Positions 1 through 64,000 of a DNA stretch of 64,000 bases are shown here, one piece after another. Within the stretch, counting starts at the first letter, position 1. Every line of letters starts with the position of its first letter. Origin of the DNA: a virus (Duplodnaviria; Caudoviricetes); the IMG/VR virus record IMGVR_UViG_3300013121_000027, positions 64,001 through 128,000 of that record. One strand, written 5' to 3'. The notes beneath the pieces were generated by a model that made no database searches, was not told where the DNA came from, and saw only the letters and a list, made by a program, of their open reading frames with translations. The position numbers and the translations under genes were made by a program.

Positions 1-8
1 AAGAGGGA

Positions 9-1055
9 TTGGATTGGGTTTTCGATCCATCTAATTTTATTCCTTATTCTACTATTGCAACCGATGCTTTCGCCGCTAAAGAATATGTAGATCCTGCTCA
101 AAAGGGAGCAAAACTATATACTCTTTATGATGCTACTCATAAGCAATATATACCTTATTATCCTCATAGAATTCCATATGCCAAAGAGTTAAAGCCATTC
201 AATCAATCAATTACCGACATTAATCCTACTCCTTCTTTAACTTCTTTATTATTTACTTTAAAAAGAGATCCAGTAAAATTTGTTCCTCTTTTACAGCAAG
301 AAGAATTTGGTATAGATATTGCTTCCTTTGAATTTTCCCAAAAAGCTCTTCAAATAAAAAATATTCTTGAAAGTAAAATCTGTCCTCACTGTAATAAAAT
401 ATTCCCTCAAATGGAAAAATTTACTTCTGTTCTTGTCGGCATTGATACCGTTGAAAAAATAGTGACAGAAAGTGACATGTGGTGTACGCATTGTGTCGCT
501 ACTTCAACTGCTCAAATCGATATTCATGGAGATACTTTTCCTGCATCTACAGATATATTGCTTTGGAGCGAGCACTATAGTCTATACTTCCTACCCTTTG
601 ACATTACTGAATGTCCAGGTTGTGGAGAATGTCAGCCAAACAATATAGATACTTCTGACTTTTTTGTTTATGGATTGGATTTCGATAATCCCATTGGATG
701 TGTTAACTGTCTATATTCTGAAGACGATGAAGCTCTTTATGTTTGGGATCCATTCATTAAAAAGTATTTCATTAACGAATTAGCAGTTGAAGTTCAAACT
801 CTTCAGATGTTACCAGATCCTCAAACCTTAAAGATATCGGTTTGTCAAGCGCTACAACTTGTCCATCCTACAACCGCAGAACATATTTGTAATTGTGGCA
901 TGTATATAGATGATCCACTTTCTAAGTGCGTAAGTAAAAAAAAAGAAGATAATTCTTTGACATGTGTCACGTGCGTGAATAAAGAACTTATATCTACAGG
1001 TCCACAAATCACTGAAGTTGTTTTAGATACCAAAGGAAAAACCATAGATGAATGA
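9..1055 (+). CDS. Cys-rich hypothetical protein with multiple CxxC pairs (5' end may lie outside the window)
   Basis: CPHC, CTHC, CPGC, CVNC, CVTC motifs; stop overlaps start of JAB gene. Confidence 0.6.
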   Translation: MDWVFDPSNFIPYSTIATDAFAAKEYVDPAQKGAKLYTLYDATHKQYIPYYPHRIPYAKELKPFNQSITDINPTPSLTSLLFTLKRDPVKFVPLLQQEEFGIDIASFEFSQKALQIKNILESKICPHCNKIFPQMEKFTSVLVGIDTVEKIVTESDMWCTHCVATSTAQIDIHGDTFPASTDILLWSEHYSLYFLPFDITECPGCGECQPNNIDTSDFFVYGLDFDNPIGCVNCLYSEDDEALYVWDPFIKKYFINELAVEVQTLQMLPDPQTLKISVCQALQLVHPTTAEHICNCGMYIDDPLSKCVSKKKEDNSLTCVTCVNKELISTGPQITEVVLDTKGKTIDE

Positions 1056-2295
1056 GCAAGAGCTCCAAGAATTAGGCTATGTCAGGCACATAGGTCCTCT
1101 CCCCCTTTTCTGGGGTGCCGAGACTGACTCCATGAAAGATATTGAAGAAGCTGGATTCCAAGACTATTATCTTCTTGCTCAAGAAAAGATAGCTCTTCCT
1201 CCTCAGCAGGGTAAAGCTCAAGAATATGCGTATCGTCCTACCATATTTCTTATCACCAAAACTATCATGGGTCGGGCGGTGACACTTGCTGAACCTAAAG
1301 ATATTAATCTTTTTCAATCCACAAACGAAAGCGCTCAATACTTCATGCCCAAGATGCCTTGGGAAATGGTTCAAAAAATGGATGCGTTCTTTAGGTTAAC
1401 CTATAAGAAACATGGCTCTGAAGCTATTCTTGTTCTTACTTATGATATGGATTATGTAGGCACTGAGAATCCTTCTGCTGGATGGAATTGTATTGCTCCT
1501 AAGCAGAAGAATACCGCTGGTAACTGCGACTATGAACCCGATTCTATTCTTCAATATAAGAAAGATTCAGAACTCATCCTTGGCACTATTCACTCTCATC
1601 CAGAAATGAGTGCATACTTTTCCTCTACTGACCATAAGGATCAGGACGAATGGGACGGTATTCATATTACTCAAGCCTGGAAGGGCACCGGTCCTACCGA
1701 GTATTATATTGCTATGATATTAGGTGGACAACAATGGGTTCTTAAACCTGAACAGGTTTTTGATACTCCTCCTCTTCCTCAAGTTGACACAACTCAAGTT
1801 GAGACCTGGATGGAAAATGTAGAAAAAAAAGCCGTCCAGCCGGCACCGATGACTCAGTATGGCAAGACTTATGGTACCACGGGTACCTCTAATCCGCCAT
1901 TGAGCTTGGCTATGCCGTTGCCCACTCAAGGGTTTATGCCTGCTGATAAAGTACGTGCAATCAAGCTTCCAGCTAACGCTCCCGATCCAGAAACGACAGT
2001 TATCATTCCCGAATATCCCGCCTCTATTCTTACCGATACCGTTCTTCATAAGTGCCGCCTCTGCAACGCACCACTTCTTGCTCAGTGTGTTAATTCTCGT
2101 AGGTGTGTTGCTTGCACTGCCTTTATGTTGATTGAAGGTGAAAGCGTAAAGGATCTTGAAGATTATAGAAATAATGGCAAATGGTCCTATTCACTTTACA
2201 TTGATTTGGAAAAGTCTCCCAATCCTATTTCCATCTATTACTTGGATGAAACTTTCTCTGATGATCAAAGAATTGGTGCCTACCCAAAAGTTTAG
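1048..2295 (+). CDS. JAB/MPN+ metalloprotease (prokaryotic deubiquitinase-like, PRTRC protein A-like) with C-terminal Zn ribbon
   Basis: upstream Glu (GSEA) and GTIHSHPEMSAYFSSTD = HxH-x7-S-x2-D; CRLC...CVAC; adjacent to ThiF and Ubl. Confidence 0.9.
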   Translation: MNEQELQELGYVRHIGPLPLFWGAETDSMKDIEEAGFQDYYLLAQEKIALPPQQGKAQEYAYRPTIFLITKTIMGRAVTLAEPKDINLFQSTNESAQYFMPKMPWEMVQKMDAFFRLTYKKHGSEAILVLTYDMDYVGTENPSAGWNCIAPKQKNTAGNCDYEPDSILQYKKDSELILGTIHSHPEMSAYFSSTDHKDQDEWDGIHITQAWKGTGPTEYYIAMILGGQQWVLKPEQVFDTPPLPQVDTTQVETWMENVEKKAVQPAPMTQYGKTYGTTGTSNPPLSLAMPLPTQGFMPADKVRAIKLPANAPDPETTVIIPEYPASILTDTVLHKCRLCNAPLLAQCVNSRRCVACTAFMLIEGESVKDLEDYRNNGKWSYSLYIDLEKSPNPISIYYLDETFSDDQRIGAYPKV

Positions 2296-2951
2296 GGGAC
2301 ACGGTTGCCCCCTTCGATCATAAAGATCGCCCTAGCCCTGCGTATAGGTTAATATCGTGTCCCGAATGCTATTCTGATTTTGATGATTATACCTACACAA
2401 CTGGCAAGCCTGTCTTAGCTGATCTTTGGTTCTGTACCTATTGTGGTTGCGGAGTTCAAGATTACTTCATTCTAGGAACTGAAGTCTGTTGGTTTGTAGA
2501 CAGTATTGATCTTATAGATGAATTTGAATTTCTTTATGAACCAATTTCTGCGATGACCCAATTGGATCTACAGAATTCGTTTACTTGTTTATGTTGCGAT
2601 CTTCCTATCGAAGATTGTCAAACTTATGGTCAACCCAGATTCAATATTTCTCAAATAAGCATTGAGGACTATATGATTGATCATCATATTATGCGCAGAG
2701 ATATTTATAATGAAAACTTTTCGGATTGCTGCACATGCCAGTTCTATATGACAGATGCTTGTGTTCCTTTAAGAAATATTATTCGTTTTTACCATCAAGC
2801 CAAAGTCATTCCATCCTTTAATTTAGTCGGATGTTATGATTATGAGCAAAATGATGATGCTGATGAATATCTTAACGCATTAAGTGATCAAAAATTTCAA
2901 TCAGAAAAAGAAAAAGATACAATTGTCTTGCCTAAAAAATATACACTTTAA
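2283..2951 (+). CDS. Cys-rich ORF, probably a -1 frameshift extension of the JAB protein
   Basis: frame is open from slippery C CCA AAA (2283-2289) through the annotated ORF 2553-2951 with no start codon before 2553; encodes CPEC...CTYC. Confidence 0.7.
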   Translation, partial: PKSLGDTVAPFDHKDRPSPAYRLISCPECYSDFDDYTYTTGKPVLADLWFCTYCGCGVQDYFILGTEVCWFVDSIDLIDEFEFLYEPISAMTQLDLQNSFTCLCCDLPIEDCQTYGQPRFNISQISIEDYMIDHHIMRRDIYNENFSDCCTCQFYMTDACVPLRNIIRFYHQAKVIPSFNLVGCYDYEQNDDADEYLNALSDQKFQSEKEKDTIVLPKKYTL

Positions 2952-2959
2952 GGATACTA

Positions 2960-3754
2960 ATGGCTAATAACACTAAAAGGATGATCCTGATTGGCTGTGG
3001 AGGTACAGGAACATGGCTTGCCCATGGTCTTGCTAAATCTCTTCAGTTTCAAGCTCCAGGATCTGCTCTTCTTCTTATAGATGGCGATTCATTTGAACCT
3101 AAGAATGCAGAACGTCAACAGTTTTCACATACTGGTAATAAAGCTTACGTTTTAGCCGAAGATATTCAATATCAAAACCAAGCTATATTTGTTATCCCTC
3201 GTGCTGCCTGGATTGTATCTGCTGATGTTGAGGATCAAGTAGATGACGACGAAGCTGATGATGGTGCTGTTGTTGTTGCCCGTATTACTGCAGAATCTTT
3301 GCTTGAAGAGAACGATATTGTTTATGCCTGTGTAGATAACTATGCTGCCCGTAAGTTGATTTTTGATGCCGCAAAGAATCTCTCTAATATAGATGTCTTT
3401 ACTGGTGGCAATGATGAACATCTCTTTGGAACCGTCTATCATTACCGTCGTCGCGATGGACAAGATATAACTTTTCCTCCAGACTATTTCCATGATGAGT
3501 TTATTAATCCTGGAGATAAGAATCCTGGTGAACTCTCCTGCCAAGAAAGAGCAGAGCTTGATGGCGGAACTCAATTGCTCGCTGTAAATATGGCAGTTGC
3601 CTCTCATTTACTTGCCAAAACCGCTCATACGATTTTTGGTACTGAAAAAGAAAATAAGGCTGCCTTGGAAAAGGCAGAAATATACTTTGACCTTGAATTG
3701 GGTCTCTCTCAACCCTATGATCGCCGTCCAGCTTTGGTTGCTGTAACGGTTTAA
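2960..3754 (+). CDS. ThiF/E1-like ubiquitin-activating enzyme
   Basis: IGCGGTG, DGD..EPKNAERQ, CVDNYAAR, candidate catalytic Cys in ELSC. Confidence 0.92.
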   Translation: MANNTKRMILIGCGGTGTWLAHGLAKSLQFQAPGSALLLIDGDSFEPKNAERQQFSHTGNKAYVLAEDIQYQNQAIFVIPRAAWIVSADVEDQVDDDEADDGAVVVARITAESLLEENDIVYACVDNYAARKLIFDAAKNLSNIDVFTGGNDEHLFGTVYHYRRRDGQDITFPPDYFHDEFINPGDKNPGELSCQERAELDGGTQLLAVNMAVASHLLAKTAHTIFGTEKENKAALEKAEIYFDLELGLSQPYDRRPALVAVTV

Positions 3755-3788
3755 TATATAAACACATACAATAAAGGATATATATAAC

Positions 3789-4043
3789 ATGACTACTGGT
3801 GAATCAGCAGCCGCAGCAAGCAGCCCAAGCTCTTCTGGCAAGGCAACTATTAAGTCTGGCGTTCGCGTTCAGCAAATCGAAGCGGGTCAGACTGTCGGAC
3901 AAGCCCGCGCTGAGTGGGCTACTCTGTTCCGCATTCCAACCGATGCGAAAGCTTACAGTGGTACCACTGAGCTGAGCGAAGATACTCAAATCACTCCTGA
4001 TATGAACGTTGAATTCATTAAGAAGAGTGGAGAGAAGGGCTGA
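3789..4043 (+). CDS. ubiquitin-like beta-grasp protein
   Basis: 84 aa, TVGQAR.., C-terminus VEFIKKSGEKG ending in free Gly; directly after E1. Confidence 0.85.
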   Translation: MTTGESAAAASSPSSSGKATIKSGVRVQQIEAGQTVGQARAEWATLFRIPTDAKAYSGTTELSEDTQITPDMNVEFIKKSGEKG

Positions 4044-4063
4044 TTTAAGCCCTAAAGACCTTC

Positions 4064-4124
4064 GGATCCTTTCTCCCTGTTGTCGAGCGTTGTATCAATG
4101 GCTTGACTTCGGGGAGAGGGATCT
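4064..4124 (+). promoter_or_regulatory. long imperfect hairpin after Ubl gene covering the SD of the next gene
   Basis: GGATCCTTTCTCCC...GGGGAGAGGGATCT outer stem, GTCGAGC/GCTTGAC inner stem. Confidence 0.65.
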
Positions 4125-4130
4125 GATACA

Positions 4131-4661
4131 ATGCCTTCTATGGCATTGAATTACACTATCCAAACATTAACGGAAGCTCTTGAATCTATTCTTGGACCTG
4201 AGGCGGCGGCTTTAGTAGCAAGAATAAATGAACTTCCAGGTTCTCACAAGTCTCCTTTTATCGCTTTACCTACAGATATCTCTTCTATTGATGAGATAAC
4301 TCGGCTTATTGCGAAAACTTCAAATGAGTATGGACAAGCTTGTAGGTTAGCTGGTCTTGCCAGAGCTCAATATAAAATAGCCGAAGCTTCTTATAAGTAT
4401 AAGTTTAGAACTTCTATCGGAATGGGAAAGAACTCTTCCGAAAGAGAGTCTAAAGCTTATGCTGCTGCCCAAGCTGAGTACGATAAGATGGTTGTGCTTG
4501 AGGCTATTGTACAGCTTTGTGAATCTATTGAGTCCGCTACTCGTATAGCTTCTGAGTCTTCACGCAGAATGCTGTTAGCAGCTGATCAATCGCAAAAAGC
4601 AGATAGTAGATTTGAGCATTCAGCATCATCCCTATCTGATAAAGACTTCTCTGTCGTATGA
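4131..4661 (+). CDS. helical/coiled-coil hypothetical protein
   Basis: Ala/Glu-rich helical ORF in operon context. Confidence 0.6.
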   Translation: MPSMALNYTIQTLTEALESILGPEAAALVARINELPGSHKSPFIALPTDISSIDEITRLIAKTSNEYGQACRLAGLARAQYKIAEASYKYKFRTSIGMGKNSSERESKAYAAAQAEYDKMVVLEAIVQLCESIESATRIASESSRRMLLAADQSQKADSRFEHSASSLSDKDFSVV

Positions 4662-4933
4662 TGACACAAAAAATTGGTTTTTATTATTCTCTTAATGAAA
4701 ATTGTCCTCATATCTTTTCTACAGTCTTTGTAGAAGACACCTTTACTTTTCCCTATTCTTTAATTAGGGATTGTTTTTCTTGCAATAAAACTCATTCGTT
4801 TAAATATTCATCTTCCTACTTAGTGAATACTCCACGTCAAAGAGCTTTAATGCAAACTTATTCGAAAAAAATAGGCGTTATTGAAGAGAACGTCATAGTC
4901 TAATTATAAAATACAATACCGATAAGGGATAAA

Positions 4934-6547
4934 ATGTCGTCTTTAGTTGACTCTTTGTCAAATCGTACTCCTATTGTCTGGGTTAATACATTGGAACCCG
5001 AAAGGGCTATTGCAGCTATCCCTTCTTTGAAGTCTGATGCAAGACCTCTCTATGTTTATGATGAATTCTCAGGTCTAATGGTTTGGGATCAAGACAAGGA
5101 CACTTGGAAAGTTGTCTTGGTTGAAATTAAGGATCCCGATACAGGTGAAGTAGTCCAAAAGCCAGTCTTTGGTTCTCAACAAGCCTTTGGTTATATCCTT
5201 AACCAGGATCCAAGTATTTATATAGTTCGTAATGCTCATAAAGATATTGATAACCACTTAACTTTATTCTCTGTTTTGTATAATCGTTATCGTTCAACGT
5301 TCTTTTCTGATGACTTGGATAAGCTCCCTACTCAAGTTATTTGCTTTGCGGCAAATGAGCCAGCGCCACCCGAAATCTCTTCAATGACTACAACTGCTGC
5401 ATGGGGATATCCGACTCCCCTTGAGCTTCGCACTATTATAACTAATATTCGTCAGAACTATAAAGACGACGTTGCTTCTGATGAAGATCTTGATGAGCTT
5501 GTCAAGTCTTCAGTCGGTCTTACTGAGCACGATGCTATTGAAGTCTATCTTTCTTCTATTCGTTCTCATGGCACCATTGACAAAAAGACTCTTCGTTCTT
5601 TGCGTCTGGAGCGTCTCAAGGCTATGTCCAATCTTGAAGTGGATGAGCCAAAGGTTCAGCTTTCTGATATTGGTGGTCTTGACAATGCTAAGAAGCTTAT
5701 TCAGCGTGCGGCATGGATTTGGCAGAATCCTGAAGAGGCTGCTAAATACAAGCTTGTTCCTCTTCGTCGCATTCTTCTTCTTGGTCTTTCTGGCTGTGGT
5801 AAATCCTACCTTTGCGAGGGTGCAGCCAGCGCTCTTGGTCTTCAGCTCGCCAAAGGTGGCGTCTCCAAGGCTATGAATAAGTTCATTGGTCAATCAGAGG
5901 CAAATATTACTGCCATGTTTGATCAGATCAATGCAATGTCTCCAATTACTCTTTGGATTGATGAAATTGGTCGTGATCTTTCTGGTGGTGGCTCTTCTAA
6001 CTATACCGATGGTGGCACTACTTCTCGTGTTCATGGATTGTTCTTGACTAAGATGCAAGAGCTCAATAAGGATGTATTTGTTTTTGCGGCTGCCAATAAC
6101 ATTGAATCTTTGGCTCCTGAGATGCTTCGTGCCGACCGCTTTGACAAACTCTTCTTCGTTGGCTTCCCGTCCTATGAAGAACGTCGTGATATCTTTGCCC
6201 TTCATCTCCCCAGAGATGCACAGTTTGATCTTGATGAGTTGGCAAGTCATACTCCGTGTTTTACTGGTGCAGAAATAAAAGCTCTTATTGAGCGTACTAT
6301 TTTTGATATTTCTCCACAATATAACCGTACTATTACCACAGAGGATTTAGTTAAAACTATTCCTTATCAGAAAAACCGTATTTGGATTCGTCATCGTAAT
6401 CTTGCTGTCAATATGTACTCCAGTGCCTTCAACGAATATGAATGGGCTTCTACCTCTCAGTATGGTGAAGCTCAGTTTATTATGAAGGGCGTTGAACCAA
6501 AACAAGGCATCACTGTTAATGCGGGGATGAGTCTTAATCTTAAGTAA
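4934..6547 (+). CDS. AAA+ ATPase (Ycf46-like)
   Basis: DIGGLD, Walker A GLSGCGKS, pore loop KFIGQSE, Walker B LWIDE, SRH PEMLRADRFD. Confidence 0.9.
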   Translation: MSSLVDSLSNRTPIVWVNTLEPERAIAAIPSLKSDARPLYVYDEFSGLMVWDQDKDTWKVVLVEIKDPDTGEVVQKPVFGSQQAFGYILNQDPSIYIVRNAHKDIDNHLTLFSVLYNRYRSTFFSDDLDKLPTQVICFAANEPAPPEISSMTTTAAWGYPTPLELRTIITNIRQNYKDDVASDEDLDELVKSSVGLTEHDAIEVYLSSIRSHGTIDKKTLRSLRLERLKAMSNLEVDEPKVQLSDIGGLDNAKKLIQRAAWIWQNPEEAAKYKLVPLRRILLLGLSGCGKSYLCEGAASALGLQLAKGGVSKAMNKFIGQSEANITAMFDQINAMSPITLWIDEIGRDLSGGGSSNYTDGGTTSRVHGLFLTKMQELNKDVFVFAAANNIESLAPEMLRADRFDKLFFVGFPSYEERRDIFALHLPRDAQFDLDELASHTPCFTGAEIKALIERTIFDISPQYNRTITTEDLVKTIPYQKNRIWIRHRNLAVNMYSSAFNEYEWASTSQYGEAQFIMKGVEPKQGITVNAGMSLNLK

Positions 6548-6563
6548 TTTGTAAGGAAAATTT

Positions 6564-7130
6564 ATGGACAACCATACCGAAATTGATGATCAAAAACCCC
6601 AAGCCATCGAATTAGTTAAGAAGTGGCATCGTACAGGATTTATATCTGTTTCTTATTGGGCGTATGCGGATAAAGTTATTATAGAAATTGGTGCTACCGA
6701 TCCTGATAATGGTAATGCTTTGAAAGGTGCTACCAAATGCTTTCTTCCAGCCCCACAATTTCTTTCCTATCTTCATGCAGAAGTTCATGGAACAATAGAA
6801 AGAATTTATTCTGATTTTACCCCAACAGGTAAAGGTGTTTCGTTCTTTGGTGGAACTATTTCTCCAGTTGTAATTTCTCGCATCTTTAATTCTAAGGTTT
6901 ATTTAGATTATAAGAATAACAATGCACCTGATTTCTTCTTTCGCACCTTTACCTGTGCCCATTATGAAGGTACCACTCGCGATAAAGGTGTTGTAATTCC
7001 TAATTACAAAGCTGAAATTTCTCGTAATACAATGAAACTTTCTCTCATTGACATTGCTGAAATATATCATTTAGTTAATACTCAAATGATTGTTGAGACA
7101 ATGCTTGATGCAATGGTGGAACATAAATGA
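6564..7130 (+). CDS. hypothetical protein
   Basis: 188 aa ORF with SD, tightly packed. Confidence 0.6.
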   Translation: MDNHTEIDDQKPQAIELVKKWHRTGFISVSYWAYADKVIIEIGATDPDNGNALKGATKCFLPAPQFLSYLHAEVHGTIERIYSDFTPTGKGVSFFGGTISPVVISRIFNSKVYLDYKNNNAPDFFFRTFTCAHYEGTTRDKGVVIPNYKAEISRNTMKLSLIDIAEIYHLVNTQMIVETMLDAMVEHK

Positions 7131-7501
7131 CAGATATAAATGATGCGGAAGATCTTCATAAGTTATTATTGAAATCATTAGATGTTCTTAGCAATGCGTA
7201 TGATCAAAAGTTTCTTCGTCTTGAAGAAGCTCAATCTCAACTTGAACAACAAGTAGCAGCGCTTACCGCTGGTTATACCGATATTGCGGCTATTTTAGAA
7301 ACTCTTACTTCAATTACTATTAATAGAAGTGAAGAAGATAAAGAAGAATTTTTTAAAACTTTAGCTCTTTCAAGAAAGAGAATTATCGAGACGCTACAAT
7401 ATGGAATCTCTCTCGCTGAAGAACAACTTGACAAATTTACCGCTCATGCACCAGGTCCTGATGCAAAATCTCAGCCTGATAAAGGTGTCAGCAACGAATG
7501 A
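7127..7501 (+). CDS. coiled-coil hypothetical protein
   Basis: ATGA overlap, heptad pattern. Confidence 0.6.
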   Translation: MTDINDAEDLHKLLLKSLDVLSNAYDQKFLRLEEAQSQLEQQVAALTAGYTDIAAILETLTSITINRSEEDKEEFFKTLALSRKRIIETLQYGISLAEEQLDKFTAHAPGPDAKSQPDKGVSNE

Positions 7502-7700
7502 TTGTTTGATTGTAACTGAATCCCAAGCCCAAATGGATTGGTTGAATTCACCACATCTACTTTCATTATTGTATCCTATTTGCCAGTCTTTAGTTGGAAA
7601 AATAGAGAACTTTTATATTGTTTGTCATTCAATATATGATATGGCTTTAAAAGAAAAAATAGAAGTCCTCTCTTTTAAATCTCTTTAGGAAATATCACAC

Positions 7701-8576
7701 ATGAATTATGCACTCTTTGAAGATTTTGATTCTTATGATTCAGAATGTTTAAATCCAAATCCATTTGATCCTAATGTACATTTGTTTTATAAGCCTGAGC
7801 CCTCTCTTATAAACTTTTTTCTTTCACATTCAGCTACTTTAAATACTGTTCTTAATTTCTTTAGCCTTTCATTGGAAGAAGCCTTTTCTCAGCCTAAACA
7901 AATTGATGAATTTGTACAAAATTTTAAAGTTAATAAGCAGGACTCTAGAATAGTTCCCATGTCATTCTCTGCATTTAAGAAAATACTTTTTTCTATTAAA
8001 AAAGAACATGCTGGTGTTTCTATACCCCAGCATATTTTTAATGCAATGCAGTATTTAATTGCTATTTCTGATTCTGATAATTTTATAAGTGCCTTATCTA
8101 AAACTCAAACGGTTCAAGTTTTAAAAATAGAAAAAAGTTTTCGCTCTTCATTTAAGGATTTTTTTTCTACTTGGGAAGAAGATAATTTACTTGGTTTAGA
8201 TTTGATTTTTATGTTTGCTGTTTTTATTGACCACAGATATATCCCAATATATGAATCTATACCTGGAACTAATAAATTCTCACCCAAATGCTTGTTTACT
8301 CCAGCGGTACAAGCACAAAATCTACTTCGTCAAGTATTTAAATCACAACCTCTTGAATCTTCTCTGCTTAAGAATGAATTCTATAAGAGGTTTTATTTTT
8401 CTTTTGATTCTTTTCATGATTGGCTTGTCAGTCTTGATCAAAGATATTTTAATGAATCCTATTTTAATAGATTATGTGTTTCAGAAAAAATTATAACAGA
8501 TTTATCCCTAAAAAGAATGCAAGCTTTAAATGAAACAAAAGTAAAAGAATTCATTAATCCCTATACATGGCAGTGA
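7701..8576 (+). CDS. hypothetical protein
   Basis: 291 aa ORF. Confidence 0.6.
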   Translation: MNYALFEDFDSYDSECLNPNPFDPNVHLFYKPEPSLINFFLSHSATLNTVLNFFSLSLEEAFSQPKQIDEFVQNFKVNKQDSRIVPMSFSAFKKILFSIKKEHAGVSIPQHIFNAMQYLIAISDSDNFISALSKTQTVQVLKIEKSFRSSFKDFFSTWEEDNLLGLDLIFMFAVFIDHRYIPIYESIPGTNKFSPKCLFTPAVQAQNLLRQVFKSQPLESSLLKNEFYKRFYFSFDSFHDWLVSLDQRYFNESYFNRLCVSEKIITDLSLKRMQALNETKVKEFINPYTWQ

Positions 8577-8577
8577 T

Positions 8578-9414
8578 ATGAACTACGATATTGATCCAAA
8601 AGAAGAATACATGGATGAGGAAAATGACATGGATAACAAACCGATAGCTAATGAAAATCCTCAGGTATATATTGATGCTACTGTCCTAAAAACAATGCTA
8701 TTTAAGGAAAAGAAAATGTCAGATATAGATTACATCGCAATGATCATTAAAACCGTTGTACGGGATGATATGATTACTGATGGCTATGCATCTTATGATG
8801 TCACGCAAAATATTTTTACTTGTACCGTCCCACCTTGGGTAAAAATTGTCAATGTAGATAAGAATTCCGTTGGTCAACATCATTTAGCTGGCATCAGTCA
8901 GTTTCATGATATCCATCAATATCCTTCTATCTTTTCTATTCAGATAGATGATAGTCAAAAGCCCTGTTGTATTTGGTATTCTCCTACTGCTAAAGAGATT
9001 AATAAAATGGGAAGTGAGCAGGTTGCCCATTATCCATATGACAAACCACTCATTAACCCTGGATGTTTTAATCCTGATTTAACTGGTAGTAAAAATGTTT
9101 TTGACGTCTGTGGATATGTGAATCCTATGATGTCTGGATTCTCCCAATGTAAGCATCATACTATGTCTTCTTGGGAAGATGTGACTGTTGCTTATGAAGG
9201 TGATAATAAGAAGTTTGCTATTCAGAGAAAGCTTCTTGGAGCTCGTGTTCCCCATTATGCCGTCTATGATTATGATAACAATGTAATCATATCCGAAGGA
9301 ACATCTATTCCTGAAATCAAAGAATCTTTTGAATCTGTAATACAAGATAAAGGATATAGTATTGTATCTGTATCTGGAAATAAGAATTCATACTTTAAAG
9401 CTATTTTTGCCTAA
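8578..9414 (+). CDS. hypothetical protein
   Basis: 278 aa ORF. Confidence 0.6.
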   Translation: MNYDIDPKEEYMDEENDMDNKPIANENPQVYIDATVLKTMLFKEKKMSDIDYIAMIIKTVVRDDMITDGYASYDVTQNIFTCTVPPWVKIVNVDKNSVGQHHLAGISQFHDIHQYPSIFSIQIDDSQKPCCIWYSPTAKEINKMGSEQVAHYPYDKPLINPGCFNPDLTGSKNVFDVCGYVNPMMSGFSQCKHHTMSSWEDVTVAYEGDNKKFAIQRKLLGARVPHYAVYDYDNNVIISEGTSIPEIKESFESVIQDKGYSIVSVSGNKNSYFKAIFA

Positions 9415-9431
9415 TTTAGTTAGGAAACTTT

Positions 9432-10199
9432 ATGACGTTTAATGATAGATATATTTTATTAGATGATGTAGCTAATACCGCTTACGTTTATTTACCTCTA
9501 ATTGGAGGTGCAACACTTCCTTTATCTACATATTTTAATACTATTCGTCAAGGTTTTCCTAACTTAGGTTTTTTACCTCCAGTTACAAAATTAATTACAT
9601 CTATAGATGACAATAATTGCTTTAAGGTTATAGTTGAAGCAGCCCCTAAGATTAGAACCCTGATGCTACAAGATGCTTATACTAATGAGACTGAAATAGT
9701 AGAGACTCCTTTTCCTTGGCACTCTTATATTTTCACTTTCAAAAGGCATTCTAAGACTCCAATATCTTTAATGGATGTTACATTACTTTTTCAACAACGT
9801 CAAATACAATCTGATTTAGATTTAGTTAATGGATTCTTTTCTTTACCTTGGCTTCCAAATGTCTCTACTGCTCATAATTTGATACTACCTTTAACTATTT
9901 CTAAATATTTGACGACAGATATGAATGCCTTTTATCGAGTTTTTCTTGATTCATTTTGGAATAACTATATTGTTACTAAACCTTCACCAAGTTTAGACCT
10001 TCACGCTAAAGAACAACTTGATTCTTTTGAAAAGATTATAAATTTCTTTGAAAATCTTCAATCTAAAACTCTTGATTGGGCTTGTGATTCTACTAATCAT
10101 ATTAAATTAAATGATTACAACGATTCAGATTTACTTTATCTTTTAAGTCCTTCTTCATTTAATTTGTCTTTTAAATTTGAGAATCTATTTAAGGTTTAA
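9432..10199 (+). CDS. prokaryotic E2-family (Prok-E2_D-like) protein lacking the catalytic Cys (pseudo-E2)
   Basis: LPP...E.AP..R, PFPWHSYIF, PWLPNV, FLDSFWN; paralog of next gene but no Cys after LPNV. Confidence 0.6.
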   Translation: MTFNDRYILLDDVANTAYVYLPLIGGATLPLSTYFNTIRQGFPNLGFLPPVTKLITSIDDNNCFKVIVEAAPKIRTLMLQDAYTNETEIVETPFPWHSYIFTFKRHSKTPISLMDVTLLFQQRQIQSDLDLVNGFFSLPWLPNVSTAHNLILPLTISKYLTTDMNAFYRVFLDSFWNNYIVTKPSPSLDLHAKEQLDSFEKIINFFENLQSKTLDWACDSTNHIKLNDYNDSDLLYLLSPSSFNLSFKFENLFKV

Positions 10200-10201
10200 A
10201 T

Positions 10202-10999
10202 ATGCTACTTCAAATAATCGAAAAAACAAATACCATCTCTACTTCTCTTTATTCTAAACTTGGTACAAAAGCCCAAGCTATTATCGACTGTGATGTAGAT
10301 ACCCTTAATGCCCGCATTGCTTCCTTTGGTACATATCTACCAAATGGATGTTTACCTCCCTCTGTTAGATACATGGATTTAGCAACTGGAATCGTTTTGT
10401 TTGAGCGTCCTCCGACTTATATAAACATTTCTTTTACTAATCAGTATCAAGCAAAATTAAAAGCTGAAGGACGCGCAAAGCGCTCATTTAGAATACCAAT
10501 TCCTTGGCAGCGTTATGTCGTTTATCTTGGTAGCAATGGCTTGCCTTCTACCTTGTTTGTATTTTTTGCCGGGAATCAAATACAAAGTTTAGATAACGAT
10601 CCTATGTCTTCTGCTCCGCTTCCCAATCTTTATACTAACGGTACTGTTTGCCTTCCAGTCTATGATCATCGCGACGTTGTACACTTTGATATTGGTGACG
10701 GAATATACAATATGTATGAAACTGTTTGGGGATCTGGATTCAATCTTGATGTAGTACAATGTCTTAATAATTGGCTTTCCAATAATGCTCCAACTCATCC
10801 ATTGACAAAATTTCCAAACAATATCGATAATATCGTTTCATTCTATAATCATTGGTCTAATTTTAATTTAGAACAGATAATGAAAATGAATTGGCATACT
10901 CCACTTTATAATAGTTTTACTCAACTTATCTCATCTATACCTCCAACAGAGCAAAATCATGATAGCTTTGTTGATTTATATCTTGCAATAAAAGGGTAG
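10202..10999 (+). CDS. prokaryotic E2-family ubiquitin-conjugating protein (Prok-E2_D / PRTRC B-like)
   Basis: IPIPWQRYV, APLPNLYTNGTVCLP, VWGSGFNLD. Confidence 0.8.
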   Translation: MLLQIIEKTNTISTSLYSKLGTKAQAIIDCDVDTLNARIASFGTYLPNGCLPPSVRYMDLATGIVLFERPPTYINISFTNQYQAKLKAEGRAKRSFRIPIPWQRYVVYLGSNGLPSTLFVFFAGNQIQSLDNDPMSSAPLPNLYTNGTVCLPVYDHRDVVHFDIGDGIYNMYETVWGSGFNLDVVQCLNNWLSNNAPTHPLTKFPNNIDNIVSFYNHWSNFNLEQIMKMNWHTPLYNSFTQLISSIPPTEQNHDSFVDLYLAIKG

Positions 11000-11005
11000 G
11001 TGCTT

Positions 11006-11079
11006 GGTTCTCTAGCTCAGATCGGTAGAGCGTTCGTCTGAAAAGCGAAAGGTGGTTGGTTCAATTCCAACGGGAACCA
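11006..11079 (+). tRNA. tRNA-Phe(GAA)
   Basis: cloverleaf GGTTCTC/GGGAACC, loop CTGAAAA, T-loop TTCAATT. Confidence 0.92.
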
Positions 11080-11123
11080 CAATATATAATGCTAAGGCAT
11101 TCTGAAAGGTAATAAAATCCTAC

Positions 11124-11489
11124 ATGGAAAATAAGATATGGACAGCTTTTAAATTAGACCCCCCAACTTTTACCCGTACCCAGATGGCTAAGCTACTTAA
11201 TTGTACTCCACTTACGATATCAAATCGCGAAAAGAAAAATCAGTACCCAGATCCTAAACGATCTCCTACATCTAATCATAGATTCTATACTATTCAAGAT
11301 GCTTTTCTTTTGCAATATATAACTTATCGTCAAATTAATATTTCTTCTGTAGCTGCTTTACTTTGGGATATGGGCTATACTGATACCGGTCTTGTTTTAC
11401 CATGCTTAGAAAAAGAAATAGAAGTTTTTAAAGCATCTCCAGTTTTGGCAGTTAATCAGCCTCAACCTAAAGTTGAGGATTATATATGA
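11124..11489 (+). CDS. MerR-like helix-turn-helix DNA-binding protein
   Basis: TRTQMAKLLNCTPLTISNREK...P.PKR...HRFYT. Confidence 0.75.
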   Translation: MENKIWTAFKLDPPTFTRTQMAKLLNCTPLTISNREKKNQYPDPKRSPTSNHRFYTIQDAFLLQYITYRQINISSVAALLWDMGYTDTGLVLPCLEKEIEVFKASPVLAVNQPQPKVEDYI

Positions 11490-11761
11490 GTGATCAATCA
11501 AAAATAAATCCTGAAGAACCATTTGATCTTCAGTATCAAAATGCTATATTCAATTTTCTTTTTCTATTAGTTGATTATTATAAGATGACTATGACTTCAC
11601 AAGAGGCTATAAATAAAGCATGTGATTGGTTAACCTCGTTAGCTAATCACATAAAAAGTAAAAGTTTGGAAATAACAACAGAAATAAATGACAAAACCAA
11701 ACTATTCACTAAGCTCAATAATGGACAAGATATTTAGATTGGCGAAAGGCACCGAGCTTAC

Positions 11762-12190
11762 ATGTTAAATAAGAAAAATTTAGTTATTCTTGAGGGTGGA
11801 CTTACTAAAGATCCTCAAGAGTTTGAAAATGCTAATGTTGTTCACCTATCATTAGCAGTAGATAATGCAGGACAAGAAAAAGGTGTTCAGTACGCCTCTG
11901 GCTATTTCGATGTGAAGGTTTGGCTAAATGAGTCAAAGTTTACACCGGCTGCCGTAAGCGAATATGTTCGCAATGCCCTTAAAGAAAAGACCCTAAAGAA
12001 GGGCGCACGAGTTTCTATTGTTGGAACTCTTCGTCAAGAGCGTTGGGAAAAGGATGGACAGCGTTCGTCTAAGGTAGTTGTAATTGCAGAAGCTATAGAA
12101 GTCTACACCGCCTCCAAGAATGCTGGTCAGGCTGCTACTGCTACTGCTGCAATAACCGCACAAGAAGAAACTTTCGTCCCTAATTTCTAA
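11762..12190 (+). CDS. ssb: single-stranded DNA-binding protein
   Basis: NLVILEGGLTKDP, LAVD, FDVKVW, KKGARVSIVGTLRQERWEKDGQRSSKV. Confidence 0.9.
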   Translation: MLNKKNLVILEGGLTKDPQEFENANVVHLSLAVDNAGQEKGVQYASGYFDVKVWLNESKFTPAAVSEYVRNALKEKTLKKGARVSIVGTLRQERWEKDGQRSSKVVVIAEAIEVYTASKNAGQAATATAAITAQEETFVPNF

Positions 12191-12199
12191 GGAATTGTT

Positions 12200-12922
12200 G
12201 TGGCTGAAGAAGCAGAACTCGTCACTCCGGTTGTTGTTTCTTCAGCCGCACAATCAAAACTTCTCCCCTTTTCCTTTTTAGAAACTCAGCTATACGATAA
12301 GATGTCAAAACTATTGACGTCTTATATGCCAGCAGCCGATATTAGATATATGATTTCTGAAATTAAGTCAGATCTTTTTGCCGGGTTTACTAAGATTGAT
12401 TCTAAGCAACTTCATACCGTAATACATCATTGTAAAAAATGCCCAAATGTTTCTGGATCTCCCATCCTTCCATCTTGGAATTGCACCGATCCAGATCTCA
12501 TGATTATAGTTGAGAGTCCTACCATAATAGAACGTTATGGTTCCTTTCTCTTTAACGCTTTAAAACAGACTGGATTTTCTTCAAATAGATGTGTCTTAAC
12601 TTATGTTACAAGATGTAAGGTTAAAGAATTAACTCAACAGAACGTAGATTCTTGTTTGCCCTATCTTCATACTGAACTTCCAATTCTCAATCCTAAAGTT
12701 ATTATGCCTTTAGGTCTATCTGTTTTTCAGTTTTTAACTGGAGATATCAATTCTAAGCTAAATGAGATAAAGGGAATTGTTCGTTCTTGGGGAACTTATT
12801 CTATTATTCCCGAAGTTTCTTTGGGTACTTTATATCACGCGAATGAAAAAGGACAAGGGGCATATGATGCATTTGTTGCCTCATTAGAAAAAACATATAA
12901 TTATCTTTACTTAGGAGGATGA
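12200..12922 (+). CDS. uracil-DNA glycosylase family-4-like protein (divergent)
   Basis: CKKC, DLMIIVESP, TYVTRC, CLPYL..EL..LNPKVIMPLG. Confidence 0.7.
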   Translation: MAEEAELVTPVVVSSAAQSKLLPFSFLETQLYDKMSKLLTSYMPAADIRYMISEIKSDLFAGFTKIDSKQLHTVIHHCKKCPNVSGSPILPSWNCTDPDLMIIVESPTIIERYGSFLFNALKQTGFSSNRCVLTYVTRCKVKELTQQNVDSCLPYLHTELPILNPKVIMPLGLSVFQFLTGDINSKLNEIKGIVRSWGTYSIIPEVSLGTLYHANEKGQGAYDAFVASLEKTYNYLYLGG

Positions 12923-14556
12923 CTTACCACTATGACCGATGGCGGAGATATTCAAACCATTGGCTATAGTCCTATTCAGTTTAGTGAATTAGTCGAGAAA
13001 GAATTAAAAACTCCCGATTCACTTACTAAAAATGAATTAAGCTATTTAAAAACACATAAACCCTACTGGCGTTCTGAACTTATTAACTTAAAAAAGAGAA
13101 CAGAATTTCAATTAACTTCTTCTAAAGCGCGTCAATTCTCTCTTTATAAAGAAAAAATAAATAACAAATTGACTGAAGCTCAATATGTTGATAAACTTCA
13201 AGTAGAAAAATCTTGGCGTTGTAACGCAACAAGATTTGTACAACAACTTGAATTTAAAATTTCTGAGGTAAAGATGATGACTGATGCGTGATTTAATTTC
13301 TAAAATAAAAAACTCTCAACCTACAAAAACAGGCGAGGAAGCTGCATTAGCTTTAGCCAATATTGTCATGAATCCTACTTGGGTTTCAGCTTCGTCGCTT
13401 GTTTTTGGTATAGAAGAGATGATTGATTACGCAAGTAATTTTATCAGCTATGATGCCCGTATTGTTGTTCACGATGAAGAATTATTTACAATTCAGCCTA
13501 TTCATATTTTGCATATAGATGAGTCCATTCTTACTGACGGATGGAAAAATATTTGGGTTTTACTTTATAGCAATGGTGCAGTTTCTTATGGAGAAAAAGA
13601 AGATCCCAATGACAATTTGTTAGCAGTCTTTGTCGATGAATCTCTTATTGATCCTGCTAACTTAGTTGAGATTGTTCTTAAGAAAGATTCTCAATGAAGA
13701 AAGTTTATGTTCCCCATCTCTCATCTATAGTTACTTTACCACTTGAGAAGTGGGGACCTCTTTCTTTAAATGATATAGTGTTTGCTTACGACGGCAACGA
13801 TACGATAGCTTGGTTATCTATTATTGAAATAGATACCGATAGCAATATTGCTACTGCTAAAGTCTTAGATTATTTTGATAATTTAGAATAACTTGTAAAG
13901 GAAAATCAATTGGACGATTCATCAGAAATGATCCCTCTAGAAGATGTAGTCGTTATGTCTGATTATTTTTTGGATGTTTTGTCAATAGCAGGTATTCTTT
14001 ACCAGAACCATGATGAACCTGGTTCTATTGTTCCTGAAGGTTTAGAACCAAAACAATATCTTACTCTTGGAGAAAAACTCTATGAGATAATGCAACAAAG
14101 ATTTGGTGAAAATGTTTCTGAAAGTGAAAAACTTAAGTTTTTTACCTGGTTGATGGTACAATATTCTTGCCTCTATGTTTTAAAAACTTTTCCAGATAAG
14201 ATTCCTTTACCAGAAATTATAGAACAAGAAATAAAGTACTCGTTTATAAAAGAAAATCCTGAGCTATATTAGGACCTAACAGATGAGTAGACGCAGAGTG
14301 CAAAAATCTAAAGGTAAGAAAAACTATAAAAATACCTCCATCATTGAAGGTAACAAGACTTTTTATATTGACGAAGATGGATCTGTAATTCCCCTTCGTC
14401 CAAGTAAATCTGTAAGGTATGATTCCCCTAAGGGTGCTATAAATAATCGCCATAACAATAATCAACAAGTCAATAGCCAGCCTGACAAAAGTAAGAAGAG
14501 GCATAGGTACGCTTATGCAAATTTTCATCAAATGGATTTAGTAGCCGAAGAAATTT

Positions 14557-15102
14557 TTGGACCATCTCGCAACTATCATGACTCTTTATCTTAGAATAGA
14601 CGACAATAAACATTTTAATTGGTTGAAAAAGATCATTGATGGTTGGTATAATGCCGATCCCAATGATCAACGACTTCAAATTAATTATGAGCCAATAGCT
14701 GGCTGGTATAAATATCTTAATGAAAATGTTGTTAATGTATCTGAAGTCATTGCTGAAGTCGAGCCTGAACAACTACCTATTCTTCTTGATAAAACACATG
14801 TTAAAAAAGTACAGAAACCTATGAAGAAAGCTTCTCCACCTGTTGACGGAGTCAAGCGTAAAGGTCGTCCTCCTTCCAAGCAAACTTTAGCTGCTCGTAA
14901 GCAAAAAGAAAAAGCTGAGAAGATAAAAGAAAAATTAGCTGATCCCTTTTTCTGTCCTGATCATCCCACTTATGGTGGTAAGAATCGTATCAGCAGAGAT
15001 TGCTCAAGATGCTGGGATATTTATAAGTCCTTCCATCCAGCCGATTGGAAGCAGGCTTGGAATGCTTTTCAAAGAACTAAGAATAAGACTGCGCAAAATT
15101 AA
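14557..15102 (+). CDS. hypothetical protein with AT-hook-like KGRP motif and C-terminal Zn site
   Basis: KRKGRPP, CPDHP...CSRC. Confidence 0.5.
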   Translation: MDHLATIMTLYLRIDDNKHFNWLKKIIDGWYNADPNDQRLQINYEPIAGWYKYLNENVVNVSEVIAEVEPEQLPILLDKTHVKKVQKPMKKASPPVDGVKRKGRPPSKQTLAARKQKEKAEKIKEKLADPFFCPDHPTYGGKNRISRDCSRCWDIYKSFHPADWKQAWNAFQRTKNKTAQN

Positions 15103-15435
15103 ATATGAAGATACCTAATAATCGTTTAACGGCTAATAAAAGATCTATTTATAGCGCAAAAGCAATGATCGTTCATCATGATTTATGGAATCATTGGAAT
15201 ATTTATTGTTCCTTTAAGGATGAGAACGATACTTCTTGGCAGAAGTATGTTCACAGGGATAATAGCTACTACGACTACTACTACAGTAGCAAGTGGCGAC
15301 ATAGAACAAGATCTGCTCAAAGACTTAGTGTGGGTATGACCTTTTCTCCAATGTATGGTTCCGCATTGATAAAAATAATGTATCCCAATAATTATACTTC
15401 ACAAAATGAATTTCCATTATTAGCTCAAGAATTGG

Positions 15436-16620
15436 ATGGTATTATTGATGGTTGATCTTCCTAAGGTTATTCCTACGGCTGATTTACTTGATCCAGAAGA
15501 CAGAGCAATAAATATTGCTATCAATGCTCGTGGATTTAATAGAAGGCGTTCTATTTCCGCCAAAAAAGAATTAATTGCTCCAGATTTTCAAGAGGTTTTT
15601 AATGCTAAATTTGGATCCAATATTCTTTTAGATTCTATGGATGTTGCTTATGATCCTAAAACAAAAACTAACAAGTTTTATGGTAGTATTATTTTTGATC
15701 TCTCTGATGCTATCCTGGTTTATTTTCGTTCCGCTTCGGATTTTAATTATTTCCACTTTTGGTCAGACAAAAATAAAATTGCAGAAGACTATTGTGCTTG
15801 GGTACAGCAGAATCTTATCTTAGATAAGGTTCAAAATGTATTTGATGATAAGAATAATACTCGTGAGATAACCTTTTGGGCAGCAATGGGTGGTGATTAT
15901 GAAGATTTTAATAGGTCTGTTGTTCTTTATAATTGGGATGATCATGTTCAATACAATTATCCTCCCGCAGTTGCTAAACAACTGAATTTCTTGCGCGATC
16001 TTAATCCACCTATTCTTGGCGGTAAGATCTTAATCTTCCATGGAAGTCCTGGTACTGGTAAAACCTCCTTTCTAAGGTGCCTCACGCGCCACTGGACCGA
16101 CTGGTGCCACACTTCTTATATCACTGATCCTGAGAACTTCCTGGGACAACCTGGAGCCATGCTTCGGGTAATCACCTGGAACTATCAATCTTTTATTGCC
16201 GCAGATGTTTTACCCGAAAACGCATATCATCTTCTTATCCTTGAAGATGCTGATGAATTGATAACTACAGATGCAAAAGAAAGAACCGGGCAAGCCCTTT
16301 CTCGTCTCCTCAATATAGGAGATGGTTTGTTGGGTCATTCAACAAATCTTCTTATTTGTATTACTACTAATGTTGAGGTAGAAAAATTGCATCCTGCCAT
16401 TACTCGTAACGGTAGATGTATTGCGAATATTCACTTTGATATGTTCACCTATGAAGAATCTGTTGATTGGTTAAAAGCCAACAATATTGAGGCTTCTCCA
16501 CACGAGATGGGCTTGAAGCACGCTGAGAAATATAGTCTTGCGGATCTTTATGCGCTTTCGAGCAAAGCAAAACAAATCACTCACAAACAAGAAGACTTTG
16601 CAGTGGGTATCTATCTATAG
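15436..16620 (+). CDS. AAA ATPase (DUF5925/BCS1-like)
   Basis: GKILIFHGSPGTGKT, LILEDADE, LSRLLNIGDGLLG, HPAITRNGR. Confidence 0.85.
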   Translation: MVLLMVDLPKVIPTADLLDPEDRAINIAINARGFNRRRSISAKKELIAPDFQEVFNAKFGSNILLDSMDVAYDPKTKTNKFYGSIIFDLSDAILVYFRSASDFNYFHFWSDKNKIAEDYCAWVQQNLILDKVQNVFDDKNNTREITFWAAMGGDYEDFNRSVVLYNWDDHVQYNYPPAVAKQLNFLRDLNPPILGGKILIFHGSPGTGKTSFLRCLTRHWTDWCHTSYITDPENFLGQPGAMLRVITWNYQSFIAADVLPENAYHLLILEDADELITTDAKERTGQALSRLLNIGDGLLGHSTNLLICITTNVEVEKLHPAITRNGRCIANIHFDMFTYEESVDWLKANNIEASPHEMGLKHAEKYSLADLYALSSKAKQITHKQEDFAVGIYL

Positions 16621-16626
16621 TATAAT
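16598..16626 (+). promoter_or_regulatory. sigma70-type promoter upstream of the vWA-Pth2-tRNA-Y RNA-Ro60 region
   Basis: TTGCAG-17 nt-TATAAT. Confidence 0.6.
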
Positions 16627-16661
16627 ACTAATTACATACATGTAAAATAAAAAGGATTTAA

Positions 16662-17360
16662 ATGACAAAGAAAAATTACACTCATATTACTGCCGTTGTA
16701 GATCGTTCTGGATCGATGGTGACCATTCAGGAAGATGCCCAAGGTGGTATTAACCAGCTTATTGTAGCAAATAAAGAAGCTCCTGGTCAATGTACCTTTG
16801 CTCTCTATCAGTTTGATACAGAATTCGAAACTGTAGTTGCACCATCAAACATTTCTATGGTCGGAGAGTATACTCTTGTACCTCGTGGTGGAACTGCCCT
16901 TCTTGATGCTCAATGGAAAGCTATTCAACTAACTGGTGAATATCTTAAGTCTTTACCAGAAAAACAACGTCCTGAAAAGGTTATCTTCATCACCGTAACT
17001 GATGGTGGGGAAAATATGTCAAAGGAAATTGTTGGATGGCAAGGTACACAAAACCTTAAGAATAAAATTGAAGAGCAGAAGAATAAGTATTCTTGGGATT
17101 TCGTTTACATTGGCGCCAATCAGGACGCTTTTGCTGTCGGTCAATCAATGGGAATTAATACTACTACTACCTATATACCAAATACCTGGTCCACTAAGGC
17201 TATGTACGGCAATCTTGCGACCGCTACTGTGACCTCACGTGCTACAGGCGAATCAATGACTAATTATCTTGCTTCGTCTGTCACTGCTGATGGCACTCTT
17301 GTCTTTGATAAGAAAGACAAAGAGGAAAAGAAAGAAGCTACAACTGGAGATAATAAATGA
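16662..17360 (+). CDS. von Willebrand factor A domain protein
   Basis: MIDAS DRSGSM, PRGGTALLDA, TDGGEN, WDFVYIGANQDA. Confidence 0.9.
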   Translation: MTKKNYTHITAVVDRSGSMVTIQEDAQGGINQLIVANKEAPGQCTFALYQFDTEFETVVAPSNISMVGEYTLVPRGGTALLDAQWKAIQLTGEYLKSLPEKQRPEKVIFITVTDGGENMSKEIVGWQGTQNLKNKIEEQKNKYSWDFVYIGANQDAFAVGQSMGINTTTTYIPNTWSTKAMYGNLATATVTSRATGESMTNYLASSVTADGTLVFDKKDKEEKKEATTGDNK

Positions 17361-17725
17361 ACGTATAGGGTAAATTATACCTTTTCATTAGATCAGATTT
17401 ATCACCTGGGTTAATTACTGCTCAGGCTTGTCATGTTGCTATGTCTGCATGCGAGAAATGGGATTTATATCCTGACAATATAGTTGTTGTATTGGATGGA
17501 GGTAAATCCGAAGATGATCTAATGATTCTTTTAGACAAGTTGACTTGGTGGTGTGGCAATTCTGAATTTTGGGAAGAACCGCGCTTAGGAGACGATGACG
17601 TTGTCGTTTTCCGTGAACCAGATCTTCTTGAGGACATGACAGGATTTGCAATAGTTCCTGGCAAACTTCCTGATTGGGTCTTATCCATCCCTCTTCTGTT
17701 TTCGGAAGGGGGTGAATCTAAATGA
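17357..17725 (+). CDS. peptidyl-tRNA hydrolase 2 (Pth2)-like protein with in-frame TAG at codon 4
   Basis: ATG AAC GTA TAG then GKLYLFIRSDLSPGLITAQACHVA...IVVVL...FREPDL..MTGFAIVP...LSIPLL; SD GGAGA and ATGA coupling to vWA. Confidence 0.75.
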
Positions 17726-18033
17726 CTATAGGTACAATCCTCTCCACTGAAGAGCGCTTGCAAGAACAAGTAAATTCTCTTCGCCAACAGGTTGGCAATT
17801 TAAACTACGAACTGTATCACTACAGAGACGAAAATAAAAAACCTTCCTGGCTTCAGGCAAAGATGATGAGTCAAGCTAAAGCTCTTACGAATTTGAATAA
17901 AAGAGTTCGTATGCAGCGGCTTATTCTCAGAGAGTTGAATGTTATTAATCCTGAACTCGCAGATACTATATTTAACTTGGTTAAAGATAAGTATCCAGTC
18001 GAGTTAAATGATCAAATACAATTAACTTTCTAA
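17722..18033 (+). CDS. coiled-coil hypothetical protein
   Basis: ATGA overlap, ends QIQLTF. Confidence 0.6.
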   Translation: MTIGTILSTEERLQEQVNSLRQQVGNLNYELYHYRDENKKPSWLQAKMMSQAKALTNLNKRVRMQRLILRELNVINPELADTIFNLVKDKYPVELNDQIQLTF

Positions 18034-18038
18034 CAGAT

Positions 18039-18078
18039 TTACCTTCTGGAGTTTCGCGGAACGTACTCCAGGAGGTAA
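18039..18078 (+). other. 14-bp hairpin immediately 5' of the suppressor tRNA
   Basis: TTACCTTCTGGAGT / ACTCCAGGAGGTAA. Confidence 0.6.
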
Positions 18079-18081
18079 TAC

Positions 18082-18155
18082 GGTTTCATAGTTCAATGTA
18101 GAACGACATCCTCTAAAGATGTGCGTTGCGGGTTCAAGTCCCGCTGAAACCTCCA
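18082..18155 (+). tRNA. amber suppressor tRNA (anticodon CTA)
   Basis: GGTTTCA/TGAAACC acceptor, ACATC-CTCTAAA-GATGT, T-arm GCGGG-TTCAAGT-CCCGC, encoded CCA. Confidence 0.88.
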
Positions 18156-18355
18156 TGAATAACCATCCCCTAATAGGCAGATGTGTCGAGCTTGTTGAAA
18201 TGATAGACGATCCAGATCCAATTCCCTATGGTGCAAGAGGGACTGTGATGCGTGTTGTTCGATTTTTAGAAACAGAAGTTATAACTGTTAATTGGGAAAT
18301 AAAAAGATGTTTAAATCTTGTCTCACCACCCGATAAATATGTTATAATAGATTAG
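18155..18355 (+). CDS. DUF4314-like small protein
   Basis: G.RVEL..M.DDP.PIP.G..GTV..V.....I.V.W.....L.LV...D.Y pattern; ATG overlaps tRNA CCA. Confidence 0.7.
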   Translation: MNNHPLIGRCVELVEMIDDPDPIPYGARGTVMRVVRFLETEVITVNWEIKRCLNLVSPPDKYVIID

Positions 18356-18378
18356 TAAGAAAAGTAAAAAGGTTTATT

Positions 18379-18443
18379 GTATGAACCGAATTTGAAGCGT
18401 TATCTTCTGGTGGTAAAATGCTTCATTGTTAACTTGTTCATAC
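18379..18443 (+). ncRNA. Y RNA-like unit 1
   Basis: GTATGAAC-CGAA...CTT-GTTCATAC stem; upper stem TGAAGCG/TGCTTCA; TTATC. Confidence 0.8.
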
Positions 18444-18453
18444 TCAAGTTTAA

Positions 18454-18531
18454 AGCTTTGAACCGAATTGAAAACGATTATCTAATTGTAAATAGAACCC
18501 AAACTCGTTTTCTATCAACTTGTTCATTGCT
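18454..18531 (+). ncRNA. Y RNA-like unit 2
   Basis: TGAAC-CGAA...CTT-GTTCA; GAAAACGA/TCGTTTTC; TTATC. Confidence 0.8.
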
Positions 18532-18538
18532 CAGTTTA

Positions 18539-18663
18539 GTTAGAGCCGAACTTCAATTGATTATCATAGGTTCGAATCCCATAACCCCTAACGGGGGTTG
18601 CGCACCGGCGTTTGGTGCACCCAGTATAGTTCTGGGTTTCAATTGGAAAATACTTGTTCTAAC
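18539..18663 (+). ncRNA. Y RNA-like unit 3 (T-loop plus three hairpins)
   Basis: GTTAGAGC-CGAA...CTT-GTTCTAAC; TTCAATTGA/TCAATTGGA; TTATC; GGTTCGAATCC. Confidence 0.82.
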
Positions 18664-18672
18664 ATTATTTAA

Positions 18673-18787
18673 ATCTTAAGCCGAATTTAAACGATTATCG
18701 CATATGGTTGACGAAGATGACACCAATAAGTCCATCTGAGCGGTTCGAATCCGCATTAAAATTCGTTTGAAATCCCTTGCTTAAGAT
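18673..18787 (+). ncRNA. Y RNA-like unit 4 (T-arm containing)
   Basis: ATCTTAAGC-CGAA...CTT-GCTTAAGAT; TTTAAACGA/TCGTTTGAA; TTATC; GCGGTTCGAATCCGC. Confidence 0.82.
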
Positions 18788-18794
18788 ATTTTTA

Positions 18795-18929
18795 TGTCAA
18801 AGCCGAATAAAATTCTTTATCGCCTTTCAAGCGGGTGGTCACAGGTTCAAATCCTGTCAAGGGCTAATTCCCTTTGTAGCTCAGTCCGGTAGAGCACCTA
18901 AACGAGGATTTTAAAAACTTGTTTTGACG
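18795..18929 (+). ncRNA. Y RNA-like unit 5 (YrlA-type, circularly permuted tRNA mimic)
   Basis: TGTCAAAGC-CGAA...CTT-GTTTTGACG; T-arm ACAGGTTCAAATCCTGT, capped acceptor stem, then D-arm TAGCTCAGTCCGGTAGAGCA. Confidence 0.88.
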
Positions 18930-18936
18930 CCCTCTA

Positions 18937-19098
18937 ATTAAGAACCGAATTTAAACGATTATCATTTACCATACAACGGCAGAGATAGTATCGAAGCCAA
19001 CAAGAAGTCTCCTTGTAAAAAGAGAAAGATAAGCTACAAATAAGCGGAATCGCTGTAGTAATACAGTTATAATTCGTTTGAAGCAACTTGTTCTTAAT
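18937..19098 (+). ncRNA. Y RNA-like unit 6 (long A-rich cargo)
   Basis: ATTAAGAAC-CGAA...CTT-GTTCTTAAT; TTTAAACGA/TCGTTTGAA; TTATC. Confidence 0.8.
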
Positions 19099-19106
19099 AT
19101 CTCTTA

Positions 19107-19195
19107 ATCTTAAACCGAAATAATATGGTTCTCAGCAGCGTCTAACAGACAGTGGTTCGACTCCACAACCCGTATTAGCTCAACTTGTTTAAGAT
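19107..19195 (+). ncRNA. Y RNA-like unit 7 (T-arm containing)
   Basis: ATCTTAAAC-CGAA...CTT-GTTTAAGAT; TAATATGG/CCGTATTA; GTGGTTCGACTCCAC. Confidence 0.8.
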
Positions 19196-19243
19196 GCATT
19201 TTATATTTATCTTGTTCCCATCACATAGAAAGGAGAACCGAAA

Positions 19244-20827
19244 ATGACTACCGATCCTCTGATGCAGTTCAATATGCAGACCACTCCTCAGACTCAGCAA
19301 GCTGATAAGGCTCAGGTCCAGAATAATGCTGGTGGGTTTTCTTTTGAGGTTTCTACCGATCAGCGTCTGCTTCGTTTCTTAATTCTTGGTACTTGGGGCG
19401 GAACTTATTACGTCTCTGAGCAGAAGCTTACTAAGGATTCTTTCGAGAATGTTAAGAAGCTGGTTGACATTGACGGAAAGAAGGTTGTTGATATGGTACT
19501 TGATGTATCGCTCAACAACCGTGCTTATAAGCAGAACCCAACTCTGTTCACTCTCGCTGTAGCTTCTGCCGCTGATGACGTTGAGACTCGTCGCTATGCT
19601 CTTGCCGCTGTAGAAAAGGTATGCCGTACTGGCACCATGTTCTTCCAGTTCCTTGCTTATACTGAGCAGTTCCGTGGCTGGGGTTCCGCTCTTCAGAAGG
19701 CTGCTGCCAATTGGTACACTAATAAGACTCCCGATCAGCTTGCTAATCAGCTTGTCAAGTACCGTCAGCGTGATGGTTGGACTCACCGTGACGTTTTGCG
19801 TCTTGCAAAGCCTAAGATCGCCGCTGACAACCCTATCACGCCAGCTATTCGTTGGACCGTAGGTAAGGATACCGATCCCATTCTGCTTCCAGAGCTGATC
19901 TATGGCTTCCAGGAAGCTCAGAAGGTCACCAATGCTAAGGAGTGGGTGAAGCTTATCGAGCAGTATAAGCTTCCTTGGGAAGCTCTGCCAACCCAGGCTC
20001 TCAATGAGCCTTTGGTTTGGGAAGCTCTTGCTCCCCATATGGGATTGACTGCCTTGATTCGTAATCTTGGTAAGATGAGCGCCTGTGGTGCTCTTGTAAA
20101 CCATAGTGATCTTTCTAAGATTGTCAATGGTCGCCTCAGCGACAAGGAAGCATACCTCAAGGCTCGCGTACATCCAATGCAAGTTCTTCTTGCTCAGAGT
20201 GTTTACTCTGCTGGACGCGGCTTTAAGGGTAATAATACCTGGAATCCAGTTGCAACTGTTGTAGATAATCTTAATGAGGGATTCTATGCTGCATTTGGCA
20301 ACCTTCCAGAAACTGGTAAGCGTCGTATGCTTGCCATTGACGTGTCTGGGTCAATGGGCATGGGCACAATTGCTAATACCTTCTTGACGCCTCGTGATGC
20401 CTCTGCTGCACTTGCTATGGTAGCCCTTCACCAGGATCCGGAAAGCTATACCTTTGGCTTCTCTGGTGGCTTCATTCCTCTTGGCTTGTCCAAGGGTATG
20501 CGCTTGGATTCTGTTATTAAGAAGGTCAATGGTCTTCCTTTTGACAGAACCGATTGTGCTCTGCCTATGGTACACGCAAAGAAGGATCAATTGAAGGTGG
20601 ATTCATTTGAAATCTATACTGACAACGAGACCTGGGCTGGTAAGATTCATCCTCATCAGGCATTGAAGGACTACCGTGCTTGGTCTGGCATCAATTCCAA
20701 GTTTGTTGTAAATGGTATGGTCGCAAACAACTTTACTGTTGCCGATCCTAAGGATCCAGGATCGATCGACGTAGTTGGTTTCGATGCCTCTACCCCAAGC
20801 ATGGTATCAGATTTCATTTGCCAATAA
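19244..20827 (+). CDS. rsr: Ro60/TROVE-domain RNA-binding protein
   Basis: QVQNNAGGFSF, LLRFLILGTWGGTYY, KYRQRDGWTHRDVLRLAKP, ALIRNLGKM, vWA DVSGSM, YTDNETW, VVGFDA; SD AAGGAG. Confidence 0.96.
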   Translation: MTTDPLMQFNMQTTPQTQQADKAQVQNNAGGFSFEVSTDQRLLRFLILGTWGGTYYVSEQKLTKDSFENVKKLVDIDGKKVVDMVLDVSLNNRAYKQNPTLFTLAVASAADDVETRRYALAAVEKVCRTGTMFFQFLAYTEQFRGWGSALQKAAANWYTNKTPDQLANQLVKYRQRDGWTHRDVLRLAKPKIAADNPITPAIRWTVGKDTDPILLPELIYGFQEAQKVTNAKEWVKLIEQYKLPWEALPTQALNEPLVWEALAPHMGLTALIRNLGKMSACGALVNHSDLSKIVNGRLSDKEAYLKARVHPMQVLLAQSVYSAGRGFKGNNTWNPVATVVDNLNEGFYAAFGNLPETGKRRMLAIDVSGSMGMGTIANTFLTPRDASAALAMVALHQDPESYTFGFSGGFIPLGLSKGMRLDSVIKKVNGLPFDRTDCALPMVHAKKDQLKVDSFEIYTDNETWAGKIHPHQALKDYRAWSGINSKFVVNGMVANNFTVADPKDPGSIDVVGFDASTPSMVSDFICQ

Positions 20828-20831
20828 TAGA

Positions 20832-20964
20832 TTTCCTGTAGTAGACTTAACAGAACGATCAATAAGCTCAAAGTCCTTCGATTAGTCGAGCCTTATCTCT
20901 CTGAAAATGGCGGAGAGGAGCGAAGTTGTGTGGTGAAGAATCGGAATTCCACACCTACAGGAAA
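20832..20964 (+). ncRNA. unclassified tRNA-shaped structured RNA directly after Ro60
   Basis: TTTCCTGTAG/CTACAGGAAA closing stem; GACTT/AAGTC, CTTCG/CGAAG, GTGTGG/CCACAC arms. Confidence 0.55.
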
Positions 20965-20972
20965 CTTTTATT

Positions 20973-21728
20973 ATGACAAGAATCTTACTCGCAGGCGATA
21001 TACACGCCTCTCATTATCAAATAAAACTTTTAATTGAGAAAGCGCAACAATCTCATTGTACTCATATCATAGCCCTTGGGGATTTTGGATTTTTCCCTGG
21101 CAATAGATACTTTAATGATTTCTTATCTAAAGTGAATTATATGGTTTGTGATGCGGGAATTCATTTCTGGTGGCTTGATGGGAACCATGAAAATCACGAC
21201 GCCTTAGATGTGATGACACAGGGTAGAAACGATCAGATGTTCATCACCTCTTATAATGGAACCAGTTATAGTAATATTTATTATCTCCCAAGAGGATATA
21301 GATTTGAACTTGACGATGTAAAATTTATGTCATATGGTGGAGCTTATTCCGTTGATAAAGATGGACGTACGCAAGGCTTTGATTGGTTCCCGCAGGAAGA
21401 ACCTGATATCGCACATATCTCTAATCTTTCAGACGATCCAGTTGATATTTTACTCACTCATGACATACCTTATGACGATGCTTTTGTTTATCATAATGAA
21501 AGCATTAGTCAACTTGAACACGGAATAAAAAGTCAAAAAATTAGAAAAAGACTTTTATATTTGGCGCAAAAAATAACACCACGATATTGCTTCGGAGGTC
21601 ATCATCATCGTAGAGTTACCTATAATATACTCCATCGTAAAGGCGTTGCAGAGTGCCACATTCTTAGTTGTGGTGGGAATGGTAATGATTCTTGGTTTAT
21701 TCTTGACACGGAAAAAATAAATAAGTAA
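20973..21728 (+). CDS. calcineurin-like metallophosphoesterase
   Basis: GDIH, LGDFG, DGNHEN, LLTHD, GHHH. Confidence 0.92.
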   Translation: MTRILLAGDIHASHYQIKLLIEKAQQSHCTHIIALGDFGFFPGNRYFNDFLSKVNYMVCDAGIHFWWLDGNHENHDALDVMTQGRNDQMFITSYNGTSYSNIYYLPRGYRFELDDVKFMSYGGAYSVDKDGRTQGFDWFPQEEPDIAHISNLSDDPVDILLTHDIPYDDAFVYHNESISQLEHGIKSQKIRKRLLYLAQKITPRYCFGGHHHRRVTYNILHRKGVAECHILSCGGNGNDSWFILDTEKINK

Positions 21729-21756
21729 TTATTATACTCATTAAGGATACAATAAT

Positions 21757-22791
21757 ATGTCTGTTGCGACAGAAGAACTTACAATTGAAAAAATAAGTAA
21801 TTTGACTAAGGAAAAGATTAAGCCATTGAGAGACATTGGTTTGATGGCTCTTCCTTATGCTCATGGACCTCTTGGTAAGAATATCTTTACGATGGCATTG
21901 GATCAAGATTCTGAAGTCTTGAGATTCTGGACTGGTACTGCGGATCTTAAGGTGGTTGATACGACTACTGAACCGAAGAAGCAAGCCGTTATTAGGGTTG
22001 TTGAATCTGGACATACTTTAACTTTTAAATGTCTTGTTCGTCGTGGAACAATCAATTATGCACAAATCGATACCACACAACAAAACATTATAGATCGTGC
22101 ACAAAAAATTACTCCTGGTCTTTTACAGCGACTCATCAATACAACTCTTCCTCCTAAAACTATTTTTAAAGTAGCGAATGCAAAAACAGTTTTGACTAAC
22201 CGAGGCAACTTCCATGATGTTGAGGTTGGTGAAAGATTTGATTGCTATATCACCATTGAAGCTACTGTTCCTGCTTTTGACGATTCTTTTTTGATTGGTT
22301 ATGATGAGCAGAAATGCTTTATTTCTCAACTTCCAGTTCATGTCAATAAGGTTAAGGATGCTTATAAAGTTCTTCGTCCTGAAGGAGTAAGCCCTAAGGC
22401 TTTACGCCAAGGTGAATGGTTCTTTAATCCAATAAAAGATCCTGCTCTTATCGCTAAGTTGAATAAGATTGAAGAGAAACAAGCTCCTGCAGCAGATAGA
22501 AGAGGCTTAACTGGGCTCGATACTATGTTTGCTCGCGATTACTATGTTAAACTTCGCAACAAACTTGGAACACAGCACGTAACCCCCTCCTCTATACTTC
22601 GTTCTTTAGCAAGAGGATCTTCGCATCATGCCAACTACATTGATCATGCTGGTAAGAGATATGTAAAGGGTTCTGTTGTGGATTCTCGCAAAGCACGTCA
22701 TGCTCCATTAGAAATAAAGACCTGGCATGAAGTAATACGTAATCTTGAGAAGGTAATGCCAGTGACTGCTCGCCCCCGTAGATGGGATTAA
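21757..22791 (+). CDS. conserved phage hypothetical protein
   Basis: 344 aa ORF with RQGEWFF and His motifs. Confidence 0.6.
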   Translation: MSVATEELTIEKISNLTKEKIKPLRDIGLMALPYAHGPLGKNIFTMALDQDSEVLRFWTGTADLKVVDTTTEPKKQAVIRVVESGHTLTFKCLVRRGTINYAQIDTTQQNIIDRAQKITPGLLQRLINTTLPPKTIFKVANAKTVLTNRGNFHDVEVGERFDCYITIEATVPAFDDSFLIGYDEQKCFISQLPVHVNKVKDAYKVLRPEGVSPKALRQGEWFFNPIKDPALIAKLNKIEEKQAPAADRRGLTGLDTMFARDYYVKLRNKLGTQHVTPSSILRSLARGSSHHANYIDHAGKRYVKGSVVDSRKARHAPLEIKTWHEVIRNLEKVMPVTARPRRWD

Positions 22792-23037
22792 TAAGTAGAC
22801 ATAATGGATATAGTTGTCTATACTATAATGTGGTGGGGCGGATATGATGAACCTGCAGTTTTTATGTCCGCCGATCCACAACAGATAAAGAAAAAATATG
22901 ACGAGTGGAATGAACTTATGAGTGATGAGGATCTTGTTTCTATTTATTTATGGAGCAAGAATCTTCCCACTTCTGAATATTCTCCCACTCAAATAGATAT
23001 AGAAGATCTAATAGATATAGAATAACTATAAAGGTTT

Positions 23038-23116
23038 GCCTCAGTATCGGTCCGGGTTTCTACCCCGTCATTAACACCGTAATTGGAGTATGCAGGTTCG
23101 AATCCTGTCTGAGGTA
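23038..23116 (+). tRNA. atypical tRNA-like RNA lacking a D-arm (loop TTTCTAC, Arg-TCT?)
   Basis: GCCTCAG/CTGAGGT acceptor, T-arm GCAGG-TTCGAAT-CCTGT, CGGG/CCCG arm. Confidence 0.55.
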
Positions 23117-23531
23117 CTAAGTGAAAGGTGAAATTATGCAACCAATATCAGAAGATTTCGCAGCAGCCATTTTTACTAAAGCTATTAAAGAGCATAAAGC
23201 AGCTGAACTATTAGAATTGTTATTCGAAGGTGGTTCAGTTACACTTGATCACAATACTGGAGATTTAGTTATGATCTCCGCCGACCTACTTGATGACATA
23301 TTGAAAGGATATTAATGTCAACAGTTCCTGATCTTTTAGAAAATGCATTAAAAACAATAGATACAATGCTTGCGGATTTTAGTCATACCTCAATTGCTTC
23401 TACTTCACAAGTAAATGATGGTCTATTAGATCTACGTCTTACTATTGTTCAAGTACAAAATTTAAGAGATCAGGAAATTGATTTCGCACTTGATAATGTT
23501 GCAGAAGCGACACCATCTATAGTGTAATTTG

Positions 23532-23615
23532 GGAGAGATGACCGAGCGGACTAAGGTGATTGTCTTGAAAACAATTGGGTTAATAGCCCCGTGGGTTCGA
23601 ATCCTACTCTCTCCG
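23532..23615 (+). tRNA. tRNA-Ser(TGA)
   Basis: GGAGAGA/TCTCTCC, ATTGT-CTTGAAA-ACAAT, long variable arm. Confidence 0.93.
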
Positions 23616-23627
23616 CGAAAGTTCTGC

Positions 23628-23783
23628 TGACATACCAGAGCTAATTTATATCACTAAGGGTTTGTGTGACAATGAGAGCTTGTTACGCCAAGGAAAAGGA
23701 CCGTTCTTATTAGTGGTATATCTAAATGGGAACGGTGGTTTTAACCACTCCAGGTATATCCTGGAGACCCACCAAGTATGTTA
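23628..23783 (+). ncRNA. putative structured RNA between tRNA-Ser and tRNA-Gly
   Basis: TGACATAC/GTATGTTA closing stem plus several internal helices. Confidence 0.45.
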
Positions 23784-23786
23784 TTT

Positions 23787-23862
23787 GCGGATATGATGTT
23801 TAACGGCAGCATGAAACTCTTCCAAAGTTTTCGTGTCGGTTCGAATCCGACTATCCGCTCCA
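23787..23862 (+). tRNA. tRNA-Gly(TCC)
   Basis: GCGGATA/TATCCGC, AAACT-CTTCCAA-AGTTT, CCA. Confidence 0.93.
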
Positions 23863-24397
23863 TGTCAAAGACTCCAGATACAATTTTATTAATTGCAGAA
23901 GACATACAAGATATAATAAGTAAATAATTATGGAGATGACTAATATGAACACGTCAACAGATGACATTCTCATAGAAGAAATCCATCAACTTAATGTCCT
24001 TTTATCCGACTTAGCTAAAGCTTTAATAACTGCAAGAAATTCTCCACCTGAACTTATTAATATTGTTCATCAAAAACTAAAGGGACAAAATGTTCCTTTC
24101 ACTATTAAAGAAATAATACAACAAGTTGATGATGAAATAGATTTTGTTAAACTTCATCGTTCAGATTTTTTAGAAGCTTATGGTATACATGGTATAGAAG
24201 ATAAAGACCTATTTTAGAAGGTGATTGAAATGGCAATAGTTAAATACATTATTCCGGCAGCACACATAGTTGTATCTTGTGAAGAAGGTACAGATGTAAC
24301 TCAGGCATTAGGGGACCTATTATATGTTGGTGCTGAATGGGATGATGAGAAAACTAAGTTTCAAGTATTAGAACTCGATACTAAAAATATTTTTCCA

Positions 24398-24550
24398 TCA
24401 ATCTAATTGATCCTTCTGGCGAATTACTATTCCAATTCCAGTAGGCAGATCATAGCTAATAAGCCGCCAACCATAATCCCCAAGTTCGTTTAGCTTATCT
24501 GATAATTTAAATGATTCGCAGATAAAGACTGTATATTCCCATCGTATCAT
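24398..24550 (-). CDS. DUF4177-like small protein (50 aa, not in ORF track)
   Basis: MIRWEYTVF...LNELGDYGWRLIS. Confidence 0.65.
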   Translation of the reverse strand: MIRWEYTVFICESFKLSDKLNELGDYGWRLISYDLPTGIGIVIRQKDQLD

Positions 24551-24874
24551 AATCTTCTATAGTACTCCTGAATTATAAAGAAAACCTATGGCTAAGAAAT
24601 CTTCTAATACTGTATATTGTTTGCTTACAATCGGCACAAGACCTGATGGCTCAACCTTTAAACATACATCTAAACTCTATTCAACTCTAAATTATATTTA
24701 TGGATATTATCGTAGATATGCAACCTATGAAGAAAAAAATAGACAACAGGATATAGAATTAAATCGTACTGATAGAATACGGTATGAATATGTTCTATTA
24801 AAAGCCGATTTAAATTGGGTTAACGCAGAAGATCCTGTTCAACAAAAATTGTTTAGTTAATATAAGGATTTTTA

Positions 24875-25192
24875 ATGCCAATAGAATTACAACCTGATGC
24901 TCTTACAAAATTAGAACCTGGCGCTCTTAGGGTTTGGTGGATCCCCCAAATTCCAATGGAATCTTTTTACGTTAGAGTTTTAAACTTACGTGAAGCATTT
25001 CTTCTTGAAATTACTCTTGCCAGTTATGACAACTTTCAATTCATAAATAATATTAAACCCCATTATTCCAATGCGGGTGGAACTCAACGTTGGGAAGAAA
25101 ATGGTGAAGGTGGTTACGGTTGGTTTGATGTAGATTGGGAATATGAAGTTGATCAAGGTAATGTTATTTTGGATGATACAACCTTACAGTAG
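24875..25192 (+). CDS. phage superinfection-exclusion-family protein
   Basis: LRVWWIPQIPM..F.V.V...EA...L..YD.FQF.NNIKP.YSNAGG. Confidence 0.65.
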   Translation: MPIELQPDALTKLEPGALRVWWIPQIPMESFYVRVLNLREAFLLEITLASYDNFQFINNIKPHYSNAGGTQRWEENGEGGYGWFDVDWEYEVDQGNVILDDTTLQ

Positions 25193-25439
25193 TAGTCAAA
25201 GTGGTTAGGGAAACATGAATATTTATATTCTTTTTTATGGCTCATATTATTATCCAAAGGGAGGATGGAAAGATTTAGCCCTAAAATGGAATGCGTTTGG
25301 TTCATTAAATTTGATGAGAAAACGTGCAAAAATAGCATTTGAAAACAATCCCCGTCTTGACTGGTATCATATAGTTTCATTTGGTTTAACAAGGTTTCCT
25401 GCTGAAATCATAGAAGAAGGCAGCAGAGAAGATTTGGGG

Positions 25440-25958
25440 CTATAGCTCAATTGGTAGAGCACTTGCTTTGCAAGTGAAGCGACCCGATTTTGTTAAAAAA
25501 TGTCGCTCTTCGTGACATGTAGGGCATATGCAAACAAGATTATCTACTTTATTATTTGTTCTATCTCTATCTATATGATGAACATGTAGAATTTGTGGTA
25601 TTTTATTGTATCCACAATCTTCACAATAATTTTTTTTTGCAAAACTATAATCTCCACTTCCAGTTCCATAATGTCGTGGCATAATCTCCTTAACTCCACC
25701 AATTCTTTGTGCTAAATCTTTATGATTTCTACAGCAAAAATATAATCCAGACTTTGAATTTTTCTTTTTTGAATTATTCATATAAAATTTTTTATTACAA
25801 TAAGAACAGAACACATTTGGCTCTAATTCTTTTTTATTTTTTCGTTTGAATTTACTAGAACAACTTACAGAGCAAAATTTTCCATGTCCTCTATTTATAT
25901 ATCTTGGTTCTGTTAAGAATTTCTTATTGCATTGTAAACAATTTTTTTCTATTTGCAT
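25440..25958 (-). CDS. HNH homing endonuclease with Zn-finger repeats
   Basis: CEDCG...LHVHHIDRDRTNNKVDNLVCICPTCHEERH; SD GAGGA before MQIEK. Confidence 0.9.
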   Translation of the reverse strand: MQIEKNCLQCNKKFLTEPRYINRGHGKFCSVSCSSKFKRKNKKELEPNVFCSYCNKKFYMNNSKKKNSKSGLYFCCRNHKDLAQRIGGVKEIMPRHYGTGSGDYSFAKKNYCEDCGYNKIPQILHVHHIDRDRTNNKVDNLVCICPTCHEERHFLTKSGRFTCKASALPIEL

Positions 25959-25969
25959 TGGGTCCTCTT

Positions 25970-26041
25970 GGGGGTATAGTATAATCGGCAATACAGTAGC
26001 TTTGCAAGCTTCAGTCCTCGGATCGTAACCGGGTACCTCCA
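25970..26041 (+). tRNA. tRNA-Ala(TGC), divergent, inside the insertion
   Basis: GGGGGTA/TACCTCC with G3:U70, loop TTTGCAA, atypical T-loop ATCGTAA. Confidence 0.75.
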
Positions 26042-26947
26042 CTATAGTAAAGGATTAAGAGGTGAATTGCATGGGGTTCGATCCCCCATAGCTCCACTAT
26101 GGAAACAAATAAAGTAATAACAGAATTTAAATCAGAACGTGAAAAAGAAATAAATATCATGACCAATGCTGTTGCTTGGTTTATTGGTACATATAATATG
26201 GATCCAAAACCACCAGTAATAGATATGAATGATGCCGATACTGAAATGTATTTAGCGGCAGTTACTCGCGCCTATGATATGTTAGAAGCGTATAGGCAAA
26301 CCTCTAAAGAAAATAGGCAAGCAATGATCGCTGAAGATTATAAAAACTTTTTGAAAGAACAAGATAACTATGCGGAAGCGACAGAAACGCAAAATAATAA
26401 ATCGCTTGAATAAATTTCAAGTAAGGGATATGATGGAGAATAAGTTACGCGCAAAACTTATTCAATCAAGTAAAATATATAAAAGAAGCCAAGGTAAAGC
26501 CAAATTTCATGAAGAAGATTAAATGAAGCACTGTTGTTTTTCCGGATGTAACATTCTAACCTGTGGTCATTGCATCCGTGAATGGTGCAGTTGTGCTTAT
26601 TTACCGCCGAAACCAACTACTCCTCCACCTACTATTCAGAATAGAGCAAAACCCCAAATTCCAAGAGTCGATATCTACCAAGCCAGAGTTGGTCCACTTA
26701 TTTACGAATCCGAAGAACAAAGAATTCGCCGTCTTTCAAATGATCATTCTACTTCCCTTGAAGAACAAGTAAATCAAAAATGGGGAAGAGGTATGTTTGA
26801 TTGGACTATAGGTAAAGTTAGAAATAATGAAAAAGATCTTTGGTTTTGGTATTGCGGTGATGGCGAAAATAAGCAATGGAAACATAGTGGTTTAGCTAAT
26901 ACTATAAATGAAGCATTACAAGCAATGATAGATTTACCATAAAACAA

Positions 26948-27028
26948 GCCCACTTGGTGGAATGGCATACACGAATGCCTTAGGAGCATTTGCCGAGAGG
27001 CATGCGAGTTCGACTCTCGCAGTGGGCA
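26948..27028 (+). tRNA. tRNA-Leu(TAG)
   Basis: GCCCACT/AGTGGGC, AATGC-CTTAGGA-GCATT, long variable arm. Confidence 0.93.
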
Positions 27029-28108
27029 CTATGCAAGTAACAAAGACGTATAACTTATTAAACCTTAATGATGATGAGGTTAGATTTTTAATTCATACAC
27101 TGGATAATTCTGGTCCCTATCCTACAGGATCACCACAAGAATTGTTGCATGCGAAAATGCACAATCAACTAATTTCTACTTATCAAGGTGAAGATGTGCC
27201 CAATTTGTGATGGATGAATGTGAGCATATTCTTGAGTATTACGATGATGAATACGATTCATTAGCAAATGGTGGATCGTATGAAATTTATAAATGTAAAA
27301 ATTGTGGGAAGTGTGAATATTCCCAACTTCCAGATTGAGGATTTATGTTAGACTTAGAAGTAATTCAAACTGATGACGTCCCTAAAGATGCAATTGAATG
27401 GTTAAATAAAGGTTATACTTTAAATACTGTATTTCTTTCTATTTCTGGACCAAATCAATTAACTGGATTTTATAATGGAGAGTTAGTTTGCGCCGAAGCA
27501 TATAAGTATGATTATTTAGAATGCCCATCTTATTATGCGTATTATAATAAATCAAAAGAATACTATCTATCCCGTACTTTAAGTGGCGTACCACGTCAAT
27601 ATCGTTCAGGTGCGAAAAAAGTTGATTTTAGAGTTAAAACTTTTGCAACTAAAAATGAGATAAGCGAGTTTGCAGTTCGCCAAAAACTTCTTTCCTCTAC
27701 TGTAATAACTAAAATTAAGGGTGGATTATCTTCTTTATTTGAAGGTCCCACTACTACTTATAAAACTACGGTATAATAATGTTAATATCAGAAGTTATAA
27801 AGAAATTAGAAATAATTCAATTTCAACTTGGTGATGTACAAGTCTTTATGGGTTCATATTATCAAGATCTTCCAGTCGAAGATATAATTGTTGAAGATAA
27901 CTATCCTCTTATTTTAAATAAAGAACATATGTTTCCTCAATATAAAAATCCTAATCCAACTGAAACTCTTGATTCTCTTGAAGTATTTTTTGCTTTTGAA
28001 TGTCCCAATTGTAATTCTCCAGTTGATGGACCATACAATGAGAATGTAGTCTGTGGGGAATGTAATTGCAAGTTTTTAGTTCCACATCCTTCAACAATTA
28101 ATTATTAA

Positions 28109-28182
28109 GCCTCCATAGGCAAACTGGCAAAGCCGCGATACTCAAGATATCGTGTCTCTGAGTTCGACTCTCAGTGGAGGTA
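28109..28182 (+). tRNA. tRNA-Leu(CAA) with short variable loop
   Basis: GCCTCCA/TGGAGGT, CGATA-CTCAAGA-TATCG. Confidence 0.85.
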
Positions 28183-28496
28183 CTTATGGCACAAGATCAA
28201 GAAATTCCCCAGCACCTAAATTATATAGAATCTAAACGTGGATTTAAACTTTATCCATATATTGCCGGTAGATACGAAGGAACTGCTATTAGATTGTCTG
28301 AATCTAATATACCAGATCCTCCTGGATGTTTAATATCCCTTTCTTCTTTAAATAAGTTAGCAGACTCGTTTGGATTGACCAGTAACCCAGAAGACATTAA
28401 CGCAGTAGTTGTGATAATGGATATGGATGATGCTGTTAAATTTGCGGAGCAGATTTTAGATTTGCGCAACAATCACAGTTACTATAATAAACTCCT

Positions 28497-28747
28497 ATGA
28501 CAATAAAACAAAAATATAAAACAATTACAGTTTTTGATATCGTCAATTCTAAAGGCGATAAAATTACATTAACTGCGGACGAATTTTTGTCGACTTGGTT
28601 TCTTTAGTAAAAGATGCGGACTGGGCTACCGTCAATCAAGTTCAAACACAAATTTATGAAGAGATTCAACAACGCATAGTTGCCAATCGAAAGAGAGAGC
28701 AACTCGAATACGACGCAAGGGAAGCAAGAAATAACACACCTGGTTAG
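28497..28747 (+). pseudogene. frameshifted small gene
   Basis: coupled ATG at 28497; coding-like sequence continues in -1 frame after T5 run at 28584-28588. Confidence 0.5.
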
Positions 28748-28755
28748 GAGCAACT

Positions 28756-29136
28756 ATGGGTATGTTTGATTATGTTAAAGTGGAATATGAATTGCCAGAA
28801 AATTTAAAACATCTTCAAGACGAATCTTTTCAAACTAAAGATTTCGATTGCGCCATGTTCGAATTTACTATTACAAAAGATGGTAAATTAATTCGTCACC
28901 AATATGAATATCGCACACTAAACGATACCGAAAAGGCAGTTTATGGTGAAAAGAAGTTCATGCCCATCATGAAAAGAACTGGCGAAGTAAATAATGTAGT
29001 TGTTCCTATTCATGGAGACTATTGTATCTATGCTGGATCTCCCTTACAGGATATCTTTGTTCGCTTTACTCATGGTCAATTAGAGGAGATTCGTGAGTGG
29101 CGCGAAACAGATTTAGTCTTTGATAAATTCTGGTAA
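28756..29136 (+). CDS. phage hypothetical protein (MGMFD family)
   Basis: MGMFDYV...FQTKD...FTHG. Confidence 0.65.
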   Translation: MGMFDYVKVEYELPENLKHLQDESFQTKDFDCAMFEFTITKDGKLIRHQYEYRTLNDTEKAVYGEKKFMPIMKRTGEVNNVVVPIHGDYCIYAGSPLQDIFVRFTHGQLEEIREWRETDLVFDKFW

Positions 29137-29222
29137 ACCACTCTGGGAGTTTAGTGAGAATCTAAACACAGCGTTCAGGGAGAGTGGCACAGGGGATAGA
29201 GTGAACGTAGTCCCTCATTACT

Positions 29223-29296
29223 GTGGGTATGGTAATGGTTAACCGGCACGGCTCCAACCCGTCGCATAGGAAGAGGTTCGATTCCTTTTACCCGCG
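29223..29296 (+). tRNA. tRNA-Trp(CCA), atypical D-arm
   Basis: GTGGGTA/TACCCGC, ACGG-CTCCAAC-CCGT, T-loop TTCGATT. Confidence 0.72.
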
Positions 29297-29953
29297 CTAT
29301 GACACTATCTGTTTCTTATACTTTAGATAATCCAGACCATGAAAATTTAACTATTTATTTTTTTGAAGAAATTAAAACTTTTTCAGTACAAAAATCTAGC
29401 GTGGAAATTGCCTATGGGTCTTTTAATTACGATAAATCCAATCAGAAATATTATTTTAACGCTAAATTAATTATTAATTCTGAGAATGAAACTTTTATCT
29501 TTGAAGGAACCAAAATAGATTTTGCTATGCATATATTTGATATTTTTAATAAACAAGTTTCATTACAAAAACAAATAGTCGAACCACCCTTTGATTTTTG
29601 AAGGATATAGATGACAATAAAATTTAATTTTCGCGATTCAATTTCTTTTGAAATAGAATTACGAGATGGTACTCTAAATGAGAAAGTTATAGGTGTTGGT
29701 ACCGCCACACCAAATTATGATCGCTTTGAATTCTTCTTTGAAGATATAGATTCTATCCCTCTATGTCGCTTCACTTTTGTTGGCTCTATGGTTGAAGCCG
29801 CTAATAAAGTTGAAGAAGTATATAATGCGATAAAAGATACCAAGGAATTAAAATTTCAAATTTGCCCTACTTGTAAAGGTGATTGGCAAGGTGTAATGCG
29901 CCAATATACAAAAGGCGAAATTTGTACTGTCTGCAATAAAGGAAAAGTTTCAA

Positions 29954-30505
29954 TTGAATAAATATGTATTCCATGATATAGATGATGTATTACTACCGTG
30001 GGATTTTCCCAATCTAAAGTGGCTATCTGATCATACTGGATTTGATGATTGGCAAAAACACAAGCATCCTAATATGAATTATGTTAGCTACGAAATGCTC
30101 AATATGATTCATGCGCGATATGGTGAACACATAGTGTGGTTAACTACTTGGGAACTTCATGGATTTGGTGCAAATAAAAACTTTTGTGACTCATTAGGTT
30201 TGCCACATTATAAAGAGATTCCATTTATTGGAGATTACTACAAGGCTCTTGGTAGTGGGTTATATGTATCCGGCAATGATGCCGGATACTGGTGGAAATC
30301 TACTATGCTTTTAAAATATCTTGAAGGATTAGAAGACCAAGATTATAAAGCTGTTTGGATTGATGATGAAATCGCCAATCAAATTAATTTAAATGGTTCA
30401 GTCCATGAAGAACTTATTAATAATCCAAAGCTATTAAAGATAACTACTAAAGGCGCAATAACAAAAAACCAAATACAGCAAGTAAAAGATTGGTTAGATT
30501 CTTAA
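29954..30505 (+). CDS. HAD-family phosphatase (Swiss-Army-knife RNA-repair type)
   Basis: FHDIDDVL, IVWLTTW, WWK, AVWIDD. Confidence 0.75.
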   Translation: MNKYVFHDIDDVLLPWDFPNLKWLSDHTGFDDWQKHKHPNMNYVSYEMLNMIHARYGEHIVWLTTWELHGFGANKNFCDSLGLPHYKEIPFIGDYYKALGSGLYVSGNDAGYWWKSTMLLKYLEGLEDQDYKAVWIDDEIANQINLNGSVHEELINNPKLLKITTKGAITKNQIQQVKDWLDS

Positions 30506-31401
30506 TGGGATACATTAAACATAATGCAATCATAGTCACTTCTTTTGATGTAGTTCATTTACACACAATCTATGATTTAGCTTATGATATATTTTACGCT
30601 GGAGAAGGTTGGAATATAATTTCTCCAATCATGCAATCCCCAATAAATTCATATCAATCTTTCTTTATAGCTCCAGATGGAAGTAAAGAAGGTTGGGGTG
30701 ATTCTCATAAAGGTGACGAACTTAGGCAACAATTTAAGGATGAAGCCAAAGCTTTAAACTTGTTTGTTGATATTGTTGAAGTTGCTTATGGCGGAGATGA
30801 TCCACAACAAGCTTGTATAATTGACACTGTAGAATATGAAGAGCCTGAATTTCTTGAAGGTGATGAAGAACCTACAGTTGCTATAGATTGGGATCTTAAT
30901 CTTCCTCCTGAAGATTTTGAAATTGACACTATCCCTATGAATAAAATAGTAATTTTTAACAATGTCAATGAAATTATCCTTCATTATGAAGATCCATTTG
31001 CTGCTGGTGCAAAAATTGAAATTCCCCAACCAATGAAATTAGATAAGCCAGATAAGGAGGATCTGTTTTAGATGGGTGTATTTGATTATTTTGTAGTGCC
31101 CAATAATCCTCATTTAGCTCAATTAAAATGTTGGAATCCCGAATTCAAAACATATCGAATTGGCGACAGAGTTCCAGCTTTAATAAAGGACAACCATTCT
31201 ATTCAAATGCGCGAAAAGGACTATGGATGGATTAACTTAGTATATGATGCTATGTATGATAATGCTGTGATTTTTAATGTTACTCCACTTCCTAAAACAA
31301 GATATTTATTTGATAAATTTGGAGAGACAATAGAAGATTGGATGTTGCCTCCAGTTAAACCAGTAGAGCAAAAAGAAAAGTTTGATTTTTAAATAATTCA
31401 T

Positions 31402-31483
31402 GGGTGAGCGGTCACGATGGCGAGTGGCACCTGGCTGTAAACCAGACGCTTCGGCTAAGTAGGTTCGAATCCTATCTCACCCA
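31402..31483 (+). tRNA. tRNA-Tyr(GTA)
   Basis: GGGTGAG/CTCACCC, CTGG-CTGTAAA-CCAG, variable arm. Confidence 0.9.
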
Positions 31484-31799
31484 CTTATAAAGAAAGAAGA
31501 GTGTAATGTTAGACTGTGAAAAAAGAGATTTCTTAATCTTTACTATGGTTCTTGAAGAATATGATTATGGTCTCACAAAAGTTTCTGTTTATTTTAAAAA
31601 TTCTCCAGATATAAAAATTTTTCATAACGGTTTTCAGTATGATGAATCCGTAATCAAAAATCTTACTACTGGACAAGAAACAAAAATAAACGAGACCCAT
31701 AGAGTATCAAGAGATTTTGCTTTTAAAGAAACAGAACAAAATATTTTAAAAACTTTACAAACTTTATTCTATAATGGTTTTGCCACTAAATAAACAAAC

Positions 31800-31871
31800 G
31801 CCCTTGTAGCTCAGTTGGTAGAGCAACGCTTAGGTATTAATTAATTCGTTATTCGATTCGGTCTTATGGCT
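31800..31871 (+). pseudogene. truncated/decayed tRNA (intact 5' acceptor strand and D-arm only)
   Basis: GCCCTTG-TAGCTCAGTTGGTAGAGCA then loss of pairing. Confidence 0.6.
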
Positions 31872-31885
31872 ATTACTATAGTTGT

Positions 31886-32578
31886 ATGACTGAATTAACA
31901 AAACGCCCTTTTAGTATAACGGCTATTACATCGGTTTTGTACTCCGACGATGCGAGTTCGACTCTTGCAGGGGGCTCTTGCGAGCAATGCGGTAAGCCAA
32001 CGAACAATCCACGCTTTTGTTCTTTAAAGTGTTCTGTTCATTGGCAAAACAAAGCGCGGGCTTGGGCAATAGGATATTGTAAAAATTGCTCTAAAGTTTT
32101 TAATAAACGAAAAAAATCCGAAAAACAATTCTGTACTTCCTCATGCGCTGCTACCTATAATAATAAGAGGTTTCCTAAAAAAACTGCCGTTGACAAGTCT
32201 AAAAAATGTTTAGGTTGTGGGGATTTAACAAACAATCCATATTACTGCAGCACTTTGTGTCAACAACAATCATATTATGAAAAAAGAATAGCCAATTGGC
32301 TTGCCGGAAACGATCCTGGATATTCAACAATAGGAAATGTTAAGCCATATATTCGTAAATGGCTATTCGATAAGTATAATTCAAGCTGCTCTAAATGTGG
32401 ATGGAGTGAAGTTAATCCTTTCAGTAACAAGATACCATTAGATGTGGAACACATTGACGGTAATTGGAAAAATAATCGTCCAGAAAACTTACTTCTCTTA
32501 TGTCCAAATTGCCACTCTTTAACCTCCACCTATAGAGCACTTAACCATGGCAAGGGCAGAGAAATGAGAAGAAAATAA
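31886..32578 (+). CDS. HNH homing endonuclease with Zn-finger repeats
   Basis: CSKCGW...PLDVEHIDGNWKNNRPENLLLLCPNCHSLT. Confidence 0.92.
   Translation: MTELTKRPFSITAITSVLYSDDASSTLAGGSCEQCGKPTNNPRFCSLKCSVHWQNKARAWAIGYCKNCSKVFNKRKKSEKQFCTSSCAATYNNKRFPKKTAVDKSKKCLGCGDLTNNPYYCSTLCQQQSYYEKRIANWLAGNDPGYSTIGNVKPYIRKWLFDKYNSSCSKCGWSEVNPFSNKIPLDVEHIDGNWKNNRPENLLLLCPNCHSLTSTYRALNHGKGREMRRK
31905..31976 (+). tRNA. tRNA-Thr(TGT) nested in the 5' end of the HNH ORF
   Basis: GCCCTTT/AGGGGGC, loop TTTGTAC, GCGAG-TTCGACT-CTTGC. Confidence 0.8.
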
Positions 32579-32793
32579 AATATGATTACTCAAGAACAAA
32601 AAGAACTTTTAACTAAAAATTTTAGTCGGTTGTCTGGAAGACGTATTTTTTCTATTACTAATAATTATTCTGGAATATTAGAAACATTCGAGGTTCTTGA
32701 TAGTGGTGATATACGTTGTACCATTAGGGATAATAACGACATTCTCTACATCACCATCTGTGGTGATGTTCTTATCGAAGACGATTAAGATTA

Positions 32794-32980
32794 ACGGATC
32801 TGGTAGGCATTCCTAATTTGCCTAAATCGATACCAAGATATAGAATATCAGCTGTATGTCTATATTAAAAAGAATGCACCAACAAAACAACTATTTTATA
32901 ATGATGAATAATAAGATAGATTGTGCATTGAAAGCCTTATCGTCAATCCGTGTTCCGGTCAAGAGAAGGCATATTAGGTT
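32794..32980 (+). ncRNA. putative multi-stem pseudoknotted RNA
   Basis: ACGGAT/ATCCGT closing stem, three internal domains, two possible long-range pairings. Confidence 0.5.
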
Positions 32981-32988
32981 CATCACAG

Positions 32989-33065
32989 GGCTCGTTAGCT
33001 TAGTCTGGTAGAGCATCGGCTTGTCACGCCGAAGGTCATGGATTCAAATTCCATACGAGTCGCCA
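32989..33065 (+). tRNA. tRNA-Asp(GTC)
   Basis: GGCTCGT/ACGAGTC, TCGGC-TTGTCAC-GCCGA, CCA. Confidence 0.92.
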
Positions 33066-34707
33066 TGTATATTATATTAGTTTCATCCGAAGGTAGTGGT
33101 GCCGGAAAGGCTTACGGTCCATACGATACCAAAAAAGAAGCTAACGAATACCTCGATCAGATGTTTCCTAAAGACAATCCAGAGTTTTGGGATGATGGTG
33201 TTTGGATTTGTTGTGAATGGTATGATGTTCTTAAAATGGATTCTAAAAATCTTTTACATAAACATATAGAAGAATATTATGAATGACAATCCATATATAC
33301 TTAATGACAATGATTTAAGTATTGTTAAATATTTAATAGATAATTCTACGCTTGAAAATCTTGTGGGAATTCGCGAGATGCATCAAAAATCTATAGATAA
33401 TCTTTCCCAAGAACTTGAAGAATTACATAGATTAACAAATGCAAAGTATAGGGTTATTGCTATGCGTGAACGAGTTTTATTAGAACTTAATGAAAGGTTT
33501 CCGCCAGATTGATTTATGATTTTCTTGATGCAATAGCTACAGTTATAGCTGAATCTGATTCGTTAACCTTTCCAAAATATTTCTCACAGTTGGTGGGTTT
33601 TACAGAAAGAACCAGAATATGAAGATTTACACTTTAACCTTGGATAATAAAGATGTTTTTAAAATAGCAGCTGAAGATGCGGATGATGCGATTTCTGTTG
33701 CTATAGAATTTGACATAATAGACAATCCACTTGACTATGCTACGGTAGATTTAAGTGGTTGGACTGATTTTTTTAATCCAGATGTGAAAGGTTTAGTTTG
33801 TAAGCTATTAGAGACTCAGCAATTTTGTGTTACCGACGTCTTTGGGGATGATCACCTTTTTGGCGAAGCAATCCATGTAGATCTTGATCATGGCAAAATT
33901 ACAGCCAATGGATTTGAACCTCGTGTAAAAGAAAAATTTGAATTTTAAAGAAAGAGTAAAAATGACCCCCGAAGAACTAAAGAAAATTGCAGTAGATTCC
34001 TATGTAGAGATGAAGTCTGAATCTTCTAAGCTGGAAGCCACTTCTGCTTTTGTGCCACCAATATTATTTTGGCATACAGACCAAGAAGAGAATAACACAA
34101 CCGTTATTGCTATGCCAGATTTAAATACTTTAGATCTTGGAGCTATCGTTATTGGGTTAAAAGAGAAGTTAGGCGAACCCAAATCCATTATGTTTCTAAG
34201 CGATGCTCATGCTAAAATTATTCCGCAAGAAGATACGACTGAAGAGTTTGGAAACTACGAGCGTGGGCAATATGCTAAGGACTTTGATGCTGGTAAAGCT
34301 GACATATCTGAATGTCTCGTCTTCATGTTCTTAACCTTGGATGAAATCTCTGGTGCAACTGCTCTCTATCATTATGATGAGAACACGAAACAAATTGTTT
34401 TCAAAGACGACATAAACGACTTAGAGTTCCTTCCCGGTATGGATGCCGTTGTTCCTTCAGCCCTAACAAAGGCTTTTATGCCTGGAAAGATATAATTACA
34501 GTGCGCAAGATAAAGCAAAAGATAGTTAAGATTTGGAATAAGATAAAGAGTTGGTTTACGAAACCCGCAAAACAAATCTTCGTAAATCCACAAGTAGCAC
34601 AAGAAGATCCTATTCTTGAAGATATAATAACAAGACTAAATAATCAGTTTAATGACATGCCAGCAATGTTTCAGAATCTCTTTACTGATTTTAATGGAGC
34701 AGTATAA

Positions 34708-35247
34708 ATGACAGAAGATAAGAAAGAACATTTTCTTTTTATCGATCTTGAAACCTCAGGATTGGATCCTAAAAAGGATTCTATTTTAGAAATTGCTATA
34801 ATAATAACTGATTTTAATTTGCGAGAACTTGATCGCTTCCATTCTTATGTTTCCAATCCAGAAATCACTAACGACTTCGTAAAGAGTATGCATGAGAAAT
34901 CTGGATTAGCTCAAGCTCTTAATAAAGAAACTAATTTTCCCACATTAAAATCTCTTCAAGATCATCTTCTATTACTGTTAGATACGAACGCAACATATTA
35001 TTATGCTGGGTCTTCAGTACATTTCGATGCAGCATTTATGGCTGTGAAGTTTCCTAAATTCGCAGATAAAATAAGCCATAGACATTTAGATATAACTTCT
35101 CTTAAGTTTGCTTTAAGAATAAAGAATCCTAAATTTAAAGACAAGTCAGAAAAAGTATTCCCTGCACATAGAGCAGAAGCTGACATTCAATCTGATTTGA
35201 ATTTCGCCCGTAAATACTTTGGTAAGAAGAGACGTTGGAATAAGTAA
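34708..35247 (+). CDS. orn: oligoribonuclease (DEDDh exonuclease)
   Basis: FIDLETSGLDP..D.ILEIA, MHEKSGL, GSSVHFD, HRHLDITS, HRAEADI. Confidence 0.88.
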   Translation: MTEDKKEHFLFIDLETSGLDPKKDSILEIAIIITDFNLRELDRFHSYVSNPEITNDFVKSMHEKSGLAQALNKETNFPTLKSLQDHLLLLLDTNATYYYAGSSVHFDAAFMAVKFPKFADKISHRHLDITSLKFALRIKNPKFKDKSEKVFPAHRAEADIQSDLNFARKYFGKKRRWNK

Positions 35248-35410
35248 AAACCTTAGTGCTTTGATGGCGTAGTCGTTGCAACAGGTTTAGCTACTGTAGT
35301 TACTACAACTGGAGCTGGTGCCGGAATCACAGGTGGAATCCCAGCGGTAACAACAGGCGTTTGAGGGGAGAGTTTTTACGTCCCCAATTAGAGAGGCGTT
35401 TTTTTATTTA

Positions 35411-36319
35411 TTAGCCAATAAGCATGCAGAAATGAATCAGTCTTGAATATATATCTGCTGTTGCGTCGTCCCATACATTTGTTACTGGTACACCAAATAA
35501 TTTTTGGGCATCTCCGATAGTTCCCCATCCCCAAAAGTCTACAACCGCTTGTAGTTCTTGTGGAGTAGCTTGTAGTGTCATATATTTATTAGTGCGGGCG
35601 ATTACCCATTTCCAAGGGAATGCGGGACCAGGATCACCGTGATCGGATTGATGGTAAACATTATTCACATCAACATGTCCAGCCCAGCCTTTTTTGCCAG
35701 CCCTAATGTCAGCTGGTGTAATATGTTGCATGGGGATTCCCCATCTCTTGAAGGCGTAGACCATAAACTTAGCGACAGCTTCCATTTCCTGGACGCTTCC
35801 GCCTTGTCCCCACTCTGCTTCAGTTTGATATCTTCCTGGCATACAAATCGAAACTGCTGAATCGTTCCATGGTGGGTTAGCATTTACGGCTGTATCATCT
35901 GGATTGACCGCCATATAAAATTCTCCGTCAATACCGGCTATACAGTGATATCCAGCACCATAACACCACGGCATTGGATCACCTTTAAGTAAGCCTAAGG
36001 CGGTACTACCAGAACGGTATACAACAGTATTAGAACCTGGATATGGCTTTGCTTGCTTGGGATCTGTTGTTTGTGTGCCTAATGGGGTTTCCCATAACCA
36101 TTGCCCAGCTGAATTTCTACTTTGAAACGTCCTTCCAGACATTGGTAAAGCTGGAGTTGCAAGTTGCTTAAGATATCTATCTGGTCCATCTTCTGGAGAT
36201 ACCCATAGGTGTACTACTCCGTATTGTAGAGGAACATTAGCCCTACGCCTACCTCTTGAGCCATTTAAGGGCTTCCATCCATTCACTGCCGATGGTGCTG
36301 CATAGCCAGTATAAATCAT
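35411..36319 (-). CDS. N-acetylmuramoyl-L-alanine amidase (endolysin)
   Basis: VVH, GYH, GWAGHVDV...DHGDPGPAFPW. Confidence 0.8.
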   Translation of the reverse strand: MIYTGYAAPSAVNGWKPLNGSRGRRRANVPLQYGVVHLWVSPEDGPDRYLKQLATPALPMSGRTFQSRNSAGQWLWETPLGTQTTDPKQAKPYPGSNTVVYRSGSTALGLLKGDPMPWCYGAGYHCIAGIDGEFYMAVNPDDTAVNANPPWNDSAVSICMPGRYQTEAEWGQGGSVQEMEAVAKFMVYAFKRWGIPMQHITPADIRAGKKGWAGHVDVNNVYHQSDHGDPGPAFPWKWVIARTNKYMTLQATPQELQAVVDFWGWGTIGDAQKLFGVPVTNVWDDATADIYSRLIHFCMLIG

Positions 36320-36340
36320 ATTAATCTCCGTCTTTCAGTA

Positions 36341-36574
36341 TCATTCTCCAGCATCTGGATCTACAGTCTTGGCAACTGTCTCAATCGCACGAAGGGTTGG
36401 TGCGATTAAGGCAACTAAAAGACCGGTAACAGCACCGCTCCATCCACGTGCACCAAACGCATCAAAGACCTGAGTGCCGCCAACCACAGTAGCAATTGCG
36501 CGAAGATACGATGCGGTAATTCTTCTTAGGTCGAGAACGAGCTTTGATTTCATATTAATAAGTACTTTTTTCAT
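36341..36574 (-). CDS. putative holin
   Basis: small two-TM protein within lysis cassette. Confidence 0.55.
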   Translation of the reverse strand: MKKVLINMKSKLVLDLRRITASYLRAIATVVGGTQVFDAFGARGWSGAVTGLLVALIAPTLRAIETVAKTVDPDAGE

Positions 36575-36581
36575 TGTATTA

Positions 36582-37133
36582 CTACTCCTTTTTTCTTGGT
36601 GGGTTAGTTTTTAAGGTTGGCGCCAACTGTCGTACAACTGGCGTAATTTCTTCTACAATTGGTACGATTTCTTTTACAATTGGCACTATGTGTTCTACCA
36701 TGAAAAGTTTTTTATCAAAGATATCTAACTTGCTGTCTATCTCATCTAATCTTTTAATGGTATCATTTTTGTCTTGAGTTTGTTTTAATATAAATGCGTC
36801 TATTTTTGTATGTAGTTTATAATCATCAACGATAAAATTATTTAATTTCTCGCTTATTTCAAATATATTCTGTTGAATTATCCCTTGAGTATGTATTAAA
36901 TCAGATGTTTGATTCATCAAGGAACCTTTGCCATTGGGTATACCTATGGCTTCATCTATCTTAGTAGCTGTTTTTTCTTCTCTTCTTTTATTACTTTTGT
37001 TAGATTTATATAAAAAAAATGGACCACCTATTGCTCCAATTGCCGCGAGAACAGCAATAATTATTGTGACCCATGGAGCATCTTCTTTATTTGAAGCCGT
37101 ATCCTGTGCTAATCCTATAATCATTGAAAACAT
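36582..37133 (-). CDS. membrane-anchored coiled-coil protein of lysis cassette
   Basis: N-terminal TM WVTIIIAVLAAIGAIGG. Confidence 0.55.
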   Translation of the reverse strand: MFSMIIGLAQDTASNKEDAPWVTIIIAVLAAIGAIGGPFFLYKSNKSNKRREEKTATKIDEAIGIPNGKGSLMNQTSDLIHTQGIIQQNIFEISEKLNNFIVDDYKLHTKIDAFILKQTQDKNDTIKRLDEIDSKLDIFDKKLFMVEHIVPIVKEIVPIVEEITPVVRQLAPTLKTNPPRKKE

Positions 37134-37147
37134 TCCGCACTCTCACT

Positions 37148-37954
37148 TTAATGATTTAAAAATGCTTGGAAGGCTTTTTGAGTAACAGGACCATACACTC
37201 CATCAACCGTAACTTTGAGTGCTGTTTGCATTTTCATAACTGCTTGTGCGGTCTTTGCCCCAAAGTCTCCATCTACAACCAATTCATACCCAAAAGAATC
37301 TCTCCATTTCCAGAAGTTGCAGGCGGCTTGCAGTTCACGAACTTGCCCAGCATCATTTTTTCCAGCCAAAAGACCTATGCGCTGTTTCAGAACTGGAAGA
37401 GGTGCTAAAATACCAATTGGCTGAGATGCTTGCGCACCGGGAAAGGTCCAGGGCTTCAGTGGCTCATGAAGAGTACTTTTATATTGCGAACGCCCATGTG
37501 GGATTTCACTTGGCTGAGCGTGCCATGGCTCAGAGTTTACATGACTGAATTCAAACAAGCCAAACTCATTGGCGTGAGCAGCTAAAAATTTTAAATTACC
37601 AACAAAATCAATAGCTAAACATTTACCTGCTGCAGTAGTAGGCTCATGATACGAGCTACCTGGAGGGGCAGCATGTGCTACACCAGAATTTAGCGCGTAT
37701 CTTTGTCCATTGTACTTGCAACATCCACCAACTGAGACTACATGGTGTCGAGATAGAAAGAGGGATGTTTGTCCTGCCGTAGTTCTTATAGTTCCACCGA
37801 CACCCAAAGGTGTTCCGGCAGTTATCGAAGCATTTATTATAGCTTCGATTCTTCGTGCGAATTCCGGATCTAACCCTGTCCACCTTGCTGTCTTTTTTAA
37901 AGCCGCCCATGTCATGGTTGCGCCAGAATATCCTGATACAATCAAATTCGCCAT
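37148..37954 (-). CDS. M15 family peptidase with peptidoglycan-binding domain (endolysin)
   Basis: R...Q, APPGSSYHE, AID, EPWH; VDGDFGAKT..AV..MQ....VDGVYGP.T. Confidence 0.88.
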   Translation of the reverse strand: MANLIVSGYSGATMTWAALKKTARWTGLDPEFARRIEAIINASITAGTPLGVGGTIRTTAGQTSLFLSRHHVVSVGGCCKYNGQRYALNSGVAHAAPPGSSYHEPTTAAGKCLAIDFVGNLKFLAAHANEFGLFEFSHVNSEPWHAQPSEIPHGRSQYKSTLHEPLKPWTFPGAQASQPIGILAPLPVLKQRIGLLAGKNDAGQVRELQAACNFWKWRDSFGYELVVDGDFGAKTAQAVMKMQTALKVTVDGVYGPVTQKAFQAFLNH

Positions 37955-38018
37955 ATATTTGACTCCTAACGTAAACCCGTTGTCCAGTTTATAGTAGTCA
38001 AAGAAATAATGTTTTCAA

Positions 38019-38047
38019 TTGTCAGACCAGGACTTTTAAGGTATACT
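38019..38047 (+). promoter_or_regulatory. sigma70-type promoter
   Basis: TTGTCA-17 nt-TATACT. Confidence 0.6.
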
Positions 38048-38078
38048 TAATTAAGTCGATATTTAAAAAGGATTATGA

Positions 38079-38861
38079 ATGAAGATATTCTCAAAGACTG
38101 AGCCAATTTATGTGGGATTTGTCGGGCAAGCGGGGACTGGTAAGACGTTTACGGCAAAATCCATTGTACCTTCAAGTGTGTCATTTTTTTATCACGACCC
38201 ATTACGCGATATTGTGTGGGATCATCAATGGTTATCATTACCCCTATACGAAATATACAATATAAGAACACAAACTATAGGTGGAGATGTAAAAAACCGT
38301 ATTCTCTATGCTATTCATGAAGTGGTTTCTTCTGTTCTAAAAAATAATGTTGCGTATGACGACATGATTGAGTTGGTATATGATTTATATACTTTAGAAA
38401 TAACAAATAGAGAGGGCGAAAAACCCCGCACTTTCCTTCAAAAGGCGGGGGATCTTTTTCTTAAGAATAACTTGAACTGCTTTATAAATAGTTCTAAGTA
38501 TAAAATAATAAATGCACAACATAAAATAAATGCAGATTATGATCTAAATGAGATGGAATATCCATGGTTTATTGGTATAATCTCTGATGTTAGACAAACA
38601 CACGAGGCTAAGGTAATCCATGAACAAAGAAATAATTTATTAATCAAGTTCGAAGCAAGTAAAGAAGCCCTCCAGGAAAGATTACTTAAGAGAGATGGTA
38701 TCTCGCTTTCTGAAACTGAAGCCTCACATAGAACCGAAAACGAAATTGACAAGATACCTTATGAATGGTATGATCTGGTATTGGATACGTCTCTCTTAAC
38801 TAAAGAGGAACAAGTTAGCATTGTTAAGAATTTTATTCTTAGCCATATAAAAGAGGTTTAA
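38079..38861 (+). CDS. deoxynucleoside monophosphate kinase
   Basis: GQAGTGKT, PRTFLQKAG, ISDVR..HE, HRTE. Confidence 0.82.
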   Translation: MKIFSKTEPIYVGFVGQAGTGKTFTAKSIVPSSVSFFYHDPLRDIVWDHQWLSLPLYEIYNIRTQTIGGDVKNRILYAIHEVVSSVLKNNVAYDDMIELVYDLYTLEITNREGEKPRTFLQKAGDLFLKNNLNCFINSSKYKIINAQHKINADYDLNEMEYPWFIGIISDVRQTHEAKVIHEQRNNLLIKFEASKEALQERLLKRDGISLSETEASHRTENEIDKIPYEWYDLVLDTSLLTKEEQVSIVKNFILSHIKEV

Positions 38862-39176
38862 ATGCCTAAAATTAATTCAAACGCATCAGACAAACAACAG
38901 GACGCAATGACTACTACAACAAACTTAATGCAAAATATTTCAATCTCTTCAGATCCAGTTGTCATAACTGCAGTACAGAGAAAGGCAAATATCGGCAACT
39001 ATGAAACCGTGGATATCTACATGGCAGTAGCAATTCCGCAAAAAGATCTGAATCTTTTAGACAAAGAAATGCTTAAAGAGCAGCTTGCTGAGGCAGCTGA
39101 TTATGGCTTCTCTGTCGTGGCAAAGACAACGGGGGAAAAGTATTTAGCAATAAAAGAAAGCATAAAGGGTAGGTAA
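38862..39176 (+). CDS. hypothetical protein
   Basis: RKANIGNYETVD; SD GAGG. Confidence 0.6.
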   Translation: MPKINSNASDKQQDAMTTTTNLMQNISISSDPVVITAVQRKANIGNYETVDIYMAVAIPQKDLNLLDKEMLKEQLAEAADYGFSVVAKTTGEKYLAIKESIKGR

Positions 39177-39184
39177 TACAAAAT

Positions 39185-39216
39185 AAAAGGGGAGCCCCTT
39201 CGGGGGCTCTTTTTTT
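39185..39216. terminator. bidirectional intrinsic terminator
   Basis: GAGCCCC-TTCG-GGGGCTC flanked by A and T runs between convergent genes. Confidence 0.85.
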
Positions 39217-40033
39217 ATGCATCAAAAAGCTTTACCATAATAAATCTACCCTTAAGGTTTATACTGCTTGCGCTACCATTAAAAGCCCATACTTTAACAG
39301 GATCTCCAGCAGCTAAATCGCAAAGAGCAAAAGTCGAGCTTCCAGCACCTCCAGATCCCGCTCTCCAACCCGGAGTTGCAGCTGGAGTACCGGTATCTAT
39401 TTGTATGTAGTCTGTTGATGTATTGGCAAATCCATAAACACTCGTAGCTATTATATAAAGTCCATCTTTAGCTACTGGGATTGTTACTGTTGTATTAGGA
39501 ACAGAAACAACAAATCCATCAGTATCAGTTGGTTTTGTATCCCAAGATATATATGCGCCAGAGGTTCCGCCCAAAGCTTGGACGGCAGTCCTTGTCATAA
39601 TTAGTTTACTTGATGCGGCAACTTTTTGATATGTTATGGCATCGGCAGCTATTTTATTTGCACTAACCGCACCATCCAATATTTTATCTGAAGTAACAGC
39701 AGCGCTTTTTAGTTTATCCGAACTGACACTATTATTTCCTAATTTAAATTCATTGACAGCAAGGTTTTGTATTTTAGCGGTTGAGATAGAGTTATCCAAC
39801 ATAGTAGAAACCATTGAGGATCCAATGGACGCAAGATCATTTTCAATATCTTGAAGTCTGGCTTTTACTGTTTCAAATCCGCCCTGCGGTAAAATACCCA
39901 AAACTGCCTGTATAGCTTCAATAGCATCGTTTACGTTTGCATGCTGCTGGGCGTGTGGTACTACGCCAGAATTTGTAAGGTCACTGCTTGACGGATTGGA
40001 AAAATTGTCAAGGCTATTCGGATAATTAGACAT
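39215..40033 (-). CDS. virion/tail-fibre-like protein
   Basis: NYPNSLD..HAQQHANVNDAIEAIQ and repeated AVT..KI.DGAV motifs. Confidence 0.65.
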   Translation of the reverse strand: MSNYPNSLDNFSNPSSSDLTNSGVVPHAQQHANVNDAIEAIQAVLGILPQGGFETVKARLQDIENDLASIGSSMVSTMLDNSISTAKIQNLAVNEFKLGNNSVSSDKLKSAAVTSDKILDGAVSANKIAADAITYQKVAASSKLIMTRTAVQALGGTSGAYISWDTKPTDTDGFVVSVPNTTVTIPVAKDGLYIIATSVYGFANTSTDYIQIDTGTPAATPGWRAGSGGAGSSTFALCDLAAGDPVKVWAFNGSASSINLKGRFIMVKLFDA

Positions 40034-40061
40034 TGTTGAACCACCTCAGATATAGGACTGT

Positions 40062-40991
40062 CTAAATAGTAAACTCTTTTTCGAGTATATGTCTTATTTC
40101 GTCTCTTATTTCTTGGATCTGAGCTCTACATGTATTAGGGTGCTCTGTTGTTTTTATAGCAATCTGCGATGCCTTTAATCCATCAACAAATCTCCACTTA
40201 ATAAGTTGTCTTTGTTGTATTGTTAATTGATCAAATGGGAATATTGTTGTTTCGCCTAATACCCAAAATTCATCAAATTCTATATGAGAAGCATGCATTA
40301 TGACATCCTCAAGAGATTCAGTTTCCGGTATAACTGTCGTGTGAGATACGTTTTCATCAACAAAAGCAGATGATACACCATCGTCTGTATATAGTGGAAA
40401 AGACTTTCTGCCCAATTGATATATTAAAAATGTATCTACGTTCTTTTTTAACACAAAATAGAAATAGCTATATATAAATCCACTAAATGGAATAGATCCC
40501 TTTCGCTTGTATTTACTTACGCATGTTAAAAATGTCATCTGAACGGTCTGTTTAACGTCAGCCTCTTCGGCATATCTATTAACCATATATTGAATACCAC
40601 GCATTGTTTCATTAACTGATTTATACGTTTTATGATTTATTTGATTTCGCCTTAGTCTTCTTCTGACTTCAGGATCTGGAATAAAAAGAGAAATAAAAAG
40701 TCGGACATCATAGTCATGCAAGTCATACTTTGACTTATATAAAAGAGCAGTATATTTTAAGATAAAATTATTGAAAACCTTTAATAACTCAGCCTGATCG
40801 CGAATACTTCCAGCTTGAGCTTTTTCAATTATATTCTGCAGGTCTTCTTCTGGTATATTATAATAATTTGCCGAGACAGCTTTCCTTGCTTTCTCTTTCT
40901 TTTTAGCCTCATCAACAATAATATTATCATCATCAGGCGCAGTAGGTTCGGTCTTTTTCTTAGCTCTTGGCATTAGTGCCGCCCTTCCCAA
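40062..40991 (-). CDS. phage RNA polymerase sigma factor
   Basis: IIEKAQAG....AELL..F, region-2-like DVKQ..FL..V.KY..F.G, region 4 LTIQQRQLIKWRFVDGLKASQIA. Confidence 0.75.
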   Translation of the reverse strand: MGRAALMPRAKKKTEPTAPDDDNIIVDEAKKKEKARKAVSANYYNIPEEDLQNIIEKAQAGSIRDQAELLKVFNNFILKYTALLYKSKYDLHDYDVRLFISLFIPDPEVRRRLRRNQINHKTYKSVNETMRGIQYMVNRYAEEADVKQTVQMTFLTCVSKYKRKGSIPFSGFIYSYFYFVLKKNVDTFLIYQLGRKSFPLYTDDGVSSAFVDENVSHTTVIPETESLEDVIMHASHIEFDEFWVLGETTIFPFDQLTIQQRQLIKWRFVDGLKASQIAIKTTEHPNTCRAQIQEIRDEIRHILEKEFTI

Positions 40992-41560
40992 TGCGCAATT
41001 TTATTAGCGTATAGTTTAACTAAATGCTCATAGAATAAAATATTCTGTACGCCTAACTTCTTAAAGAAGAATTTATTATTCTTATTACTCTTAGATATAA
41101 TGACAGAAAGTTTTTTAAACTCTTCTGGATAGTGTTTCTTGAATTTGCGAAGTTTATTTCTACCCCGTGCATCTAACATACCTTTTACTTCTATATATTC
41201 TTCAGTCTTATTTAGATATATATCAGGAAGATAGGCACTTGTTCTACCGCGTACGTCTGGTGGAAATGAGAATACGGTTGGTTCAAATTCAAAATCTATC
41301 TTAAATAATTGTAGAACCCTTAAGACGTCTGATTCCCAAGAACTTCTACATACTATTCCGCCAAGGTCACTTCTTGCGCCAGTCTTGGTATGCTGGTACG
41401 CATTGCCTTTAGTTTTTTTCTTTTTGTTGGCGATAAGGACAGGGGCATCAGCCGTTGCTTGCTCGGGAGTTAACTTCTTTTGGGCTCGCGGATTTTTTAT
41501 CCTGCTCCTTGATTTAAAGAAAGTATCCTCAAAGGACAAATCATTATCATCTTCCCTCAT
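40973..41560 (-). CDS. PD-(D/E)XK endonuclease
   Basis: RSSWE, FEFEP, YLPDIYL, YIEVKG. Confidence 0.82.
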   Translation of the reverse strand: MREDDNDLSFEDTFFKSRSRIKNPRAQKKLTPEQATADAPVLIANKKKKTKGNAYQHTKTGARSDLGGIVCRSSWESDVLRVLQLFKIDFEFEPTVFSFPPDVRGRTSAYLPDIYLNKTEEYIEVKGMLDARGRNKLRKFKKHYPEEFKKLSVIISKSNKNNKFFFKKLGVQNILFYEHLVKLYANKIAHWEGRH

Positions 41561-41632
41561 CTGTCCTCCAAATTACAAAGGTGTTACACTTTATATATTA
41601 TAACATACTCTGAAAAAAAAACCAAAAAGAGG

Positions 41633-41661
41633 TTGCAAAAAGTAGGAGATGGTGATAAAGT
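41633..41661 (+). promoter_or_regulatory. sigma70-type promoter for a leaderless ORF at 41669-41881
   Basis: TTGCAA-17 nt-TAAAGT, ATG 7 nt downstream. Confidence 0.55.
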
Positions 41662-41834
41662 ACCATCCATGAATACAGACAACACATTCAACACATTAGT
41701 AGCCGACTCCTTCACTCGCATTAACGATGAAGTCTATTGCAATCTGGTAGATATGGGTTTTCAATCCGACGACTCCTACCGTCTATCCTATATAGATATC
41801 CCGTTAGATAATCCAGAAGTGGAAACTATTGTTT

Positions 41835-42632
41835 TCAATCACTCAGAAGATTTTGACGACGCAATCTTAATTGCCCTGTAGGACAAATACCATCCTTAGC
41901 ATAAGAACACCATCTACAAGCTCTTTCGTTAGAGGTAGTAGTAAAATTTTCTTTAGCTACAATTTCATTAACTTTATCTAACAAAATAGATTCAACTTGC
42001 GAGAGGTCATCTTCTGTAAAGAGATGACCTTTTGCTTTACCCGTTCGTAAATAATAAAGTTCCGCATATATTTCTTTGCCTGGAAAGAGATTTTTTACAG
42101 CCAGAGCATAAATACCCAATTGTAAATTAGACTGAATATTTTTATAAGCCACTTCCTGTTTACCGGATTTATAATCGCGTATAGTGATACGATTTTCATC
42201 TTCAGCAACGAAGTCAATAAAGCCATTAAATCTCGCAGGTCCTAAAACGAATGAGAATTGTAATTCCTTAGAGTGTAGATTAATCTTATCCGGAAACATA
42301 TCTACAAATTGTGTAAGCATGAGCTCGCCATCAGCAATCATGTGATCTGGAATGTTTTTCTCAGGATCATAGTCGCCCACTGCCGCGCTATAATTATCAA
42401 GTAGCTCTCTCAGATTTATTTTTTCTCCGTCTTCTAAAGAAATCTCTAAGGCTTTATGTATAATGTTTCCCAATAAAGCCGGATTACCAAAATCAGCAGG
42501 TTCTTTAAGAACATAAGAATAGAAGTATCTGGCTTCGCATTCGGAAAACGTATTAATTCTACTGTAGGAAAAATCTTGTAGAACTAATCTATGAAGTGGA
42601 TCTATATCTTGTTCTCGCTTAATCATTTTCAA
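41835..42632 (-). CDS. Cas4/RecB-like PD-(D/E)XK exonuclease
   Basis: FSYSRI..F..C, GNIIH, GFID, DYKSG, QLGIY, CRWC..C. Confidence 0.88.
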   Translation of the reverse strand: MKMIKREQDIDPLHRLVLQDFSYSRINTFSECEARYFYSYVLKEPADFGNPALLGNIIHKALEISLEDGEKINLRELLDNYSAAVGDYDPEKNIPDHMIADGELMLTQFVDMFPDKINLHSKELQFSFVLGPARFNGFIDFVAEDENRITIRDYKSGKQEVAYKNIQSNLQLGIYALAVKNLFPGKEIYAELYYLRTGKAKGHLFTEDDLSQVESILLDKVNEIVAKENFTTTSNERACRWCSYAKDGICPTGQLRLRRQNLLSD

Positions 42633-42996
42633 ATAAAAATCTCGTCAATTCTCTATTACGTCTTAACGTATCCAATAAGGTACCGGTTAACATTGATACT
42701 ATTCTTTCTTCATCTGCCTCTGAATAAGCCCAGCCGCCTACTAACGCCCAGATCGCATGCAGAATTTCGTGCAGCAAAGTATCCGCAATAACGTCTTCTT
42801 TGTGTCCGTTAGCAAGAAAAATAGTTTGATCTTTGGGAGATAAACACCCATACACCATTCCAGTGGAGTGTTGCTGTTCTTCCTCTTGAGAAGATAGACT
42901 CCGAAGTTTTTCCGTAATATTTTCTATAAACTCTATAGAGTATTTAAACGGACCAACTTGTACAACGCTTGGGATCTTATTCTTTTTCTCGGTCAT
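42619..42996 (-). CDS. HEXXH metallopeptidase-like protein
   Basis: TLLHEILHA...EERIV. Confidence 0.7.
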   Translation of the reverse strand: MTEKKNKIPSVVQVGPFKYSIEFIENITEKLRSLSSQEEEQQHSTGMVYGCLSPKDQTIFLANGHKEDVIADTLLHEILHAIWALVGGWAYSEADEERIVSMLTGTLLDTLRRNRELTRFLFEND

Positions 42997-43795
42997 GCCA
43001 CCACTCGTATTCTTGATCTAAATACCATTTATTTTCTAATAATTCTTTATCAAATTCATTTGGATCAAAGACAAGTTCATCTTTTTCGTTAAAGACACGA
43101 CCATCTGGATCTATTTTTTCTTTAGTTTTCTTATTAAGAAACCATCCATTCTCAATTGGAATTAAATTGCTCTCTCCAAATTCAACAAAATCATTAGACA
43201 TTTTTACGCTCCAATGAGATAGCATCTTTCATTTCTTTTAGGTAAAATAAGATATTATCTATTTGATTCTCTTTCAATTCAACTAAAGCGACACCAACCT
43301 TAAGCCAAATTCGATAATCATCTTCCCCTAATTGGTATAGGCTAAGAGATATATCGTCGTCCTCACCCTCAATAGTGCCTATAAAATCAGCTTGCATCCT
43401 TAGGAACCTCCCCTAAGTTTTTAAAGTGAGACGAGGAATACTTACCATCTATAAGTATTGGATCATAATTAGGATTATCTAATTTTTCTCTTAGATCCCA
43501 AACATAAGATTCCCAATCTTTTTCATCTTGCGTTTTAGATTCTGTAATAATCTTAGTCTTAAACGGATTAGTCTTATACTTGCTAATAATAAGTCTTCCA
43601 TCTTTGGCTCTCCATCTAAGGATTCCTTGCGTGCAAGAGCAGAAGTCATCGGGATCGGGATCAGTTCTCAAAAATGGATCATGACGTCCGCTACATTTAT
43701 TACATTTGGTATACCGACCTTTATCCTCGCATCTATAGCATGCAGGGCATGTTTTCCAGCATGTTTTGCTGGATGGATTAATACTAATAATCATG

Positions 43796-46700
43796 TTAAA
43801 CCTCTAACAAAAGCTTTAAAGTGGGTTCTACACTCTTGGATGTGGTAGTATTAAATCTAATTTTAACTTCACTACCATTATCTAAAAATGTAAGAAATAC
43901 TGGACTATTTCCTTTATTATTATCTATTATATCATTTATTCTTTTTAATTGCGAAACAGATACTTCATTGAGGGAATTGAGGAAAATTGGAGTACCACCT
44001 ATAAGGTGATTGTCATCAACCTTTTCCACATCAAATGCGATAATCCCAATAGAAGTATTCTCATCTTCCCCATCCTTTCTCGTCTTGCCGACAGCTACCA
44101 CAATGTCCCCGACTTTAAATGGATCATCGGGCAAATTTATAGCTTGCTGCGGCATGATAGTAATCTCTATCCCGTCCTGCTCATCTTCTATCCAGAGGAC
44201 AAACATTTTCTTTCCTTGTCTCGTTATCTTTTTAGTGCAACTAATAACAACACCAGATACTTTTACTTTTTCTTGCGCTGACATTTTTAACACTTGCGAA
44301 ATGGTATGTGTTGCCTTGCCCTCAACTAAATCTTTTACATTGTTAAATGGGTGATCACTTAGAAAGATACCTAACGTATTTAATTCTCTATATAGAACCT
44401 CGTTTTTCGTCTTTCTATTAAAGTTAACGTTTGGCAAATCTAATTGAGCAAAGAAATCATCTAAACATCCCGCATCTATAAGACTTGAGACGGTCCCACG
44501 ATCAAGATATTCATTATCTGCATCTCTTAGAAATTGAAAAAGATTAACATATTCTTTCTTATCTCTTCCTATAAGTTCTACGGATTTTTCACCAAATCCT
44601 TTAACAGATTCAAATCCATAGACAATTTCTTTATCGTTTAAAACATCGAATTCAGCGTTTCTTTTTTGGATAGAGGGGGGAAGAACTTTTATTCCCTTCT
44701 TTTTGCATTCACCCAAATAAAGTCTTAACTTATCCTTATTGGTAGTCTTAGAGCCAAGCGATGTCATAGCTGCTGCCATGAATTCTGTGGTGTATTTGAT
44801 TTTAAAGAATGCCGTGAGATAAGATGTATATGCATAAGCAAAGGCATGGCATTTACCAAAGCTATAGTCTGCGTGATGCTCTATCTCTTTGAAGAGCTGT
44901 TCAGCGATTTGATGTGGCATTTGAGATGTTGAAACGCATCCGTCAATAAATTGAGTACGCCATTTTTTCATCTCTTCTGGAATCTTTTTACCTACAGCTT
45001 TACGAAGACCGTCAGAATCTGGCACCGAAAATCCTGCAACGAATCTTGCAATATCTAACACCTGTTCCTGATAAACTAAAAGCCCATAGGTATCTTTTAG
45101 ATATGGCTCTAATGCCTGGTGAAGATATTTAACTGGCTTTCTACCATGTTTACGTTCCACATATTCAAGATGGAAATTAGAACCCATCGGACCTGGGCGA
45201 TAAAGGGCGATCAGCGCCGCAATATCTTTCAAGCAGGTAGGTTTCATGGCGACCAGAAGATTTAATAATCCATCGCTTTCGAGTTGGAAAACACCAATAT
45301 TATCCCCGCTACCTAATCCCGCATAGACTTCTTGATCTTCATCATCTACAAGTAGATATGGTTCTTGGAAAACTAATCCCTTTGTTTTTTCTATAGTATC
45401 CATAGCCATTACTTCCATAGAGATATTTCTAAGTCCAAGAAAGTCAATTTTTAAAAGACCAAGACGGTCGATTTGTTTCATATCCCATTGGGTTATAATG
45501 GGTTTATCCTCGCCCTTTTGAAGAACTGGTACATATTCAATGATTGGTTTATCAGTAATAACTAATCCAGCCGCATGAACTCCAACCTGACGCCATTGTC
45601 CCTCAAATACTTTTGCGATATCTATAATCTCACGTGCTACTTCGTCTTTTTCATACAGTCGCAAAAACTCTTCAGATTTTAGACACTCATCAAGACTCTT
45701 GCTCTTGCCATAAAGAGCGGGTGGCATGGCTTTATTAATCTCGTCACCTACAGAATAGGGATGGTTAAGTACGCGCGCAACATCCTTAATCGCTGTCTTT
45801 GCTCCGATTTCGGAGACGGTCCCAATCTGGGCAGTGTGATCGAATCCATACTTATTTCTTGTGTATTGGATTACCGCATCCCTATATCTATCATCGAAGT
45901 CCAAGTCAATATCTGGCAGAGATTTACGCCCCGGTATTAAGAAACGCTCAAAGGGAAGACCATACTTAAGAGGGTTAACTTCAGTAATCTTCATGCAGTA
46001 TGAGACTAAAGATCCAGCAGCAGAACCACGACCTGCGCCTGCCATAATTTTATTCTGTCGTGCCCACTCTACAATGTCCGCAACGATCAAGAAATAATTA
46101 GGAAATCCCATCTCACAGATGACGCCTATCTCATATTGAAGACGATCAAATACTTCCTTATTATCTCTCCAATTAGAACCAAATCTTTCTCCTGCCCCAC
46201 GATAAATCCAATCTTTGAAATGATCATCTACAGTCTGATTGTTAGGCACTGGAAAATTAGGCATGTGGCTATCGCCAAATTGAAGATTTACCTCATGCTT
46301 TTCAAGGACTAAAAGAGTATTCTTTAAGTACTCTTCAGGAAAAATCTGAGCCATTTCATCATAAGACTTAAGATAGAAGTGTGGTCCAGAAAATTTAAAT
46401 CTATTAGGCGTATCTATTCGGCTACCGGTATTCACACACAATAAAATGTCATGCTCGTGGGCATGTTCCTTACATACATAATGCGAATCGCAAGTAGCAA
46501 CGATCGGAGCATTAAGATAGTTGGCTATTTCAATCAGTTTTGGATAGTTACGAATCTCTTCTTCGATACCGTGATTCTGAACTTCAATAAAGTAATTCTC
46601 TTTACCCACAATGTCTTGCATTCTTGCTGCTGCATTGCGAGCAAAATCAAAATCATCACGAAGAAGAGCCTGCTGTACTTCTCCTGAGAGGCAGCCAGAT

Positions 46701-47134
46701 AGGGCTACAAGCCCCTTAGAATGCTGCGCCAGTAGTTCATGGTCAACTCGTGGTTTGACATAAAAACCTTCCAAGTATGCTTTAGAAGATAGCTTAATGA
46801 TATTATTATAGCCTTCATTGTTATAAGCTATAATTCCAAGGTGATAAGGTCCACGCTGTGCCCACTCAGCGCTTTCCTTACCCGACTGCTCTTCTGGATC
46901 TTTATCGAAGCGTGTCTTACGTGCTTGGTAAAATTCAATACCAGGTAAGTATTTTAGCCCATATTTTTGGGCAGCGTCATACCCATCTAAAAGCCCATGT
47001 AGATTACCGTGCTCCGTAAAGCAGATACCTTTCATTCCAAGAGCCTGAGCTCTCGCTGCATACTCGTCAAACTTCGCCATACCATCCAGCAGAGATGAAG
47101 TGCTATGGGCATGAAGATTAGCGTACTCTTTCAT
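43796..47134 (-). CDS. dnaE: DNA polymerase III alpha subunit
   Basis: PHP LHAHS..SLLDG, GRGSAAGSLV, PDIDLDF, HAAG, LLKIDFLGL, ALYRPGP, OB fold. Confidence 0.97.
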   Translation of the reverse strand: MKEYANLHAHSTSSLLDGMAKFDEYAARAQALGMKGICFTEHGNLHGLLDGYDAAQKYGLKYLPGIEFYQARKTRFDKDPEEQSGKESAEWAQRGPYHLGIIAYNNEGYNNIIKLSSKAYLEGFYVKPRVDHELLAQHSKGLVALSGCLSGEVQQALLRDDFDFARNAAARMQDIVGKENYFIEVQNHGIEEEIRNYPKLIEIANYLNAPIVATCDSHYVCKEHAHEHDILLCVNTGSRIDTPNRFKFSGPHFYLKSYDEMAQIFPEEYLKNTLLVLEKHEVNLQFGDSHMPNFPVPNNQTVDDHFKDWIYRGAGERFGSNWRDNKEVFDRLQYEIGVICEMGFPNYFLIVADIVEWARQNKIMAGAGRGSAAGSLVSYCMKITEVNPLKYGLPFERFLIPGRKSLPDIDLDFDDRYRDAVIQYTRNKYGFDHTAQIGTVSEIGAKTAIKDVARVLNHPYSVGDEINKAMPPALYGKSKSLDECLKSEEFLRLYEKDEVAREIIDIAKVFEGQWRQVGVHAAGLVITDKPIIEYVPVLQKGEDKPIITQWDMKQIDRLGLLKIDFLGLRNISMEVMAMDTIEKTKGLVFQEPYLLVDDEDQEVYAGLGSGDNIGVFQLESDGLLNLLVAMKPTCLKDIAALIALYRPGPMGSNFHLEYVERKHGRKPVKYLHQALEPYLKDTYGLLVYQEQVLDIARFVAGFSVPDSDGLRKAVGKKIPEEMKKWRTQFIDGCVSTSQMPHQIAEQLFKEIEHHADYSFGKCHAFAYAYTSYLTAFFKIKYTTEFMAAAMTSLGSKTTNKDKLRLYLGECKKKGIKVLPPSIQKRNAEFDVLNDKEIVYGFESVKGFGEKSVELIGRDKKEYVNLFQFLRDADNEYLDRGTVSSLIDAGCLDDFFAQLDLPNVNFNRKTKNEVLYRELNTLGIFLSDHPFNNVKDLVEGKATHTISQVLKMSAQEKVKVSGVVISCTKKITRQGKKMFVLWIEDEQDGIEITIMPQQAINLPDDPFKVGDIVVAVGKTRKDGEDENTSIGIIAFDVEKVDDNHLIGGTPIFLNSLNEVSVSQLKRINDIIDNNKGNSPVFLTFLDNGSEVKIRFNTTTSKSVEPTLKLLLEV

Positions 47135-47592
47135 TCAAATCCTTTATTTTTAAGAAAAGTCGATAGCAGAAGATTTTGTCTATAGTCATTTAATTTATGT
47201 AAATGTGATGTATCTACAACTTCAAGATGTTTACCATACAAAACGATATCTTTACCTAATAAACTGGTTCCAGTTTTATATCGTTTATGTGTCGAAGGAT
47301 CATGGAAAACCGTTCCACCCTCATGCATTAAAATCGCATGAGTTCCATTCTCATAATTTAAAGAACGCACAGTTGCAATCCATAAAGAAGTTCTCCATAT
47401 TGGACCATTGGCAGTTTCATCCGGAGAAAGCTCTAATCCAAATTGTCCAAGAAATTTTCTCCAAGTAAAATACCATATTGGTGAATGATCATTTGGTAAA
47501 ACTTCAGGCGGTAATTGAAGTAATGTAGCCATACAGGCACGAAAGCAATCACCAATTTCAGAATCAACAATAAGTTGATTGTATTTTTTCAT
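47131..47592 (-). CDS. hypothetical protein (papain-like Cys/His peptidase fold?)
   Basis: GDCFRACMATLL...HAI...HDP. Confidence 0.5.
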   Translation of the reverse strand: MKKYNQLIVDSEIGDCFRACMATLLQLPPEVLPNDHSPIWYFTWRKFLGQFGLELSPDETANGPIWRTSLWIATVRSLNYENGTHAILMHEGGTVFHDPSTHKRYKTGTSLLGKDIVLYGKHLEVVDTSHLHKLNDYRQNLLLSTFLKNKGFE

Positions 47593-47597
47593 ATATA

Positions 47598-47966
47598 TTA
47601 CTCTCGTTTTCCGCCAAAGTATGCAACACCATGTCCGGCTTGTATAATAGATTCACTAATGTTAGTTATTCCGGGTGCTATTGCTGATGGATCAATGAAG
47701 GCTAAATACCTACCATACTTTTCTTGCACTTTAACTGTCTTAAGTTTAAGTGGAAAATCTTCACCATTGAGAGTACCAGAAAGTACGTGCTGGACATAAT
47801 CTTTTGCTTCTTTATATCCAGGTTGCCCATGTTCAGGAGTATTAACCCCAGCGAGTCTTACATGCAATACGTGATGAATCCCAAATCCAAGGTCTATTTC
47901 AACCTCTACAGTATCGCCATCTACAGCGCGAATAAATGCCGCCTTATAATTATACAAATCACTCAT
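47598..47966 (-). CDS. thermonuclease (SNase-like)
   Basis: AVDGDTV, IDLGF, VRLAGVNTPE, KYGRYLA. Confidence 0.9.
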   Translation of the reverse strand: MSDLYNYKAAFIRAVDGDTVEVEIDLGFGIHHVLHVRLAGVNTPEHGQPGYKEAKDYVQHVLSGTLNGEDFPLKLKTVKVQEKYGRYLAFIDPSAIAPGITNISESIIQAGHGVAYFGGKRE

Positions 47967-48436
47967 CGATCATCCCCACTTCCAGAAAGGGTTCCCTCTT
48001 CCTTACGCTTAGCAAGTTTTCCGATATTAATTCTGGCTACATCTTCTAATGTCATTCCAAGATCTTTAGCGATGTTTGCGCAATACCATAAAACATCACC
48101 AACCTCTTTAGCTATCGCTTGACGATCTTCCTCTTCCATGAAGAGAAGATTCTGGATACCGCCCTTATCTCTAATGAGTTTCTTAATCTTTTCAGCTACT
48201 TCGCCCGCCTCACCGGCGAGCCCCAACGCTGGGTAAATTATAAGATCCTTATAGATTGCGGTTCCACGAGCAATTCTTTGATATTTATTCATTTCTAATG
48301 GCATTTTGGGTATTTCATCTTTCTCTAATTCTGGATTACACCAAATACAAACGTATTCTTCACCGTCATAATAATCGCTTTCCAACCATTGGAGTTGGTG
48401 CACGCATAAACCGTTTTTAGCTGATAACTTCACCAC
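47963..48436 (-). CDS. MazG-like NTP pyrophosphohydrolase
   Basis: LGLAGEAGEVAEKIKK, KEVGDVLWY, NIGKL..R...GSGDDR. Confidence 0.9.
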   Translation of the reverse strand: MVKLSAKNGLCVHQLQWLESDYYDGEEYVCIWCNPELEKDEIPKMPLEMNKYQRIARGTAIYKDLIIYPALGLAGEAGEVAEKIKKLIRDKGGIQNLLFMEEEDRQAIAKEVGDVLWYCANIAKDLGMTLEDVARINIGKLAKRKEEGTLSGSGDDR

Positions 48437-48619
48437 TATCTCTACGCTTTCTCAGGCTTTCAACTTGACTTAAATCGGTAACTATTACAGGTCCATGACA
48501 AAATGGACAAACTCCCATCATCCCTTGCTGTAAGAATTTATCTTTTTCTGCGAGATGATCCGGGATAACAGTTCCGCATCCTGTGCAAAATGCAACTACA
48601 GTATCGTCTTCTGGTATAC

Positions 48620-49918
48620 TCATAATTTTCCTTTCGGTATTGTGTAAGTGTGGCGAATAGGGCTTGGTGCGCTAAATTCTTCCGTCTCTATATATTTATT
48701 ATTGCCCAAAGTAATAATCTTTTTCTTTGGTTCCATTCCATCACAGCTACTACACATTATACCAACTTGCTTTGCTTTTGTACAGGTGAAAGGTCTACCG
48801 CCTATACCATATTCTCTTCTTTTTATCCAATCTTGGATATGAGAATTGGTGACCTCAAAGTTATAATCGGTACATTGTGATAGTGTTTTATGTAAAAAAT
48901 CTATAGCATCCGTTGTATAAGTAAGAAGCGAACAAAGAAAAAGTCGCTCATAGTGTTCAAGATGATGTTGGCTATTGGCTTTATTTACTAAATCTCTTGC
49001 TGCTGGACAATTTTTAAATAGCTTAAATTGATCAAATCTTTTATCTAAATCAAAAGATTCTCTAATACCACCAGATCCCTGCTCTAAAAATCGAGAGAGT
49101 AAATCTTGTTGCGAGGATGTTTTAATTAGTTTGTCTTGTTCAAACTTATAAACAAATTCTCGATACCAAAAGTTGGCATGGGGATTAAAAACCTGTTCTG
49201 GTACTTCTTCTTCTCTTGGTTGAGATGCCCAATCTTGTATTTCCCCTATAGAAGCATTCGCCTTAATAAGGTCTTTGCATGGGACTTTAAATAGTCCGCT
49301 CTTCTGATGTCTCGTATTAGGCAAGCGCCACATTCTACGAATGTCATACACCTGGAAGTCCATACTAGATATATCTAATTCTTCAGCTAATGTATGAGCT
49401 ATGAAACTATATATATTAGATAAGTCTTCTGAGGTACCAGTATTTAAACAAATCGCTTCGCATTCTATATGAAAACCTTTCCCTCCAGAAAAATAAATTC
49501 TGATAGCATCGTCGGGAACATACTGAATCAAATATTCATATAGTTTATGGGAATCTTCCAACGATTGAGAAAGATCCTGCGAGTCTAAATCGAAGTAGAG
49601 TGAGCTCATGTACGAAGCCGAGGAAAAATCCTTACTGTTATATTGAAAAATGGAAGTATATATTCCTTCGTTATTATTCTTAGCAGCAATATCTTTAATC
49701 TCTTCTTCGGAAAAAAGAAAAGGATCACTACCTTCACCCTTTTTTCCCTTTACTTTACGTGCAAGTACCCCTTTTGGATAATCTTCACATGGTGGAATAA
49801 ATACTGCGACTTCAACATATTTGAATAAAGAGGAATACTTAGTGTTGTCATCAGGTAGTCTCATATACTTTTGCCGTTCCTCGTTCAGAACCCATAGTCC
49901 AAAGATGGATCTTTTCAT
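48620..49918 (-). CDS. archaeo-eukaryotic primase with PriL-like Fe-S C-terminal domain
   Basis: LYFDLD, FSGGKGFH, D.QVYDIRRMWRLPNT; CP...L.H.ERLFL...C...FTC...C..C. Confidence 0.82.
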   Translation of the reverse strand: MKRSIFGLWVLNEERQKYMRLPDDNTKYSSLFKYVEVAVFIPPCEDYPKGVLARKVKGKKGEGSDPFLFSEEEIKDIAAKNNNEGIYTSIFQYNSKDFSSASYMSSLYFDLDSQDLSQSLEDSHKLYEYLIQYVPDDAIRIYFSGGKGFHIECEAICLNTGTSEDLSNIYSFIAHTLAEELDISSMDFQVYDIRRMWRLPNTRHQKSGLFKVPCKDLIKANASIGEIQDWASQPREEEVPEQVFNPHANFWYREFVYKFEQDKLIKTSSQQDLLSRFLEQGSGGIRESFDLDKRFDQFKLFKNCPAARDLVNKANSQHHLEHYERLFLCSLLTYTTDAIDFLHKTLSQCTDYNFEVTNSHIQDWIKRREYGIGGRPFTCTKAKQVGIMCSSCDGMEPKKKIITLGNNKYIETEEFSAPSPIRHTYTIPKGKL

Positions 49919-50020
49919 TCTTAAAATACTGTTTCATGTCGCGATGGAAAATTACTTCATCCATAAGCCATTCAAAATTTAATCTAATCCAAAATCGTCT
50001 ATAAAGAACGTTGTCAATGT

Positions 50021-50701
50021 CTAAAATATCCATCTTTCCAATTTCGTTTCTGGTCCATCAGTAATAATGTGTAGATTAGCTGCTATTGAATCTGCGTAGT
50101 GTAAAACTTTTTCTAATTCAGTGACCGGTATAGTTTCTGGAATAGCTGACCAATATCCATGAGAGCATCGAATCAATCTTAATATAAGCCCCACAAAAGA
50201 AATATCTATATCCAACGTATTATCTTCATCGGAAGATCCCTGATCCAAACACTCTTGTCTTGACCAGTCTACAAATCTATCAACTGTATAAGCATGCATA
50301 GGATCGTATAGGAATTCGGTTTCTTCCCCTTCAACCAATAAAAATCGAGTAACGTCATGTAGTATAGCAGCAGCTAATAAACAATCGAATTCATTTTGAT
50401 TTTCAAATTCTAATGAAGAAGAAAGGAGTATAACGGCTCTAACCACACGCTTAGTATGTGAAAGTAATCCACCCTCAGTCTCTTCATCGGGTGGGTGAAT
50501 TCCGCTCTGCAATGAGGCTGGTGCTTTCCAAAATGGATGAGCTCTTTTTAAGAGATATCTGACGAATTTCTTAATATTAGGATCAGAGATTAAACCAATC
50601 TCCATGTCTAATTCGCTTATATCACACAAATCAGCTTGATCGTCTAATGACTTTGCCTTTTGACTTAGGAAGCTTTTCGATATTGAATTATCATTATTCA
50701 T
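50021..50701 (-). CDS. HD-domain phosphohydrolase
   Basis: APAS...HP...GGLLSHT, ILHD, HG.W, LHYAD. Confidence 0.85.
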   Translation of the reverse strand: MNNDNSISKSFLSQKAKSLDDQADLCDISELDMEIGLISDPNIKKFVRYLLKRAHPFWKAPASLQSGIHPPDEETEGGLLSHTKRVVRAVILLSSSLEFENQNEFDCLLAAAILHDVTRFLLVEGEETEFLYDPMHAYTVDRFVDWSRQECLDQGSSDEDNTLDIDISFVGLILRLIRCSHGYWSAIPETIPVTELEKVLHYADSIAANLHIITDGPETKLERWIF

Positions 50702-50833
50702 TTTCTGCCTCTATCACATGGAACATCGTTTCTATAGCGTATTCAAACAACTGATTTACCGTATTTAATTCACAATATTTCATTAAGTCGTCTATTTTTC
50801 TTGAATCTTCTTCGTCAAATAAAATTCCGTATC

Positions 50834-51640
50834 TCATTTTGGATCAAACATCCATTTCGAACAAGGCATGTCATACTCACAGCTTTTACAATAAGAAGTT
50901 AATCCTCTTCTTGGTGCAAAAACAATTTCTTCATTAGACTGCTTAGACCAATATTTTAACAATTCTAAATCTTTCTTTTCAATAAGGACCTCTTTATCTC
51001 CCGGCATATAAGATCCAAAGTTCCAAAGATGTACTCTGACATCTAATGGAACATTATCATTTCTGTATTTAAACGCATAGTACAGAATAGTTAGATCAAA
51101 GATCCAAAATGCTGTAGCGCGTTTAAAGTTTGATGTCACCCACTTATAAATGTGATACTGATAATGTCCATCTGCTTTCTTCTCTCGAATTACTGCATCA
51201 AACATACCATCTAAAATAAGATCCTTATCCAAGGGTACATTAAATGGTTCGTCTATTAAGATAATTTCTTTATCGGGTTTATTGGCAAAATCTTCAAAGA
51301 AGGCAAGTAGGGAGGCGGCGGCTTGACTAGTATACGATACGTCATTAGCCCAAGCTACTTCGTATCTGCTTGAGGCTATATCTGCAGCTTGTGTTCCATC
51401 AGCAAACCAAAGCTTCTGCCATCTATTGAGAAGCGCTTGATATGAAGGCTCGGAAAAGGCTTGTTTCTTATAGAAGAAGAAGGCTGCAACTCTACGAATA
51501 GTTGCTTCGAATTTTGTGGCTCTACGTTCCCTAATGTCAGGAGACACCTTAACGCCCGATTCCATTCCAGCATGGCGATATCCATAGAGTAAGGCGCACG
51601 TTTGATAGTCTTTAAGATTTTCTGCTGTTATCTTTTTCAT
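50834..51640 (-). CDS. degenerate PD-(D/E)XK/Cas4-like protein
   Basis: DYQTC, GMFD, C-terminal CKSC...C; no clear D/ExK. Confidence 0.6.
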   Translation of the reverse strand: MKKITAENLKDYQTCALLYGYRHAGMESGVKVSPDIRERRATKFEATIRRVAAFFFYKKQAFSEPSYQALLNRWQKLWFADGTQAADIASSRYEVAWANDVSYTSQAAASLLAFFEDFANKPDKEIILIDEPFNVPLDKDLILDGMFDAVIREKKADGHYQYHIYKWVTSNFKRATAFWIFDLTILYYAFKYRNDNVPLDVRVHLWNFGSYMPGDKEVLIEKKDLELLKYWSKQSNEEIVFAPRRGLTSYCKSCEYDMPCSKWMFDPK

Positions 51641-53076
51641 GTTGGATCTAACCCACCAAAATCTTCAAGTAAGGCTTTTTCATAGGCAACTACTCCATCT
51701 AAAAGGTTTGCGTCATAATTGACGTATGATTTAATTCTATCATCATATTGAAGGATTGGGGGATTACTGGCAAAAACAGTTCCGGTTATTCTATTTTTAG
51801 GAATCTGAACTTGCATGAGAGTGTCGCTTAGGGTTTCATCTCCAGTTGCATCCTTCATAGGCGTAAGGAACATTACAACAGACGACTTCTGCGTAATAGT
51901 TACTGACCCACCCATATCCGACTGGTTAATAACTTCTCGTTTTTCTTTGGTAGAGTTAATATTTTGTTGAGCTGTAAGAATGAAGGCGGCATCCATGTCC
52001 TTGGCTAACTTCTCAAGTCTTACCATGATCTGCTCAAACTCACCCCATCTTGCTTTTCCGCCAGACTTAGTGAACATGGATTGGATTGTGTCAATGACTA
52101 CAACAGTCGGCTTTTTAACACCATGTCCTAAAATGTCTCTTAGCCAATTTTCCAAATCCTCAAAGAAAAGGGTATCAGGGTCATGTCTAACCATTAAGTT
52201 ATCGCCCCATTGTGCAAGCTTATCTTTGAAAACTTTTGTTAACCATTCTTTTTTATTTTCGGGAATATCTTGCGCTTCTGCATAAACATTCGTCTTTGTG
52301 ATTTGCGTCATTAAGGTACGTTCCCAATGGGATTTGGTTTCCTCAAAGTTAATAAACAAAACCGTTTCACCCTGATCTAACCAATGATTACATAGACAAC
52401 GTATTAAGGTTGACTTACCGAATCCTGAAAGGGCAACAATTGTTGTAATAGCAGATCGTGGGATACCGCCAGTCTCAGCAGAGTACCCTAAAGCCTGATT
52501 AAGAGCGGGGAATTGGGTCGGAAGAAATGGAGGAATATCCCATAAATCATCTACCCCATCCGCAATGTCAAATGCTGTACGGACAGAAGCTAATGGATTA
52601 TAGTTTAGATCCTTTTCGAGCTCTCTAATTTGATCCGTTAATGAACCAATTTTCGCCTTGTCATCTTCATTCAGCTGACCCTTCTTTGTTATAAGAAATT
52701 TCAACTCTTGAAGCTTATCTAATTGTCGTCTTTTATTAGCCCTATAATTAGTGAGTTTAATGATTGATTCAACGGAAGATAATTCCGTACTTAAAATTTG
52801 TATAAATAGATCGTCAAGAACAACTACGCCACCTATGGCTTCTACAATCTCAGTCTCTGACTGAAGCCATGATTTAAACGCTACAGGATCAACAATGTCT
52901 GTATCTATTTGACTATGATAAGAGACCAGACTTTTATATATCTCGTGTATTCCAGTAAATCCATGAATAAATCCAACATTGATTGGATCTAATTCTTTAG
53001 AGAATTTTTGAATAGCACCTGGTATGGAGAATGAAGCAGCTAATATTTGATATTCGAAAATATCTTCACCGTGCAT
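51637..53076 (-). CDS. DnaB-like replicative helicase
   Basis: ALSGFGKS, FINFEE, VVIDTIQ, LAK...ILTAQ, KNR. Confidence 0.85.
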   Translation of the reverse strand: MHGEDIFEYQILAASFSIPGAIQKFSKELDPINVGFIHGFTGIHEIYKSLVSYHSQIDTDIVDPVAFKSWLQSETEIVEAIGGVVVLDDLFIQILSTELSSVESIIKLTNYRANKRRQLDKLQELKFLITKKGQLNEDDKAKIGSLTDQIRELEKDLNYNPLASVRTAFDIADGVDDLWDIPPFLPTQFPALNQALGYSAETGGIPRSAITTIVALSGFGKSTLIRCLCNHWLDQGETVLFINFEETKSHWERTLMTQITKTNVYAEAQDIPENKKEWLTKVFKDKLAQWGDNLMVRHDPDTLFFEDLENWLRDILGHGVKKPTVVVIDTIQSMFTKSGGKARWGEFEQIMVRLEKLAKDMDAAFILTAQQNINSTKEKREVINQSDMGGSVTITQKSSVVMFLTPMKDATGDETLSDTLMQVQIPKNRITGTVFASNPPILQYDDRIKSYVNYDANLLDGVVAYEKALLEDFGGLDPT

Positions 53077-53201
53077 TAGGAACTCGATTCAGATATCTAT
53101 CTATTGTGTTATCAAAGAATTCAGAAAGCGTCAGATTACTTTCTCTCGCCGCTCGCTTAATGACTTTAAATTCTTTCTTCTTTAATCTTAATCGACAAAC
53201 C

Positions 53202-53900
53202 TTATCGCCATTCGTCGTAATCACCTTGATCAGGATCGTATTCTGTTTCATTTTTCTGCGCTCTGGCTTTGTCATTCTGCTTCTTCTCATTTCTTATTTT
53301 ACGTCTTAGCTCTCTCTTGTACGCATTTCTTTTTGCTTTGACCTCTTGATAGAGAGCGCTATTTGTGACTTTCTTTGTCTTAATTTCTTTTTGGTTAGTC
53401 TCCGAATTTTTTATTGCATTAAGAATTCGACTATAAACTATATCTTCTGCCAGATTATCATTATATCTGAAGACAACCAACGTGATTCCTTTTTCTTCAC
53501 ATAGTTGTAGCTTTCGCTCATCTCTCTCTTGAGAGCGAACAAAATCTTCATGGGTCTCATGGAAATGGACTATGTGTTTAAAGTGTTGAATGCCATGATA
53601 TTCGATTGCTAATTTATAACTTGGACAATAGATATCTATCTTCAATCTTTCCCCTATATGAAATTCGTTTACGATTTTTTCATTAGGAAGGATTTTCTGT
53701 AAGATTTTTGTTAGGGCAGTTTGCCCTCTTGACATCTTTCTCGGCTGTTGGAGAATCCAATCTAAGCCTAAAAGTTTAATTCTATGTATTAGAAACTTTT
53801 CGGATACCTTTATATCCTCAGCCATTTCTTTTAAAGAAAGTTTTGATTCAAGCAGTAATTCGATTATATGGTTATCGCAATCATCACGATCATCATACAT
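53202..53900 (-). CDS. Vsr/DUF559-like endonuclease
   Basis: IDIYCPSYKLAIEYHGIQHF...RDERK...C...GI.L. Confidence 0.8.
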   Translation of the reverse strand: MYDDRDDCDNHIIELLLESKLSLKEMAEDIKVSEKFLIHRIKLLGLDWILQQPRKMSRGQTALTKILQKILPNEKIVNEFHIGERLKIDIYCPSYKLAIEYHGIQHFKHIVHFHETHEDFVRSQERDERKLQLCEEKGITLVVFRYNDNLAEDIVYSRILNAIKNSETNQKEIKTKKVTNSALYQEVKAKRNAYKRELRRKIRNEKKQNDKARAQKNETEYDPDQGDYDEWR

Positions 53901-54329
53901 AATAGACCCCTTACATAATATTAAATATCTTCGGTTTGAAATATTACGCAGGGTAGAACAGAAGCGTAAAGTGGTGTTAAGAATTTTTCATTGATTAAAT
54001 GAATATTATTTATATATAGGTATTGAATATTCTTTCCGTGTGAGTAATGATCGCTTGCTGGGATAAAGAGACATTCTCTTTTGCCGACCAAAACACTATT
54101 AAGCTTTTCTTTAAAAGATACGTCAAAAGATGTCAACTTATCAATCAACATTTTCTTAAAAAATTCAGAAGATGTTAAATTAGGAGAAACCGCTAAGATT
54201 GTGAATTCTTTATCTAATGTTTTGTCGATTAGATGGATGACTATTGAATCGATTAAGAGATTAGTTTTTCCTGGTCTTGGTCTTATAACTGAATTTTGTC
54301 TTGGTCCAATTCTTACAATATCGCTCATT

Positions 54330-55079
54330 TTATTTTCCATAATTCTCTTGTACATATTTTGGATAGGTCTCATCTATTTCTTGAAACTTTAACGGAAATC
54401 TATCAAATGGATCAACACCATTTTCTATTCTATACAGAATTTTCTCTTGTTCTTTAAATTCATCAAGATTATATTCTGAATGCGCAAATGATTCTATCTT
54501 AGTTTTTATTTTTTCGCAATCACTAAAAAAAGAAAAATGCCAGCCCGCATTAGGCACTCGGGGTACTTGCATAGCTCTAAGCTCTTGCGGGGTTGCGTTC
54601 ATATCATCTATAGTGACAAGTACTGGTCTTGCCCCTTGGTTGCAGTGTTGTGGGACTTTCCAATTAAAATTCCAAAAGAATTGATCTACATCCAGTTGAG
54701 TTCTAAGGCGTTTACCCGGACGACTAAAGAGCTTAATTTTTGAAGCTCTTGGTATTTCATCAACGTCACCTATTATAATGACATCTCTGCCATTAGCGCC
54801 ATGTAACCCTTGCATTATGGCATTGCGCTGAAAAGTTTCTCTCTCCCATGTAGTCATATTTCTGTGGGGAAATCCATCGAGACGCACCCGAATAATCTTA
54901 TCTTTCCATCTATCTATCCAGTTTGGGATATCGTCAAAGTAGAATGGTTTTTCTTTTCCAGTGAACGTTTCTGATGATTCTACTATTACAAAATAATCAG
55001 CTGCTGAATCCATCTCTTCGAGATGAATCCGCAATATTTCTTCTTCATTAAAATAAGTAAAGCAGTCGTAAATTTTCAT
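54330..55079 (-). CDS. glycosyltransferase family 17
   Basis: IYDCFTYFNE, FVIVES..TFTG, RETFQRN, DVDEIP, GWHFSF, KIESFAH. Confidence 0.88.
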   Translation of the reverse strand: MKIYDCFTYFNEEEILRIHLEEMDSAADYFVIVESSETFTGKEKPFYFDDIPNWIDRWKDKIIRVRLDGFPHRNMTTWERETFQRNAIMQGLHGANGRDVIIIGDVDEIPRASKIKLFSRPGKRLRTQLDVDQFFWNFNWKVPQHCNQGARPVLVTIDDMNATPQELRAMQVPRVPNAGWHFSFFSDCEKIKTKIESFAHSEYNLDEFKEQEKILYRIENGVDPFDRFPLKFQEIDETYPKYVQENYGK

Positions 55080-55553
55080 AATTCAATCTTTTGGTATACG
55101 AGAATATTTCTATCTCTTAGAAAGCTATATTGTTTCGTCTGTTTTTCTAAATCTAATCTTTGTTTAAAAATAGCGCTTAAATTTAACCCATCAAGATATG
55201 AATCTATTAAAAGAATTATCCCACCAGACTTCATTAACTCAATAATTTTTATGGTTTCTTCAAACGAATCATATCGTTCGCTAAATAATTTGGGATCATG
55301 TTCAAATGCTATGAATAATTTACAAAAATCATTTCCAAAAAAAGATTCAGTCATAGGATTCCAAAAATGTATAAACTCACTATTTATACTCAGAGCCTCA
55401 TCGCTATTTAAAACCCAAGTCTCAAGACTGTGTTTTGAATTTCGAGCAAATTCCAAGAATGGATAAGCTTTATTATAACATACGATAGAATCTTCGGGAT
55501 TAAAAACATCTCTTATTACGTGGGTAAAAAAATCCCAATTCATATGACCTCGT

Positions 55554-56210
55554 TTATTTTTTGCGACCAATCCACCATAATTGAATAGGACAACGTGGGT
55601 CGTGGTCAGCGTAGAACGGCTGTTTCATAGCTTCTTCCGGTGTATATGTACGCCCACCAAGAACAAGATCCTTATTGTTAGTATACTCCCAACCTACACG
55701 AGCTGCACTTCCCCATGTATCAAATAGTAAAGTTTGCCACATCTCATCGGGAAAAAGTACCTTATATCCATGCGGCATAATACGCCAACAATCCATAGGA
55801 CTTGGATGTACTGGATAAAGTCCGGGCGTTGCCACAATAGCTAATCCACCCGGTTTTAGCACTCTCAAAAAGGTTTCTGCAGCCAACCATGGTCTTTGTA
55901 CGTGCTCCAGAACTTGATCAGCAACAACAATATCTAAACTGTTAGATGGAACTGCATTAAGGTTTTCTGCGTCATATTGCGGATAAGTTCCAAGGATATG
56001 GTTAAGATTTTTACCTAACAAATCCTTAAACATCCAACGCATATAGGTTTGCCAACCCCCATCAGGATCACCAAACCACTCAGAGCCAAAATCTAAAACA
56101 TCATATTTACGATCTTGCCATGGATATTTGCTAAGTACCCCGTAAATCGATTCATACAAAAAATGTCTTAAATGATCTTCCTTACTCCATGTTTTAAATG
56201 TTTCTTCCAT
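55554..56210 (-). CDS. SAM-dependent methyltransferase
   Basis: VLDFG, QVLEHV..PW, RVLKPGG, H..P.DCWR. Confidence 0.85.
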   Translation of the reverse strand: MEETFKTWSKEDHLRHFLYESIYGVLSKYPWQDRKYDVLDFGSEWFGDPDGGWQTYMRWMFKDLLGKNLNHILGTYPQYDAENLNAVPSNSLDIVVADQVLEHVQRPWLAAETFLRVLKPGGLAIVATPGLYPVHPSPMDCWRIMPHGYKVLFPDEMWQTLLFDTWGSAARVGWEYTNNKDLVLGGRTYTPEEAMKQPFYADHDPRCPIQLWWIGRKK

Positions 56211-56211
56211 T

Positions 56212-56985
56212 TTAAATCTTTCTTTTTGAACCTAAGAGCGGATATCTTGGTTGGGTCTGAATATATCTTGCAGTTTCCATTACTGTATCAGTGCCTAAAT
56301 GCGTGTGTTCGTTTAGTGGATTACACGCGTTATATAGATACAGGATTTCGTGTATATATCTCGCATGTTGGGGTCCAGCCATTTCTATCATCGGATACAT
56401 AAGAGCTAAATCTGGAGCCATTTGATAAAATTGTCCATCGCGTTTAAAATCTTCGACGTTAATATTATTAAAGAGCCACGTTTTATATGTTCTTAAATGC
56501 GAGAATATAAATGGATACGATCTATCGTGTCGATCATCTGGAGCCTTGCTTAAGAATCCTCGTGGATCAGCATGAGGATCTGGATTTCGCGATTCCATAT
56601 CATATGCGAATGAGCCATAGGTTATCCAAACGTCTGGATCTAAATAGGTATTATCTAATTTTTGTAATACAAGATTACCAGCTAATTCATCATCACCATC
56701 AAGATTAACTATAATTTCATCTTCATTACAAAGCTGAGCCATTTGATAGTGATTAGCTAAAACCCCTATCCTATTTCTATTTCTGCGAATAGATTTTATC
56801 TTATCCTTATTAGGATGATAATAGCATACATCATAAATAATATCCCAAGTTTTATCGCTTGATTGATCATCTACAATGATAACTTCATAATTGTCATAAA
56901 CTTGATTGAGTGCTGAGTTTATTGCTCTTGCTATATATTTTTCAGCATTAAACGTTGGAATGGTGATCACGAACTTATTAGACAT
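56212..56985 (-). CDS. glycosyltransferase family 2
   Basis: IPTFNAEKYI, VDDQSSD, LDGDD. Confidence 0.9.
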   Translation of the reverse strand: MSNKFVITIPTFNAEKYIARAINSALNQVYDNYEVIIVDDQSSDKTWDIIYDVCYYHPNKDKIKSIRRNRNRIGVLANHYQMAQLCNEDEIIVNLDGDDELAGNLVLQKLDNTYLDPDVWITYGSFAYDMESRNPDPHADPRGFLSKAPDDRHDRSYPFIFSHLRTYKTWLFNNINVEDFKRDGQFYQMAPDLALMYPMIEMAGPQHARYIHEILYLYNACNPLNEHTHLGTDTVMETARYIQTQPRYPLLGSKRKI

Positions 56986-57652
56986 TTTTTTGCACCTTCT
57001 GTATAAGAAAGATCGCTAATCCGTTCCACCATTCGTCATAATCTCCTACTTTAAAAGCTGGGAGTTCCCATTGATGCAGGACATTTAATTTTTTATTTTG
57101 TAAAGCTTTTTTGGTGCCCTCTTGAACCTTATCCCAATTCCAATCATCTACAAGCAATAAAAATTCTTTAGTCATAACTCTTGTGCCAAGAGCAACTGCT
57201 TCATATTGGGATTCAATTTCATGATCACCATCATAAAAAAGAATATTAAAGCTATTAGCTTTAAGTGATTTTATTGCGTCTTTAAAGTCTAAATCTATAA
57301 GTTGAACTGTGCTGCCTAAAAATTTCTCACAGTTACTATTAAACTCAAGTTTTTCGACACTGCCGTCTTCGGATTCAAATGGGTGCCCAACGTTATCCCA
57401 ATGACCAGAAAAATTATCTATCGCACAAGACGGAATATTATTACCATAAAGTGCAGAAATATGCGTAGAGCCTTTCCATACTCCAACCTCTAAGAACTTT
57501 GCGTCTTGGTTAGAGCATAGATTATTTAGAAGATGCTTTATTTTTTGTGAAGACCAACCCTGGATATCTAAAACATCACTTGGTACTTTTGATTCTAATC
57601 GATTTGATTTTTCAATACAGTCATTAATATATTCAATGGTTAATAAATTCAT
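56978..57652 (-). CDS. SAM-dependent methyltransferase (Methyltransf_24-like)
   Basis: LEVGVWKGST, FYDGDH, VDDWNW. Confidence 0.85.
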   Translation of the reverse strand: MNLLTIEYINDCIEKSNRLESKVPSDVLDIQGWSSQKIKHLLNNLCSNQDAKFLEVGVWKGSTHISALYGNNIPSCAIDNFSGHWDNVGHPFESEDGSVEKLEFNSNCEKFLGSTVQLIDLDFKDAIKSLKANSFNILFYDGDHEIESQYEAVALGTRVMTKEFLLLVDDWNWDKVQEGTKKALQNKKLNVLHQWELPAFKVGDYDEWWNGLAIFLIQKVQKNV

Positions 57653-57658
57653 TTTTCC

Positions 57659-58690
57659 TCAGTAAGGTTTCATTAAATTGGTTTTCCAATTATATCCATT
57701 ATACCATTCACCAGTTAGATTAAACCATTTATTGATGGCTATATCGCGATCTCTCATATAGGCATTGGGATTATGTTGATGTTCCCAATGCATGTAGTCG
57801 TTTCTTAATGTCCTATGAATAAGGTACCTATTGCCTTTAATGGTTAGGATTTGTTTTCCGGAAAAGGCATCAAGCTGATCCCAATAGGATGTTGCGTCTG
57901 TGCCAATTAAATCTGGTGCTGGATTAATATTAACGCCCTCTTGTAAAGCCCAACGACGCATAAATTCCTCATCGGGTGGCCAATGCTGCATTAGGGAAAC
58001 TGGATCAGTTCCGTATGTCCATCCTTTACCTTTGAAATAAGAAGCCCACTTGTCTCTAAACTGAACGCATCCTAAATGTTCACGAGCTTTAGAAATATCA
58101 CTTCTTGGACCACCTGGATCGTTATGGAAAATACTAATGCCTGGCACTCCAGCCACTCTTAAATCAGACATACGTACGCGTAAAGCCATGTCGCATTCGT
58201 TTTGATGCATAAGCTGAGGGTCATATCCGCCAATTTCATCAAATAGACTTTTACGAATCGCCCAACACATACCTAATCCCCATTTGAGCTCGTCATAATC
58301 CTCATGGTGGATGGCTTCATTATACGAACCCGGCATTGCCATGCCTATTTCTGGACGCATTATATAATTGCGAAGGATTTGGTTCCATCCTGGAGTTTGA
58401 ATAATGCAGTCATCATCTAAATGGATCAGGCAATCACCAACGCCCGCAGCTAACCCCTGGTTTGTTCCGATAGAAAGCCCCTGGTTTGTTTCGTTACGAA
58501 TAACTTGATACTTCTCACTTAATGCAGTCAAATAATTAATCGCTTCTGGATCGGTACTTCCGTTATCTACAATGATAATCTCATATGGTGGTGCGCAAAA
58601 TTGTTCTAAAGCAGTAATGGTTTGGCGTAGAGTATTAACTCTATTCATTGCTAAAACACAAATACTCGTTCCTGTCATTAATAAATCCAT
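57659..58690 (-). CDS. glycosyltransferase family 2
   Basis: IIVDNGSTD, N.GL..G.NQG, LDDD, IGGYD. Confidence 0.88.
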   Translation of the reverse strand: MDLLMTGTSICVLAMNRVNTLRQTITALEQFCAPPYEIIIVDNGSTDPEAINYLTALSEKYQVIRNETNQGLSIGTNQGLAAGVGDCLIHLDDDCIIQTPGWNQILRNYIMRPEIGMAMPGSYNEAIHHEDYDELKWGLGMCWAIRKSLFDEIGGYDPQLMHQNECDMALRVRMSDLRVAGVPGISIFHNDPGGPRSDISKAREHLGCVQFRDKWASYFKGKGWTYGTDPVSLMQHWPPDEEFMRRWALQEGVNINPAPDLIGTDATSYWDQLDAFSGKQILTIKGNRYLIHRTLRNDYMHWEHQHNPNAYMRDRDIAINKWFNLTGEWYNGYNWKTNLMKPY

Positions 58691-59622
58691 TCTACTAAAT
58701 CAGCTTTTAATTGTTCCTTATCCATACGCTTAGCTATAAATGAATTGTACTCCGTATAGTGTGCATTGGTTTCTGTTAAGGGCGGACTTGACGGGTTGTA
58801 AATAAAATAACCACGATCTAAATATGTACGAGACATCTCATCTGCGGTGAGTAATCCTTCGTGATGCTTTTCCCCAGGGCGCTCCCCAACAATTTCAATT
58901 TCCGAGTATCCACGCATCACTTCGGCTAATTCCCCAAGAGTGACTGATTCCATTTCTTGTGACACGATTAGACCCGGACCCACACCAGTTAAACAGTATT
59001 CGATAAGGGCGACTGCATCTTCTAACGTAAAAAAGAATCGTGTCATATCAGGATTAGTTATCGGGAGTGTGGCTCCAGCCTCTCTACGCTCTTTCCAAAA
59101 CGGAAGAACTGATCCACGAGTACCTATAACATTACCATATCTGGCTACGTTAAAAATGGTTGTTCCTTTTTTGCCTTGGCGATTACAAGCCTCTAAGAAT
59201 AATTTTTCTAATAGCGCCTTAGTATAGCCATAAGTGTTAACTGGCATGCACGCCTTATCGGTCGAAATACCGACACAGCGTTCAACAGTTTTCTCGTCTA
59301 ATACTGCGTTGACCAAATTAAGCGTTCCCATCACATTTGTAGAGACATATTCTGATGGTTGCAGTTCACTAATATTTACATATTTTAATGACGCGCCATG
59401 TATAACAATATCTATATCTCTAACGGCATCGCGAACCGCCGCATAATCTCTTATATCGCCTAATTTATAGGTATATTCGGGAAATAGTTTCTTCATGTCG
59501 TATTGCTTTTTTTCATCACGACTGAAGATAACAACGTCAGAACCTAATGTTTGAAATCGAGCTGCTAATGCATGACCGAGACTACCAGTCCCACCGGTAA
59601 TTAAAACTTTTTTATACTTCAC
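58678..59622 (-). CDS. UDP-GlcNAc 4,6-dehydratase (PseB/CapD-like)
   Basis: TGGTGSLG, FSRDEKKQ, STDKA..P.NTYG.TK, RYGNV.G.RGSV, MTRF, RPGEK. Confidence 0.92.
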   Translation of the reverse strand: MKYKKVLITGGTGSLGHALAARFQTLGSDVVIFSRDEKKQYDMKKLFPEYTYKLGDIRDYAAVRDAVRDIDIVIHGASLKYVNISELQPSEYVSTNVMGTLNLVNAVLDEKTVERCVGISTDKACMPVNTYGYTKALLEKLFLEACNRQGKKGTTIFNVARYGNVIGTRGSVLPFWKERREAGATLPITNPDMTRFFFTLEDAVALIEYCLTGVGPGLIVSQEMESVTLGELAEVMRGYSEIEIVGERPGEKHHEGLLTADEMSRTYLDRGYFIYNPSSPPLTETNAHYTEYNSFIAKRMDKEQLKADLVEWIY

Positions 59623-60324
59623 TTAATCCTCCCAGGGAAATTGTCTAAGAACTGGATCTGTATCCATGATTGAAATAATGTGCGCATTCGAATGAAATGC
59701 CCCACCATCTATATTCATATATCTGTCGTACTTGGCTTTCTTATCCGCATCTTTGATATAGGAGAGATGCTTCATAACTAACCCACTGTTTTGTAGGTAT
59801 TGACCGTTTCTTACCATAGCCTGAACGTAAGTCGGTTCGGATCCGCAAGCTAACTGTCTCTCTAAGAACTTTCCGCCAGGAAGATATCTAAAGAATCTTG
59901 TGCTTCCATGTGGACGCCATGCCTTATCAACTCTAAATTCTTCTTCATTCCACATGTGATAGAAGTCTATATTGATTACAGGGTAATTATCCTGATTAAC
60001 TAAATCTCTAAGTTCAAATTTAGTCTCGTATAACATCTCATCACAGTCTATAGCCAAAATAAATGCTTCCTGTGTAGGAAGAACACTTTCTAAATTCACC
60101 CATGATTGTTGGCGAATTTTTCCCTCATCGGTGCTGAAGGTTGGCTTGTCCATTTGGAAAACTTTTGCGCCAAACGACTCAGCGATATTGGGGGTATCGT
60201 CATCTGAGCAGTCGTCAGTAAAGATGATCATGTCAACTTGAGACTTAAGCCTATTTAGGACCGGCTTTAAATAGCTGTCGGCTTCGTTTCTGCCGATCAT
60301 ATTTGCGATAATTTGTCTTTTCAT
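59623..60324 (-). CDS. glycosyltransferase family 2
   Basis: GRNEA, DDCSDDDT, IDCDE; start moved to MKRQ downstream of terminator. Confidence 0.8.
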   Translation of the reverse strand: MKRQIIANMIGRNEADSYLKPVLNRLKSQVDMIIFTDDCSDDDTPNIAESFGAKVFQMDKPTFSTDEGKIRQQSWVNLESVLPTQEAFILAIDCDEMLYETKFELRDLVNQDNYPVINIDFYHMWNEEEFRVDKAWRPHGSTRFFRYLPGGKFLERQLACGSEPTYVQAMVRNGQYLQNSGLVMKHLSYIKDADKKAKYDRYMNIDGGAFHSNAHIISIMDTDPVLRQFPWED

Positions 60325-60333
60325 TTTATCTCC

Positions 60334-60376
60334 AAAAGAAAGAGAAAAGGGGACCCCCACCGAAGTAGGAGTCCCC
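60334..60376 (-). terminator. intrinsic terminator
   Basis: GGGGACTCCTAC-TTCG-GTGGGGGTCCCC followed by TTTTCTCTTTC on - strand. Confidence 0.8.
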
Positions 60377-60392
60377 GATTCTTAGCCCTTAC

Positions 60393-60584
60393 TCAGACCA
60401 TCTCACCAACGAAGTAGTGAGCATCAGCAGATGAAATATTTTGAACGGTCGAAGACTCAGCAAGTACCTTAGCCTCGGGAAGTGGCTTACGTACGCTTGC
60501 AGCCGTCAACGCATTGGTCTTGTTGTTCGCACGAACAATCTTAGTAATGGTGACCTCAAAATACTTATTCTTATTTGAACTCAA
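60393..60584 (-). CDS. small basic hypothetical protein
   Basis: has its own promoter and terminator. Confidence 0.6.
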   Translation of the reverse strand: MSSNKNKYFEVTITKIVRANNKTNALTAASVRKPLPEAKVLAESSTVQNISSADAHYFVGEMV

Positions 60585-60632
60585 TTTTCTATTCCTTTGT
60601 GTTTAGTAGGTATTTCTTACCTTGCATTAAGC

Positions 60633-60661
60633 ATTCTATCTTGTTGTATTAGATTTTGCAA
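60633..60661 (-). promoter_or_regulatory. sigma70-type promoter
   Basis: TTGCAA-17 nt-TAGAAT on - strand. Confidence 0.6.
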
Positions 60662-60683
60662 CATCTATTTTATTACAATTTGA

Positions 60684-61277
60684 TTACGCTACTGGAAACT
60701 TTTCCTCAACGTAATTTAATAGTCCTGTCCATCCATAGACGCGTGGGGCATCCGTTAAATGCCAGTTCCATGGTTGGTCGAATACTACCATATTATTCTC
60801 ACCGGACTTTTTATTCTTTTCGAATTGATATGGGGCATCATCAAAAAGTACATCGAACCCATACCCAAACTTATCATCACTCAATATCAAATCATTGTAC
60901 GGAAGACCAGCGACATTATTTACCCAATAATAAGTAGCTTCGTAAGCCAGCTTAGGTTGGGCTGGTGTAAATCGCGAAGTGATAAGAACTATGTGATCTT
61001 GTCGTATATGATACAAGTAATCTACGGCTTCTTTACAGCCATCATACATCTGACCTCGCCAAAACAGGTCACTATCTTTTACACCTGCTGCTACAATTTG
61101 TTTATACTCGGCAAGGGAATATCCCCAATCCTCATAAAATTCCCAACGAGTTGCTGGAGGCATCTCGTCAAGGGCGCGTCCTGTAGATTCATAAATATAG
61201 AATCTTAGGGCGTCTACAAACTTGTAACAAACGCCGTCCAAGTCCAAGCCCACGCGCGCCATTATGCTACCCCCCAT
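60684..61277 (-). CDS. 5'(3')-deoxyribonucleotidase (HAD, NT5C-like)
   Basis: GLDLDGV, ITSR, DK, LFDD, FDQPWN. Confidence 0.88.
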   Translation of the reverse strand: MGGSIMARVGLDLDGVCYKFVDALRFYIYESTGRALDEMPPATRWEFYEDWGYSLAEYKQIVAAGVKDSDLFWRGQMYDGCKEAVDYLYHIRQDHIVLITSRFTPAQPKLAYEATYYWVNNVAGLPYNDLILSDDKFGYGFDVLFDDAPYQFEKNKKSGENNMVVFDQPWNWHLTDAPRVYGWTGLLNYVEEKFPVA

Positions 61278-61732
61278 CTATTTTTCATAGCTGTTTTTGC
61301 AGCTGTGCTTCTACAGGTAGAGCAGAAGAGTCTATTCCCACGACCATGCTTAAGTGGATGTCCATATATGCATTGTGGATTTTTAAGAAATTCTAAATAC
61401 TGTTTAAGCATTAATATAAAACTTTCTTTTTTAGGTTCACTTAAAAACTCCCAAAACGCAGCGCAGATAAACTGTACGTTTTGAAAACTTTCAACTTTAT
61501 AGGTAAAATACGGACTGCTATTGGCTGTTTTAGGCTTATATGGTCCACCGATACTGCCCACATTAAAAACGGATTGGAATTTGTCTAATGGTTCTCTTCT
61601 GACTTGGGCTATTTGTAAAATTAATCTTGGACTTCTTCTTTTATTTTTATTTGAATAATATATATTACCTTCGCCATCAAAAAACCCAGCAGCCCAAGCT
61701 AATTCCTCCCTATCAAGTCCTATTTTAGCCAT
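61262..61732 (-). CDS. free-standing LAGLIDADG endonuclease
   Basis: LAWAAGFFDGEG. Confidence 0.85.
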   Translation of the reverse strand: MAKIGLDREELAWAAGFFDGEGNIYYSNKNKRRSPRLILQIAQVRREPLDKFQSVFNVGSIGGPYKPKTANSSPYFTYKVESFQNVQFICAAFWEFLSEPKKESFILMLKQYLEFLKNPQCIYGHPLKHGRGNRLFCSTCRSTAAKTAMKNRWGVA

Positions 61733-61942
61733 TAGACATTCTCTCCAAGTTTCTTTCTTATATCCACTGCAAGCTGCGGATATTTATCTTCAATGATATT
61801 AGCATAATAAAGCATCGCCAACCAAGCATATGGATCATTGACCCAATCCATGACATAGTATCGAGCATTTTCTTTGTCCCTACCGGGAGTGTCTCTTCCG
61901 TCTACTCTGGAAACTAAATATTTCTCATAGACTGGACCATCT

Positions 61943-62548
61943 TTAGCCATAATTTTTAACCTTTCTTGAACTTTCAAGATCTTTAGTATATAGGCAGACC
62001 TTAATTCCTTTTAGTCTTGGAGAAAGAGGATCTCTTAACATTGGCTTAATTAATTTCCAGGTTGTTAAATGATGAATAATTGCATTTGGGGAATCCCAAG
62101 TTGGAACGAACACTAAAGCCAATAGGTCATTGTCGTAATCATTTGACGATAGGAGTTTGTCTGTTCCGAAAAATCCATTTCCATTCCCCATTTGAAAAGT
62201 CCAAGATTCTGTCTTTGCATAATCTAAGGTCTTTTGACTACAGGTTTTAACATGTACATCGGGAAAGTCTAAACCCAATGTTTTATACGGGAGGTCCGCA
62301 TCCCAATTCTTTTTCTTGCTTGAGTAAATTTGAACATCAGGAGCAACTTCTTTTCCAAAAGTTTCTTTAATATACTTGGCAACAATAAACTCACCCTTCT
62401 TGCCAGTCATACTATCGTCTTTTGGCTTTGAGGCATTTCGCTGTTTCGCCCAAAACTTATGGCTTGCTTCCATGCCATCTCCATAAGTCTCAATAATGTC
62501 ATTCATCTTCTTATTTTCTTTGGGTGTTAATTTAACTTCTACGAGCAA
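61943..62548 (-). CDS. hypothetical protein (possible PD-(D/E)XK nuclease)
   Basis: GKKGE..V, DADL, VHVKT. Confidence 0.45.
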   Translation of the reverse strand: MLVEVKLTPKENKKMNDIIETYGDGMEASHKFWAKQRNASKPKDDSMTGKKGEFIVAKYIKETFGKEVAPDVQIYSSKKKNWDADLPYKTLGLDFPDVHVKTCSQKTLDYAKTESWTFQMGNGNGFFGTDKLLSSNDYDNDLLALVFVPTWDSPNAIIHHLTTWKLIKPMLRDPLSPRLKGIKVCLYTKDLESSRKVKNYG

Positions 62549-62560
62549 AATATGCCCCTT

Positions 62561-63394
62561 TCATTGTTTTGGCGAAATGAATAATTCGCTCTTAGCTCTG
62601 GCTGTTGTTATAGTGTAGTTCACGGGCACTTCTTCTATATTAGCCCAATCATACATCTCTTTAATCTCTGAACAACTATCATACGACAAAAGCCAATGAG
62701 AATCAACCTTTTTTAAAGAATTTGCTAATCTAGCATGATCATCTTTTGAGAATGAAAATTGATATAAATCAGAACCCTTATCGAAGTAAGGTGGATCTAC
62801 ATAGATAAAAGTATTTTGTGTAGCGTTTGTATCAATTACTTTTTCAAAATCAGTAGCAAATAAATAAGTATTGTATGGCGCAAGTAACGCATGATCTTTG
62901 TATATTTTTTTCGCCATGGAGTCTGGAGACCATCTACAACCTATATCGTATTTCGAATTCTGTTTGGCACCACCAATTGGTCCACCAGCTTTAACTCCCA
63001 ATCCGGAATATGACATCTGGTGCAAGGCAATCTTTTTAAAAGCTATAGAATCAAACGATTCATTTGTATAACTACAACTTTCAAGTTCTTTCTTAAACGT
63101 GTAGAAAGCTTCAGTGGATGGAACAAAATCTTTTATTCTATCGACAAGTAGTTTAGGTTCATGGTAAACAGTTCTCCAAATGCAATGAATTGCAAAGTCG
63201 GTATCATTTGCTACAACAGTTTGAAGATCTGGAAAAACATTCTCTTTAAGCGCAGCAAAACAAATACTTCCACCGCCAAAGAATGGTTCCATATATCTAT
63301 GAATTAATTTATCTTTTGTGATTTCTTTAATTTTTTGGATGATGGGCTTGCTAAGTTTAGCCTTACCGCCTGGATATCTAAAGAACGACATCAA
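62561..63394 (-). CDS. dam: D12-class DNA adenine methyltransferase
   Basis: FRYPGGK, EPFFGGG, YVDPPY, WLLSYD. Confidence 0.88.
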   Translation of the reverse strand: MMSFFRYPGGKAKLSKPIIQKIKEITKDKLIHRYMEPFFGGGSICFAALKENVFPDLQTVVANDTDFAIHCIWRTVYHEPKLLVDRIKDFVPSTEAFYTFKKELESCSYTNESFDSIAFKKIALHQMSYSGLGVKAGGPIGGAKQNSKYDIGCRWSPDSMAKKIYKDHALLAPYNTYLFATDFEKVIDTNATQNTFIYVDPPYFDKGSDLYQFSFSKDDHARLANSLKKVDSHWLLSYDSCSEIKEMYDWANIEEVPVNYTITTARAKSELFISPKQ

Positions 63395-64000
63395 TTACAC
63401 TCGTGAGGAATTCCCAACGCTTCGCACGTTTGGATATACATTTGTCTACTTGTTTGAAATAAATTTTGTAACTTTTCATTGTGAGATCCTGTTGACGCAT
63501 TCCACGTATGTCCAGCCGTATCAACCGTTCCATCGTACCATACTTCGTACCCTAAATGTTGTACTAATTGAGAATAAAAAGTCTCTTCAAAATACATTGG
63601 AGTAGGGAGCCATGCACCTCTCAAGTTTGGATACAGCGTCTTAAATGGCTCATATTCGGCTACCTCATCCCAAACATTTCTACGCATATAATATATAGAA
63701 CCAGAGACAGTCCAACAGGGTACTCTATCCTTGTAAGATGCATCAAATGGATCCTTCATCGACCAACCCCTATGGATTGGATTCTTAACTCCATCCCAAA
63801 AGATTCCGCCATGTCGAATTAATTTATTTTCATCCATCTGCTTAACACCAATAACCGCAGCGTTGGGTGTCTTATGAAAGGACTCTATTACTTGTTTTAC
63901 ATGGCTTGTTGTAAACCATGTATCAGCATTGACAGCACAGAGGAATTCGCTATTGGATCCAGCTTTAGATAAGGCTACCAAATTATTGATAGCGGCTGAA
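63391..64000 (-). CDS. glycosyltransferase family 2 (5' truncated by window)
   Basis: SAAIN, VNAD, VSGS, YFEET. Confidence 0.75.
   Translation of the reverse strand, partial: SAAINNLVALSKAGSNSEFLCAVNADTWFTTSHVKQVIESFHKTPNAAVIGVKQMDENKLIRHGGIFWDGVKNPIHRGWSMKDPFDASYKDRVPCWTVSGSIYYMRRNVWDEVAEYEPFKTLYPNLRGAWLPTPMYFEETFYSQLVQHLGYEVWYDGTVDTAGHTWNASTGSHNEKLQNLFQTSRQMYIQTCEALGIPHECN

Follow-up and report, generated by a model that had tools for sequence, protein, structure and literature searches.

Does this jumbo phage encode a ubiquitin-like protein-conjugation machinery of its own, and which of the neighbouring genes belong to it? The window, a stretch of 64,000 nucleotides, comprises bases 64001–128000 of the 231,459-bp complete genome of an uncultured jumbo phage; the virus record has direct terminal repeats and a completeness rating of 100%, which bears out the assumed phage origin. 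From sequence comparison, we consider it probable that the phage indeed possesses such a system. Its parts, as established by sequence, fold and comparison, are a ubiquitin-fold tag, a minimal E1, three E2-family paralogs and a JAMM peptidase. The genes for the JAB peptidase, the ThiF/E1 protein, the ubiquitin-like protein (Ubl), the AAA+ ATPase and the E2-like proteins starting at 9432 and 10202, listed in an earlier note made from the sequence alone, were all recovered in place on the plus strand, and the catalytic motifs of the phage-encoded Ubl, E1, E2-family and JAB set are intact. The features of the region are as follows.

1..1055, + strand: last 350 residues of a 568-aa protein with E2 domain and zinc fingers (P0063; ORF in locus L092)
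1048..2295, + strand: JAB/JAMM metallopeptidase, 415 aa, short zero-frame product (Pfam Prok-JAB, 3.8e-7)
2265..2951, + strand: zinc-finger extension of JAB, read in its -1 frame, open from 2265
2283..2289, + strand: slippery heptamer C CCA AAA, in register, candidate -1 frameshift site
2960..3754, + strand: minimal single-domain E1 (ThiF/MoeB-type), 264 aa (Pfam ThiF, 1.8e-13)
3789..4043, + strand: ubiquitin-like protein, 84 aa (AlphaFold2, Foldseek, 57 representative homologs)
4131..4903, + strand: pair of small ORFs (176 aa, 81 aa) separating Ubl and AAA+ genes, subclade-restricted
4934..6547, + strand: classic-clade AAA+ ATPase, 537 aa (Pfam AAA, 1.7e-21)
6564..7501, + strand: ORFs of 188 aa and 124 aa after the AAA+ gene (52 and 53 loci)
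8578..9414, + strand: 278-aa ORF upstream of the tandem E2 pair (48 loci)
9432..10199, + strand: E2-family paralog without active-site Cys (family HMM, 1.3e-8)
10202..10999, + strand: E2-family paralog with Cys150 (family HMM and motif comparison)

The tag ends in SGEKG immediately followed by the stop codon, i.e., in the free C-terminal Gly that had been proposed. Its AlphaFold2 model (mean pLDDT 82.6) has the element order beta-beta-alpha-beta-beta-beta, and a Foldseek search against the PDB returned Caldiarchaeum ubiquitin, ubiquitin, SUMO and NEDD8 as best matches with a probability of 1.00, confirming the suspected beta-grasp protein as having the ubiquitin fold. The core is preceded by a Ser/Ala-rich N-terminal tail of about 17 residues, predicted to be disordered; the tail is Ser/Ala-rich in the family as a whole. 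G81, K83 and G84 of the C-terminal G-x-K-G motif are invariant among the 57 representative homologs. In about one fifth of the relatives, the motif is followed by short tails (IF, NS, EN, C, SL and others), or the protein consists of two to five tandem Ubl repeats; these tails and repeats resemble ubiquitin precursors. The tag terminates in a single Gly (K-G) and not in Gly-Gly, an observation which counts against the conjugation reading. Weak matches to ThiS or TGS were obtained for a few homologs.

The E1 scored 50.6 bits with the Pfam ThiF model (cut-off, 28.1), while its best NCBIfam match, PRTRC_ThiF (1.1e-8), was below the cut-off. Profile searches against the PDB matched MccB, TcdA, Uba4, SAE2, UBA5, UBA3 and ThiF. 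The GxGGxG motif and residues D43, K48, N49, R52, Q53, D126, N127, R131 and S193-C194 are kept in 82–84 of 84 primary E1s, and the conserved loop residue Cys194 of the E-L-S-C motif is the candidate catalytic Cys. These motifs show a minimal E1 whose adenylation site is complete and whose loop Cys is conserved. Probably acting as a homodimer like ThiF, MoeB and UBA5, it would adenylate Gly84 of the tag and take the tag onto Cys194.

A separate zinc protein encoded by the Cys-rich ORF at 3–1055 was considered and rejected; the ORF is the C-terminal part of the 568-aa protein, whose gene starts 651 bp 5' of the window (G000:C1:63349). At the N-terminus of the protein is an E2-family domain (residues 43–174), most of it outside the window. 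It was recognized by the E2-family HMM (E 3.4e-9) and in an own-genome profile search (E 5.7e-22), and contains a candidate catalytic Cys151 in the motif GWIC, which all 35 non-redundant homologs (100%) have. The window part has four CxxC pairs (C345/C348, C379/C382, C422/C425, C451/C454), kept in 83–94% of these homologs, and further Cys residues; PDB profile searches with the protein gave only weak matches, of zinc-ribbon type. The protein of this phage has lost two residues of the H..LPN motif, His and Pro, which are retained in 90–97% of the orthologs. An E2 occupies this position in about 80 related loci, while the tandem pair at 9432 and 10202 is confined to the closer clade; the E2 that serves the cassette is thus most likely the N-terminal domain of the 568-aa protein, overlooked in the earlier note. 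The tag would move from the E1 to Cys151, and the CxxC modules would aim it at target lysines, making the protein an E2/E3 hybrid.

The own-genome profile search revealed three E2-family paralogs in total. The tandem genes 9432 and 10202 code for paralogs (BLASTP E 0.003) that differ as had been described, one lacking the Cys and the other having NGTVC: 10202 carries Cys150 in an HPN-like context (LPNLYTNGTVCLP; LPNLYTNGTVC), whereas 9432, retrieved in the own-genome search with 3.8e-25, has an Ile aligned with Cys150 (LPNVSTAHNLILP). In 51 of 51 relatives the Cys is retained by both tandem E2s, so that the loss in 9432 is, by this alignment, private to this phage. Identity of 9432 to its closest ortholog is 29%, as compared to 45–74% for the neighbouring genes. 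The 9432 protein would serve as a UEV-like partner or else be a copy in decay, and 10202 would be an alternative or chain-building carrier. Cys150, Asn142 and Pro101 vary little or not at all among 97 E2-family members, the Cys following the PN motif. Pfam Prok-E2_D, to which the family is related, was matched by 26 of the 97 members (best, 8.6e-9) and was the only Pfam family to be matched; PRTRC_B was matched by two. Because the sole E2 structure model was poor (pLDDT 47), we infer the UBC fold from family-level profile matches and motifs. With Prok-E2_D, the window's own E2 proteins, 10202 among them, score 13.2–13.8 bits, below the cut-off of 25.

The JAB protein exceeded the Pfam Prok-JAB cut-off (30.4 versus 25 bits), and its motif E125, H182-x-H184, S192 and D195 is kept in at least 99% of 81 homologs. 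Its best matches among PDB sequences, although weak, were all AMSH-type JAMM deubiquitinases. The heptamer C CCA AAA sits one codon 5' of the JAB stop codon. In six of six subclade relatives (L012, L054, L055, L056, L059 and L060), an in-register G GGA AAA occurs 0–1 codon before the JAB stop, and the zinc-finger ORF is always in the -1 frame. The annotated ORF 2553–2951 is the distal part of the -1-frame extension; the segment 2265–2552 has no start codon, yet it encodes CPEC...CTYC. In 55 long JAB ORFs of relatives, a homologous zinc-finger domain is fused in frame to the JAB C-terminus, e.g., at residues 448–553. A -1 shift at the candidate site would give a long JAB–zinc-finger form of about 640 aa, and the peptidase would exist in a short form and a long, zinc-finger-bearing one. 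The Cys-rich ORFs said to flank JAB are thus present, but the downstream one is an extension of JAB, fused to it in most relatives, rather than a zinc protein of its own; the zinc-rich proteins suggested as E3s or adaptors are not free-standing, but domains of the upstream E2 and of JAB. The JAB was supposed to act as a deconjugase since the tag needs no processing. This is plausible in this phage, where JAB would remove or edit conjugates; relatives with tails or repeats after the Gly would also need processing, and there JAB would mature the precursor as well.

A survey of synteny in related phages, as had been suggested, found the order E2-JAB-E1-Ubl in about 80 IMG/VR viral loci from two jumbo-phage clades, with E1 identities to the window's E1 of about 50% in one and about 30% in the other, and in cultured Bacillus jumbo phages. 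In Bacillus phage vB_BceM_WH1, L011 and L081 the order is kept, except that the Ubl is placed first. Collinear relatives account for most of the synteny, which therefore argues only weakly for placing the AAA+ ATPase, the tandem E2s and the uncharacterized ORFs in one pathway. The 176-aa and 81-aa ORFs have homologs in 8 and 4 loci, respectively, all in the subclade of this phage, and found no family match in Pfam, NCBIfam and PHROG profile searches. The 188-aa and 124-aa ORFs always lie 3' of the AAA+ gene in the clade, in conserved order, and the 278-aa ORF keeps its position directly 5' of the tandem E2s; family searches with these three ORFs gave no match. The cassette is part of a one-directional gene block continuing into SSB and UDG; therefore, it is probably expressed with replication genes, and its action is probably directed at host or phage proteins within the infected cell.

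A match to PRTRC- or Bub-type operons, asserted earlier, was only partly supported. Among curated families, the cassette is nearest to PRTRC, a ParB-related, ThiF-related cassette of plasmids and integrative elements, of which no functional study was found among the literature matches listed. Both have a separate JAB, a minimal E1 and E2-family proteins. The NCBIfam models TIGR03735 (PRTRC_A/JAB), TIGR03736 (ThiF) and TIGR03737 (PRTRC_B/E2) include the best matches of the window's JAB and E1 and of the two E2-family members mentioned, and the related Prok-E2_D has its 26 matches. However, the scores are far below every curated cut-off (20.1 versus 101.8 bits and 34.7 versus 144.75 bits), the tag matches neither the PRTRC tag model nor Pfam Prok_Ub, a ParB-like gene was not seen here, and the element is a lytic-type jumbo phage, not a plasmid, with three E2 paralogs, zinc-finger fusions on E2 and JAB, and an AAA+ neighbour in addition. 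In Bub (operon type 6e/DUF6527), E1 and E2 lack the catalytic Cys, oxyesters are formed, and a DUF6527 serine protease is the deconjugase (Ye et al., PMC11601596). Tandem-repeat poly-Ubl precursors, found in relatives of the window's tag and in Bub/type 6e operons, and an inactive E2-like paralog are shared features. Nevertheless, a Bub-type identity was rejected: E1 Cys194 and the E2 Cys are conserved here, the peptidase is a JAMM protein, and our Pfam searches gave no DUF6527 match.

The bacterial anti-phage ubiquitination system Bil (BilABCD; Chambers et al., PMC10557695), operon type 6d (Iyer, Burroughs and Aravind 2006, PMC1779556), likewise has four separate parts, namely a small Ubl that ends in Gly, a catalytic-Cys E2, a JAB peptidase and an E1, and by analogy thioester chemistry is expected in the phage. 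The Bil E1 combines tandem inactive and active adenylation domains and a Cys domain that is mobile (PMC10557695), whereas the window's E1 is a single 264-aa domain with its Cys in a loop. Bil is host-encoded, sporadic and tags phage proteins, in contrast to a phage-encoded system at a fixed genomic position; no sequence-level match to Bil was obtained. Among cultured phages, the Bacillus jumbo phage vB_BceM_WH1 has a poly-Ubl/E2/JAB/E1 cluster (gp211 and gp214–gp216), and poly-Ubl also occurs in phages Edson and vB_BauM_KLEB27-3. In the Bacillus phage clusters, annotation goes no further than hypothetical, "virion structural" or ThiF proteins. Their E1 is 27% identical to the window's and shares its catalytic residues, the E2 is of the same family (HMM E 1e-24), JAB is adjacent, and the tag repeats end in G-T-K-G (G-E-K-G in the window). 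They differ in a tag made as a Prok_Ub precursor of five repeats and a tail of 15 aa, a single E2 without zinc fingers, the gene order Ubl...E2-JAB-E1, and the lack of an adjoining AAA+ gene.

Whether the adjacent AAA+ ATPase unfolds tagged proteins, as it may, is a guess from gene context. It would add one claim to the preferred reading, namely that the Ubl marks proteins for this ATPase, with the Ser/Ala-rich tail as pore entry, and we regard it as rather unlikely. The protein begins with a domain of about 220 aa that is specific to its family, matches the CDC48 and PAN NCBIfam subfamilies and phrog_8638 (7e-66), and belongs to the classic CDC48/PAN/FtsH clade; 30 sequences share its Walker A and B motifs, Arg fingers and F-I-G pore loop without variation. 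In 52 loci its gene is found 3' of the Ubl gene, as the next gene in most of them and after one or two small ORFs in this subclade, and the tail of the tag, predicted to be disordered, is Ser/Ala-rich throughout the family. However, the 52 loci come from a single collinear clade, the more distant clade (L064–L091) has the cassette but no AAA+ gene within 10 kb of it, and in this phage two unrelated ORFs intervene. Whole-length AAA+ homologs, most of the N-terminal domain included, occur in Aeromonas phage HJ05 and satellite Javan368, which lack an E1, and a peptidase partner was not identified. Since the AAA+ gene goes with the cassette in one clade only, the proposed "tag-and-unfold" pathway is at most a candidate.

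Less probable still is a role in counter-defence, in which Ubl marks set by the host, through Cap2 priming in CBASS or Bil-type tagging of virion proteins, would be stripped by the phage JAB, or host defence proteins would be modified or competed with by the tag and enzymes of the phage. Bil and type II CBASS are Ubl systems that hosts direct against phages (PMC11601596, PMC10557695); both have JAB peptidases as their cognate erasers, and the cassette lies in the early/replication region of the genome. Yet stripping needs an eraser alone, while a full writer set of E1, three E2s and own tag is conserved; sequence matches to Bil, Cap2 or Cap3 were limited to the generic nucleotide-binding loop of the E1, and the position of the cassette is fixed across large clades, unlike that of typical patchy anti-defence genes. 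A sulfur carrier of the ThiS/MoaD type, with a C-terminal Gly that is thiocarboxylated to supply modification of a cofactor, tRNA or DNA, and with the "E2" proteins in another role, would suit the ThiF/MoeB-type E1, the single Gly and the few weak ThiS or TGS matches, but is very unlikely: family searches of the neighbours scanned found no rhodanese, cysteine desulfurase, thiamine or molybdopterin gene, and no sulfurtransferase, ThiG/MoaE-type partner or modification enzyme, a conserved-Cys E2-family protein and JAB adjoin the E1 in about 80 loci, tandem poly-tag precursors fit a conjugated tag and not a sulfur carrier, and the closest structures are ubiquitins, not ThiS or MoaD.

In the literature found, bacteria are the only bearers described for kits of Ubl, E1, E2 and JAB, which mostly serve in defence against phages; here, a phage probably encodes one of its own. 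Should its AAA+ neighbour act on the tagged proteins, this would amount to remodelling or destruction of host proteins by a phage in a manner resembling the ubiquitin-proteasome or Pup-Mpa systems.

The window covers bases 64001–128000 of a 231,459-bp IMG/VR virus record that has direct terminal repeats and is rated complete, further window genes show matches to phage families of DNA polymerase, primase, helicase and endolysin, and bases 1–13,000 of the window form a single gene-dense block on the + strand that continues into SSB and UDG genes. The earlier note had attributed the ubiquitin-like machinery in this block to a phage, and on these grounds the attribution holds. The ubiquitin-like conjugation cassette in the block is real, conserved and owned by the phage, and we infer its mechanism from the chemistry of the enzyme families; its distinguishing features are an E2 fused to a zinc-finger module, a JAB peptidase apparently extended by frameshifting, and extra E2 paralogs. 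The genes considered here are:

3–1055, + strand, Cys-rich reading frame open at the window edge (part of a 568-residue protein with an N-terminal E2 domain, the upstream E2)
1048–2295, + strand, JAB peptidase
2553–2951, + strand, Zn-finger ORF in the –1 frame relative to JAB
2960–3754, + strand, E1 activating enzyme
3789–4043, + strand, ubiquitin-like tag
4658–4903, + strand, 81-aa ORF
4934–6547, + strand, AAA+ ATPase
6564–7501, + strand, 188-aa and 124-aa ORFs
8578–9414, + strand, 278-aa ORF
9432–10199, + strand, first gene of the tandem E2 pair (E2 9432)
10202–10999, + strand, second gene of the tandem E2 pair (E2 10202)
15436–16620, second ATPase gene

Queries of IMG/VR with single proteins and short alignments, made before the E1 alignment was used, gave no matches, and neither did a DNA polymerase query aimed at cassette presence across clade members. 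The E1 alignment search of IMG/VR recovered 112 E1 relatives, 79 loci were kept, and iterated HMMs for each window protein were searched against the ORFs of all collected loci. The gene order E2-JAB-E1-tag was found in a closer clade (loci L013–L063), with an E1 about 50% identical to that of the window and many contigs of 150–270 kb, and in a farther clade (loci L064–L091), with an E1 about 30% identical and contigs of up to 224 kb. Loci L011 and L081 and Bacillus phage vB_BceM_WH1 carry the same gene set in a tag-first arrangement. The survey of synteny in related phages, which had been proposed as a check, thus found the four-gene order kept in two jumbo-phage clades among about 80 loci examined, and the linkage of the core cassette (E2, JAB, E1 and tag) is established. 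GenBank phages showed no DNA match to the cassette region and, in tblastn searches, no match for E2 10202 or the tag; PHROGs holds no family for the cassette proteins, the AAA+ ATPase excepted. Signals in a promoter and terminator scan were no higher than in shuffled controls. At L011:2690-8366, on a metagenomic contig of 9 kb, the neighbor of the cassette genes (poly-tag with four repeats, E2, JAB, E1) is a reverse transcriptase (Pfam RVT_1). IMG/VR contig 3300042868_009074 (267,766 bp; loci L013 and L048) contains the entire cassette twice, in diverged versions separated by about 215 kb; two related phages may have been concatenated or chimerically joined in this assembly.

The tag consists of 84 residues, with the C-terminus SGEKG directly followed by the stop codon. 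No Pfam, NCBIfam or PHROG model recognizes the window protein; HMMER, run exhaustively against 1.8 billion representative proteins, yielded 57 relatives. G81, K83 and G84 are invariant across 37 aligned tag sequences, most of which end exactly at the equivalent of G84, bearing out the free C-terminal Gly that had been read from the sequence; it is a single Gly (Lys-Gly), not Gly-Gly. Some relatives have 1–13 extra residues past the terminal Gly, the closest one (72% identical) ending in GEKG-IF, and some consist of 2–4 head-to-tail repeats, every repeat ending in G-x-K-G. Of the 85 tag homologs of the phage loci, 65 have the Gly as their last residue, whereas about 20 are extended by tails or repeats. 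Such a combination of an exposed or putatively cleavable C-terminal Gly with poly-tag precursors is, by analogy, the pattern of ubiquitin genes. Protein gp211 of phage vB_BceM_WH1 (L002:6781-7680) comprises five Prok_Ub repeats (Pfam, 3.4e-27, five stretches), each ending in AGTKG, and then a 15-residue tail; poly-tag homologs of gp211 occur in Bacillus phages Edson and vB_BauM_KLEB27-3. In WH1, a cultured B. cereus jumbo phage, gp211 is annotated as “virion structural protein” and is encoded near the E2 (gp214), JAB (gp215) and E1 (gp216). The tags of the farther clade (L064–L091) are 155–175 aa long and have an N-terminal extension.

AlphaFold2, run on the tag alignment, returned a model with a mean pLDDT of 82.6, a beta-beta-alpha-beta-beta-beta order, and an N-terminal tail, about 17 residues long, that is predicted to be disordered. 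A Foldseek search of the PDB with this model placed Caldiarchaeum ubiquitin, ubiquitin, SUMO and NEDD8 on top (probability 1.00, E down to 3.4e-4), in agreement with the beta-grasp fold that the earlier note had ascribed to the protein.

The E1 is a single domain of 264 residues, matched by Pfam ThiF (PF00899) with 50.6 bits vs a cut-off of 28.1, and its profile retrieved from the PDB only E1-superfamily structures (MccB, TcdA, Uba4, SAE2, UBA5, UBA3, ThiF). The Gly-rich loop, D43, K/R48, N49, R52, Q53, K61, D126, N127, R131 and S/T193-C194 are kept in 82–84 of the 84 primary E1s of the related loci, Cys194 itself in 83, and this residue is a candidate for the thioester-forming Cys. Located 68 residues past the Asp-Asn motif, it presumably corresponds to the crossover-loop Cys of ThiF and UBA5; going by ThiF, MoeB and UBA5, we would expect a homodimer with a crossover-loop Cys. 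In the clade L064–L091, the tag gene is directly followed by a gene for a second E1-like protein of about 290 aa (e.g., L064:11273-12178). This protein has kept the Gly-rich loop, but neither the Arg-Gln and Asp-Asn motifs nor the Cys loop, much like the inactive adenylation subunit in heterodimeric E1s of eukaryotes.

The JAB peptidase is matched by Pfam Prok-JAB (PF14464) with 30.4 bits vs a cut-off of 25, and the residues of its metal site E...HxH...S..D (E125, H182, H184, S192, D195) are kept in at least 99% of 81 homologs. The frame of the Zn-finger ORF is open from position 2265, and the 96 codons ahead of its ATG (2265–2552) include no start codon and encode a CPEC...CTYC pair. The 3' end of the JAB gene, ...TAC CCA AAA GTT TAG, presents an in-register C CCA AAA as a slippery site at 2283–2289. 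In six of six relatives with a split JAB (L012, L054, L055, L056, L059, L060) the Zn ORF is likewise in the –1 frame, and all six have an in-register G GGA AAA 0–1 codon ahead of the JAB stop, while in the majority of relatives a homologous Zn domain is fused in frame to the C-terminus of JAB, as seen in 55 longer JAB ORFs. The conserved in-register slippery site, the constant –1 frame and the in-frame fusions together argue strongly, on comparative grounds, for a programmed –1 frameshift that is conserved and would give rise to a short and a long JAB. The RNA fold 3' of the slippery site was not more stable than that of shuffles (z 0.56), leaving a stimulatory structure unsupported.

Each of 85 loci has 2–3 ORFs matched by the E2 profile, and one of these always lies directly upstream of JAB. 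In the window, this position is taken by the Cys-rich reading frame 3–1055; the upstream DNA revealed a 568-residue protein, residues 43–174 of which match the E2 profile with E 3.4e-9 (5.7e-22 in a search of its own genome). Its Cys151 (GWIC) is kept in 35 of 35 non-redundant orthologs, and its C-terminal half has four conserved CxxC pairs. Both Cys-rich ORFs described earlier as flanking JAB are therefore present, but not as stand-alone genes, one being the tail of this E2 protein and the other the –1 frame JAB domain. PDB profile searches with the family of the 568-aa protein gave weak zinc-ribbon or ZZ-type matches only, so that a RING or IBR identity of its Cys-rich half is unsupported; a single relative showed a weak IBR_1 match (0.043).

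E2 10202 has four database relatives of similar length, in which Cys150 is invariant within LPN-x7-C-L. Its neighbor E2 9432 is distantly similar to it (E 0.003) and has Ile in place of the Cys; the alignment thus agrees with the reported tandem pair of one protein with and one without Cys. The (H)PN-type motif followed by Cys is evident in E2 10202 (LPN-x7-C150), weaker in the upstream E2 (SN...GWIC151), and missing from E2 9432. Since both tandem E2s have kept the Cys in all 51 relatives, the Cys-to-Ile change in E2 9432 is private to the window phage, and with only 29% identity to its closest ortholog, as compared to 45–74% for the neighboring genes, E2 9432 is diverging more rapidly than the other genes of the block. 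The tandem E2s probably belong to the cassette system, given their paralogy to the core E2.

Pfam Prok-E2_D is matched by 26 of 97 non-redundant E2-family members (E ≤0.01; best 8.6e-9), which match no other Pfam family; 2 of the 97 match NCBIfam PRTRC_B (1.4e-4), and one member of 884 aa reaches 23.4 bits against Prok-E2_D. E2 10202 scores 13.2–13.8 bits vs the Prok-E2_D (PF14460) cut-off of 25, E2 9432 and the upstream E2 have no direct match to this model, and PDB profile searches with the E2 alignments gave no matches. An AlphaFold2 model of E2 10202 based on a five-sequence alignment was poor (pLDDT 46.9), with a secondary-structure order compatible with UBC; Foldseek returned no match to it at E ≤0.001, and 10 of the 46 rows listed were Rad6/UBC E2s with E 0.3–0.8. 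Because the window E2s score under the Pfam cut-off and the E2 10202 model is too poor, we only infer a UBC fold of the E2 proteins from their sequences.

An affiliation with PRTRC- or Bub-type operons had been suggested for the cassette. PRTRC (NCBIfam TIGR03735–03738) is indeed the best curated match for the window JAB and E1 and, rarely, for E2 relatives, yet far under the cut-offs, with equivalog scores of 20.1 vs 101.8 bits for JAB and 34.7 vs 144.75 bits for E1. NCBIfam gave no PRTRC match for the tag or the window E2s, the tag also matches no Prok_Ub model, and the ParB family is not represented among 20 ORFs scanned between 1 and 13291. Among curated families PRTRC comes closest, though under every cut-off. 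Bil (BilABCD) has four separate parts like the window cassette, but is set apart by its description, as its E1 combines tandem inactive and active adenylation domains with a separate Cys domain (PMC10557695), whereas the window E1 is a single domain. Type II CBASS is characterized by Cap2, a fused E2-E1, with a CD-NTase and an effector, whereas E1 and E2 are separate genes here; PADLOC E1-E2 models match only residues 4–98 of the E1, i.e. the nucleotide-binding loop, no CD-NTase was found, and PADLOC assigned no defense-system membership. Bub (6e/DUF6527) is ruled out, since it is defined by Cys-less E1 and E2 and a DUF6527 serine protease (PMC11601596), whereas the cassette has conserved E1 and E2 Cys residues, a JAMM peptidase and no DUF6527 match. 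A survey of prokaryotic Ubl operons from 2006 lists phage tail-assembly Ubl-JAB pairs, but not a phage E1-E2 set (PMC1779556). Two reviews of jumbo phages make no mention of ubiquitin-like systems, literature phrase searches for phage-encoded ubiquitin systems found none, and no description of a complete phage-owned E1-E2-Ubl-JAB set was found in the searchable literature.

The AAA+ ATPase is matched by Pfam AAA (PF00004) with 77.5 bits vs a cut-off of 21.2 and is an intact classic-clade enzyme, its Walker A/B motifs, Arg fingers and F-I-G pore loop being invariant in 30 AAA+ sequences. Its gene, the 188-aa, 124-aa and 278-aa ORFs and the tandem E2s are confined to the closer collinear clade. 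Full-length homologs of the ATPase occur in mycobacteriophages, Aeromonas phage HJ05 and a streptococcal satellite phage (Javan368), and E1 is absent from the whole genomes of the latter two. Owing to its presence in one clade and to these homologs in phages without E1, the ATPase is considered only a neighbor of the cassette. No homologs of the 188-aa or 124-aa ORFs were found beside the AAA+ homologs of HJ05 and Javan368. The second ATPase gene (394 aa; phrog_33861, 2.7e-38, with weaker ATPase PHROG matches) is located about 9 kb downstream of the first, and the related locus L003 has an AAA-domain gene at the matching position. Only in this subclade are the tag and AAA+ genes separated by the inserted 81-aa ORF, the product of which shows the pattern C..H...CxxC..H.

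It seems unlikely that the genes amount to a self-contained, eukaryote-like jumbo-phage ubiquitin pathway, with a tag that has a built-in disordered entry tail, several E2s, one of them fused to a zinc-finger targeting module, and an eraser whose targeting domain would be dosed by programmed frameshifting, which would feed tagged host proteins to the neighboring AAA+ unfoldase. If true, viruses would have evolved a tag-and-unfold system of their own, independent in origin from the proteasome and Pup-Mpa. Given the Lys-Gly end of the tag, trypsin would trim it on targets down to a mono-Gly remnant (+57.02 Da), and since this is the mass of iodoacetamide alkylation, standard di-Gly proteomics would miss tag conjugates. 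The related clusters in the cultured Bacillus jumbo phages vB_BceM_WH1, Edson and vB_BauM_KLEB27-3 make genetic tests possible.

The cassette offers new enzyme architectures, namely a fusion of E2 with CxxC modules, and a JAB that would gain a Zn-finger domain by a conserved –1 frameshift. In two jumbo-phage clades it keeps a fixed place, which suggests that it serves the infection cycle and is not a stray defense island. The characterized prokaryotic Ubl conjugation systems (CBASS Cap2/Cap3, Bil, Bub) are host-encoded only and serve mostly in anti-phage defense; a phage-owned cassette would mean that ubiquitin-style tagging operates on both sides of the phage-host conflict.

Follow-up and report, generated by a model that had tools for sequence, protein, structure and literature searches.

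One question is raised at once by this locus: how could a cysteine-rich reading frame be translated, when it lies one base back from the gene it follows and has no canonical start ahead of its first motif? The window analysed here is a stretch of 64,000 nucleotides from a tailed phage (positions 64,001 to 128,000 of IMG/VR record IMGVR_UViG_3300013121_000027). Close to its left end is a gene for a JAB-type metalloprotease, which ends in a heptamer of the slippery type, and behind it runs the cysteine-rich frame. The answer favored here, and held with considerable confidence on the strength of comparative sequence analysis, is that a conserved programmed -1 ribosomal frameshift appends the cysteine-rich extension to the protease. 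The elements involved are these:

1048 to 2295, plus strand: JAB/JAMM metalloprotease gene with a zero-frame product of 415 aa (PF14464 match, JAMM motif)
2283 to 2289, plus strand: slippery heptamer C CCA AAA (X XXY YYZ) in the JAB register (sequence; invariant in 12 of 12 loci)
2293 to 2295, plus strand: zero-frame stop TAG, one codon past the heptamer (sequence)
2289 to 2951, plus strand: predicted -1 frame extension, 220 codons and a stop, which would be read only after a shift to give a 634-aa fusion (open frame, linker conservation, family alignment)
2358 to 2444, plus strand: first C4 zinc-ribbon-like unit, CPEC ... W-x-CTYC (family alignment)
2592 to 2840, plus strand: second Cys-rich domain, C-x-CCD...C ... 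CxxC..Y....C-[IV]-P-L-R-N ... C (family alignment, AF2 model)

In a profile search the zero-frame product scores 30.4 bits with PF14464 (Prok-JAB), whose cutoff is 25. Its E...HxHx7Sx2D motif is intact: E125, H182, H184, S192 and D195 are invariant among 10 homologs, as is the CxxC...CxxC of the C-terminal part (residues 336-356). The gene closes with ...GCC TAC CCA AAA GTT TAG, and the in-register heptamer that the original prediction had picked out is present there, its first C being the third codon position of the JAB frame. The -1 frame is open, stop to stop, from 2265 to 2951 (228 codons), and contains no ATG, GTG or TTG before 2553; the stretch of 90 codons, counted from the heptamer, that had been described as open, startless and continuous with ORF 2553-2951 can be read directly from the sequence. 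The same frame encodes the two cysteine knuckles that had been claimed for it, CPEC (2358-2369) and CTYC (2433-2444); the first zinc-ribbon-like unit lies wholly upstream of 2553, the earliest canonical start. Two isoforms are predicted, as before: a short one of 415 aa, and a long one of 414 + 220 = 634 aa (the earlier estimate was about 635); the two might be made in a fixed ratio, as was originally proposed.

This layout is far beyond chance, because it is repeated in all 11 of the related loci that were fetched. The comparison covers 12 loci, that is, the window together with L002-L004, L006-L010, L014, L015 and L017, and the JAB proteins of the related loci are 35-63% identical to that of the window. 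An in-register xxC CCA AAA is kept in 12 of 12; the JAB stop, which may be TAG, TAA or TGA in the relatives, always follows 0-1 codon later; and in every locus the -1 frame is open through the heptamer into the Cys-rich ORF. Conservation of heptamer and frame in homologs was the test named beforehand, and its outcome is clearly positive. In L002 and L003 the overlap between the -1 frame and the JAB frame is only 16 nt, so that the heptamer is the sole place to change frame. Between the heptamer and the first CxxC runs a linker of 23 codons in 10 of the 12 loci; the remaining two have 25 and 27. Comparison among the loci shows it to have coding character in the -1 frame: insertions and deletions in it come in multiples of three, and the third codon position is the most variable (pairwise identity averages 0.46, 0.46 and 0.34 at positions 1, 2 and 3). 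Further relatives were sought in the INPHARED phage collection, as DNA and as protein, and no closer relative, nor any at sequence level, was found; IMG/VR was scanned with the JAB protein and also with an alignment of JAB, and gave no relative; a metagenome scan gave distant JAB genes only. One distant JAB gene (L012) is followed directly by E1, with no Cys-rich gene, and is uninformative on the frameshift.

The heptamer might owe its constancy to the protein alone: a need for Pro-Lys in JAB, combined with codon bias, would fix the sequence, the real gene would be ORF 2553-2951, and the stretch 2296-2552 would be decaying or non-coding. Pro-Lys is indeed invariant at the JAB C-terminus, and the ORF does begin with ATG; however, no SD-like motif precedes the ATG at 2553, and a start there would remove the first zinc unit. 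Nor does codon bias account for what is kept. CCA and AAA are always used at this position, even where the usage of the locus itself makes them minority codons, as it does in several genes (CCA is 18-45% of Pro codons in these genes, and 67% in L017, a 57-codon fragment with 3 Pro codons; AAA is 13-72% of Lys codons, and 2 of 2 in L017). The codon preceding the heptamer reads TAC, TTC, TTC, TCC, GTC, GAC, TCC, GAC, AAC, GCC, CCC and GAC across the 12 loci: the residue varies over six or more amino acids while the wobble C is constant, C-ending codons being 11-82% of those for these residues within these genes, and the 12 nt upstream of the heptamer vary freely. As for decay, 2296-2552 retains its frame, its 23-codon linker, its CPxC and WxCxxC motifs and its codon periodicity; this account is judged very improbable. 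Barely credible, too, is an indel introduced in assembly or sequencing, or an inactivating mutation that recently hit an ancestral single-frame fusion. Sequencing often breaks a frame by a single base where short homopolymers abound, but ENA, Logan and JGI assemblies show the same break with the same heptamer at 11 other loci, and identical junctions came from separate assemblies in two cases (L004 = L005 and L015 = L016); an assembly indel is ruled out because junctions were recovered twice and the break is conserved across those 11 other assemblies. No in-frame fusion is found among close or distant relatives: there is none among the JAB homologs, sized 412-422 aa, and a search with the Cys-rich ORF through 1.84 billion representative proteins gave none, whether or not it was restricted to longer proteins. 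Two other routes into the extension were tried and rejected. Amber read-through would add only 18 zero-frame residues before a TAA at 2350-2352, leaving the Cys-rich ORF out of reach; the phage carries a tRNA whose anticodon is CUA and the JAB gene of the window ends in TAG, and two relatives end theirs in TAA or TGA. Transcriptional slippage was rejected with an A run of only four bases.

A different account accepts the extension as coding and denies the fusion. JAB and the Cys-rich protein would be separate, the latter made by reinitiation at the JAB stop or from a non-canonical start, and CCCAAAA would serve some other purpose. All public gene calls list two genes, and in seven relatives a start of its own for the Cys-rich ORF may lie between heptamer and first knuckle. 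The candidates are CCAAAATGA in L010 (an ATGA overlap) and TAATG in L014, which are classic coupling arrangements; an SD-like motif with an ATG ahead of the first knuckle in L006 and L015; an ATG just before the knuckle in L002 and L003; and a TTG in L017. In these seven the Cys-rich protein may be made alone, and the fusion would then not be its sole route. The window, L004, L008 and L009, however, have no ATG, GTG or TTG between the JAB stop and the conserved CPxC knuckle, and in L007 the sole canonical start before the knuckle sits inside JAB, upstream of the heptamer; for many relatives, the public gene calls begin past that knuckle. The only near-cognate start before the knuckle of the window is an ATA at 2352, preceded at 3 nt by a poor AGG. 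Reinitiation also leaves two things unexplained: that all 12 loci keep the in-register heptamer even at three synonymous positions, and that the -1 frame is always open across it. Separate synthesis is judged unlikely.

For the programmed frameshift, the preferred reading, a further element is to be considered just past the site:

2294 to 2313, plus strand: candidate stimulator in this genome, a local hairpin with 5 + 2 bp around a CGGU loop and a free energy of -7.7 kcal/mol (folding)

A GC-rich hairpin had been reported 4 nt past the heptamer, and it is there, as AGGGG.CA(CGGU)UG.CCCCU; it proves to be specific to this genome, most relatives having a different, longer-range stem. This modest hairpin, weaker than the stem of most relatives, is not unusual for its surroundings: the 55 nt past the site stand at the 11th percentile of local background, and the z-score of a 78-nt fold, 0.25, is not unusual. 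In 7 of the 12 loci the 55 nt past the site are within the best 3.6% of local background, with a stem that begins 6-8 nt downstream, and strong stems at this distance are seen in 7-8 relatives; L002, L003 and L006 have no notable structure by minimum free energy. A single consensus helix of 9 bp was examined on a MAFFT alignment and on a covariance-model realignment, and is not supported by covariation: only 62% of cells pair across the 12 loci, against 30-53% in slid controls. As covariation does not rise above those controls, the claim of a conserved helix was dropped and stability at individual loci was kept.

The course of events would then be as follows. A ribosome at C CCA AAA would have its P-site tRNA-Pro paired with CCA and its A-site tRNA-Lys with AAA. 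Most simply stated, a fraction would slip back one base, re-pair on CCC AAA, and continue in the -1 frame from AGU at 2289; ribosomes staying in the zero frame would stop at TAG 2293-2295 and release the 415-aa protease, while those that shift would make the 634-aa form, composed of JAB 1-414, the 23-residue linker, the C4 zinc-ribbon-like unit and the second Cys-rich domain. Downstream RNA structure probably pauses the ribosome and raises the rate of slipping; the stimulator would be the local hairpin in this genome and the stem 6-8 nt past the site in most relatives, and the zero-frame stop beside the site may also contribute. Both the slippage and its stimulation by RNA structure are what we infer from the arrangement of the sequence. 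In E. coli, C_CC.A_AA.A is listed as a heptamer that shifts measurably with no stimulator present, and V_VV.A_AA.R ranks with the most efficient of the heptamer classes (PMC4066793).

What would be gained by the shift depends on the nature of the extension. In the family alignment, C51 and C54 of the first unit never vary, and every locus with sequence at that point has the CPxC; in the second domain C104, C105, D106, C112, Y142, C149 and C152 are nearly invariant, and an AF2 model of that domain has a pLDDT of about 80-93. A profile search of PDB sequences with the Cys-rich ORF matched zinc ribbons and rubredoxins only, none significantly (E-values 0.07 or higher). Foldseek and wide VIA-align searches gave no significant PDB fold match for the Cys-rich domain; known zinc-finger and E3 domains (RING, zf-UBP and others) were sought in the ORF with no Pfam, PHROG, NCBIfam or PADLOC match; and hhalign found no similarity of the domain to the JAB family or to an upstream Cys-rich ORF. 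The top structural match of the model is BFVD entry A0A6J5MC84, with 93 columns at 29% identity, a Foldseek probability of 1.00 and an E-value of 3.2e-3, which exceeds the 0.001 mark. This is a 560-aa 'JAB domain-containing protein' of an uncultured Caudovirales phage; it hints that a domain related to the extension can share one polypeptide with JAB. Complex prediction with JAB and the Cys-rich part as separate chains gave a median score of 0.55 (best control 0.00), runs agreeing in at least 42% of contacts and partner pLDDT being at least 64. The mark for such scores was passed by 58 of 80 solved complexes and by 2 of 110 mismatched pairs, and a score of 0.60 or under was obtained by only 7 of those 80 solved complexes but by both passing mismatches; at that level the prediction lends weak support to association of the two parts.

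The genes beyond the extension place it in a ubiquitin-like cassette:

2960 to 3754, plus strand: ThiF/E1-like adenylyltransferase gene, next in the operon (PF00899, 50.6 bits against a cutoff of 28.1)
3789 to 4043, plus strand: candidate ubiquitin-like protein of 84 aa, ending ...GEKG (Gly-terminal translation, position after E1)
4934 to 6547, plus strand: AAA+ ATPase of CDC48/PAN type, at the end of the cassette (PF00004, 77.5 bits)

The E1 gene has its own start signal, AAGGA-N6-ATG, and in the longer related contigs the genes come in the same order. The 84-aa protein has no family match; relatives too have an ORF of 83-94 aa behind E1, and the product is regarded as a candidate ubiquitin-like protein. 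The best NCBIfam matches of the ATPase are CDC48 and proteasome-activating nucleotidase, both below cutoffs. The best NCBIfam matches of JAB and E1 are PRTRC_A and PRTRC_ThiF, but assignment to PRTRC systems (TIGR03735 / TIGR03736) is not borne out: JAB scores 20.1 against a cutoff of 101.8 bits for PRTRC_A, and E1 34.7 against 144.75 bits for PRTRC_ThiF. PADLOC matches of the cassette are weak. In such a setting the protease would, in its long form, carry a tethered zinc-binding module with a recognition or E3-like role.

Comparison with established systems brings out both the familiar and the unfamiliar. As in dnaX, IS3/IS911 orfAB and lambda G/GT, there is an in-register V_VV.A_AA.R heptamer near the end of the upstream ORF (PMC4066793; PMC5009743); as at those canonical sites, a zero-frame stop lies just downstream, candidate stimulatory RNA structure follows a few nt on, and a short product would be accompanied by a C-terminally extended fusion. 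Unlike at those sites, a JAB metalloprotease is here paired with a Cys-rich domain of zinc type, in a ubiquitin-like cassette, and the stimulator varies among relatives, without formal covariation support. The phage tail-chaperone G/GT family is not where this locus belongs, its neighbours being JAB, ThiF/E1, small ORFs and an AAA ATPase, with no tape-measure gene nearby; by analogy the site would work like G/GT while standing outside that family. A search of the window for a tail-chaperone frameshift, as an internal control, turned on a 1112-aa ORF suspected of being the tape measure, which is a DNA polymerase. No paper tying CCCAAAA to tail-chaperone frameshifts was found in a literature search. 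The cassette itself resembles the JAB-E1(-E2)-Ubl cassettes of prokaryotes and phages (Iyer, Burroughs and Aravind 2006, PMC1779556; PRTRC, CBASS Cap2/Cap3, Bil/Bub-type), in that a Prok-JAB with an intact JAMM motif adjoins ThiF/E1 and a small Gly-terminated protein; it differs from those in being carried by a 231-kb phage and in ending with a CDC48/PAN-like AAA ATPase. The literature search found no report of a frameshift-linked Cys-rich domain in such JAB-E1-Ubl cassettes.

To our knowledge, the well-supported conserved -1 frameshifts of tailed phages lie mainly in tail-chaperone genes. The present locus would be a new and well-conserved case of an ordinary recoding mechanism, set in a jumbo-phage ubiquitin-like tagging cassette. 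If it is read as a frameshift, about 260 nt of seeming intergenic DNA and a truncated gene call become the coding sequence of a 634-aa protease isoform, and the same mis-annotation stands in every relative in public data. A gene family with such clear conservation at synonymous sites would also be an addition for training frameshift predictors. Two JAB isoforms, one with a zinc-type domain, would provide a handle on the phage ubiquitin-like system, and recoding the heptamer would separate their roles. It may further be, though we put this forward tentatively and think it rather doubtful, that the extension is a previously undescribed zinc-binding fold, acting as a recognition or E3-like module of phage ubiquitin-like conjugation, with the frameshift setting the share of it that is covalently tied to JAB. 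Should that be true, this would be the first recoding-controlled pair of enzyme isoforms in a prokaryotic or viral ubiquitin-like pathway.

The Prok-JAB (JAMM metalloprotease) gene considered here belongs to a co-oriented cassette on the + strand (window 1 to about 6550), within a source record of 231,459 bp with direct terminal repeats; the virus is a jumbo phage.

Features in the window
3-1055, + strand: Cys-rich ORF running off the window's start, with abundant CxxC pairs
1048-2295, + strand: Prok-JAB gene (PF14464, 30.4 bits against a cutoff of 25)
2960-3754, + strand: ThiF/E1 gene (PF00899)
after the ThiF/E1 gene, + strand: 84-aa ORF with C-terminus ...GEKG
between the 84-aa ORF and the AAA ATPase, + strand: two further small ORFs
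4934-6547, + strand: CDC48/PAN-like AAA ATPase
18082-18155, + strand: tRNA with CUA anticodon (amber suppressor; ARAGORN)
43796-47134, - strand: DNA polymerase ORF, 1112 aa (phrog_405, E-value 1.8e-285)

The JAB gene ends GCC TAC CCA AAA GTT TAG, with the heptamer C CCA AAA at 2283-2289 in X XXY YYZ register with JAB and the stop at 2293-2295. Two stops at 2259-2264 close the -1 frame upstream; after 2264 it is open through 2951, lacks ATG, GTG or TTG before 2553, and encodes CPEC (2358-2369), W-x-CTYC (2433-2444) and a second Cys-rich block. Every item of the sequence description in the original prediction is present, confirming the observation, and its interpretation is supported: sequence comparison makes a real, conserved -1 programmed frameshift at the JAB 3' end quite probable, and the mechanism is canonical -1 frameshifting. 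Ribosomes slipping at the heptamer would make a product of 414 + 220 = 634 residues, against 415 on normal termination.

Supporting evidence comes from relatives. A JAB search returned nine homologs, each 412-422 aa (37-63% identity to the query), and the window was compared with the DNA of eleven related loci, taken from assemblies in ENA, Logan and JGI. The string xxC CCA AAA stands in register with JAB in 12 of 12 loci, always followed by zero or one sense codon and then TAG, TAA or TGA; its seven bases are invariant, and the twelve bases 5' of them are not conserved. The codons preceding the heptamer (TAC, TTC, TTC, TCC, GTC, GAC, TCC, GAC, AAC, GCC, CCC and GAC) specify eight residues (Tyr, Phe, Ser, Val, Asp, Asn, Ala, Pro) with third base C throughout, and C-ending codons make up only 11-82% of the codons for those residues in the same genes. 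There, the share of CCA among Pro codons is 18-45% and that of AAA among Lys codons 13-72% (ranges that leave out L017, a 57-codon fragment with three Pro and two Lys codons); AAA is the minority Lys codon in four loci (L004, L006, L007 and L010). With an invariant heptamer, a retained wobble C and minority codons, selection therefore acts on nucleotides, and not only on a Pro-Lys C-terminus. Each of the loci has a -1 frame that is open from shortly 5' of the heptamer and runs on into the Cys-rich ORF. L002 and L003 carry a -1 stop one codon 5' of the heptamer, which limits the overlap of the two frames to 16 nt, made up almost entirely of the heptamer.

Ten loci have a linker of 23 codons between the heptamer and the first CxxC knuckle (CPxC), and the remaining two have 25 and 27; all length changes are thus multiples of three. 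Pairwise identity averages 0.46, 0.46 and 0.34 at the first, second and third codon positions, and an R-x-S-P motif is conserved. On this sequence evidence, the linker is coding sequence of the -1 frame. An exhaustive HMMER search of 1.84 billion representatives with the -1 ORF found 16 relatives of 178-211 aa, together with a 92-aa gene call of this phage genome itself, and no protein of fusion length; a profile search limited to longer proteins likewise found no JAB-Cys-rich fusion. Single-frame fusions, which would have told against the original prediction, are thus absent from both sets of matches. Many public calls for relatives start past the first knuckle, at internal ATGs, as expected if JAB supplies the real N-terminus. 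For this genome, public call P0011 covers only 92 aa from near 2673, leaving about 380 nt (2296-2672) unannotated.

It is possible that in some relatives the two genes are separate, the Cys-rich ORF being translated by reinitiation. Seven relatives have a possible start between heptamer and knuckle:

L010: ATG directly 3' of the heptamer that overlaps the stop (CCAAAATGA)
L014: TAATG
L006, L015: ATG with an SD-like motif
L002, L003: ATG two to three codons 5' of the knuckle
L017: TTG

In such phages the Cys-rich protein may be produced on its own as well as in fused form. Reinitiation, however, leaves unexplained both the heptamer, retained in all seven, and the start-less loci: the window, L004, L008 and L009 have no canonical start ahead of the conserved knuckle, and the only near-cognate start before it in the window is ATA at 2352, in poor context. 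The sole canonical start of L007 ahead of the knuckle is within JAB, 5' of the heptamer; its close relative L009 lacks it. An assembly indel is excluded by the same break in eleven other assemblies and by the identical junctions of duplicate assemblies (L004/L005 and L015/L016). Transcriptional slippage is rejected, four A's being too few. Amber read-through by the phage tRNA(CUA), one of 10 tRNA genes ARAGORN finds in the window, is rejected as well, since only 18 zero-frame residues would be gained; TAG ends 10 of 77 long ORFs, JAB included, and is an ordinary stop in this phage. Were that tRNA active, JAB would acquire an 18-residue tail (2296-2349, stop TAA 2350-2352).

The frameshift reading had also invoked a downstream hairpin. 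This exists (5+2 bp, 2294-2313, -7.7 kcal/mol, 4 nt past the heptamer) and is unremarkable by itself: the 78-nt fold has a z-score of 0.25, and the 55 nt past the site fall at the 11th percentile among local 55-nt windows. Across the family, folding of these 55 nt was ranked against the background of the same locus: seven of the 12 loci come within the best 3.6%, the window and L015 are near 11%, and L002, L003 and L006 are unremarkable. L004, L007, L009 and L010 share a stem of the GGGCUGCG / CGUAGCCC type, 6-7 nt past the heptamer and enclosing about 25-30 nt; L014 has GGGUUUCG / CGAAACCC in the same place in another spelling, and L015, L017 and L008 have differently spelled stems there. A single fixed-register helix did not pass the covariation check, before or after covariance-model realignment: its pairing was 62%, against up to 53% in slid controls, and its covariation score equalled theirs. 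Members of the family commonly have stable structure downstream of the site, but these results do not demonstrate a stimulator that they share. The 3' arm (CGUAGCCC) is the sequence encoding the conserved R-S-P of the linker; the motif may therefore be constrained as both RNA and protein.

Stems with the 3' arm over the R-S-P codons
L004: 4270-4311
L007: 4235-4276
L009: 1437-1478
L010: 1399-1438

In E. coli, where Sharma et al. (2014; PMC4066793) assayed every heptamer, C_CC.A_AA.A was among those giving >0.10% frameshifting with no stimulator, and V_VV.A_AA.R among the most efficient classes. Our literature search found no confirmation that CCCAAAA-type sites act in phage tail-chaperone genes, as the original prediction had held.

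The extension had zero matches in Pfam, PHROG, NCBIfam and PADLOC. Its AlphaFold2 model (21-row alignment; mean pLDDT 71.7, 80-93 across residues about 100-200) had no match in the PDB (Foldseek, VIA-align); the N-terminal C4 unit matched zinc ribbons only, all non-significantly. The top BFVD structural match, A0A6J5MC84 (560 aa; 93 columns, 29% identity, probability 1.00, E-value 3.2e-3), is listed as a 'JAB domain-containing protein' from an uncultured Caudovirales phage; it is a lead, and may be a natural in-frame JAB + Cys-rich fusion. Complex prediction on two separate chains, JAB and the Cys-rich protein, weakly suggests pairing: the median score was 0.55 (best control 0.00), past a mark that 58 of 80 solved complexes and 2 of 110 mismatched pairs attain, although only 7 of those 80, but both passing mismatches, did so at 0.60 or below. 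At least 42% of contacts agreed between runs, with partner pLDDT at least 64.

The JAB itself has an intact JAMM motif (E125, H182, H184, S192 and D195, invariant in ten homologs) and its own C-terminal CxxC...CxxC. Longer related contigs keep a common order: large ORF, JAB, Cys-rich ORF, ThiF, small ORFs, AAA. Counterparts of ORF 3-1055 are about 550-560 aa in relatives; this ORF is without any family match, and no similarity to the frameshift-encoded domain was found. A distant JAB/E1 cassette (L012 1-4040), on a metagenomic contig of 128 kb, lacks a Cys-rich gene between the two: its JAB gene (287 aa) overlaps the ThiF/E1 start. Some 1.4 kb upstream lies an ORF with a YADD motif resembling that of reverse transcriptases. 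Elsewhere in the window, the DNA polymerase gene is flanked by nuclease, MazG-like and primase-like genes, marking the minus-strand half as a replication module. Four related contigs carry a WhiB-family gene (PF02467) some 2.4 kb 5' of JAB:

L002: 126-599
L003: 91-588
L004: 158-643
L007: 89-577

These genes hint at actinobacterial hosts, although the G+C of these phages is only 36-50%.

As far as our searches show, the JAB/Cys-rich gene family and its setting in a phage ubiquitin-like cassette are new. From that context, the long isoform would likely tie to the peptidase a module for zinc-dependent recognition or an E3-like one.

What the first reader, a model, noticed from the sequence alone, without database searches (positions are those of the whole stretch)
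17357..18155. Pth2-like gene gated by an amber codon, with an amber suppressor tRNA 0.7 kb downstream
Seen: SD GGAGA and an ATGA-coupled start at 17357 read M-N-V-TAG-GKLYLFIRSDLSPGLITAQACH..., in frame with ORF 17441-17725. The conserved Pth2 N-terminal motif lies upstream of the next ATG, so an intact enzyme needs readthrough of TAG 17366-17368. A CUA-anticodon tRNA lies at 18082. Other genes use TAG as a normal stop. Inference: a local recoding switch in which Pth2 is made only when the suppressor is charged or RF1 is limiting. The three-codon minigene could itself report on termination or peptidyl-tRNA stress.
Basis: partly seen in the sequence, partly recalled or inferred. Interest (0 to 1): 0.8.

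Follow-up and report, generated by a model that had tools for sequence, protein, structure and literature searches.

The report
Amber-gated phage Pth2-like gene, suppressor tRNA
A 231-kb phage that otherwise uses the normal genetic code keeps the stop codon UAG as the fourth codon of a small tRNA-hydrolase-like gene. Its own UAG-reading tRNA lies 0.7 kb downstream, and every relative I could fetch keeps this pairing, so the protein is probably made only when that tRNA overrides the stop.

Summary
ATG 17357, AAC, GTA, TAG 17366-17368 run in frame into an ORF that ends at 17725, and a tRNA(CUA) lies at 18082-18155.

- **Not an error or private mutation.** All 26 homologous sequences of this clade carry TAG directly before the conserved [G/D][K/R]-L-Y start of the domain. 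They show 14 different leader versions and come from independent metagenomes.
- **Linked tRNA.** A tRNA(CUA) lies 0.3-1.2 kb downstream in 17 of the 19 contigs that reach far enough.
- **A working tRNA.** 19 of its 21 stem pairs show compensatory changes, and the anticodon never varies.
- **A real fold.** The protein has a Pth2 fold (Z 10-11.5). Its first strand and helix lie between the TAG and the next ATG.
- **Standard code elsewhere.** I found no other convincing in-frame TAG in the genome, and both flanking genes end in TAG.
- **Wider spread.** The same gate occurs in cultured Tenacibaculum phage pT24 and in four huge phages. Cluster C mycobacteriophages keep the Pth2-like gene next to a tRNA(CUA), but their gate is ambiguous.

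Best reading: a dedicated amber-readthrough gate. What the protein does is inferred only. The Pth2 catalytic lysine is replaced by leucine, and the inserted amino acid is unknown. I found no published description. This scan has noted the same motif before on other DNA (at least 47 genomes).

The parts
16662..17360 (+). Upstream VWA-like gene (232 aa). Its TGA stop overlaps the ATG of the gated gene (ATGA), so the two are probably translationally coupled.
   Evidence: Pfam VWA_2 is weak (E 0.0037); phrog_7371 scores 2.8e-45. The same 4-nt overlap is seen in L004-L007.
17346..17349 (+). Shine-Dalgarno GGAG, 7 nt before ATG 17357.
   Evidence: Comparable AGGA/GGAG boxes lie 6-7 nt before the leader start in the relatives.
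17357..17368 (+). Leader ATG AAC GTA followed by the gate codon TAG (17366-17368).
   Evidence: The TAG is invariant in 26 of 26 clade sequences, while leader length (1-6 codons) and sequence vary.
17357..17725 (+). Full gated ORF: 122 codons including the TAG, then stop TGA 17723-17725. It encodes a Pth2-fold protein. The strand (residues 7-11) and helix (17-35) carrying the family-invariant L7, Y8, G18, A22, Q23 and H26 lie before the first canonical internal start (ATG 17441, codon 29).
   Evidence: translation; AlphaFold2 model, pLDDT 79.8; Z 10-11.5 to Pth2 structures; invariant columns; single copy in the genome, 1 TAG inside.
17722..18033 (+). Conserved 103-aa gene coupled to the gated gene by an ATGA overlap. 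The protein looks helical and has an invariant basic stretch (K47, Q51, N59, R61, R63, Q65, R66, R70). No family was found.
   Evidence: No Pfam, PHROG or NCBIfam assignment. It is present between the gated gene and the tRNA in nine of the lineages.
18082..18155 (+). Elongator-type tRNA with anticodon CUA and an encoded CCA end. It is the only CUA tRNA among the 22 tRNA genes of the genome.
   Evidence: An alignment of 12 orthologues shows compensatory changes in 19 of 21 pairs and an invariant CTA.
18155..18355 (+). DUF4314 gene. Its likely ATG uses the last A of the tRNA's CCA, and it ends in TAG.
   Evidence: (PF14192, 1.1e-6). The same abutting layout is seen in L002, L005 and L006.

Best explanation
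**Proposed mechanism.** This is a dedicated amber-readthrough gate. Ribosomes start at ATG 17357, helped by the GGAG box and by coupling to the upstream gene. They reach UAG at codon 4.
- If host RF1 wins, a tripeptide is released and no protein is made.
- If the phage's own tRNA(CUA), charged by a host synthetase, decodes the UAG, translation continues to give a 122-residue Pth2-fold protein.

Synthesis of this tRNA-ester-hydrolase-like protein is therefore tied to the presence and charging of the suppressor tRNA encoded 0.7 kb downstream in the same gene cluster.

**Shown here**
- The gate and its strict conservation.
- The linked, selectively maintained tRNA(CUA).
- The fold.
- The need for readthrough to make an intact fold in this clade.
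- Standard use of TAG elsewhere in the genome.

**Inferred**
- That the tRNA reads this codon.
- Which residue goes in.
- What the protein does. My preferred guess is that it acts on peptidyl- or aminoacyl-tRNA produced or used in the suppressing state, so gate plus product form a feedback or feed-forward loop on UAG decoding, in the manner of RF2 and its in-frame UGA.
For: 1. **The TAG is invariant.** All 26 sequences of the clade carry it, always directly before [G/D/N/E/S][K/R]-L-Y. They show 14 leader versions with leaders of 1-6 codons, and protein identity falls to about 36%. Neighbouring codons vary synonymously: Leu is TTA, CTT, CTG, CTA or CTC, and Arg is AGA, CGA, CGC or AGG.
2. **The tRNA is linked.** A tRNA(CUA) lies downstream in 17 of the 19 contigs that reach far enough, twice in tandem in L022.
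3. **The tRNA is under selection.** 19 of 21 pairs have compensatory changes, mean column identity is 70%, and the anticodon is invariant.
4. **The protein is real and needs the stretch after the TAG.**
   - AlphaFold2 model pLDDT is 79.8.
   - VIA-align gives Z 10.1-11.5, rmsd 2.5-2.8 A over 95-100 residues, to Pth2 structures 3erj, 1q7s, 1wn2, 2zv3, 1rlk and 1xty. The best match outside the Pth2-fold proteins scores Z 2.9.
   - A profile search against PDB finds only Pth2 chains.
   - Strand 7-11 and helix 17-35 precede the internal ATG.
5. **The internal ATG is not conserved.** It is Ile in the L008 and L024 lineages and GTG in L022.
6. **No start-like codon follows the TAG in this clade.** The next codon is GGT, GAT, GAC, AGT, AAC, GAA or GGC.
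7. **There is no genome-wide recoding.**
8. **The gate occurs outside the clade.** It is in cultured Tenacibaculum phage pT24 and in huge phages LR756500, LR756501, LR756502 and LR756504. Cluster C mycobacteriophages have a tRNA(CUA) 130-250 nt after their homologue.
9. **The base after the gate TAG is a purine in all 22 gate versions.** Among ordinary TAG stops in this genome it is a purine in 17 of 33. From memory (Bossi 1983), a 3' purine favours amber suppression.
Against: - There are no expression, proteomic or ribosome-profiling data, so readthrough is inferred.
- The amino-acid identity of the tRNA is unknown. The discriminator base varies (T, G or A) and no paralogue was found in the genome.
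- The genome has no release factor or Gln/Glu synthetase of its own. Suppression must therefore compete with host RF1 and would also extend the phage's own TAG-ended genes, including both neighbours. I found no enrichment of back-up stops after TAG (p 0.64).
- Two contigs keep the gate but have no tRNA(CUA) in 2-4 kb of downstream DNA (L010, L016). Two huge phages have none within 4 kb.
- Outside this clade the codon after the TAG is GTG, ATT or ATA, so reinitiation is possible there.
- The Pth2 catalytic Lys aligns with an invariant Leu.
Confidence: 0.75

Rival explanations
1. The leader plus TAG is a tiny upstream ORF that only tunes translation. After terminating at TAG, ribosomes restart at the next codon or nearby without any suppressor, and the tRNA(CUA) serves other purposes.
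For: In other clades the codon after the TAG is a start or near-start codon. It is GTG in L023 and in mycobacteriophages Catera, Myrna and ScoobyDoobyDoo, where the Shine-Dalgarno spacing fits that GTG. It is ATT or ATA in pT24 and in the four huge phages.
Against: In the window's clade the next codon is GGT, GAT, GAC, AGT, AAC, GAA or GGC, and no ATG, GTG or TTG follows for 24 codons. This model does not explain why the stop is always TAG, the rarest stop, and never TAA or TGA. It also does not explain why a tRNA(CUA) is linked.
Confidence: 0.1
2. The phage is partly recoded (TAG read as an amino acid, code 15), and this gene is merely one of many with in-frame TAG.
For: The genome has a phage-encoded tRNA(CUA). 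The collection's gene caller translated the relatives with TAG=Q. LR756501 has a second TAG at codon 37 of its homologue. Lak phages, which are recoded, carry the family.
Against: Scans for in-frame TAG with coding potential on both sides found six cases, all followed by a start codon within 0-8 codons, which fits adjacent genes. The scan for early gates found only this gene with a Shine-Dalgarno box and a start. TAG ends 33 long ORFs and both neighbours. The other TAGs inside the caller's genes in L008 and L010 are gene ends or over-extended starts.
Confidence: 0.05
3. A shortened protein is made from ATG 17441 (94 aa), and the stretch upstream is not translated.
For: The public gene call for this genome is the 94-aa form, P0002. 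The same happened for L002, L003, L018 and L022.
Against: The upstream stretch is conserved as protein with synonymous changes. It holds the first strand, the first helix and 6 of the 12 family-invariant residues. The ATG is absent in several lineages.
Confidence: 0.04
4. The TAG is a sequencing error or a private nonsense mutation, making the gene a pseudogene.
For: None beyond a single in-frame stop in a single assembly.
Against: The same TAG is present in 25 other contigs from independent samples and assemblers (ENA, Logan, JGI, IMG/VR, GenBank) at 36-75% protein identity.
Confidence: 0.01

Closest known systems
Stop-codon-recoded phages with their own suppressor tRNAs (TAG read as Gln, code 15: crAss-like and Lak phages; Borges et al., bioRxiv 10.1101/2021.08.26.457843; PMC9523058)
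   Same: A phage-encoded tRNA(CUA) is proposed to override UAG in a standard-code host, and in-frame stops act as a post-transcriptional gate on expression.
   Different: In those phages many structural and lysis genes carry in-frame TAG, and TAG is depleted as a stop. Here one small translation-related gene carries a single TAG at a fixed position near its start, next to the tRNA, while TAG ends about one gene in eight to one in four, including both neighbours.
prfB (release factor 2) autoregulation through an early in-frame UGA (reviewed in PMC5009743; details from my own knowledge)
   Same: An early, conserved in-frame stop sits in a gene whose product belongs to the machinery that deals with stop codons or their by-products, which suggests a sensor-effector loop.
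   Different: prfB escapes its stop by a +1 frameshift and needs no special tRNA, and its product is known to act on that stop. Here escape would be by a suppressor tRNA, and whether the product affects UAG decoding is unknown.
Peptidyl-tRNA hydrolase 2 (Pth2, Pfam PF01981; PDB 3erj, 1q7s, 1wn2, 2zv3, 1xty)
   Same: The fold matches over nearly the whole chain (Z 10-11.5). It shares the motif R-x-D-L ... A-Q-x-x-H-A and an acidic residue at the D-A-G position (E87).
   Different: It scores below the Pfam cut-off. The G-K loop is two residues shorter, and the Lys that I recall as catalytic in Sulfolobus Pth2 is an invariant Leu. No activity data exist. SEA-PHAGES annotates the mycobacteriophage members as 'peptidyl tRNA hydrolase', with no assay that I know of.
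Orphan amber suppressor tRNAs of standard-code jumbo phages, e.g. Xanthomonas phage XacN1 (PMC5852040)
   Same: A standard-code, tRNA-rich jumbo phage with tRNA(CUA). XacN1 also carries a member of this protein family (ORF364).
   Different: The XacN1 authors read through 18 amber stops and found no target. Its family member is fused to an N-terminal domain and is not gated. Here a specific, conserved target is identified.
Phage lambda bar minigenes (my own knowledge)
   Same: A Shine-Dalgarno box, a start codon, one to a few codons, then a stop. Such units release short peptidyl-tRNAs that Pth must clear.
   Different: bar minigenes are free-standing and toxic in Pth-deficient hosts. Here the mini-frame continues in frame into a Pth2-like gene, and its stop is always UAG.

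Membership tests
Pth2 (PF01981) peptidyl-tRNA hydrolase | Pth2 alpha/beta fold over the whole domain | tested here: met
   Model pLDDT 79.8. Z 10.1-11.5, rmsd 2.5-2.8 A, 95-100 aligned residues to six Pth2 structures; the best match outside the Pth2-fold proteins scores Z 2.9. Foldseek's ten best hits are all Pth2.
Pth2 (PF01981) peptidyl-tRNA hydrolase | Score above Pfam's gathering cut-off | tested here: not met
   14.9 bits against 23, E 0.031, residues 6-36 only. A family profile does reach Pth2 chains in PDB at E 6.5e-5 to 0.08.
Pth2 (PF01981) peptidyl-tRNA hydrolase | Catalytic Lys of the G-K-x-x-A-Q loop and the Asp of D-A-G (roles recalled from work on Sulfolobus Pth2, not verified in a paper here) | tested here: not met
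   The Lys position aligns with Leu19, which is invariant in the close clade, and the loop is two residues shorter. The Asp position aligns with invariant Glu87. Q23 and H26 are kept.
Pth2 (PF01981) peptidyl-tRNA hydrolase | Hydrolysis of peptidyl-tRNA | not testable with these tools
   This needs an enzyme assay.
Code-15 (TAG-recoded) phage | Phage-encoded tRNA(CUA) | tested here: met
Code-15 (TAG-recoded) phage | Many genes with in-frame TAG, and TAG rare or absent as a terminator | tested here: not met
   Only this gene has a convincing in-frame TAG. TAG ends 33 of 271 long ORFs and 9 of 37 local genes.
Functional elongator suppressor tRNA | Cloverleaf kept by compensatory changes, invariant CUA anticodon, and no initiator marks | tested here: met
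   Rfam tRNA 62.5 bits. 19 of 21 pairs covary and CTA is invariant in 12 orthologues. G1-C72 is paired and the anticodon stem has no run of three G-C pairs.
Functional elongator suppressor tRNA | Aminoacylation and decoding of UAG in vivo; identity of the residue | not testable with these tools
   The short variable loop argues against bacterial Tyr, Leu or Ser. The discriminator varies. No PylS, GlnRS or GluRS is encoded. ARAGORN's 'Pyl' label reflects the anticodon only.
Autoregulatory recoding gate (prfB-like logic) | Conserved early in-frame stop in a translation-related gene | tested here: met
   26 of 26 clade sequences carry it, as do pT24 and four huge phages.
Autoregulatory recoding gate (prfB-like logic) | The product changes the efficiency of decoding at its own gate | not testable with these tools
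   This needs reporter assays with and without the protein.

The most novel reading that the evidence does not exclude
The amber gate, the Pth2-fold hydrolase and the linked tRNA(CUA) form a self-contained homeostat, or switch, for UAG suppression. The gate measures how well UAG is being read through. The product then acts on the suppressor's aminoacyl- or peptidyl-ester, or on peptidyl-tRNAs released in the suppressing state. This would set the level of suppression in standard-code phages and would be the ancestral 'code-change module' from which fully recoded phages evolved. It would also give the 'orphan' suppressor tRNAs of many large phages, some of them cultured, their first natural target.
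Probability: 0.3. Interest if true: 0.9.

Novelty: new variant of a known kind. Interest (0 to 1): 0.8.

Why it matters
Phage suppressor tRNAs in standard-code phages have had no known targets; the XacN1 authors looked for one and found none (PMC5852040). A single gate at a fixed position, conserved in a tRNA-hydrolase-like gene beside the tRNA, gives a concrete and testable target.

It also suggests a minimal recoding circuit that may precede full TAG reassignment. It further shows that standard gene calls cut this family short: the 94-aa call here, and BPT24_235 in pT24, which is annotated 30 codons too late.

Cultured systems exist for direct tests: Tenacibaculum phage pT24, and cluster C mycobacteriophages for the tRNA linkage.

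Tried and rejected
- **Similarity searches that found nothing.**
  - blastn of the locus against GenBank phages found no match.
  - A single-protein scan of IMG/VR found none.
  - The broad 17-row alignment was too diverse for the search for related loci. The six-row alignment then gave three new loci.
- **Genome-wide recoding.**
  - Codon- and hexamer-score scans for in-frame stops found no excess of TAG.
  - The TAG case at window 24215 is two same-frame genes, with an ATG 5 codons after the stop.
  - A 371-codon minus-strand frame at genome 33445 looks like a shadow of a plus-strand gene.
- **Back-up stops after TAG-ended genes.** No enrichment: median 11 codons against 9-12 for the other stops, p 0.64.
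- **RNA structure at the gate.** A small hairpin that starts at the TAG is not significant (z -1.5) and is not kept in relatives.
- **tRNA identity by similarity.** The best match among the phage's other tRNAs is Phe at 73%, which is uninformative.
- **Initiator-tRNA idea (UAG as a start).** Rejected, because G1-C72 is paired and the anticodon stem has no run of three G-C pairs.
- **Pyrrolysine.** No PylS is encoded.
  - Lak-B9 has M-N-I-TAA-I 31 codons before the domain and a tRNA(UUA) 0.5 kb upstream, but an ATG follows 4 codons later.
  - LR745208 has a tRNA(UUA) right after an ungated gene.
  - Both are inconclusive.
- **Complex prediction.** I did not pursue it, and I make no claim that the two bind.
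- **Literature.** Six searches found no description of an amber-gated Pth2-like gene.
Full report
**Observation**

The window is bases 64001-128000 of a complete 231,459-bp phage record with terminal repeats and 38% G+C. One search shows:
- GGAG at 17346-17349, then 7 nt;
- ATG 17357, whose TG belongs to the TGA stop of the upstream VWA-like gene 16662-17360;
- AAC, GTA, TAG 17366-17368;
- GGT AAA TTA TAC and onward, open to TGA 17723-17725.

The frame has no ATG, GTG or TTG between the TAG and ATG 17441. ARAGORN and Rfam call a tRNA with anticodon CUA at 18082-18155 (62.5 bits). It is the only such tRNA among the 22 in the genome.

**What the gene encodes**

Read through, the frame gives 122 residues. 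Sequence evidence is weak:
- Pfam PTH2 scores 14.9 bits, below the cut-off of 23, on residues 6-36 only.
- Two PHROGs match, one of unknown function and one 'hydrolase'.

Fold evidence is clear:
- An AlphaFold2 model built on six homologues has pLDDT 79.8.
- It aligns to six solved Pth2 proteins at Z 10.1-11.5, rmsd 2.5-2.8 A, over 95-100 residues. The best match outside the Pth2-fold proteins scores Z 2.9.
- A family profile finds only Pth2 chains in the PDB.

The first strand (residues 7-11) and first helix (17-35) lie between the TAG and the internal ATG. So do six of the twelve family-invariant residues: L7, Y8, G18, A22, Q23 and H26. An intact fold therefore needs translation through or from the TAG.

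The family departs from canonical Pth2. The G-K loop is two residues shorter, and the Lys that I recall as catalytic is Leu19, invariant in the close clade. The D-A-G Asp aligns with invariant Glu87. I call it Pth2-fold, activity unknown.

**The TAG is conserved**

Homologues came from the protein collections and their contigs. Together with the window they give 26 sequences with 14 different leader versions:
- ATG AAC GTA; ATG AGC GTA; ATG AGT AAC; ATG AAC GTT; ATG AGT AAT; ATG AGT GTT; ATG AGC ATT
- ATG TCT AAC GGA; ATG AAG ATT CAC GAG GCG
- ATG ACC; ATG TCC; TTG AAC GTA; TTG alone
- one leader cut off by a contig end

Every one ends in TAG, directly before [G/D/N/E/S][K/R]-L-Y. Protein identity to the window falls from 75% to about 36%. 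Flanking codons vary synonymously, so the TAG itself is under selection.

The 'Q' printed in the database proteins is only the gene caller's TAG=Q convention. The internal ATG is not conserved: it is Ile in the L008 and L024 lineages and GTG in L022.

**The tRNA travels with the gate**

- A tRNA(CUA) lies 0.3-1.2 kb downstream in 17 of the 19 contigs that extend far enough. L022 has two in tandem.
- L003 ends in what looks like the first 15 bases of the tRNA.
- L010, a variant in which the 107-aa gene, an HNH gene and the tRNA are missing, has none in 2 kb downstream. L016 has none in 4 kb.
- Twelve orthologous tRNAs are only 70% identical per column, yet 19 of 21 stem pairs show compensatory changes and CTA never changes.
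- It is an elongator type: G1-C72 is paired and the anticodon stem has no run of three G-C pairs.
- The variable loop is short, which argues against bacterial Tyr, Leu or Ser origin.
- The discriminator base varies (T, G or A), and no paralogue in the genome points to an identity.
- The genome encodes no release factor, GlnRS/GluRS or PylS. Charging must be by a host enzyme, and the residue is unknown.

**Not a recoded genome**

- TAG ends 33 of 271 ORFs of 120 codons or more.
- It ends 9 of 37 plus-strand genes around the locus, including the AAA ATPase gene just upstream (end 16620) and the DUF4314 gene just downstream (end 18355).
- Scans for in-frame stops with coding potential on both sides gave 6 TAG, 19 TAA and 18 TGA cases. 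All six TAG cases are followed by a start codon within 0-8 codons, as adjacent genes in one frame would be.
- A scan for the design 'Shine-Dalgarno box, start, up to 6 codons, stop, long start-less coding frame' returned only this gene with a Shine-Dalgarno box.
- In the relatives, neighbouring genes end in TAG. The other TAGs inside the caller's genes are gene ends or over-extended starts.

**Wider family**

tblastn against GenBank phages finds the family in about 235 records.

| Group | What I saw |
|---|---|
| Tenacibaculum phage pT24 (cultured) | ATG AAA TAG ATA..., no canonical start for 30 codons; the deposited CDS starts inside the domain; tRNA(CUA) 2.6 kb upstream |
| Huge phages LR756500, LR756501, LR756502, LR756504 | ATG plus 1-2 codons, then TAG ATT; tRNA(CUA) within 0.8-2.1 kb in the first two |
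| Cluster C mycobacteriophages (Catera, Myrna, ScoobyDoobyDoo) | ATG TAG GTG or GTG TAG GTG. The annotated start is the GTG after the TAG and the Shine-Dalgarno spacing fits it, so the gate is ambiguous. A tRNA(CUA) lies 130-250 nt after the gene and is mis-labelled tRNA-Arg or tRNA-Ser in older records |
| XacN1 group, Aeromonas phage CC2, LR745208, Lak-B9 | No amber gate. The last two have a tRNA(UUA) beside the gene |

**Mechanism**

The simplest account of an invariant UAG, a start codon with a Shine-Dalgarno box just before it, essential fold elements just after it, no other start, and a linked conserved tRNA(CUA) is programmed readthrough by that tRNA.
- Placing the gate at codons 2-7 means that failure costs only a short peptide.
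- The base after the gate is a purine in all 22 gate versions, against 17 of 33 ordinary TAG stops. From memory, a 3' purine favours amber suppression.
- Leader sequences are not conserved, so a specific arrest peptide is unlikely.

What the protein does is inference. It has the fold of an enzyme that cleaves the ester between a peptide and a tRNA, and it is made only when UAG is being suppressed. I therefore favour a loop in which it clears or trims tRNA esters tied to suppression, comparable in logic to RF2 and its in-frame UGA. The sign of any feedback is open.

**Rivals**

Reinitiation after a tiny upstream ORF fits the clades with GTG or ATT after the TAG, but not this clade. It also does not explain the exclusive use of TAG or the tRNA linkage. 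Partial code-15 recoding, a truncated 94-aa product and a sequencing error are each contradicted by the data above.

**Comparison and novelty**

Phage suppressor tRNAs and stop-codon recoding of late genes are known (bioRxiv 10.1101/2021.08.26.457843; PMC9523058). So are 'orphan' CUA tRNAs in standard-code jumbo phages (PMC5852040).

A single gate at a fixed position in a tRNA-hydrolase-like gene beside the tRNA, in otherwise standard-code phages, was not described in anything my six literature searches returned. Earlier notes of this scan report the same motif in at least 47 other genomes. Those notes are unchecked AI notes, and I tested the claim independently here.

**Limits**

- All evidence is comparative; nothing shows the protein or the readthrough directly.
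- The lineage count is not a count of independent events. The window's clade probably inherited the gate once, and the huge-phage/pT24 group is perhaps a second deep branch.
- My coding-potential scans would miss a TAG in a weakly scoring or very short gene.

Noticed in passing
window 18796-18931 and 19244-20827: A YrlA-like Y RNA (Rfam RF02553, 46.4 bits, E 1.4e-7, below the gathering score) lies directly upstream of a Ro60/TROVE gene (PF25045 2.9e-55, PF05731 4.6e-40).
   Followed up: partly
window 18153-18160: The likely ATG of the DUF4314 gene uses the last A of the tRNA's encoded CCA, so 3' processing of the tRNA would leave a leaderless mRNA. The same abutting layout is seen in L002, L005 and L006.
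   Followed up: partly
window 17722-18033; alignment A5: The 103-aa gene coupled to the gated gene has an invariant basic stretch (consensus K-x3-Q-x3-L-x2-L-N-x-R-V-R-x-Q-R-x2-L-R) that looks like an RNA-binding helix. No family was found for it, and it is conserved in nine lineages.
   Followed up: partly
L034 (Tenacibaculum phage pT24, LC168164.1 about 194110-195036): The deposited CDS BPT24_235 starts 30 codons inside the Pth2-like domain. The frame opens at ATG AAA TAG, so the annotation misses the gated N-terminus.
   Followed up: yes
L038 (Catera, NC_008207.1 91378-91451) and L030 (Myrna, NC_011273.1 33522-33593): tRNAs annotated as tRNA-Arg (Catera gene 154) and tRNA-Ser (Myrna gene 86) have the anticodon CUA by ARAGORN.
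   Followed up: yes
L008, L009, L011 (about 2059-2694 in L008): An HNH endonuclease gene is inserted between the 107-aa partner gene and the tRNA(CUA) in one lineage. The sister contig L010 lacks the partner gene, the HNH gene and the tRNA, and joins the gated gene directly to an RlaP gene.
   Followed up: partly
genome C1 187,457-189,554, plus strand (outside the window): Five or more in-frame TGA codons lie in one frame with high coding scores on both sides and repeated '...TG*LT...' contexts. This could be a repeat protein, a shadow frame or TGA readthrough; I did not examine it.
   Followed up: no
window 23038-23116 and 29223-29296: Two weak Rfam tRNA matches (30.6 and 28.9 bits) that ARAGORN does not call. 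They may be degenerate or tRNA-like elements.
   Followed up: no
L028 (LR745208.1) 3402-3478 and L039 (Lak-B9) 3344-3416: tRNAs with anticodon UUA (ochre type) lie next to ungated members of the same Pth2-like family. Lak-B9 also has M-N-I-TAA-I 31 codons before the domain.
   Followed up: partly

What the first reader, a model, noticed from the sequence alone, without database searches (positions are those of the whole stretch)
18379..20827. Tandem array of seven modular Y RNAs directly upstream of a phage Ro60
Seen: the 820 bp before the Ro60 gene is seven back-to-back units (18379-18443, 18454-18531, 18539-18663, 18673-18787, 18795-18929, 18937-19098, 19107-19195) separated by 7-10 nt. Each reads: terminal stem, [A/G]CCGAA, upper stem, TTATC (TTCTC in unit 7), variable domain, upper stem', CTTG[T/C], terminal stem'. 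Stem sequences differ between units but keep their pairing. Established: a bulged C in CCGA opposite CUUG is the Ro60-binding helix of Y RNAs, and UUAUC follows the upper stem in human Y1 and nematode stem-bulge RNAs. Characterised bacterial Ro60 loci have one or two Y RNAs (Yrn1/Yrn2, YrlA/YrlB). Inference: one Ro60 scaffold loads seven interchangeable RNAs with a constant handle and different cargo (T-arms in units 3, 4, 5, 7; ASL-like hairpins; a long A-rich domain). This would be an RNA-programmed tethering or decoy system that I do not know to have been described.
Basis: partly seen in the sequence, partly recalled or inferred. Interest (0 to 1): 0.95.

Follow-up and report, generated by a model that had tools for sequence, protein, structure and literature searches.

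The report
Seven Y RNA genes before phage Ro60
A 231-kb phage carries seven small RNA genes in a row just before its Ro60 gene, all sharing the RNA helix that Ro60 is known to grip; the same model finds similar rows, up to eight or nine long, beside Ro60 in many phages and bacteria, although the papers I could read describe only one or two such RNAs per locus.

Summary
Window 18379-19195 (+) holds seven back-to-back units of 65-162 nt, 7-10 nt apart, ending 48 nt before a canonical Ro60 gene (19244-20827).

Each unit reads: lower stem, bulged C, CGA, 9-bp upper stem, UUAUC, variable cargo, upper stem', CUUG, lower stem'. The stems covary between units.

- **Specificity.** A covariance model built only from these units finds nothing else in the 231-kb phage.
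- **Linkage.** In 80 distant viral and 80 bacterial/archaeal Ro60 loci, all 201 and 237 matches lie on Ro60's strand, nearly all beside the gene. In five whole bacterial genomes every match lay inside the Ro60 locus.
- **Array size.** Rows of 5-9 units are common, so seven is large but not unique.
- **Layout.** Handle and spacing match human Y RNA1, including 9 nt between CCGAA and UUAUC.

Most likely these are seven Ro60-binding Y RNAs cut from one precursor, giving one Ro60 several effector modules. That is the established Y-RNA tether/gate model, multiplexed, not a new kind of system.

RNA expression, Ro60 binding and partner proteins are untested. I found no paper describing arrays this large. 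This scan has already noted Ro60-linked RNA arrays on other DNA many times.

The parts
18379..18443 (+). Y RNA unit 1: minimal hairpin type, 65 nt, about 19-nt loop including UUAUC
   Evidence: R1 47.4 bits (E 4.7e-9) and R2 43.9 bits. The fold closes a 7-bp lower stem plus CGA:UUG.
18454..18531 (+). Y RNA unit 2: short type, 78 nt. The lower stem is 4 bp, then 2 mismatches, then 3 bp.
   Evidence: R1 61 bits and R2 48.5 bits. It is missed by the strict descriptor because of the two mismatches. Pairing is shown.
18539..18663 (+). Y RNA unit 3: 125 nt, with a T-loop motif on a weak stem followed by three hairpins
   Evidence: R1 63 bits. T-loop GGTTCGAATCC at 18569. Cargo fold.
18673..18787 (+). 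Y RNA unit 4: 115 nt, a 7-bp hairpin plus a T-arm. It shares its lower stem with unit 7 and its upper stem with unit 6.
   Evidence: R1 95.2 bits. T-loop at 18742. Segment identities.
18795..18929 (+). Y RNA unit 5: YrlA type, 135 nt. It has an extra hairpin, a T-arm, a closed acceptor-like stem and a D-arm.
   Evidence: Rfam YrlA RF02553 at 46.4 bits, E 6.9e-9, below the gathering score of 69. R2 62.2 bits.
18937..19098 (+). Y RNA unit 6: 162 nt with a long A-rich cargo that is not tRNA-like
   Evidence: R1 78.7 bits. It has no T-loop. Cargo fold. Long non-tRNA units occur in other loci.
19107..19195 (+). Y RNA unit 7: 89 nt, a small hairpin plus a T-arm, with UUCUC in place of UUAUC
   Evidence: R1 65.9 bits. 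T-loop at 19154. Fold.
19196..19243 (+). Leader of the Ro60 gene with a Shine-Dalgarno sequence (AGGAG). It contains CTTGTTC and GAACCGAA half-motifs in reversed order (about 19210-19242), which may be a remnant of a unit or a Ro60 site over the ribosome-binding site.
   Evidence: Sequence. The reversed pairing was found but is not conserved at the start of other Ro60 genes beyond what unit junctions produce.
19244..20827 (+). Ro60 (Rsr) ortholog, 527 aa, with a TROVE ring and a vWA domain carrying the MIDAS motif DVSGS
   Evidence: Pfam PF05731 and PF25045. PDB 2NVO E 5e-117 and 1YVP E 8e-101. K172 and R176 align with Xenopus K170 and R174 and are invariant among relatives.

Best explanation
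The 817 bases upstream of the phage Ro60 gene encode seven Y RNAs.

**Shown by sequence and comparison.** Each RNA pairs its 5' and 3' ends into the conserved Ro60-binding helix: a 7-8-bp lower stem, a bulged C, and CGA paired with UUG. A 9-bp upper stem follows, then a single-stranded UUAUC. This handle is constant, while the enclosed cargo differs:
- two minimal hairpins (units 1 and 2);
- one YrlA-type tRNA mimic (unit 5);
- three units with a T-loop motif plus other hairpins (units 3, 4 and 7);
- one long A-rich domain (unit 6).

**Inferred.** The row is transcribed rightward as one precursor, probably together with Ro60. Host RNases cut it in the 7-10-nt A/U-rich spacers. Each RNA is then bound and stabilised by phage Ro60 on the ring's outer surface. 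Bound Y RNA gates the ring's central cavity and uses its cargo to bring Ro60 to different partners, such as host PNPase or other exoribonucleases and proteins that recognise tRNA shape. This would retarget RNA surveillance or decay during infection, or blunt RNA-directed host defences. It is the known Y-RNA tether/gate mechanism, multiplexed.
For: - **Anatomy and covariation within the array:**
- **Specificity:** R1 and R2 hit only the seven units in the window and in the whole phage genome.
- **Linkage to Ro60:**
  - R1, built from this window alone, gave 60 hits in 80 viral Ro60 loci whose Ro60 is only 42-49% identical. All lie on Ro60's strand, nearly all within about 700 nt upstream or just downstream.
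  - R2 gave 201 of 201 hits (viral) and 237 of 237 hits (bacterial/archaeal) on Ro60's strand.
  - In five whole bacterial genomes (23 Mb), all 18 hits fall inside the Ro60 locus.
- **Covariation across 149 distinct units:** 91.3% paired, against 61% in shuffles and 36-44% when slid; 18 of 20 pairs show compensatory change, and the CGA:UUG core is nearly fixed.
- **Known family:** unit 5 matches Rfam YrlA at E 6.9e-9.
- **Canonical protein:** the Ro60 keeps the residues aligned to Xenopus K170 and R174.
- **Precursor model:** there is no promoter or terminator signal inside the array above chance.
- **Precedents:** M. smegmatis YrlA and YrlB lie upstream of rsr and are processed from one precursor (PMC4201824). 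Phage phiLo Ro60 binds two upstream Y-like RNAs and forms complexes with host PNPase in vitro (PMC12135203).
- **Selection on each unit:** stems differ between units while CCGAA, CUUG and UUAUC stay fixed.
Against: - There are no expression data, so discrete RNAs, processing sites and Ro60 binding are all inferred.
- None of the seven units reaches any Rfam gathering score, and the metazoan Y_RNA model does not match at E up to 10.
- Cargo folds are not more stable than shuffled sequence (z -0.4 to -1.4), so the cargo structures and their partners are guesses.
- The covariation counts on A3 and A4 come from alignments fitted to the model, which favours the structure. A2 is not fitted, but its structure was drawn from these same sequences.
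- The closest relatives could not be examined, so conservation of this particular array and of its cargo types is unknown.
Confidence: 0.78

Rival explanations
1. The row is mainly a cis-acting leader of the Ro60 mRNA. Repeated Ro60-binding sites would titrate or autoregulate Ro60 synthesis, including a reversed half-site pair over the ribosome-binding site, and would not yield seven free trans-acting RNAs.
For: The array sits 48 nt from the start codon on the same strand, with no terminator between them. CTTGTTC and GAACCGAA flank the Shine-Dalgarno sequence and can pair.
Against: In other loci the same units lie downstream of Ro60 (L042, L054, L201) or are interleaved with tRNA genes more than 800 nt away (Gordonia and Streptomyces phages). 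A leader role cannot explain those positions. The reversed site at the ribosome-binding site is not conserved in other loci. Diverse conserved cargo, such as T-arms in 58 of 150 units, is unnecessary for a sponge.
Confidence: 0.08
2. The units are tRNA-like RNAs that act on their own, for example as decoys for tRNA-cleaving defence nucleases or for tRNA-modifying enzymes. The closing helix would serve only for processing and stability, and Ro60 would be a neighbour in a tRNA/RNA-repair gene cluster, not their partner.
For: Four units carry T-loop motifs. The region is rich in tRNA genes. In actinophages the units are interleaved with tRNAs.
Against: The handle is the sequence-specific Ro60 site, with both strands and a bulged C, and has the same layout as human Y RNA1. 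The family occurs only at Ro60 loci in whole genomes. Three of the seven units have no tRNA-like part. A decoy role while bound to Ro60 is not excluded and falls under the main explanation.
Confidence: 0.07
3. Only some units are functional and the rest are decaying duplicates of a one- or two-RNA system. Unit 5 (YrlA type) and a short unit (YrlB type) would be the most likely working members.
For: Units 4, 6 and 7 share stem segments, which shows duplication and recombination. Unit 2 has two mismatches in its lower stem, unit 3 has a weak T-stem and unit 7 has UUCUC.
Against: All seven keep CCGAA and CUUG exactly while their stems have diverged to 22-67% identity with compensatory changes. 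That pattern is not expected for pseudogenes. Arrays of 5-9 units recur in many lineages.
Confidence: 0.06
4. The pattern is a chance repeat, or protein-coding sequence (the TTG-start ORF at 18377-18679).
For: A 100-aa ORF overlaps units 1-4.
Against: Six strict descriptor hits fall in 0.8 kb, against about 5 per 463 kb in shuffled genomes. Compensatory covariation is strong. The family is linked to Ro60 across hundreds of loci.
Confidence: 0.01

Closest known systems
Bacterial and phage Y RNAs bound by Rsr/Ro60: YrlA and YrlB (S. Typhimurium, M. smegmatis, mycobacteriophages), Yrn1 and Yrn2 (D. radiodurans). Sources: Chen et al. 2014 (PMC4201824); Rfam RF02553.
   Same: They are encoded beside Ro60 on the same strand. 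The 5' and 3' ends form a stem that carries the GNCGAA-type Ro60 site. They have a modular effector domain. One member per locus mimics tRNA with T and D arms, and another is a plain hairpin. In M. smegmatis they lie upstream of rsr and are processed from one precursor.
   Different: This locus has seven units, against the one to two characterised per locus (four small RNAs lie upstream of D. radiodurans rsr, two of them called Y RNAs). Both strands of the Ro60 helix are kept (CCGA/CUUG), whereas the paper says only the 5' strand is recognisable in Salmonella and M. smegmatis. UUAUC is conserved and is not mentioned there. Cargo types go beyond YrlA and YrlB (T-arm only; long A-rich). Unit 5 scores below Rfam's YrlA threshold.
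Thermus phage phiLo Ro60 with Yrl1 and Yrl2 (PMC12135203)
   Same: A phage Ro60 has Y-like RNAs directly upstream, recognised by a CGAA motif and a stem-bulge-stem shape. Binding to Ro60 and ternary complexes with host PNPase were shown in vitro.
   Different: phiLo has two RNAs, not seven. Its Ro60 is very distant from this one (E 2e-6, against 5e-117 to D. radiodurans Rsr).
Vertebrate Y RNAs (for example human Y RNA1) and nematode stem-bulge RNAs (Kowalski and Krude 2015, PMC4726728)
   Same: The handle layout is identical: a 7-8-bp lower stem, a bulged C, CGA:UUG, an internal loop, an upper stem of about 9 bp, then UUAUC. The 9 nt between CCGAA and UUAUC match the Y RNA1 primer sequence. 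Several paralogs per genome carry different loops.
   Different: The eukaryotic RNAs are separate Pol III genes with a 3' oligo-U tail bound by La. In eukaryotes UUAUC and the upper stem are tied to DNA replication initiation. Rfam's Y_RNA model does not match these units. The phage units form a back-to-back array beside Ro60, and many carry tRNA-like parts.
Ro60-linked RNA arrays noted earlier in this scan on other DNA
   Same: They are rows of 4-11 small RNAs with one constant handle and tRNA-like cargo beside a Ro60 or Ro60-like gene in phages and bacteria.
   Different: Several of those involve very divergent Ro60-like (DUF2828) proteins and a different handle motif. This locus has a canonical Ro60 and the canonical CCGA/CUUG handle. 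Those notes are unchecked leads.

Membership tests
Y RNA (functional class: Ro60-bound ncRNA) | Encoded close to a Ro60 ortholog and on the same strand (criterion of Chen et al. 2014: within 4 kb, same strand) | tested here: met
   The units lie 48-865 nt upstream of Ro60 on the + strand. The family is confined to Ro60 loci in whole genomes.
Y RNA (functional class: Ro60-bound ncRNA) | A stem formed by the 5' and 3' ends that contains the conserved Ro60-binding helix (5' GNCGAA / GGUCCGA with a bulged C; 3' CUUG) | tested here: met
   CCGAA and CTTG are present in 7 of 7 units. The lower helix is 97.3% paired with compensatory changes. The layout is the same as in the Y RNA1 sequence.
Y RNA (functional class: Ro60-bound ncRNA) | Size of about 80-130 nt with a large internal loop or effector module | tested here: met
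   The units are 65-162 nt. Four fall in the 80-135-nt range, two are shorter and one is longer. Across 150 related units the lengths are bimodal, at 60-80 and 120-145 nt.
Y RNA (functional class: Ro60-bound ncRNA) | Physically bound by Ro60, with accumulation that depends on Ro60 | not testable with these tools
   This needs immunoprecipitation, gel shift or a deletion. The only indirect support is that the Ro60 residues aligned to Xenopus K170 and R174 are conserved. The role of those residues in Y RNA binding is recalled from the literature and was not checked here.
YrlA subfamily (Rfam RF02553) | Match to the covariance model at or above the gathering score of 69 bits | tested here: not met
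   Unit 5 scores 46.4 bits (E 6.9e-9) and aligns over the full model length. The other six units do not match.
YrlA subfamily (Rfam RF02553) | A tRNA-like domain in the order T-arm, closed acceptor-like stem, D-arm | tested here: met
   This holds for unit 5 only; the alignment to the YrlA consensus shows all three elements. Units 3, 4 and 7 have a T-loop motif but no D-arm.
Metazoan Y_RNA (Rfam RF00019) / nematode sbRNA | Match to the Rfam covariance model | tested here: not met
   No match at E up to 10 in a 1.3-kb search. The resemblance is in handle layout and the UUAUC motif only.
Ro60 / Rsr protein (TROVE) | TROVE domain plus a C-terminal vWA domain with a MIDAS motif, and full-length similarity to solved Ro60 proteins | tested here: met
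   PF05731 at 4.6e-40 and PF25045 at 2.9e-55. 2NVO, 9NEN and 1YVP match at E 5e-117 to 8e-101 over residues 8-524. The DVSGS motif is invariant.

The most novel reading that the evidence does not exclude
Ro60 in phages and bacteria normally works with a multiplexed set of Y RNAs, up to eight or nine per locus. A constant handle docks on Ro60 and interchangeable, mostly tRNA-derived cargo directs the ring to different partners, or acts as decoys for tRNA-directed enzymes and defence nucleases. The handle, including UUAUC held 9-10 nt from CCGAA, would be the same ancient element as in human Y RNAs. UUAUC would then be part of a conserved Ro60 (or Ro60-partner) platform, not a eukaryote-specific DNA-replication signal, and prokaryotic and metazoan Y RNAs would be homologous.
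Probability: 0.3. Interest if true: 0.8.

Novelty: new variant of a known kind. Interest (0 to 1): 0.6.

Why it matters
Ro60 and Y RNAs are conserved from bacteria to humans and are a major lupus and Sjögren autoantigen. How Y RNAs direct Ro60 is still poorly understood, and the bacterial work rests on one or two RNAs per species.

A compact phage locus with seven handle-sharing RNAs of different cargo is a natural experiment in RNA-programmed targeting. Each unit can be expressed with the same protein and its partners pulled down.

The comparative result may matter more than this one locus. The arrays are common and strictly linked to Ro60, and they share the human Y RNA1 layout down to the UUAUC spacing. 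This suggests that the known bacterial Y RNA repertoire is a large undercount. It also gives a testable reason for the conservation of UUAUC. Phage Ro60 has been linked experimentally to counter-defence in one preprint (Bas63 gp130 against Ppl, PMC11482910), so the arrays may also bear on phage-host conflict.

Tried and rejected
  - A single-protein scan of viral contigs found nothing.
  - An exact 19-nt handle pattern found nothing in viral contigs.
  - The metagenome scan gave no relative above 50% identity.
- **Eighth site rejected.** In other loci the apparent excess is made of junctions between neighbouring units, so I do not count it as conserved.
- **Extra unit rejected.** A 65-nt hairpin with CCGAA/CTTG elsewhere in the genome (C1:207390-207454) is not matched by R2.
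- **No internal signals.** Promoter and terminator scans inside the array are at chance level.
- **Cargo structure unproven.** Cargo folds are not significant against shuffles, so I make no claim about anticodon-stem-loop mimicry. Both readings remain open.
- **Downstream ORF unresolved.** Pfam and PDB searches gave nothing for 21757-22791.
- **Papers not held.** The reviews PMC10870794 and PMC6047535 are not in the library, and the supplementary tables of Chen et al. 2014 are not held. I therefore cannot rule out that a review mentions larger arrays.
Full report
**What is in the window.** Bases 18379-19195 on the + strand contain seven consecutive units of 65, 78, 125, 115, 135, 162 and 89 nt. 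They are separated by spacers of 7-10 nt, mostly A/U-rich. The last unit ends 48 nt before the ATG of a 527-aa ORF (19244-20827).

That ORF is a canonical Ro60:
- Pfam TROVE plus vWA_Ro60.
- E 5e-117 to D. radiodurans Rsr, 1e-101 to human-type RO60 and 8e-101 to Xenopus Ro60, all over the full length.
- The MIDAS motif DVSGS is invariant among relatives.
- K172 and R176 align with Xenopus K170 and R174. From memory, those are the residues whose mutation abolishes Y RNA binding; I did not check that here.

The window is part of a 231,459-bp virus record with direct terminal repeats and 38% G+C. It lies in a tRNA-rich region.

**Anatomy of a unit.** Every unit reads: lower stem (7-8 bp; 4+3 bp with two mismatches in unit 2), a bulged C, CGA, A, a 9-nt upper-stem strand, UUAUC (UUCUC in unit 7), variable cargo, the upper-stem partner, a 4-5-nt loop ending in C, UUG, and the lower-stem partner.
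- CCGAA and CUUG are identical in all seven units, while stem sequences are only 22-67% identical between most units.
- On a plain MAFFT alignment with a hand-drawn structure, 88.4% of cells pair (97.3% in the lower helix). Shuffles give 68.6% and slid partners 34-55%. Fourteen of 20 pairs show changes on both sides.
- Units 4 and 7 share a lower stem, and units 4 and 6 share an upper stem. This points to duplication with module exchange.

**Is it more than chance?**
- A descriptor that asks only for a stem of at least 7 bp around CCGA...UUG finds six of the seven units in 0.8 kb. Shuffled genomes give about five such hits per 463 kb.
- A covariance model built from the seven units (R1) scores them at E 1e-20 to 5e-9, and the next hit in the window is at E 0.36.
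- A second model (R2), built from 41 units of 18 loci, finds exactly these seven in the whole 231-kb genome at E up to 1.

**Linkage to Ro60 elsewhere.** The nearest Ro60 relatives I could fetch are only 42-50% identical.
- R1, which knows only this window, still found 60 matches in 80 viral Ro60 loci. All are on Ro60's strand and nearly all within about 700 nt upstream or just downstream.
- R2 found 201 matches (E up to 0.1) in the viral loci and 237 matches (E up to 0.01) in 80 bacterial/archaeal loci. Every one is on Ro60's strand.
- In five whole bacterial genomes (23 Mb in total), all 18 matches lie inside the Ro60 locus. The first-look stage scored only 150 of 231-785 candidates per genome.
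- Over 149 distinct units, 91.3% of cells pair, against 61% in shuffles and 36-44% when slid. Eighteen of 20 pairs have compensatory changes, and the C-G, G-U/C and A/G-U core is almost fixed. These alignments are fitted to the model, which favours the structure. The strand and position bias is independent of that.

**Array size.** My tally gives 74 of 80 bacterial/archaeal loci with at least one unit, 14 with five or more, and four with eight (L194, L198, L201, L242).
- Among viral loci, 68 of 80 have at least one unit. Several have five or six, and L075 has eight (nine at E up to 0.1).
- Isolated phages have them too:
  - Bxz1 has three in the unannotated gap before its Ro gene.
  - Gordonia phage Mareelih has one upstream and four interleaved with tRNA genes.
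  - Streptomyces phage SparkleGoddess has six among its tRNA genes.
- Spacings of 7-20 nt are typical. Lengths are bimodal, with short hairpins of 60-80 nt and tRNA-like units of 120-145 nt. T-loops occur in 58 of 150 units.
- Seven is therefore at the high end but is not unique. The flanks were limited to 3-4 kb, so some arrays may be longer.

**The UUAUC motif.** Exact UUAUC follows the upper stem in 95 of 150 units, and UU[AC][UC]C in 144 of 150.
- The motif lies 9 nt after CCGRN in 82 of the 117 units where it could be measured, and 10 nt after in 24.
- A test that does not use the motif to find units: among descriptor hits, TTATC follows on Ro60's strand in 28, 36 and 45 cases in the three locus sets, and on the opposite strand in 0, 0 and 1.
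- The published Y RNA1 primers read GGCTGGTCCGAAGGTAGTGAGTTATC and ...CTCACTACTGCACTTGACTAGTCT (PMC3928194). That is the same layout on both strands, with the same 9-nt spacing.
- UUAUC is described as conserved in nematode sbRNAs and vertebrate Y RNAs and as needed for sbRNA activity in DNA replication assays (PMC4726728). The same review calls bacterial Y RNAs not homologous to the vertebrate clades.
- The bacterial Y RNA paper (PMC4201824) does not contain the motif.

**Cargo.**
- Unit 5 is a YrlA-type tRNA mimic. It aligns full-length to Rfam RF02553 with a T-arm, a closed acceptor-like stem and a D-arm, at 46.4 bits against a gathering score of 69.
- Unit 5 also has an extra hairpin (CGC-CUUUCAA-GCG) between UUAUC and the T-arm. 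It sits where many YrlA RNAs carry a long variable arm (10.1101/312249). I leave this open.
- Units 4 and 7 have a hairpin plus a T-arm. Unit 3 has a T-loop motif on a weak stem plus three hairpins. Units 1 and 2 are minimal hairpins. Unit 6 has a 105-nt A-rich domain.
- None of these cargo folds is significant against shuffles.

**How it most likely works.**
- Shown: the sequence family, its covarying structure, and its exclusive linkage to Ro60.
- Inferred from precedent: transcription as one precursor. There is no internal promoter or terminator signal above chance, and M. smegmatis YrlA and YrlB are processed from one precursor upstream of rsr.
- Also inferred from precedent:
  - cleavage in the spacers;
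  - binding of each RNA to the outer surface of Ro60;
  - gating of the cavity;
  - cargo-dependent tethering to partners such as PNPase, shown for D. radiodurans and Salmonella and in vitro for phage phiLo.
- A role in counter-defence is possible. A Ro60-like protein of phage Bas63 counters the Ppl system in a preprint.

**Comparison with what is known, and novelty.** Y RNAs beside Ro60, including in phages, are known, and so is their modular tether/gate logic. I found no paper describing arrays larger than about two to four RNAs, or UUAUC in prokaryotic Y RNAs. Two key reviews and the supplementary tables of Chen et al. 2014 were not available.

This scan has already noted Ro60-linked RNA arrays on other DNA many times. 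I treat those notes as leads. My own searches show independently that such arrays are widespread. I therefore class the locus as a new variant of a known kind.

**Limits.** Conservation of this specific seven-unit array is therefore untested. Expression, processing, binding and partners all need experiments.

Noticed in passing
window 18082-18155 (+): A tRNA with anticodon CTA (amber suppressor type) lies 224 nt upstream of the array. ARAGORN labels it 'Pyl', and the Rfam tRNA model gives 62.5 bits. A small DUF4314 ORF (18119-18355) sits between it and unit 1.
   Followed up: no
window 20973-21728 and 21757-22791 (+): Directly downstream of Ro60 lies a metallo-phosphoesterase (phrog_1649, E 7e-30; weak Pfam Metallophos_2). 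It is followed by a 344-aa ORF with no Pfam, PHROG or PDB match. Together they could be an RNA-end-healing context.
   Followed up: partly
L251 (Gordonia phage Mareelih) 4895-5530: Four Y-type units are interleaved one-by-one with annotated tRNA genes. The annotated 'tRNA-Leu(gag)' at 5230-5318 overlaps tRNA-Gln and coincides with a 132-nt Y unit (5247-5378). It is probably a YrlA-type RNA mis-called as a tRNA.
   Followed up: partly
L253 (Streptomyces phage SparkleGoddess) 238-845 and 1558-1781; L250 (Bxz1) 2096-2442: Six Y-type units in SparkleGoddess and three in Bxz1 lie in stretches with no annotated feature, beside tRNA genes or before the Ro gene. None is annotated in the records.
   Followed up: partly
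L195 (contig binned as a Bathyarchaeota archaeon MAG) 924-1369: Five back-to-back Y-type units lie upstream of a Ro60 gene on a contig assigned to an archaeon. This could reflect binning error or a virus.
   Followed up: no
window 18964-18980; L074 3568-3585; L035, L030 and L029 units (alignment A5): Several long units that are not tRNA-like share a CAUAC-like stretch shortly after UUAUC/UUAC. This hints at a conserved cargo class to which unit 6 may belong. The evidence is weak, from one MAFFT alignment.
   Followed up: partly
window 29275-29285 (+) and 33910-33920 (-): T-loop motifs (GGTTCRANTCC) occur outside any tRNA called by ARAGORN or by Rfam at gathering score. They may mark further tRNA-like genes.
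   Followed up: no
G000:C1:207390-207454 (+), outside the window: A 65-nt hairpin has a 7-bp stem, CCGAA and CTTG, like a minimal unit, but it is not matched by model R2 at E up to 1. It is probably a chance match.
   Followed up: partly
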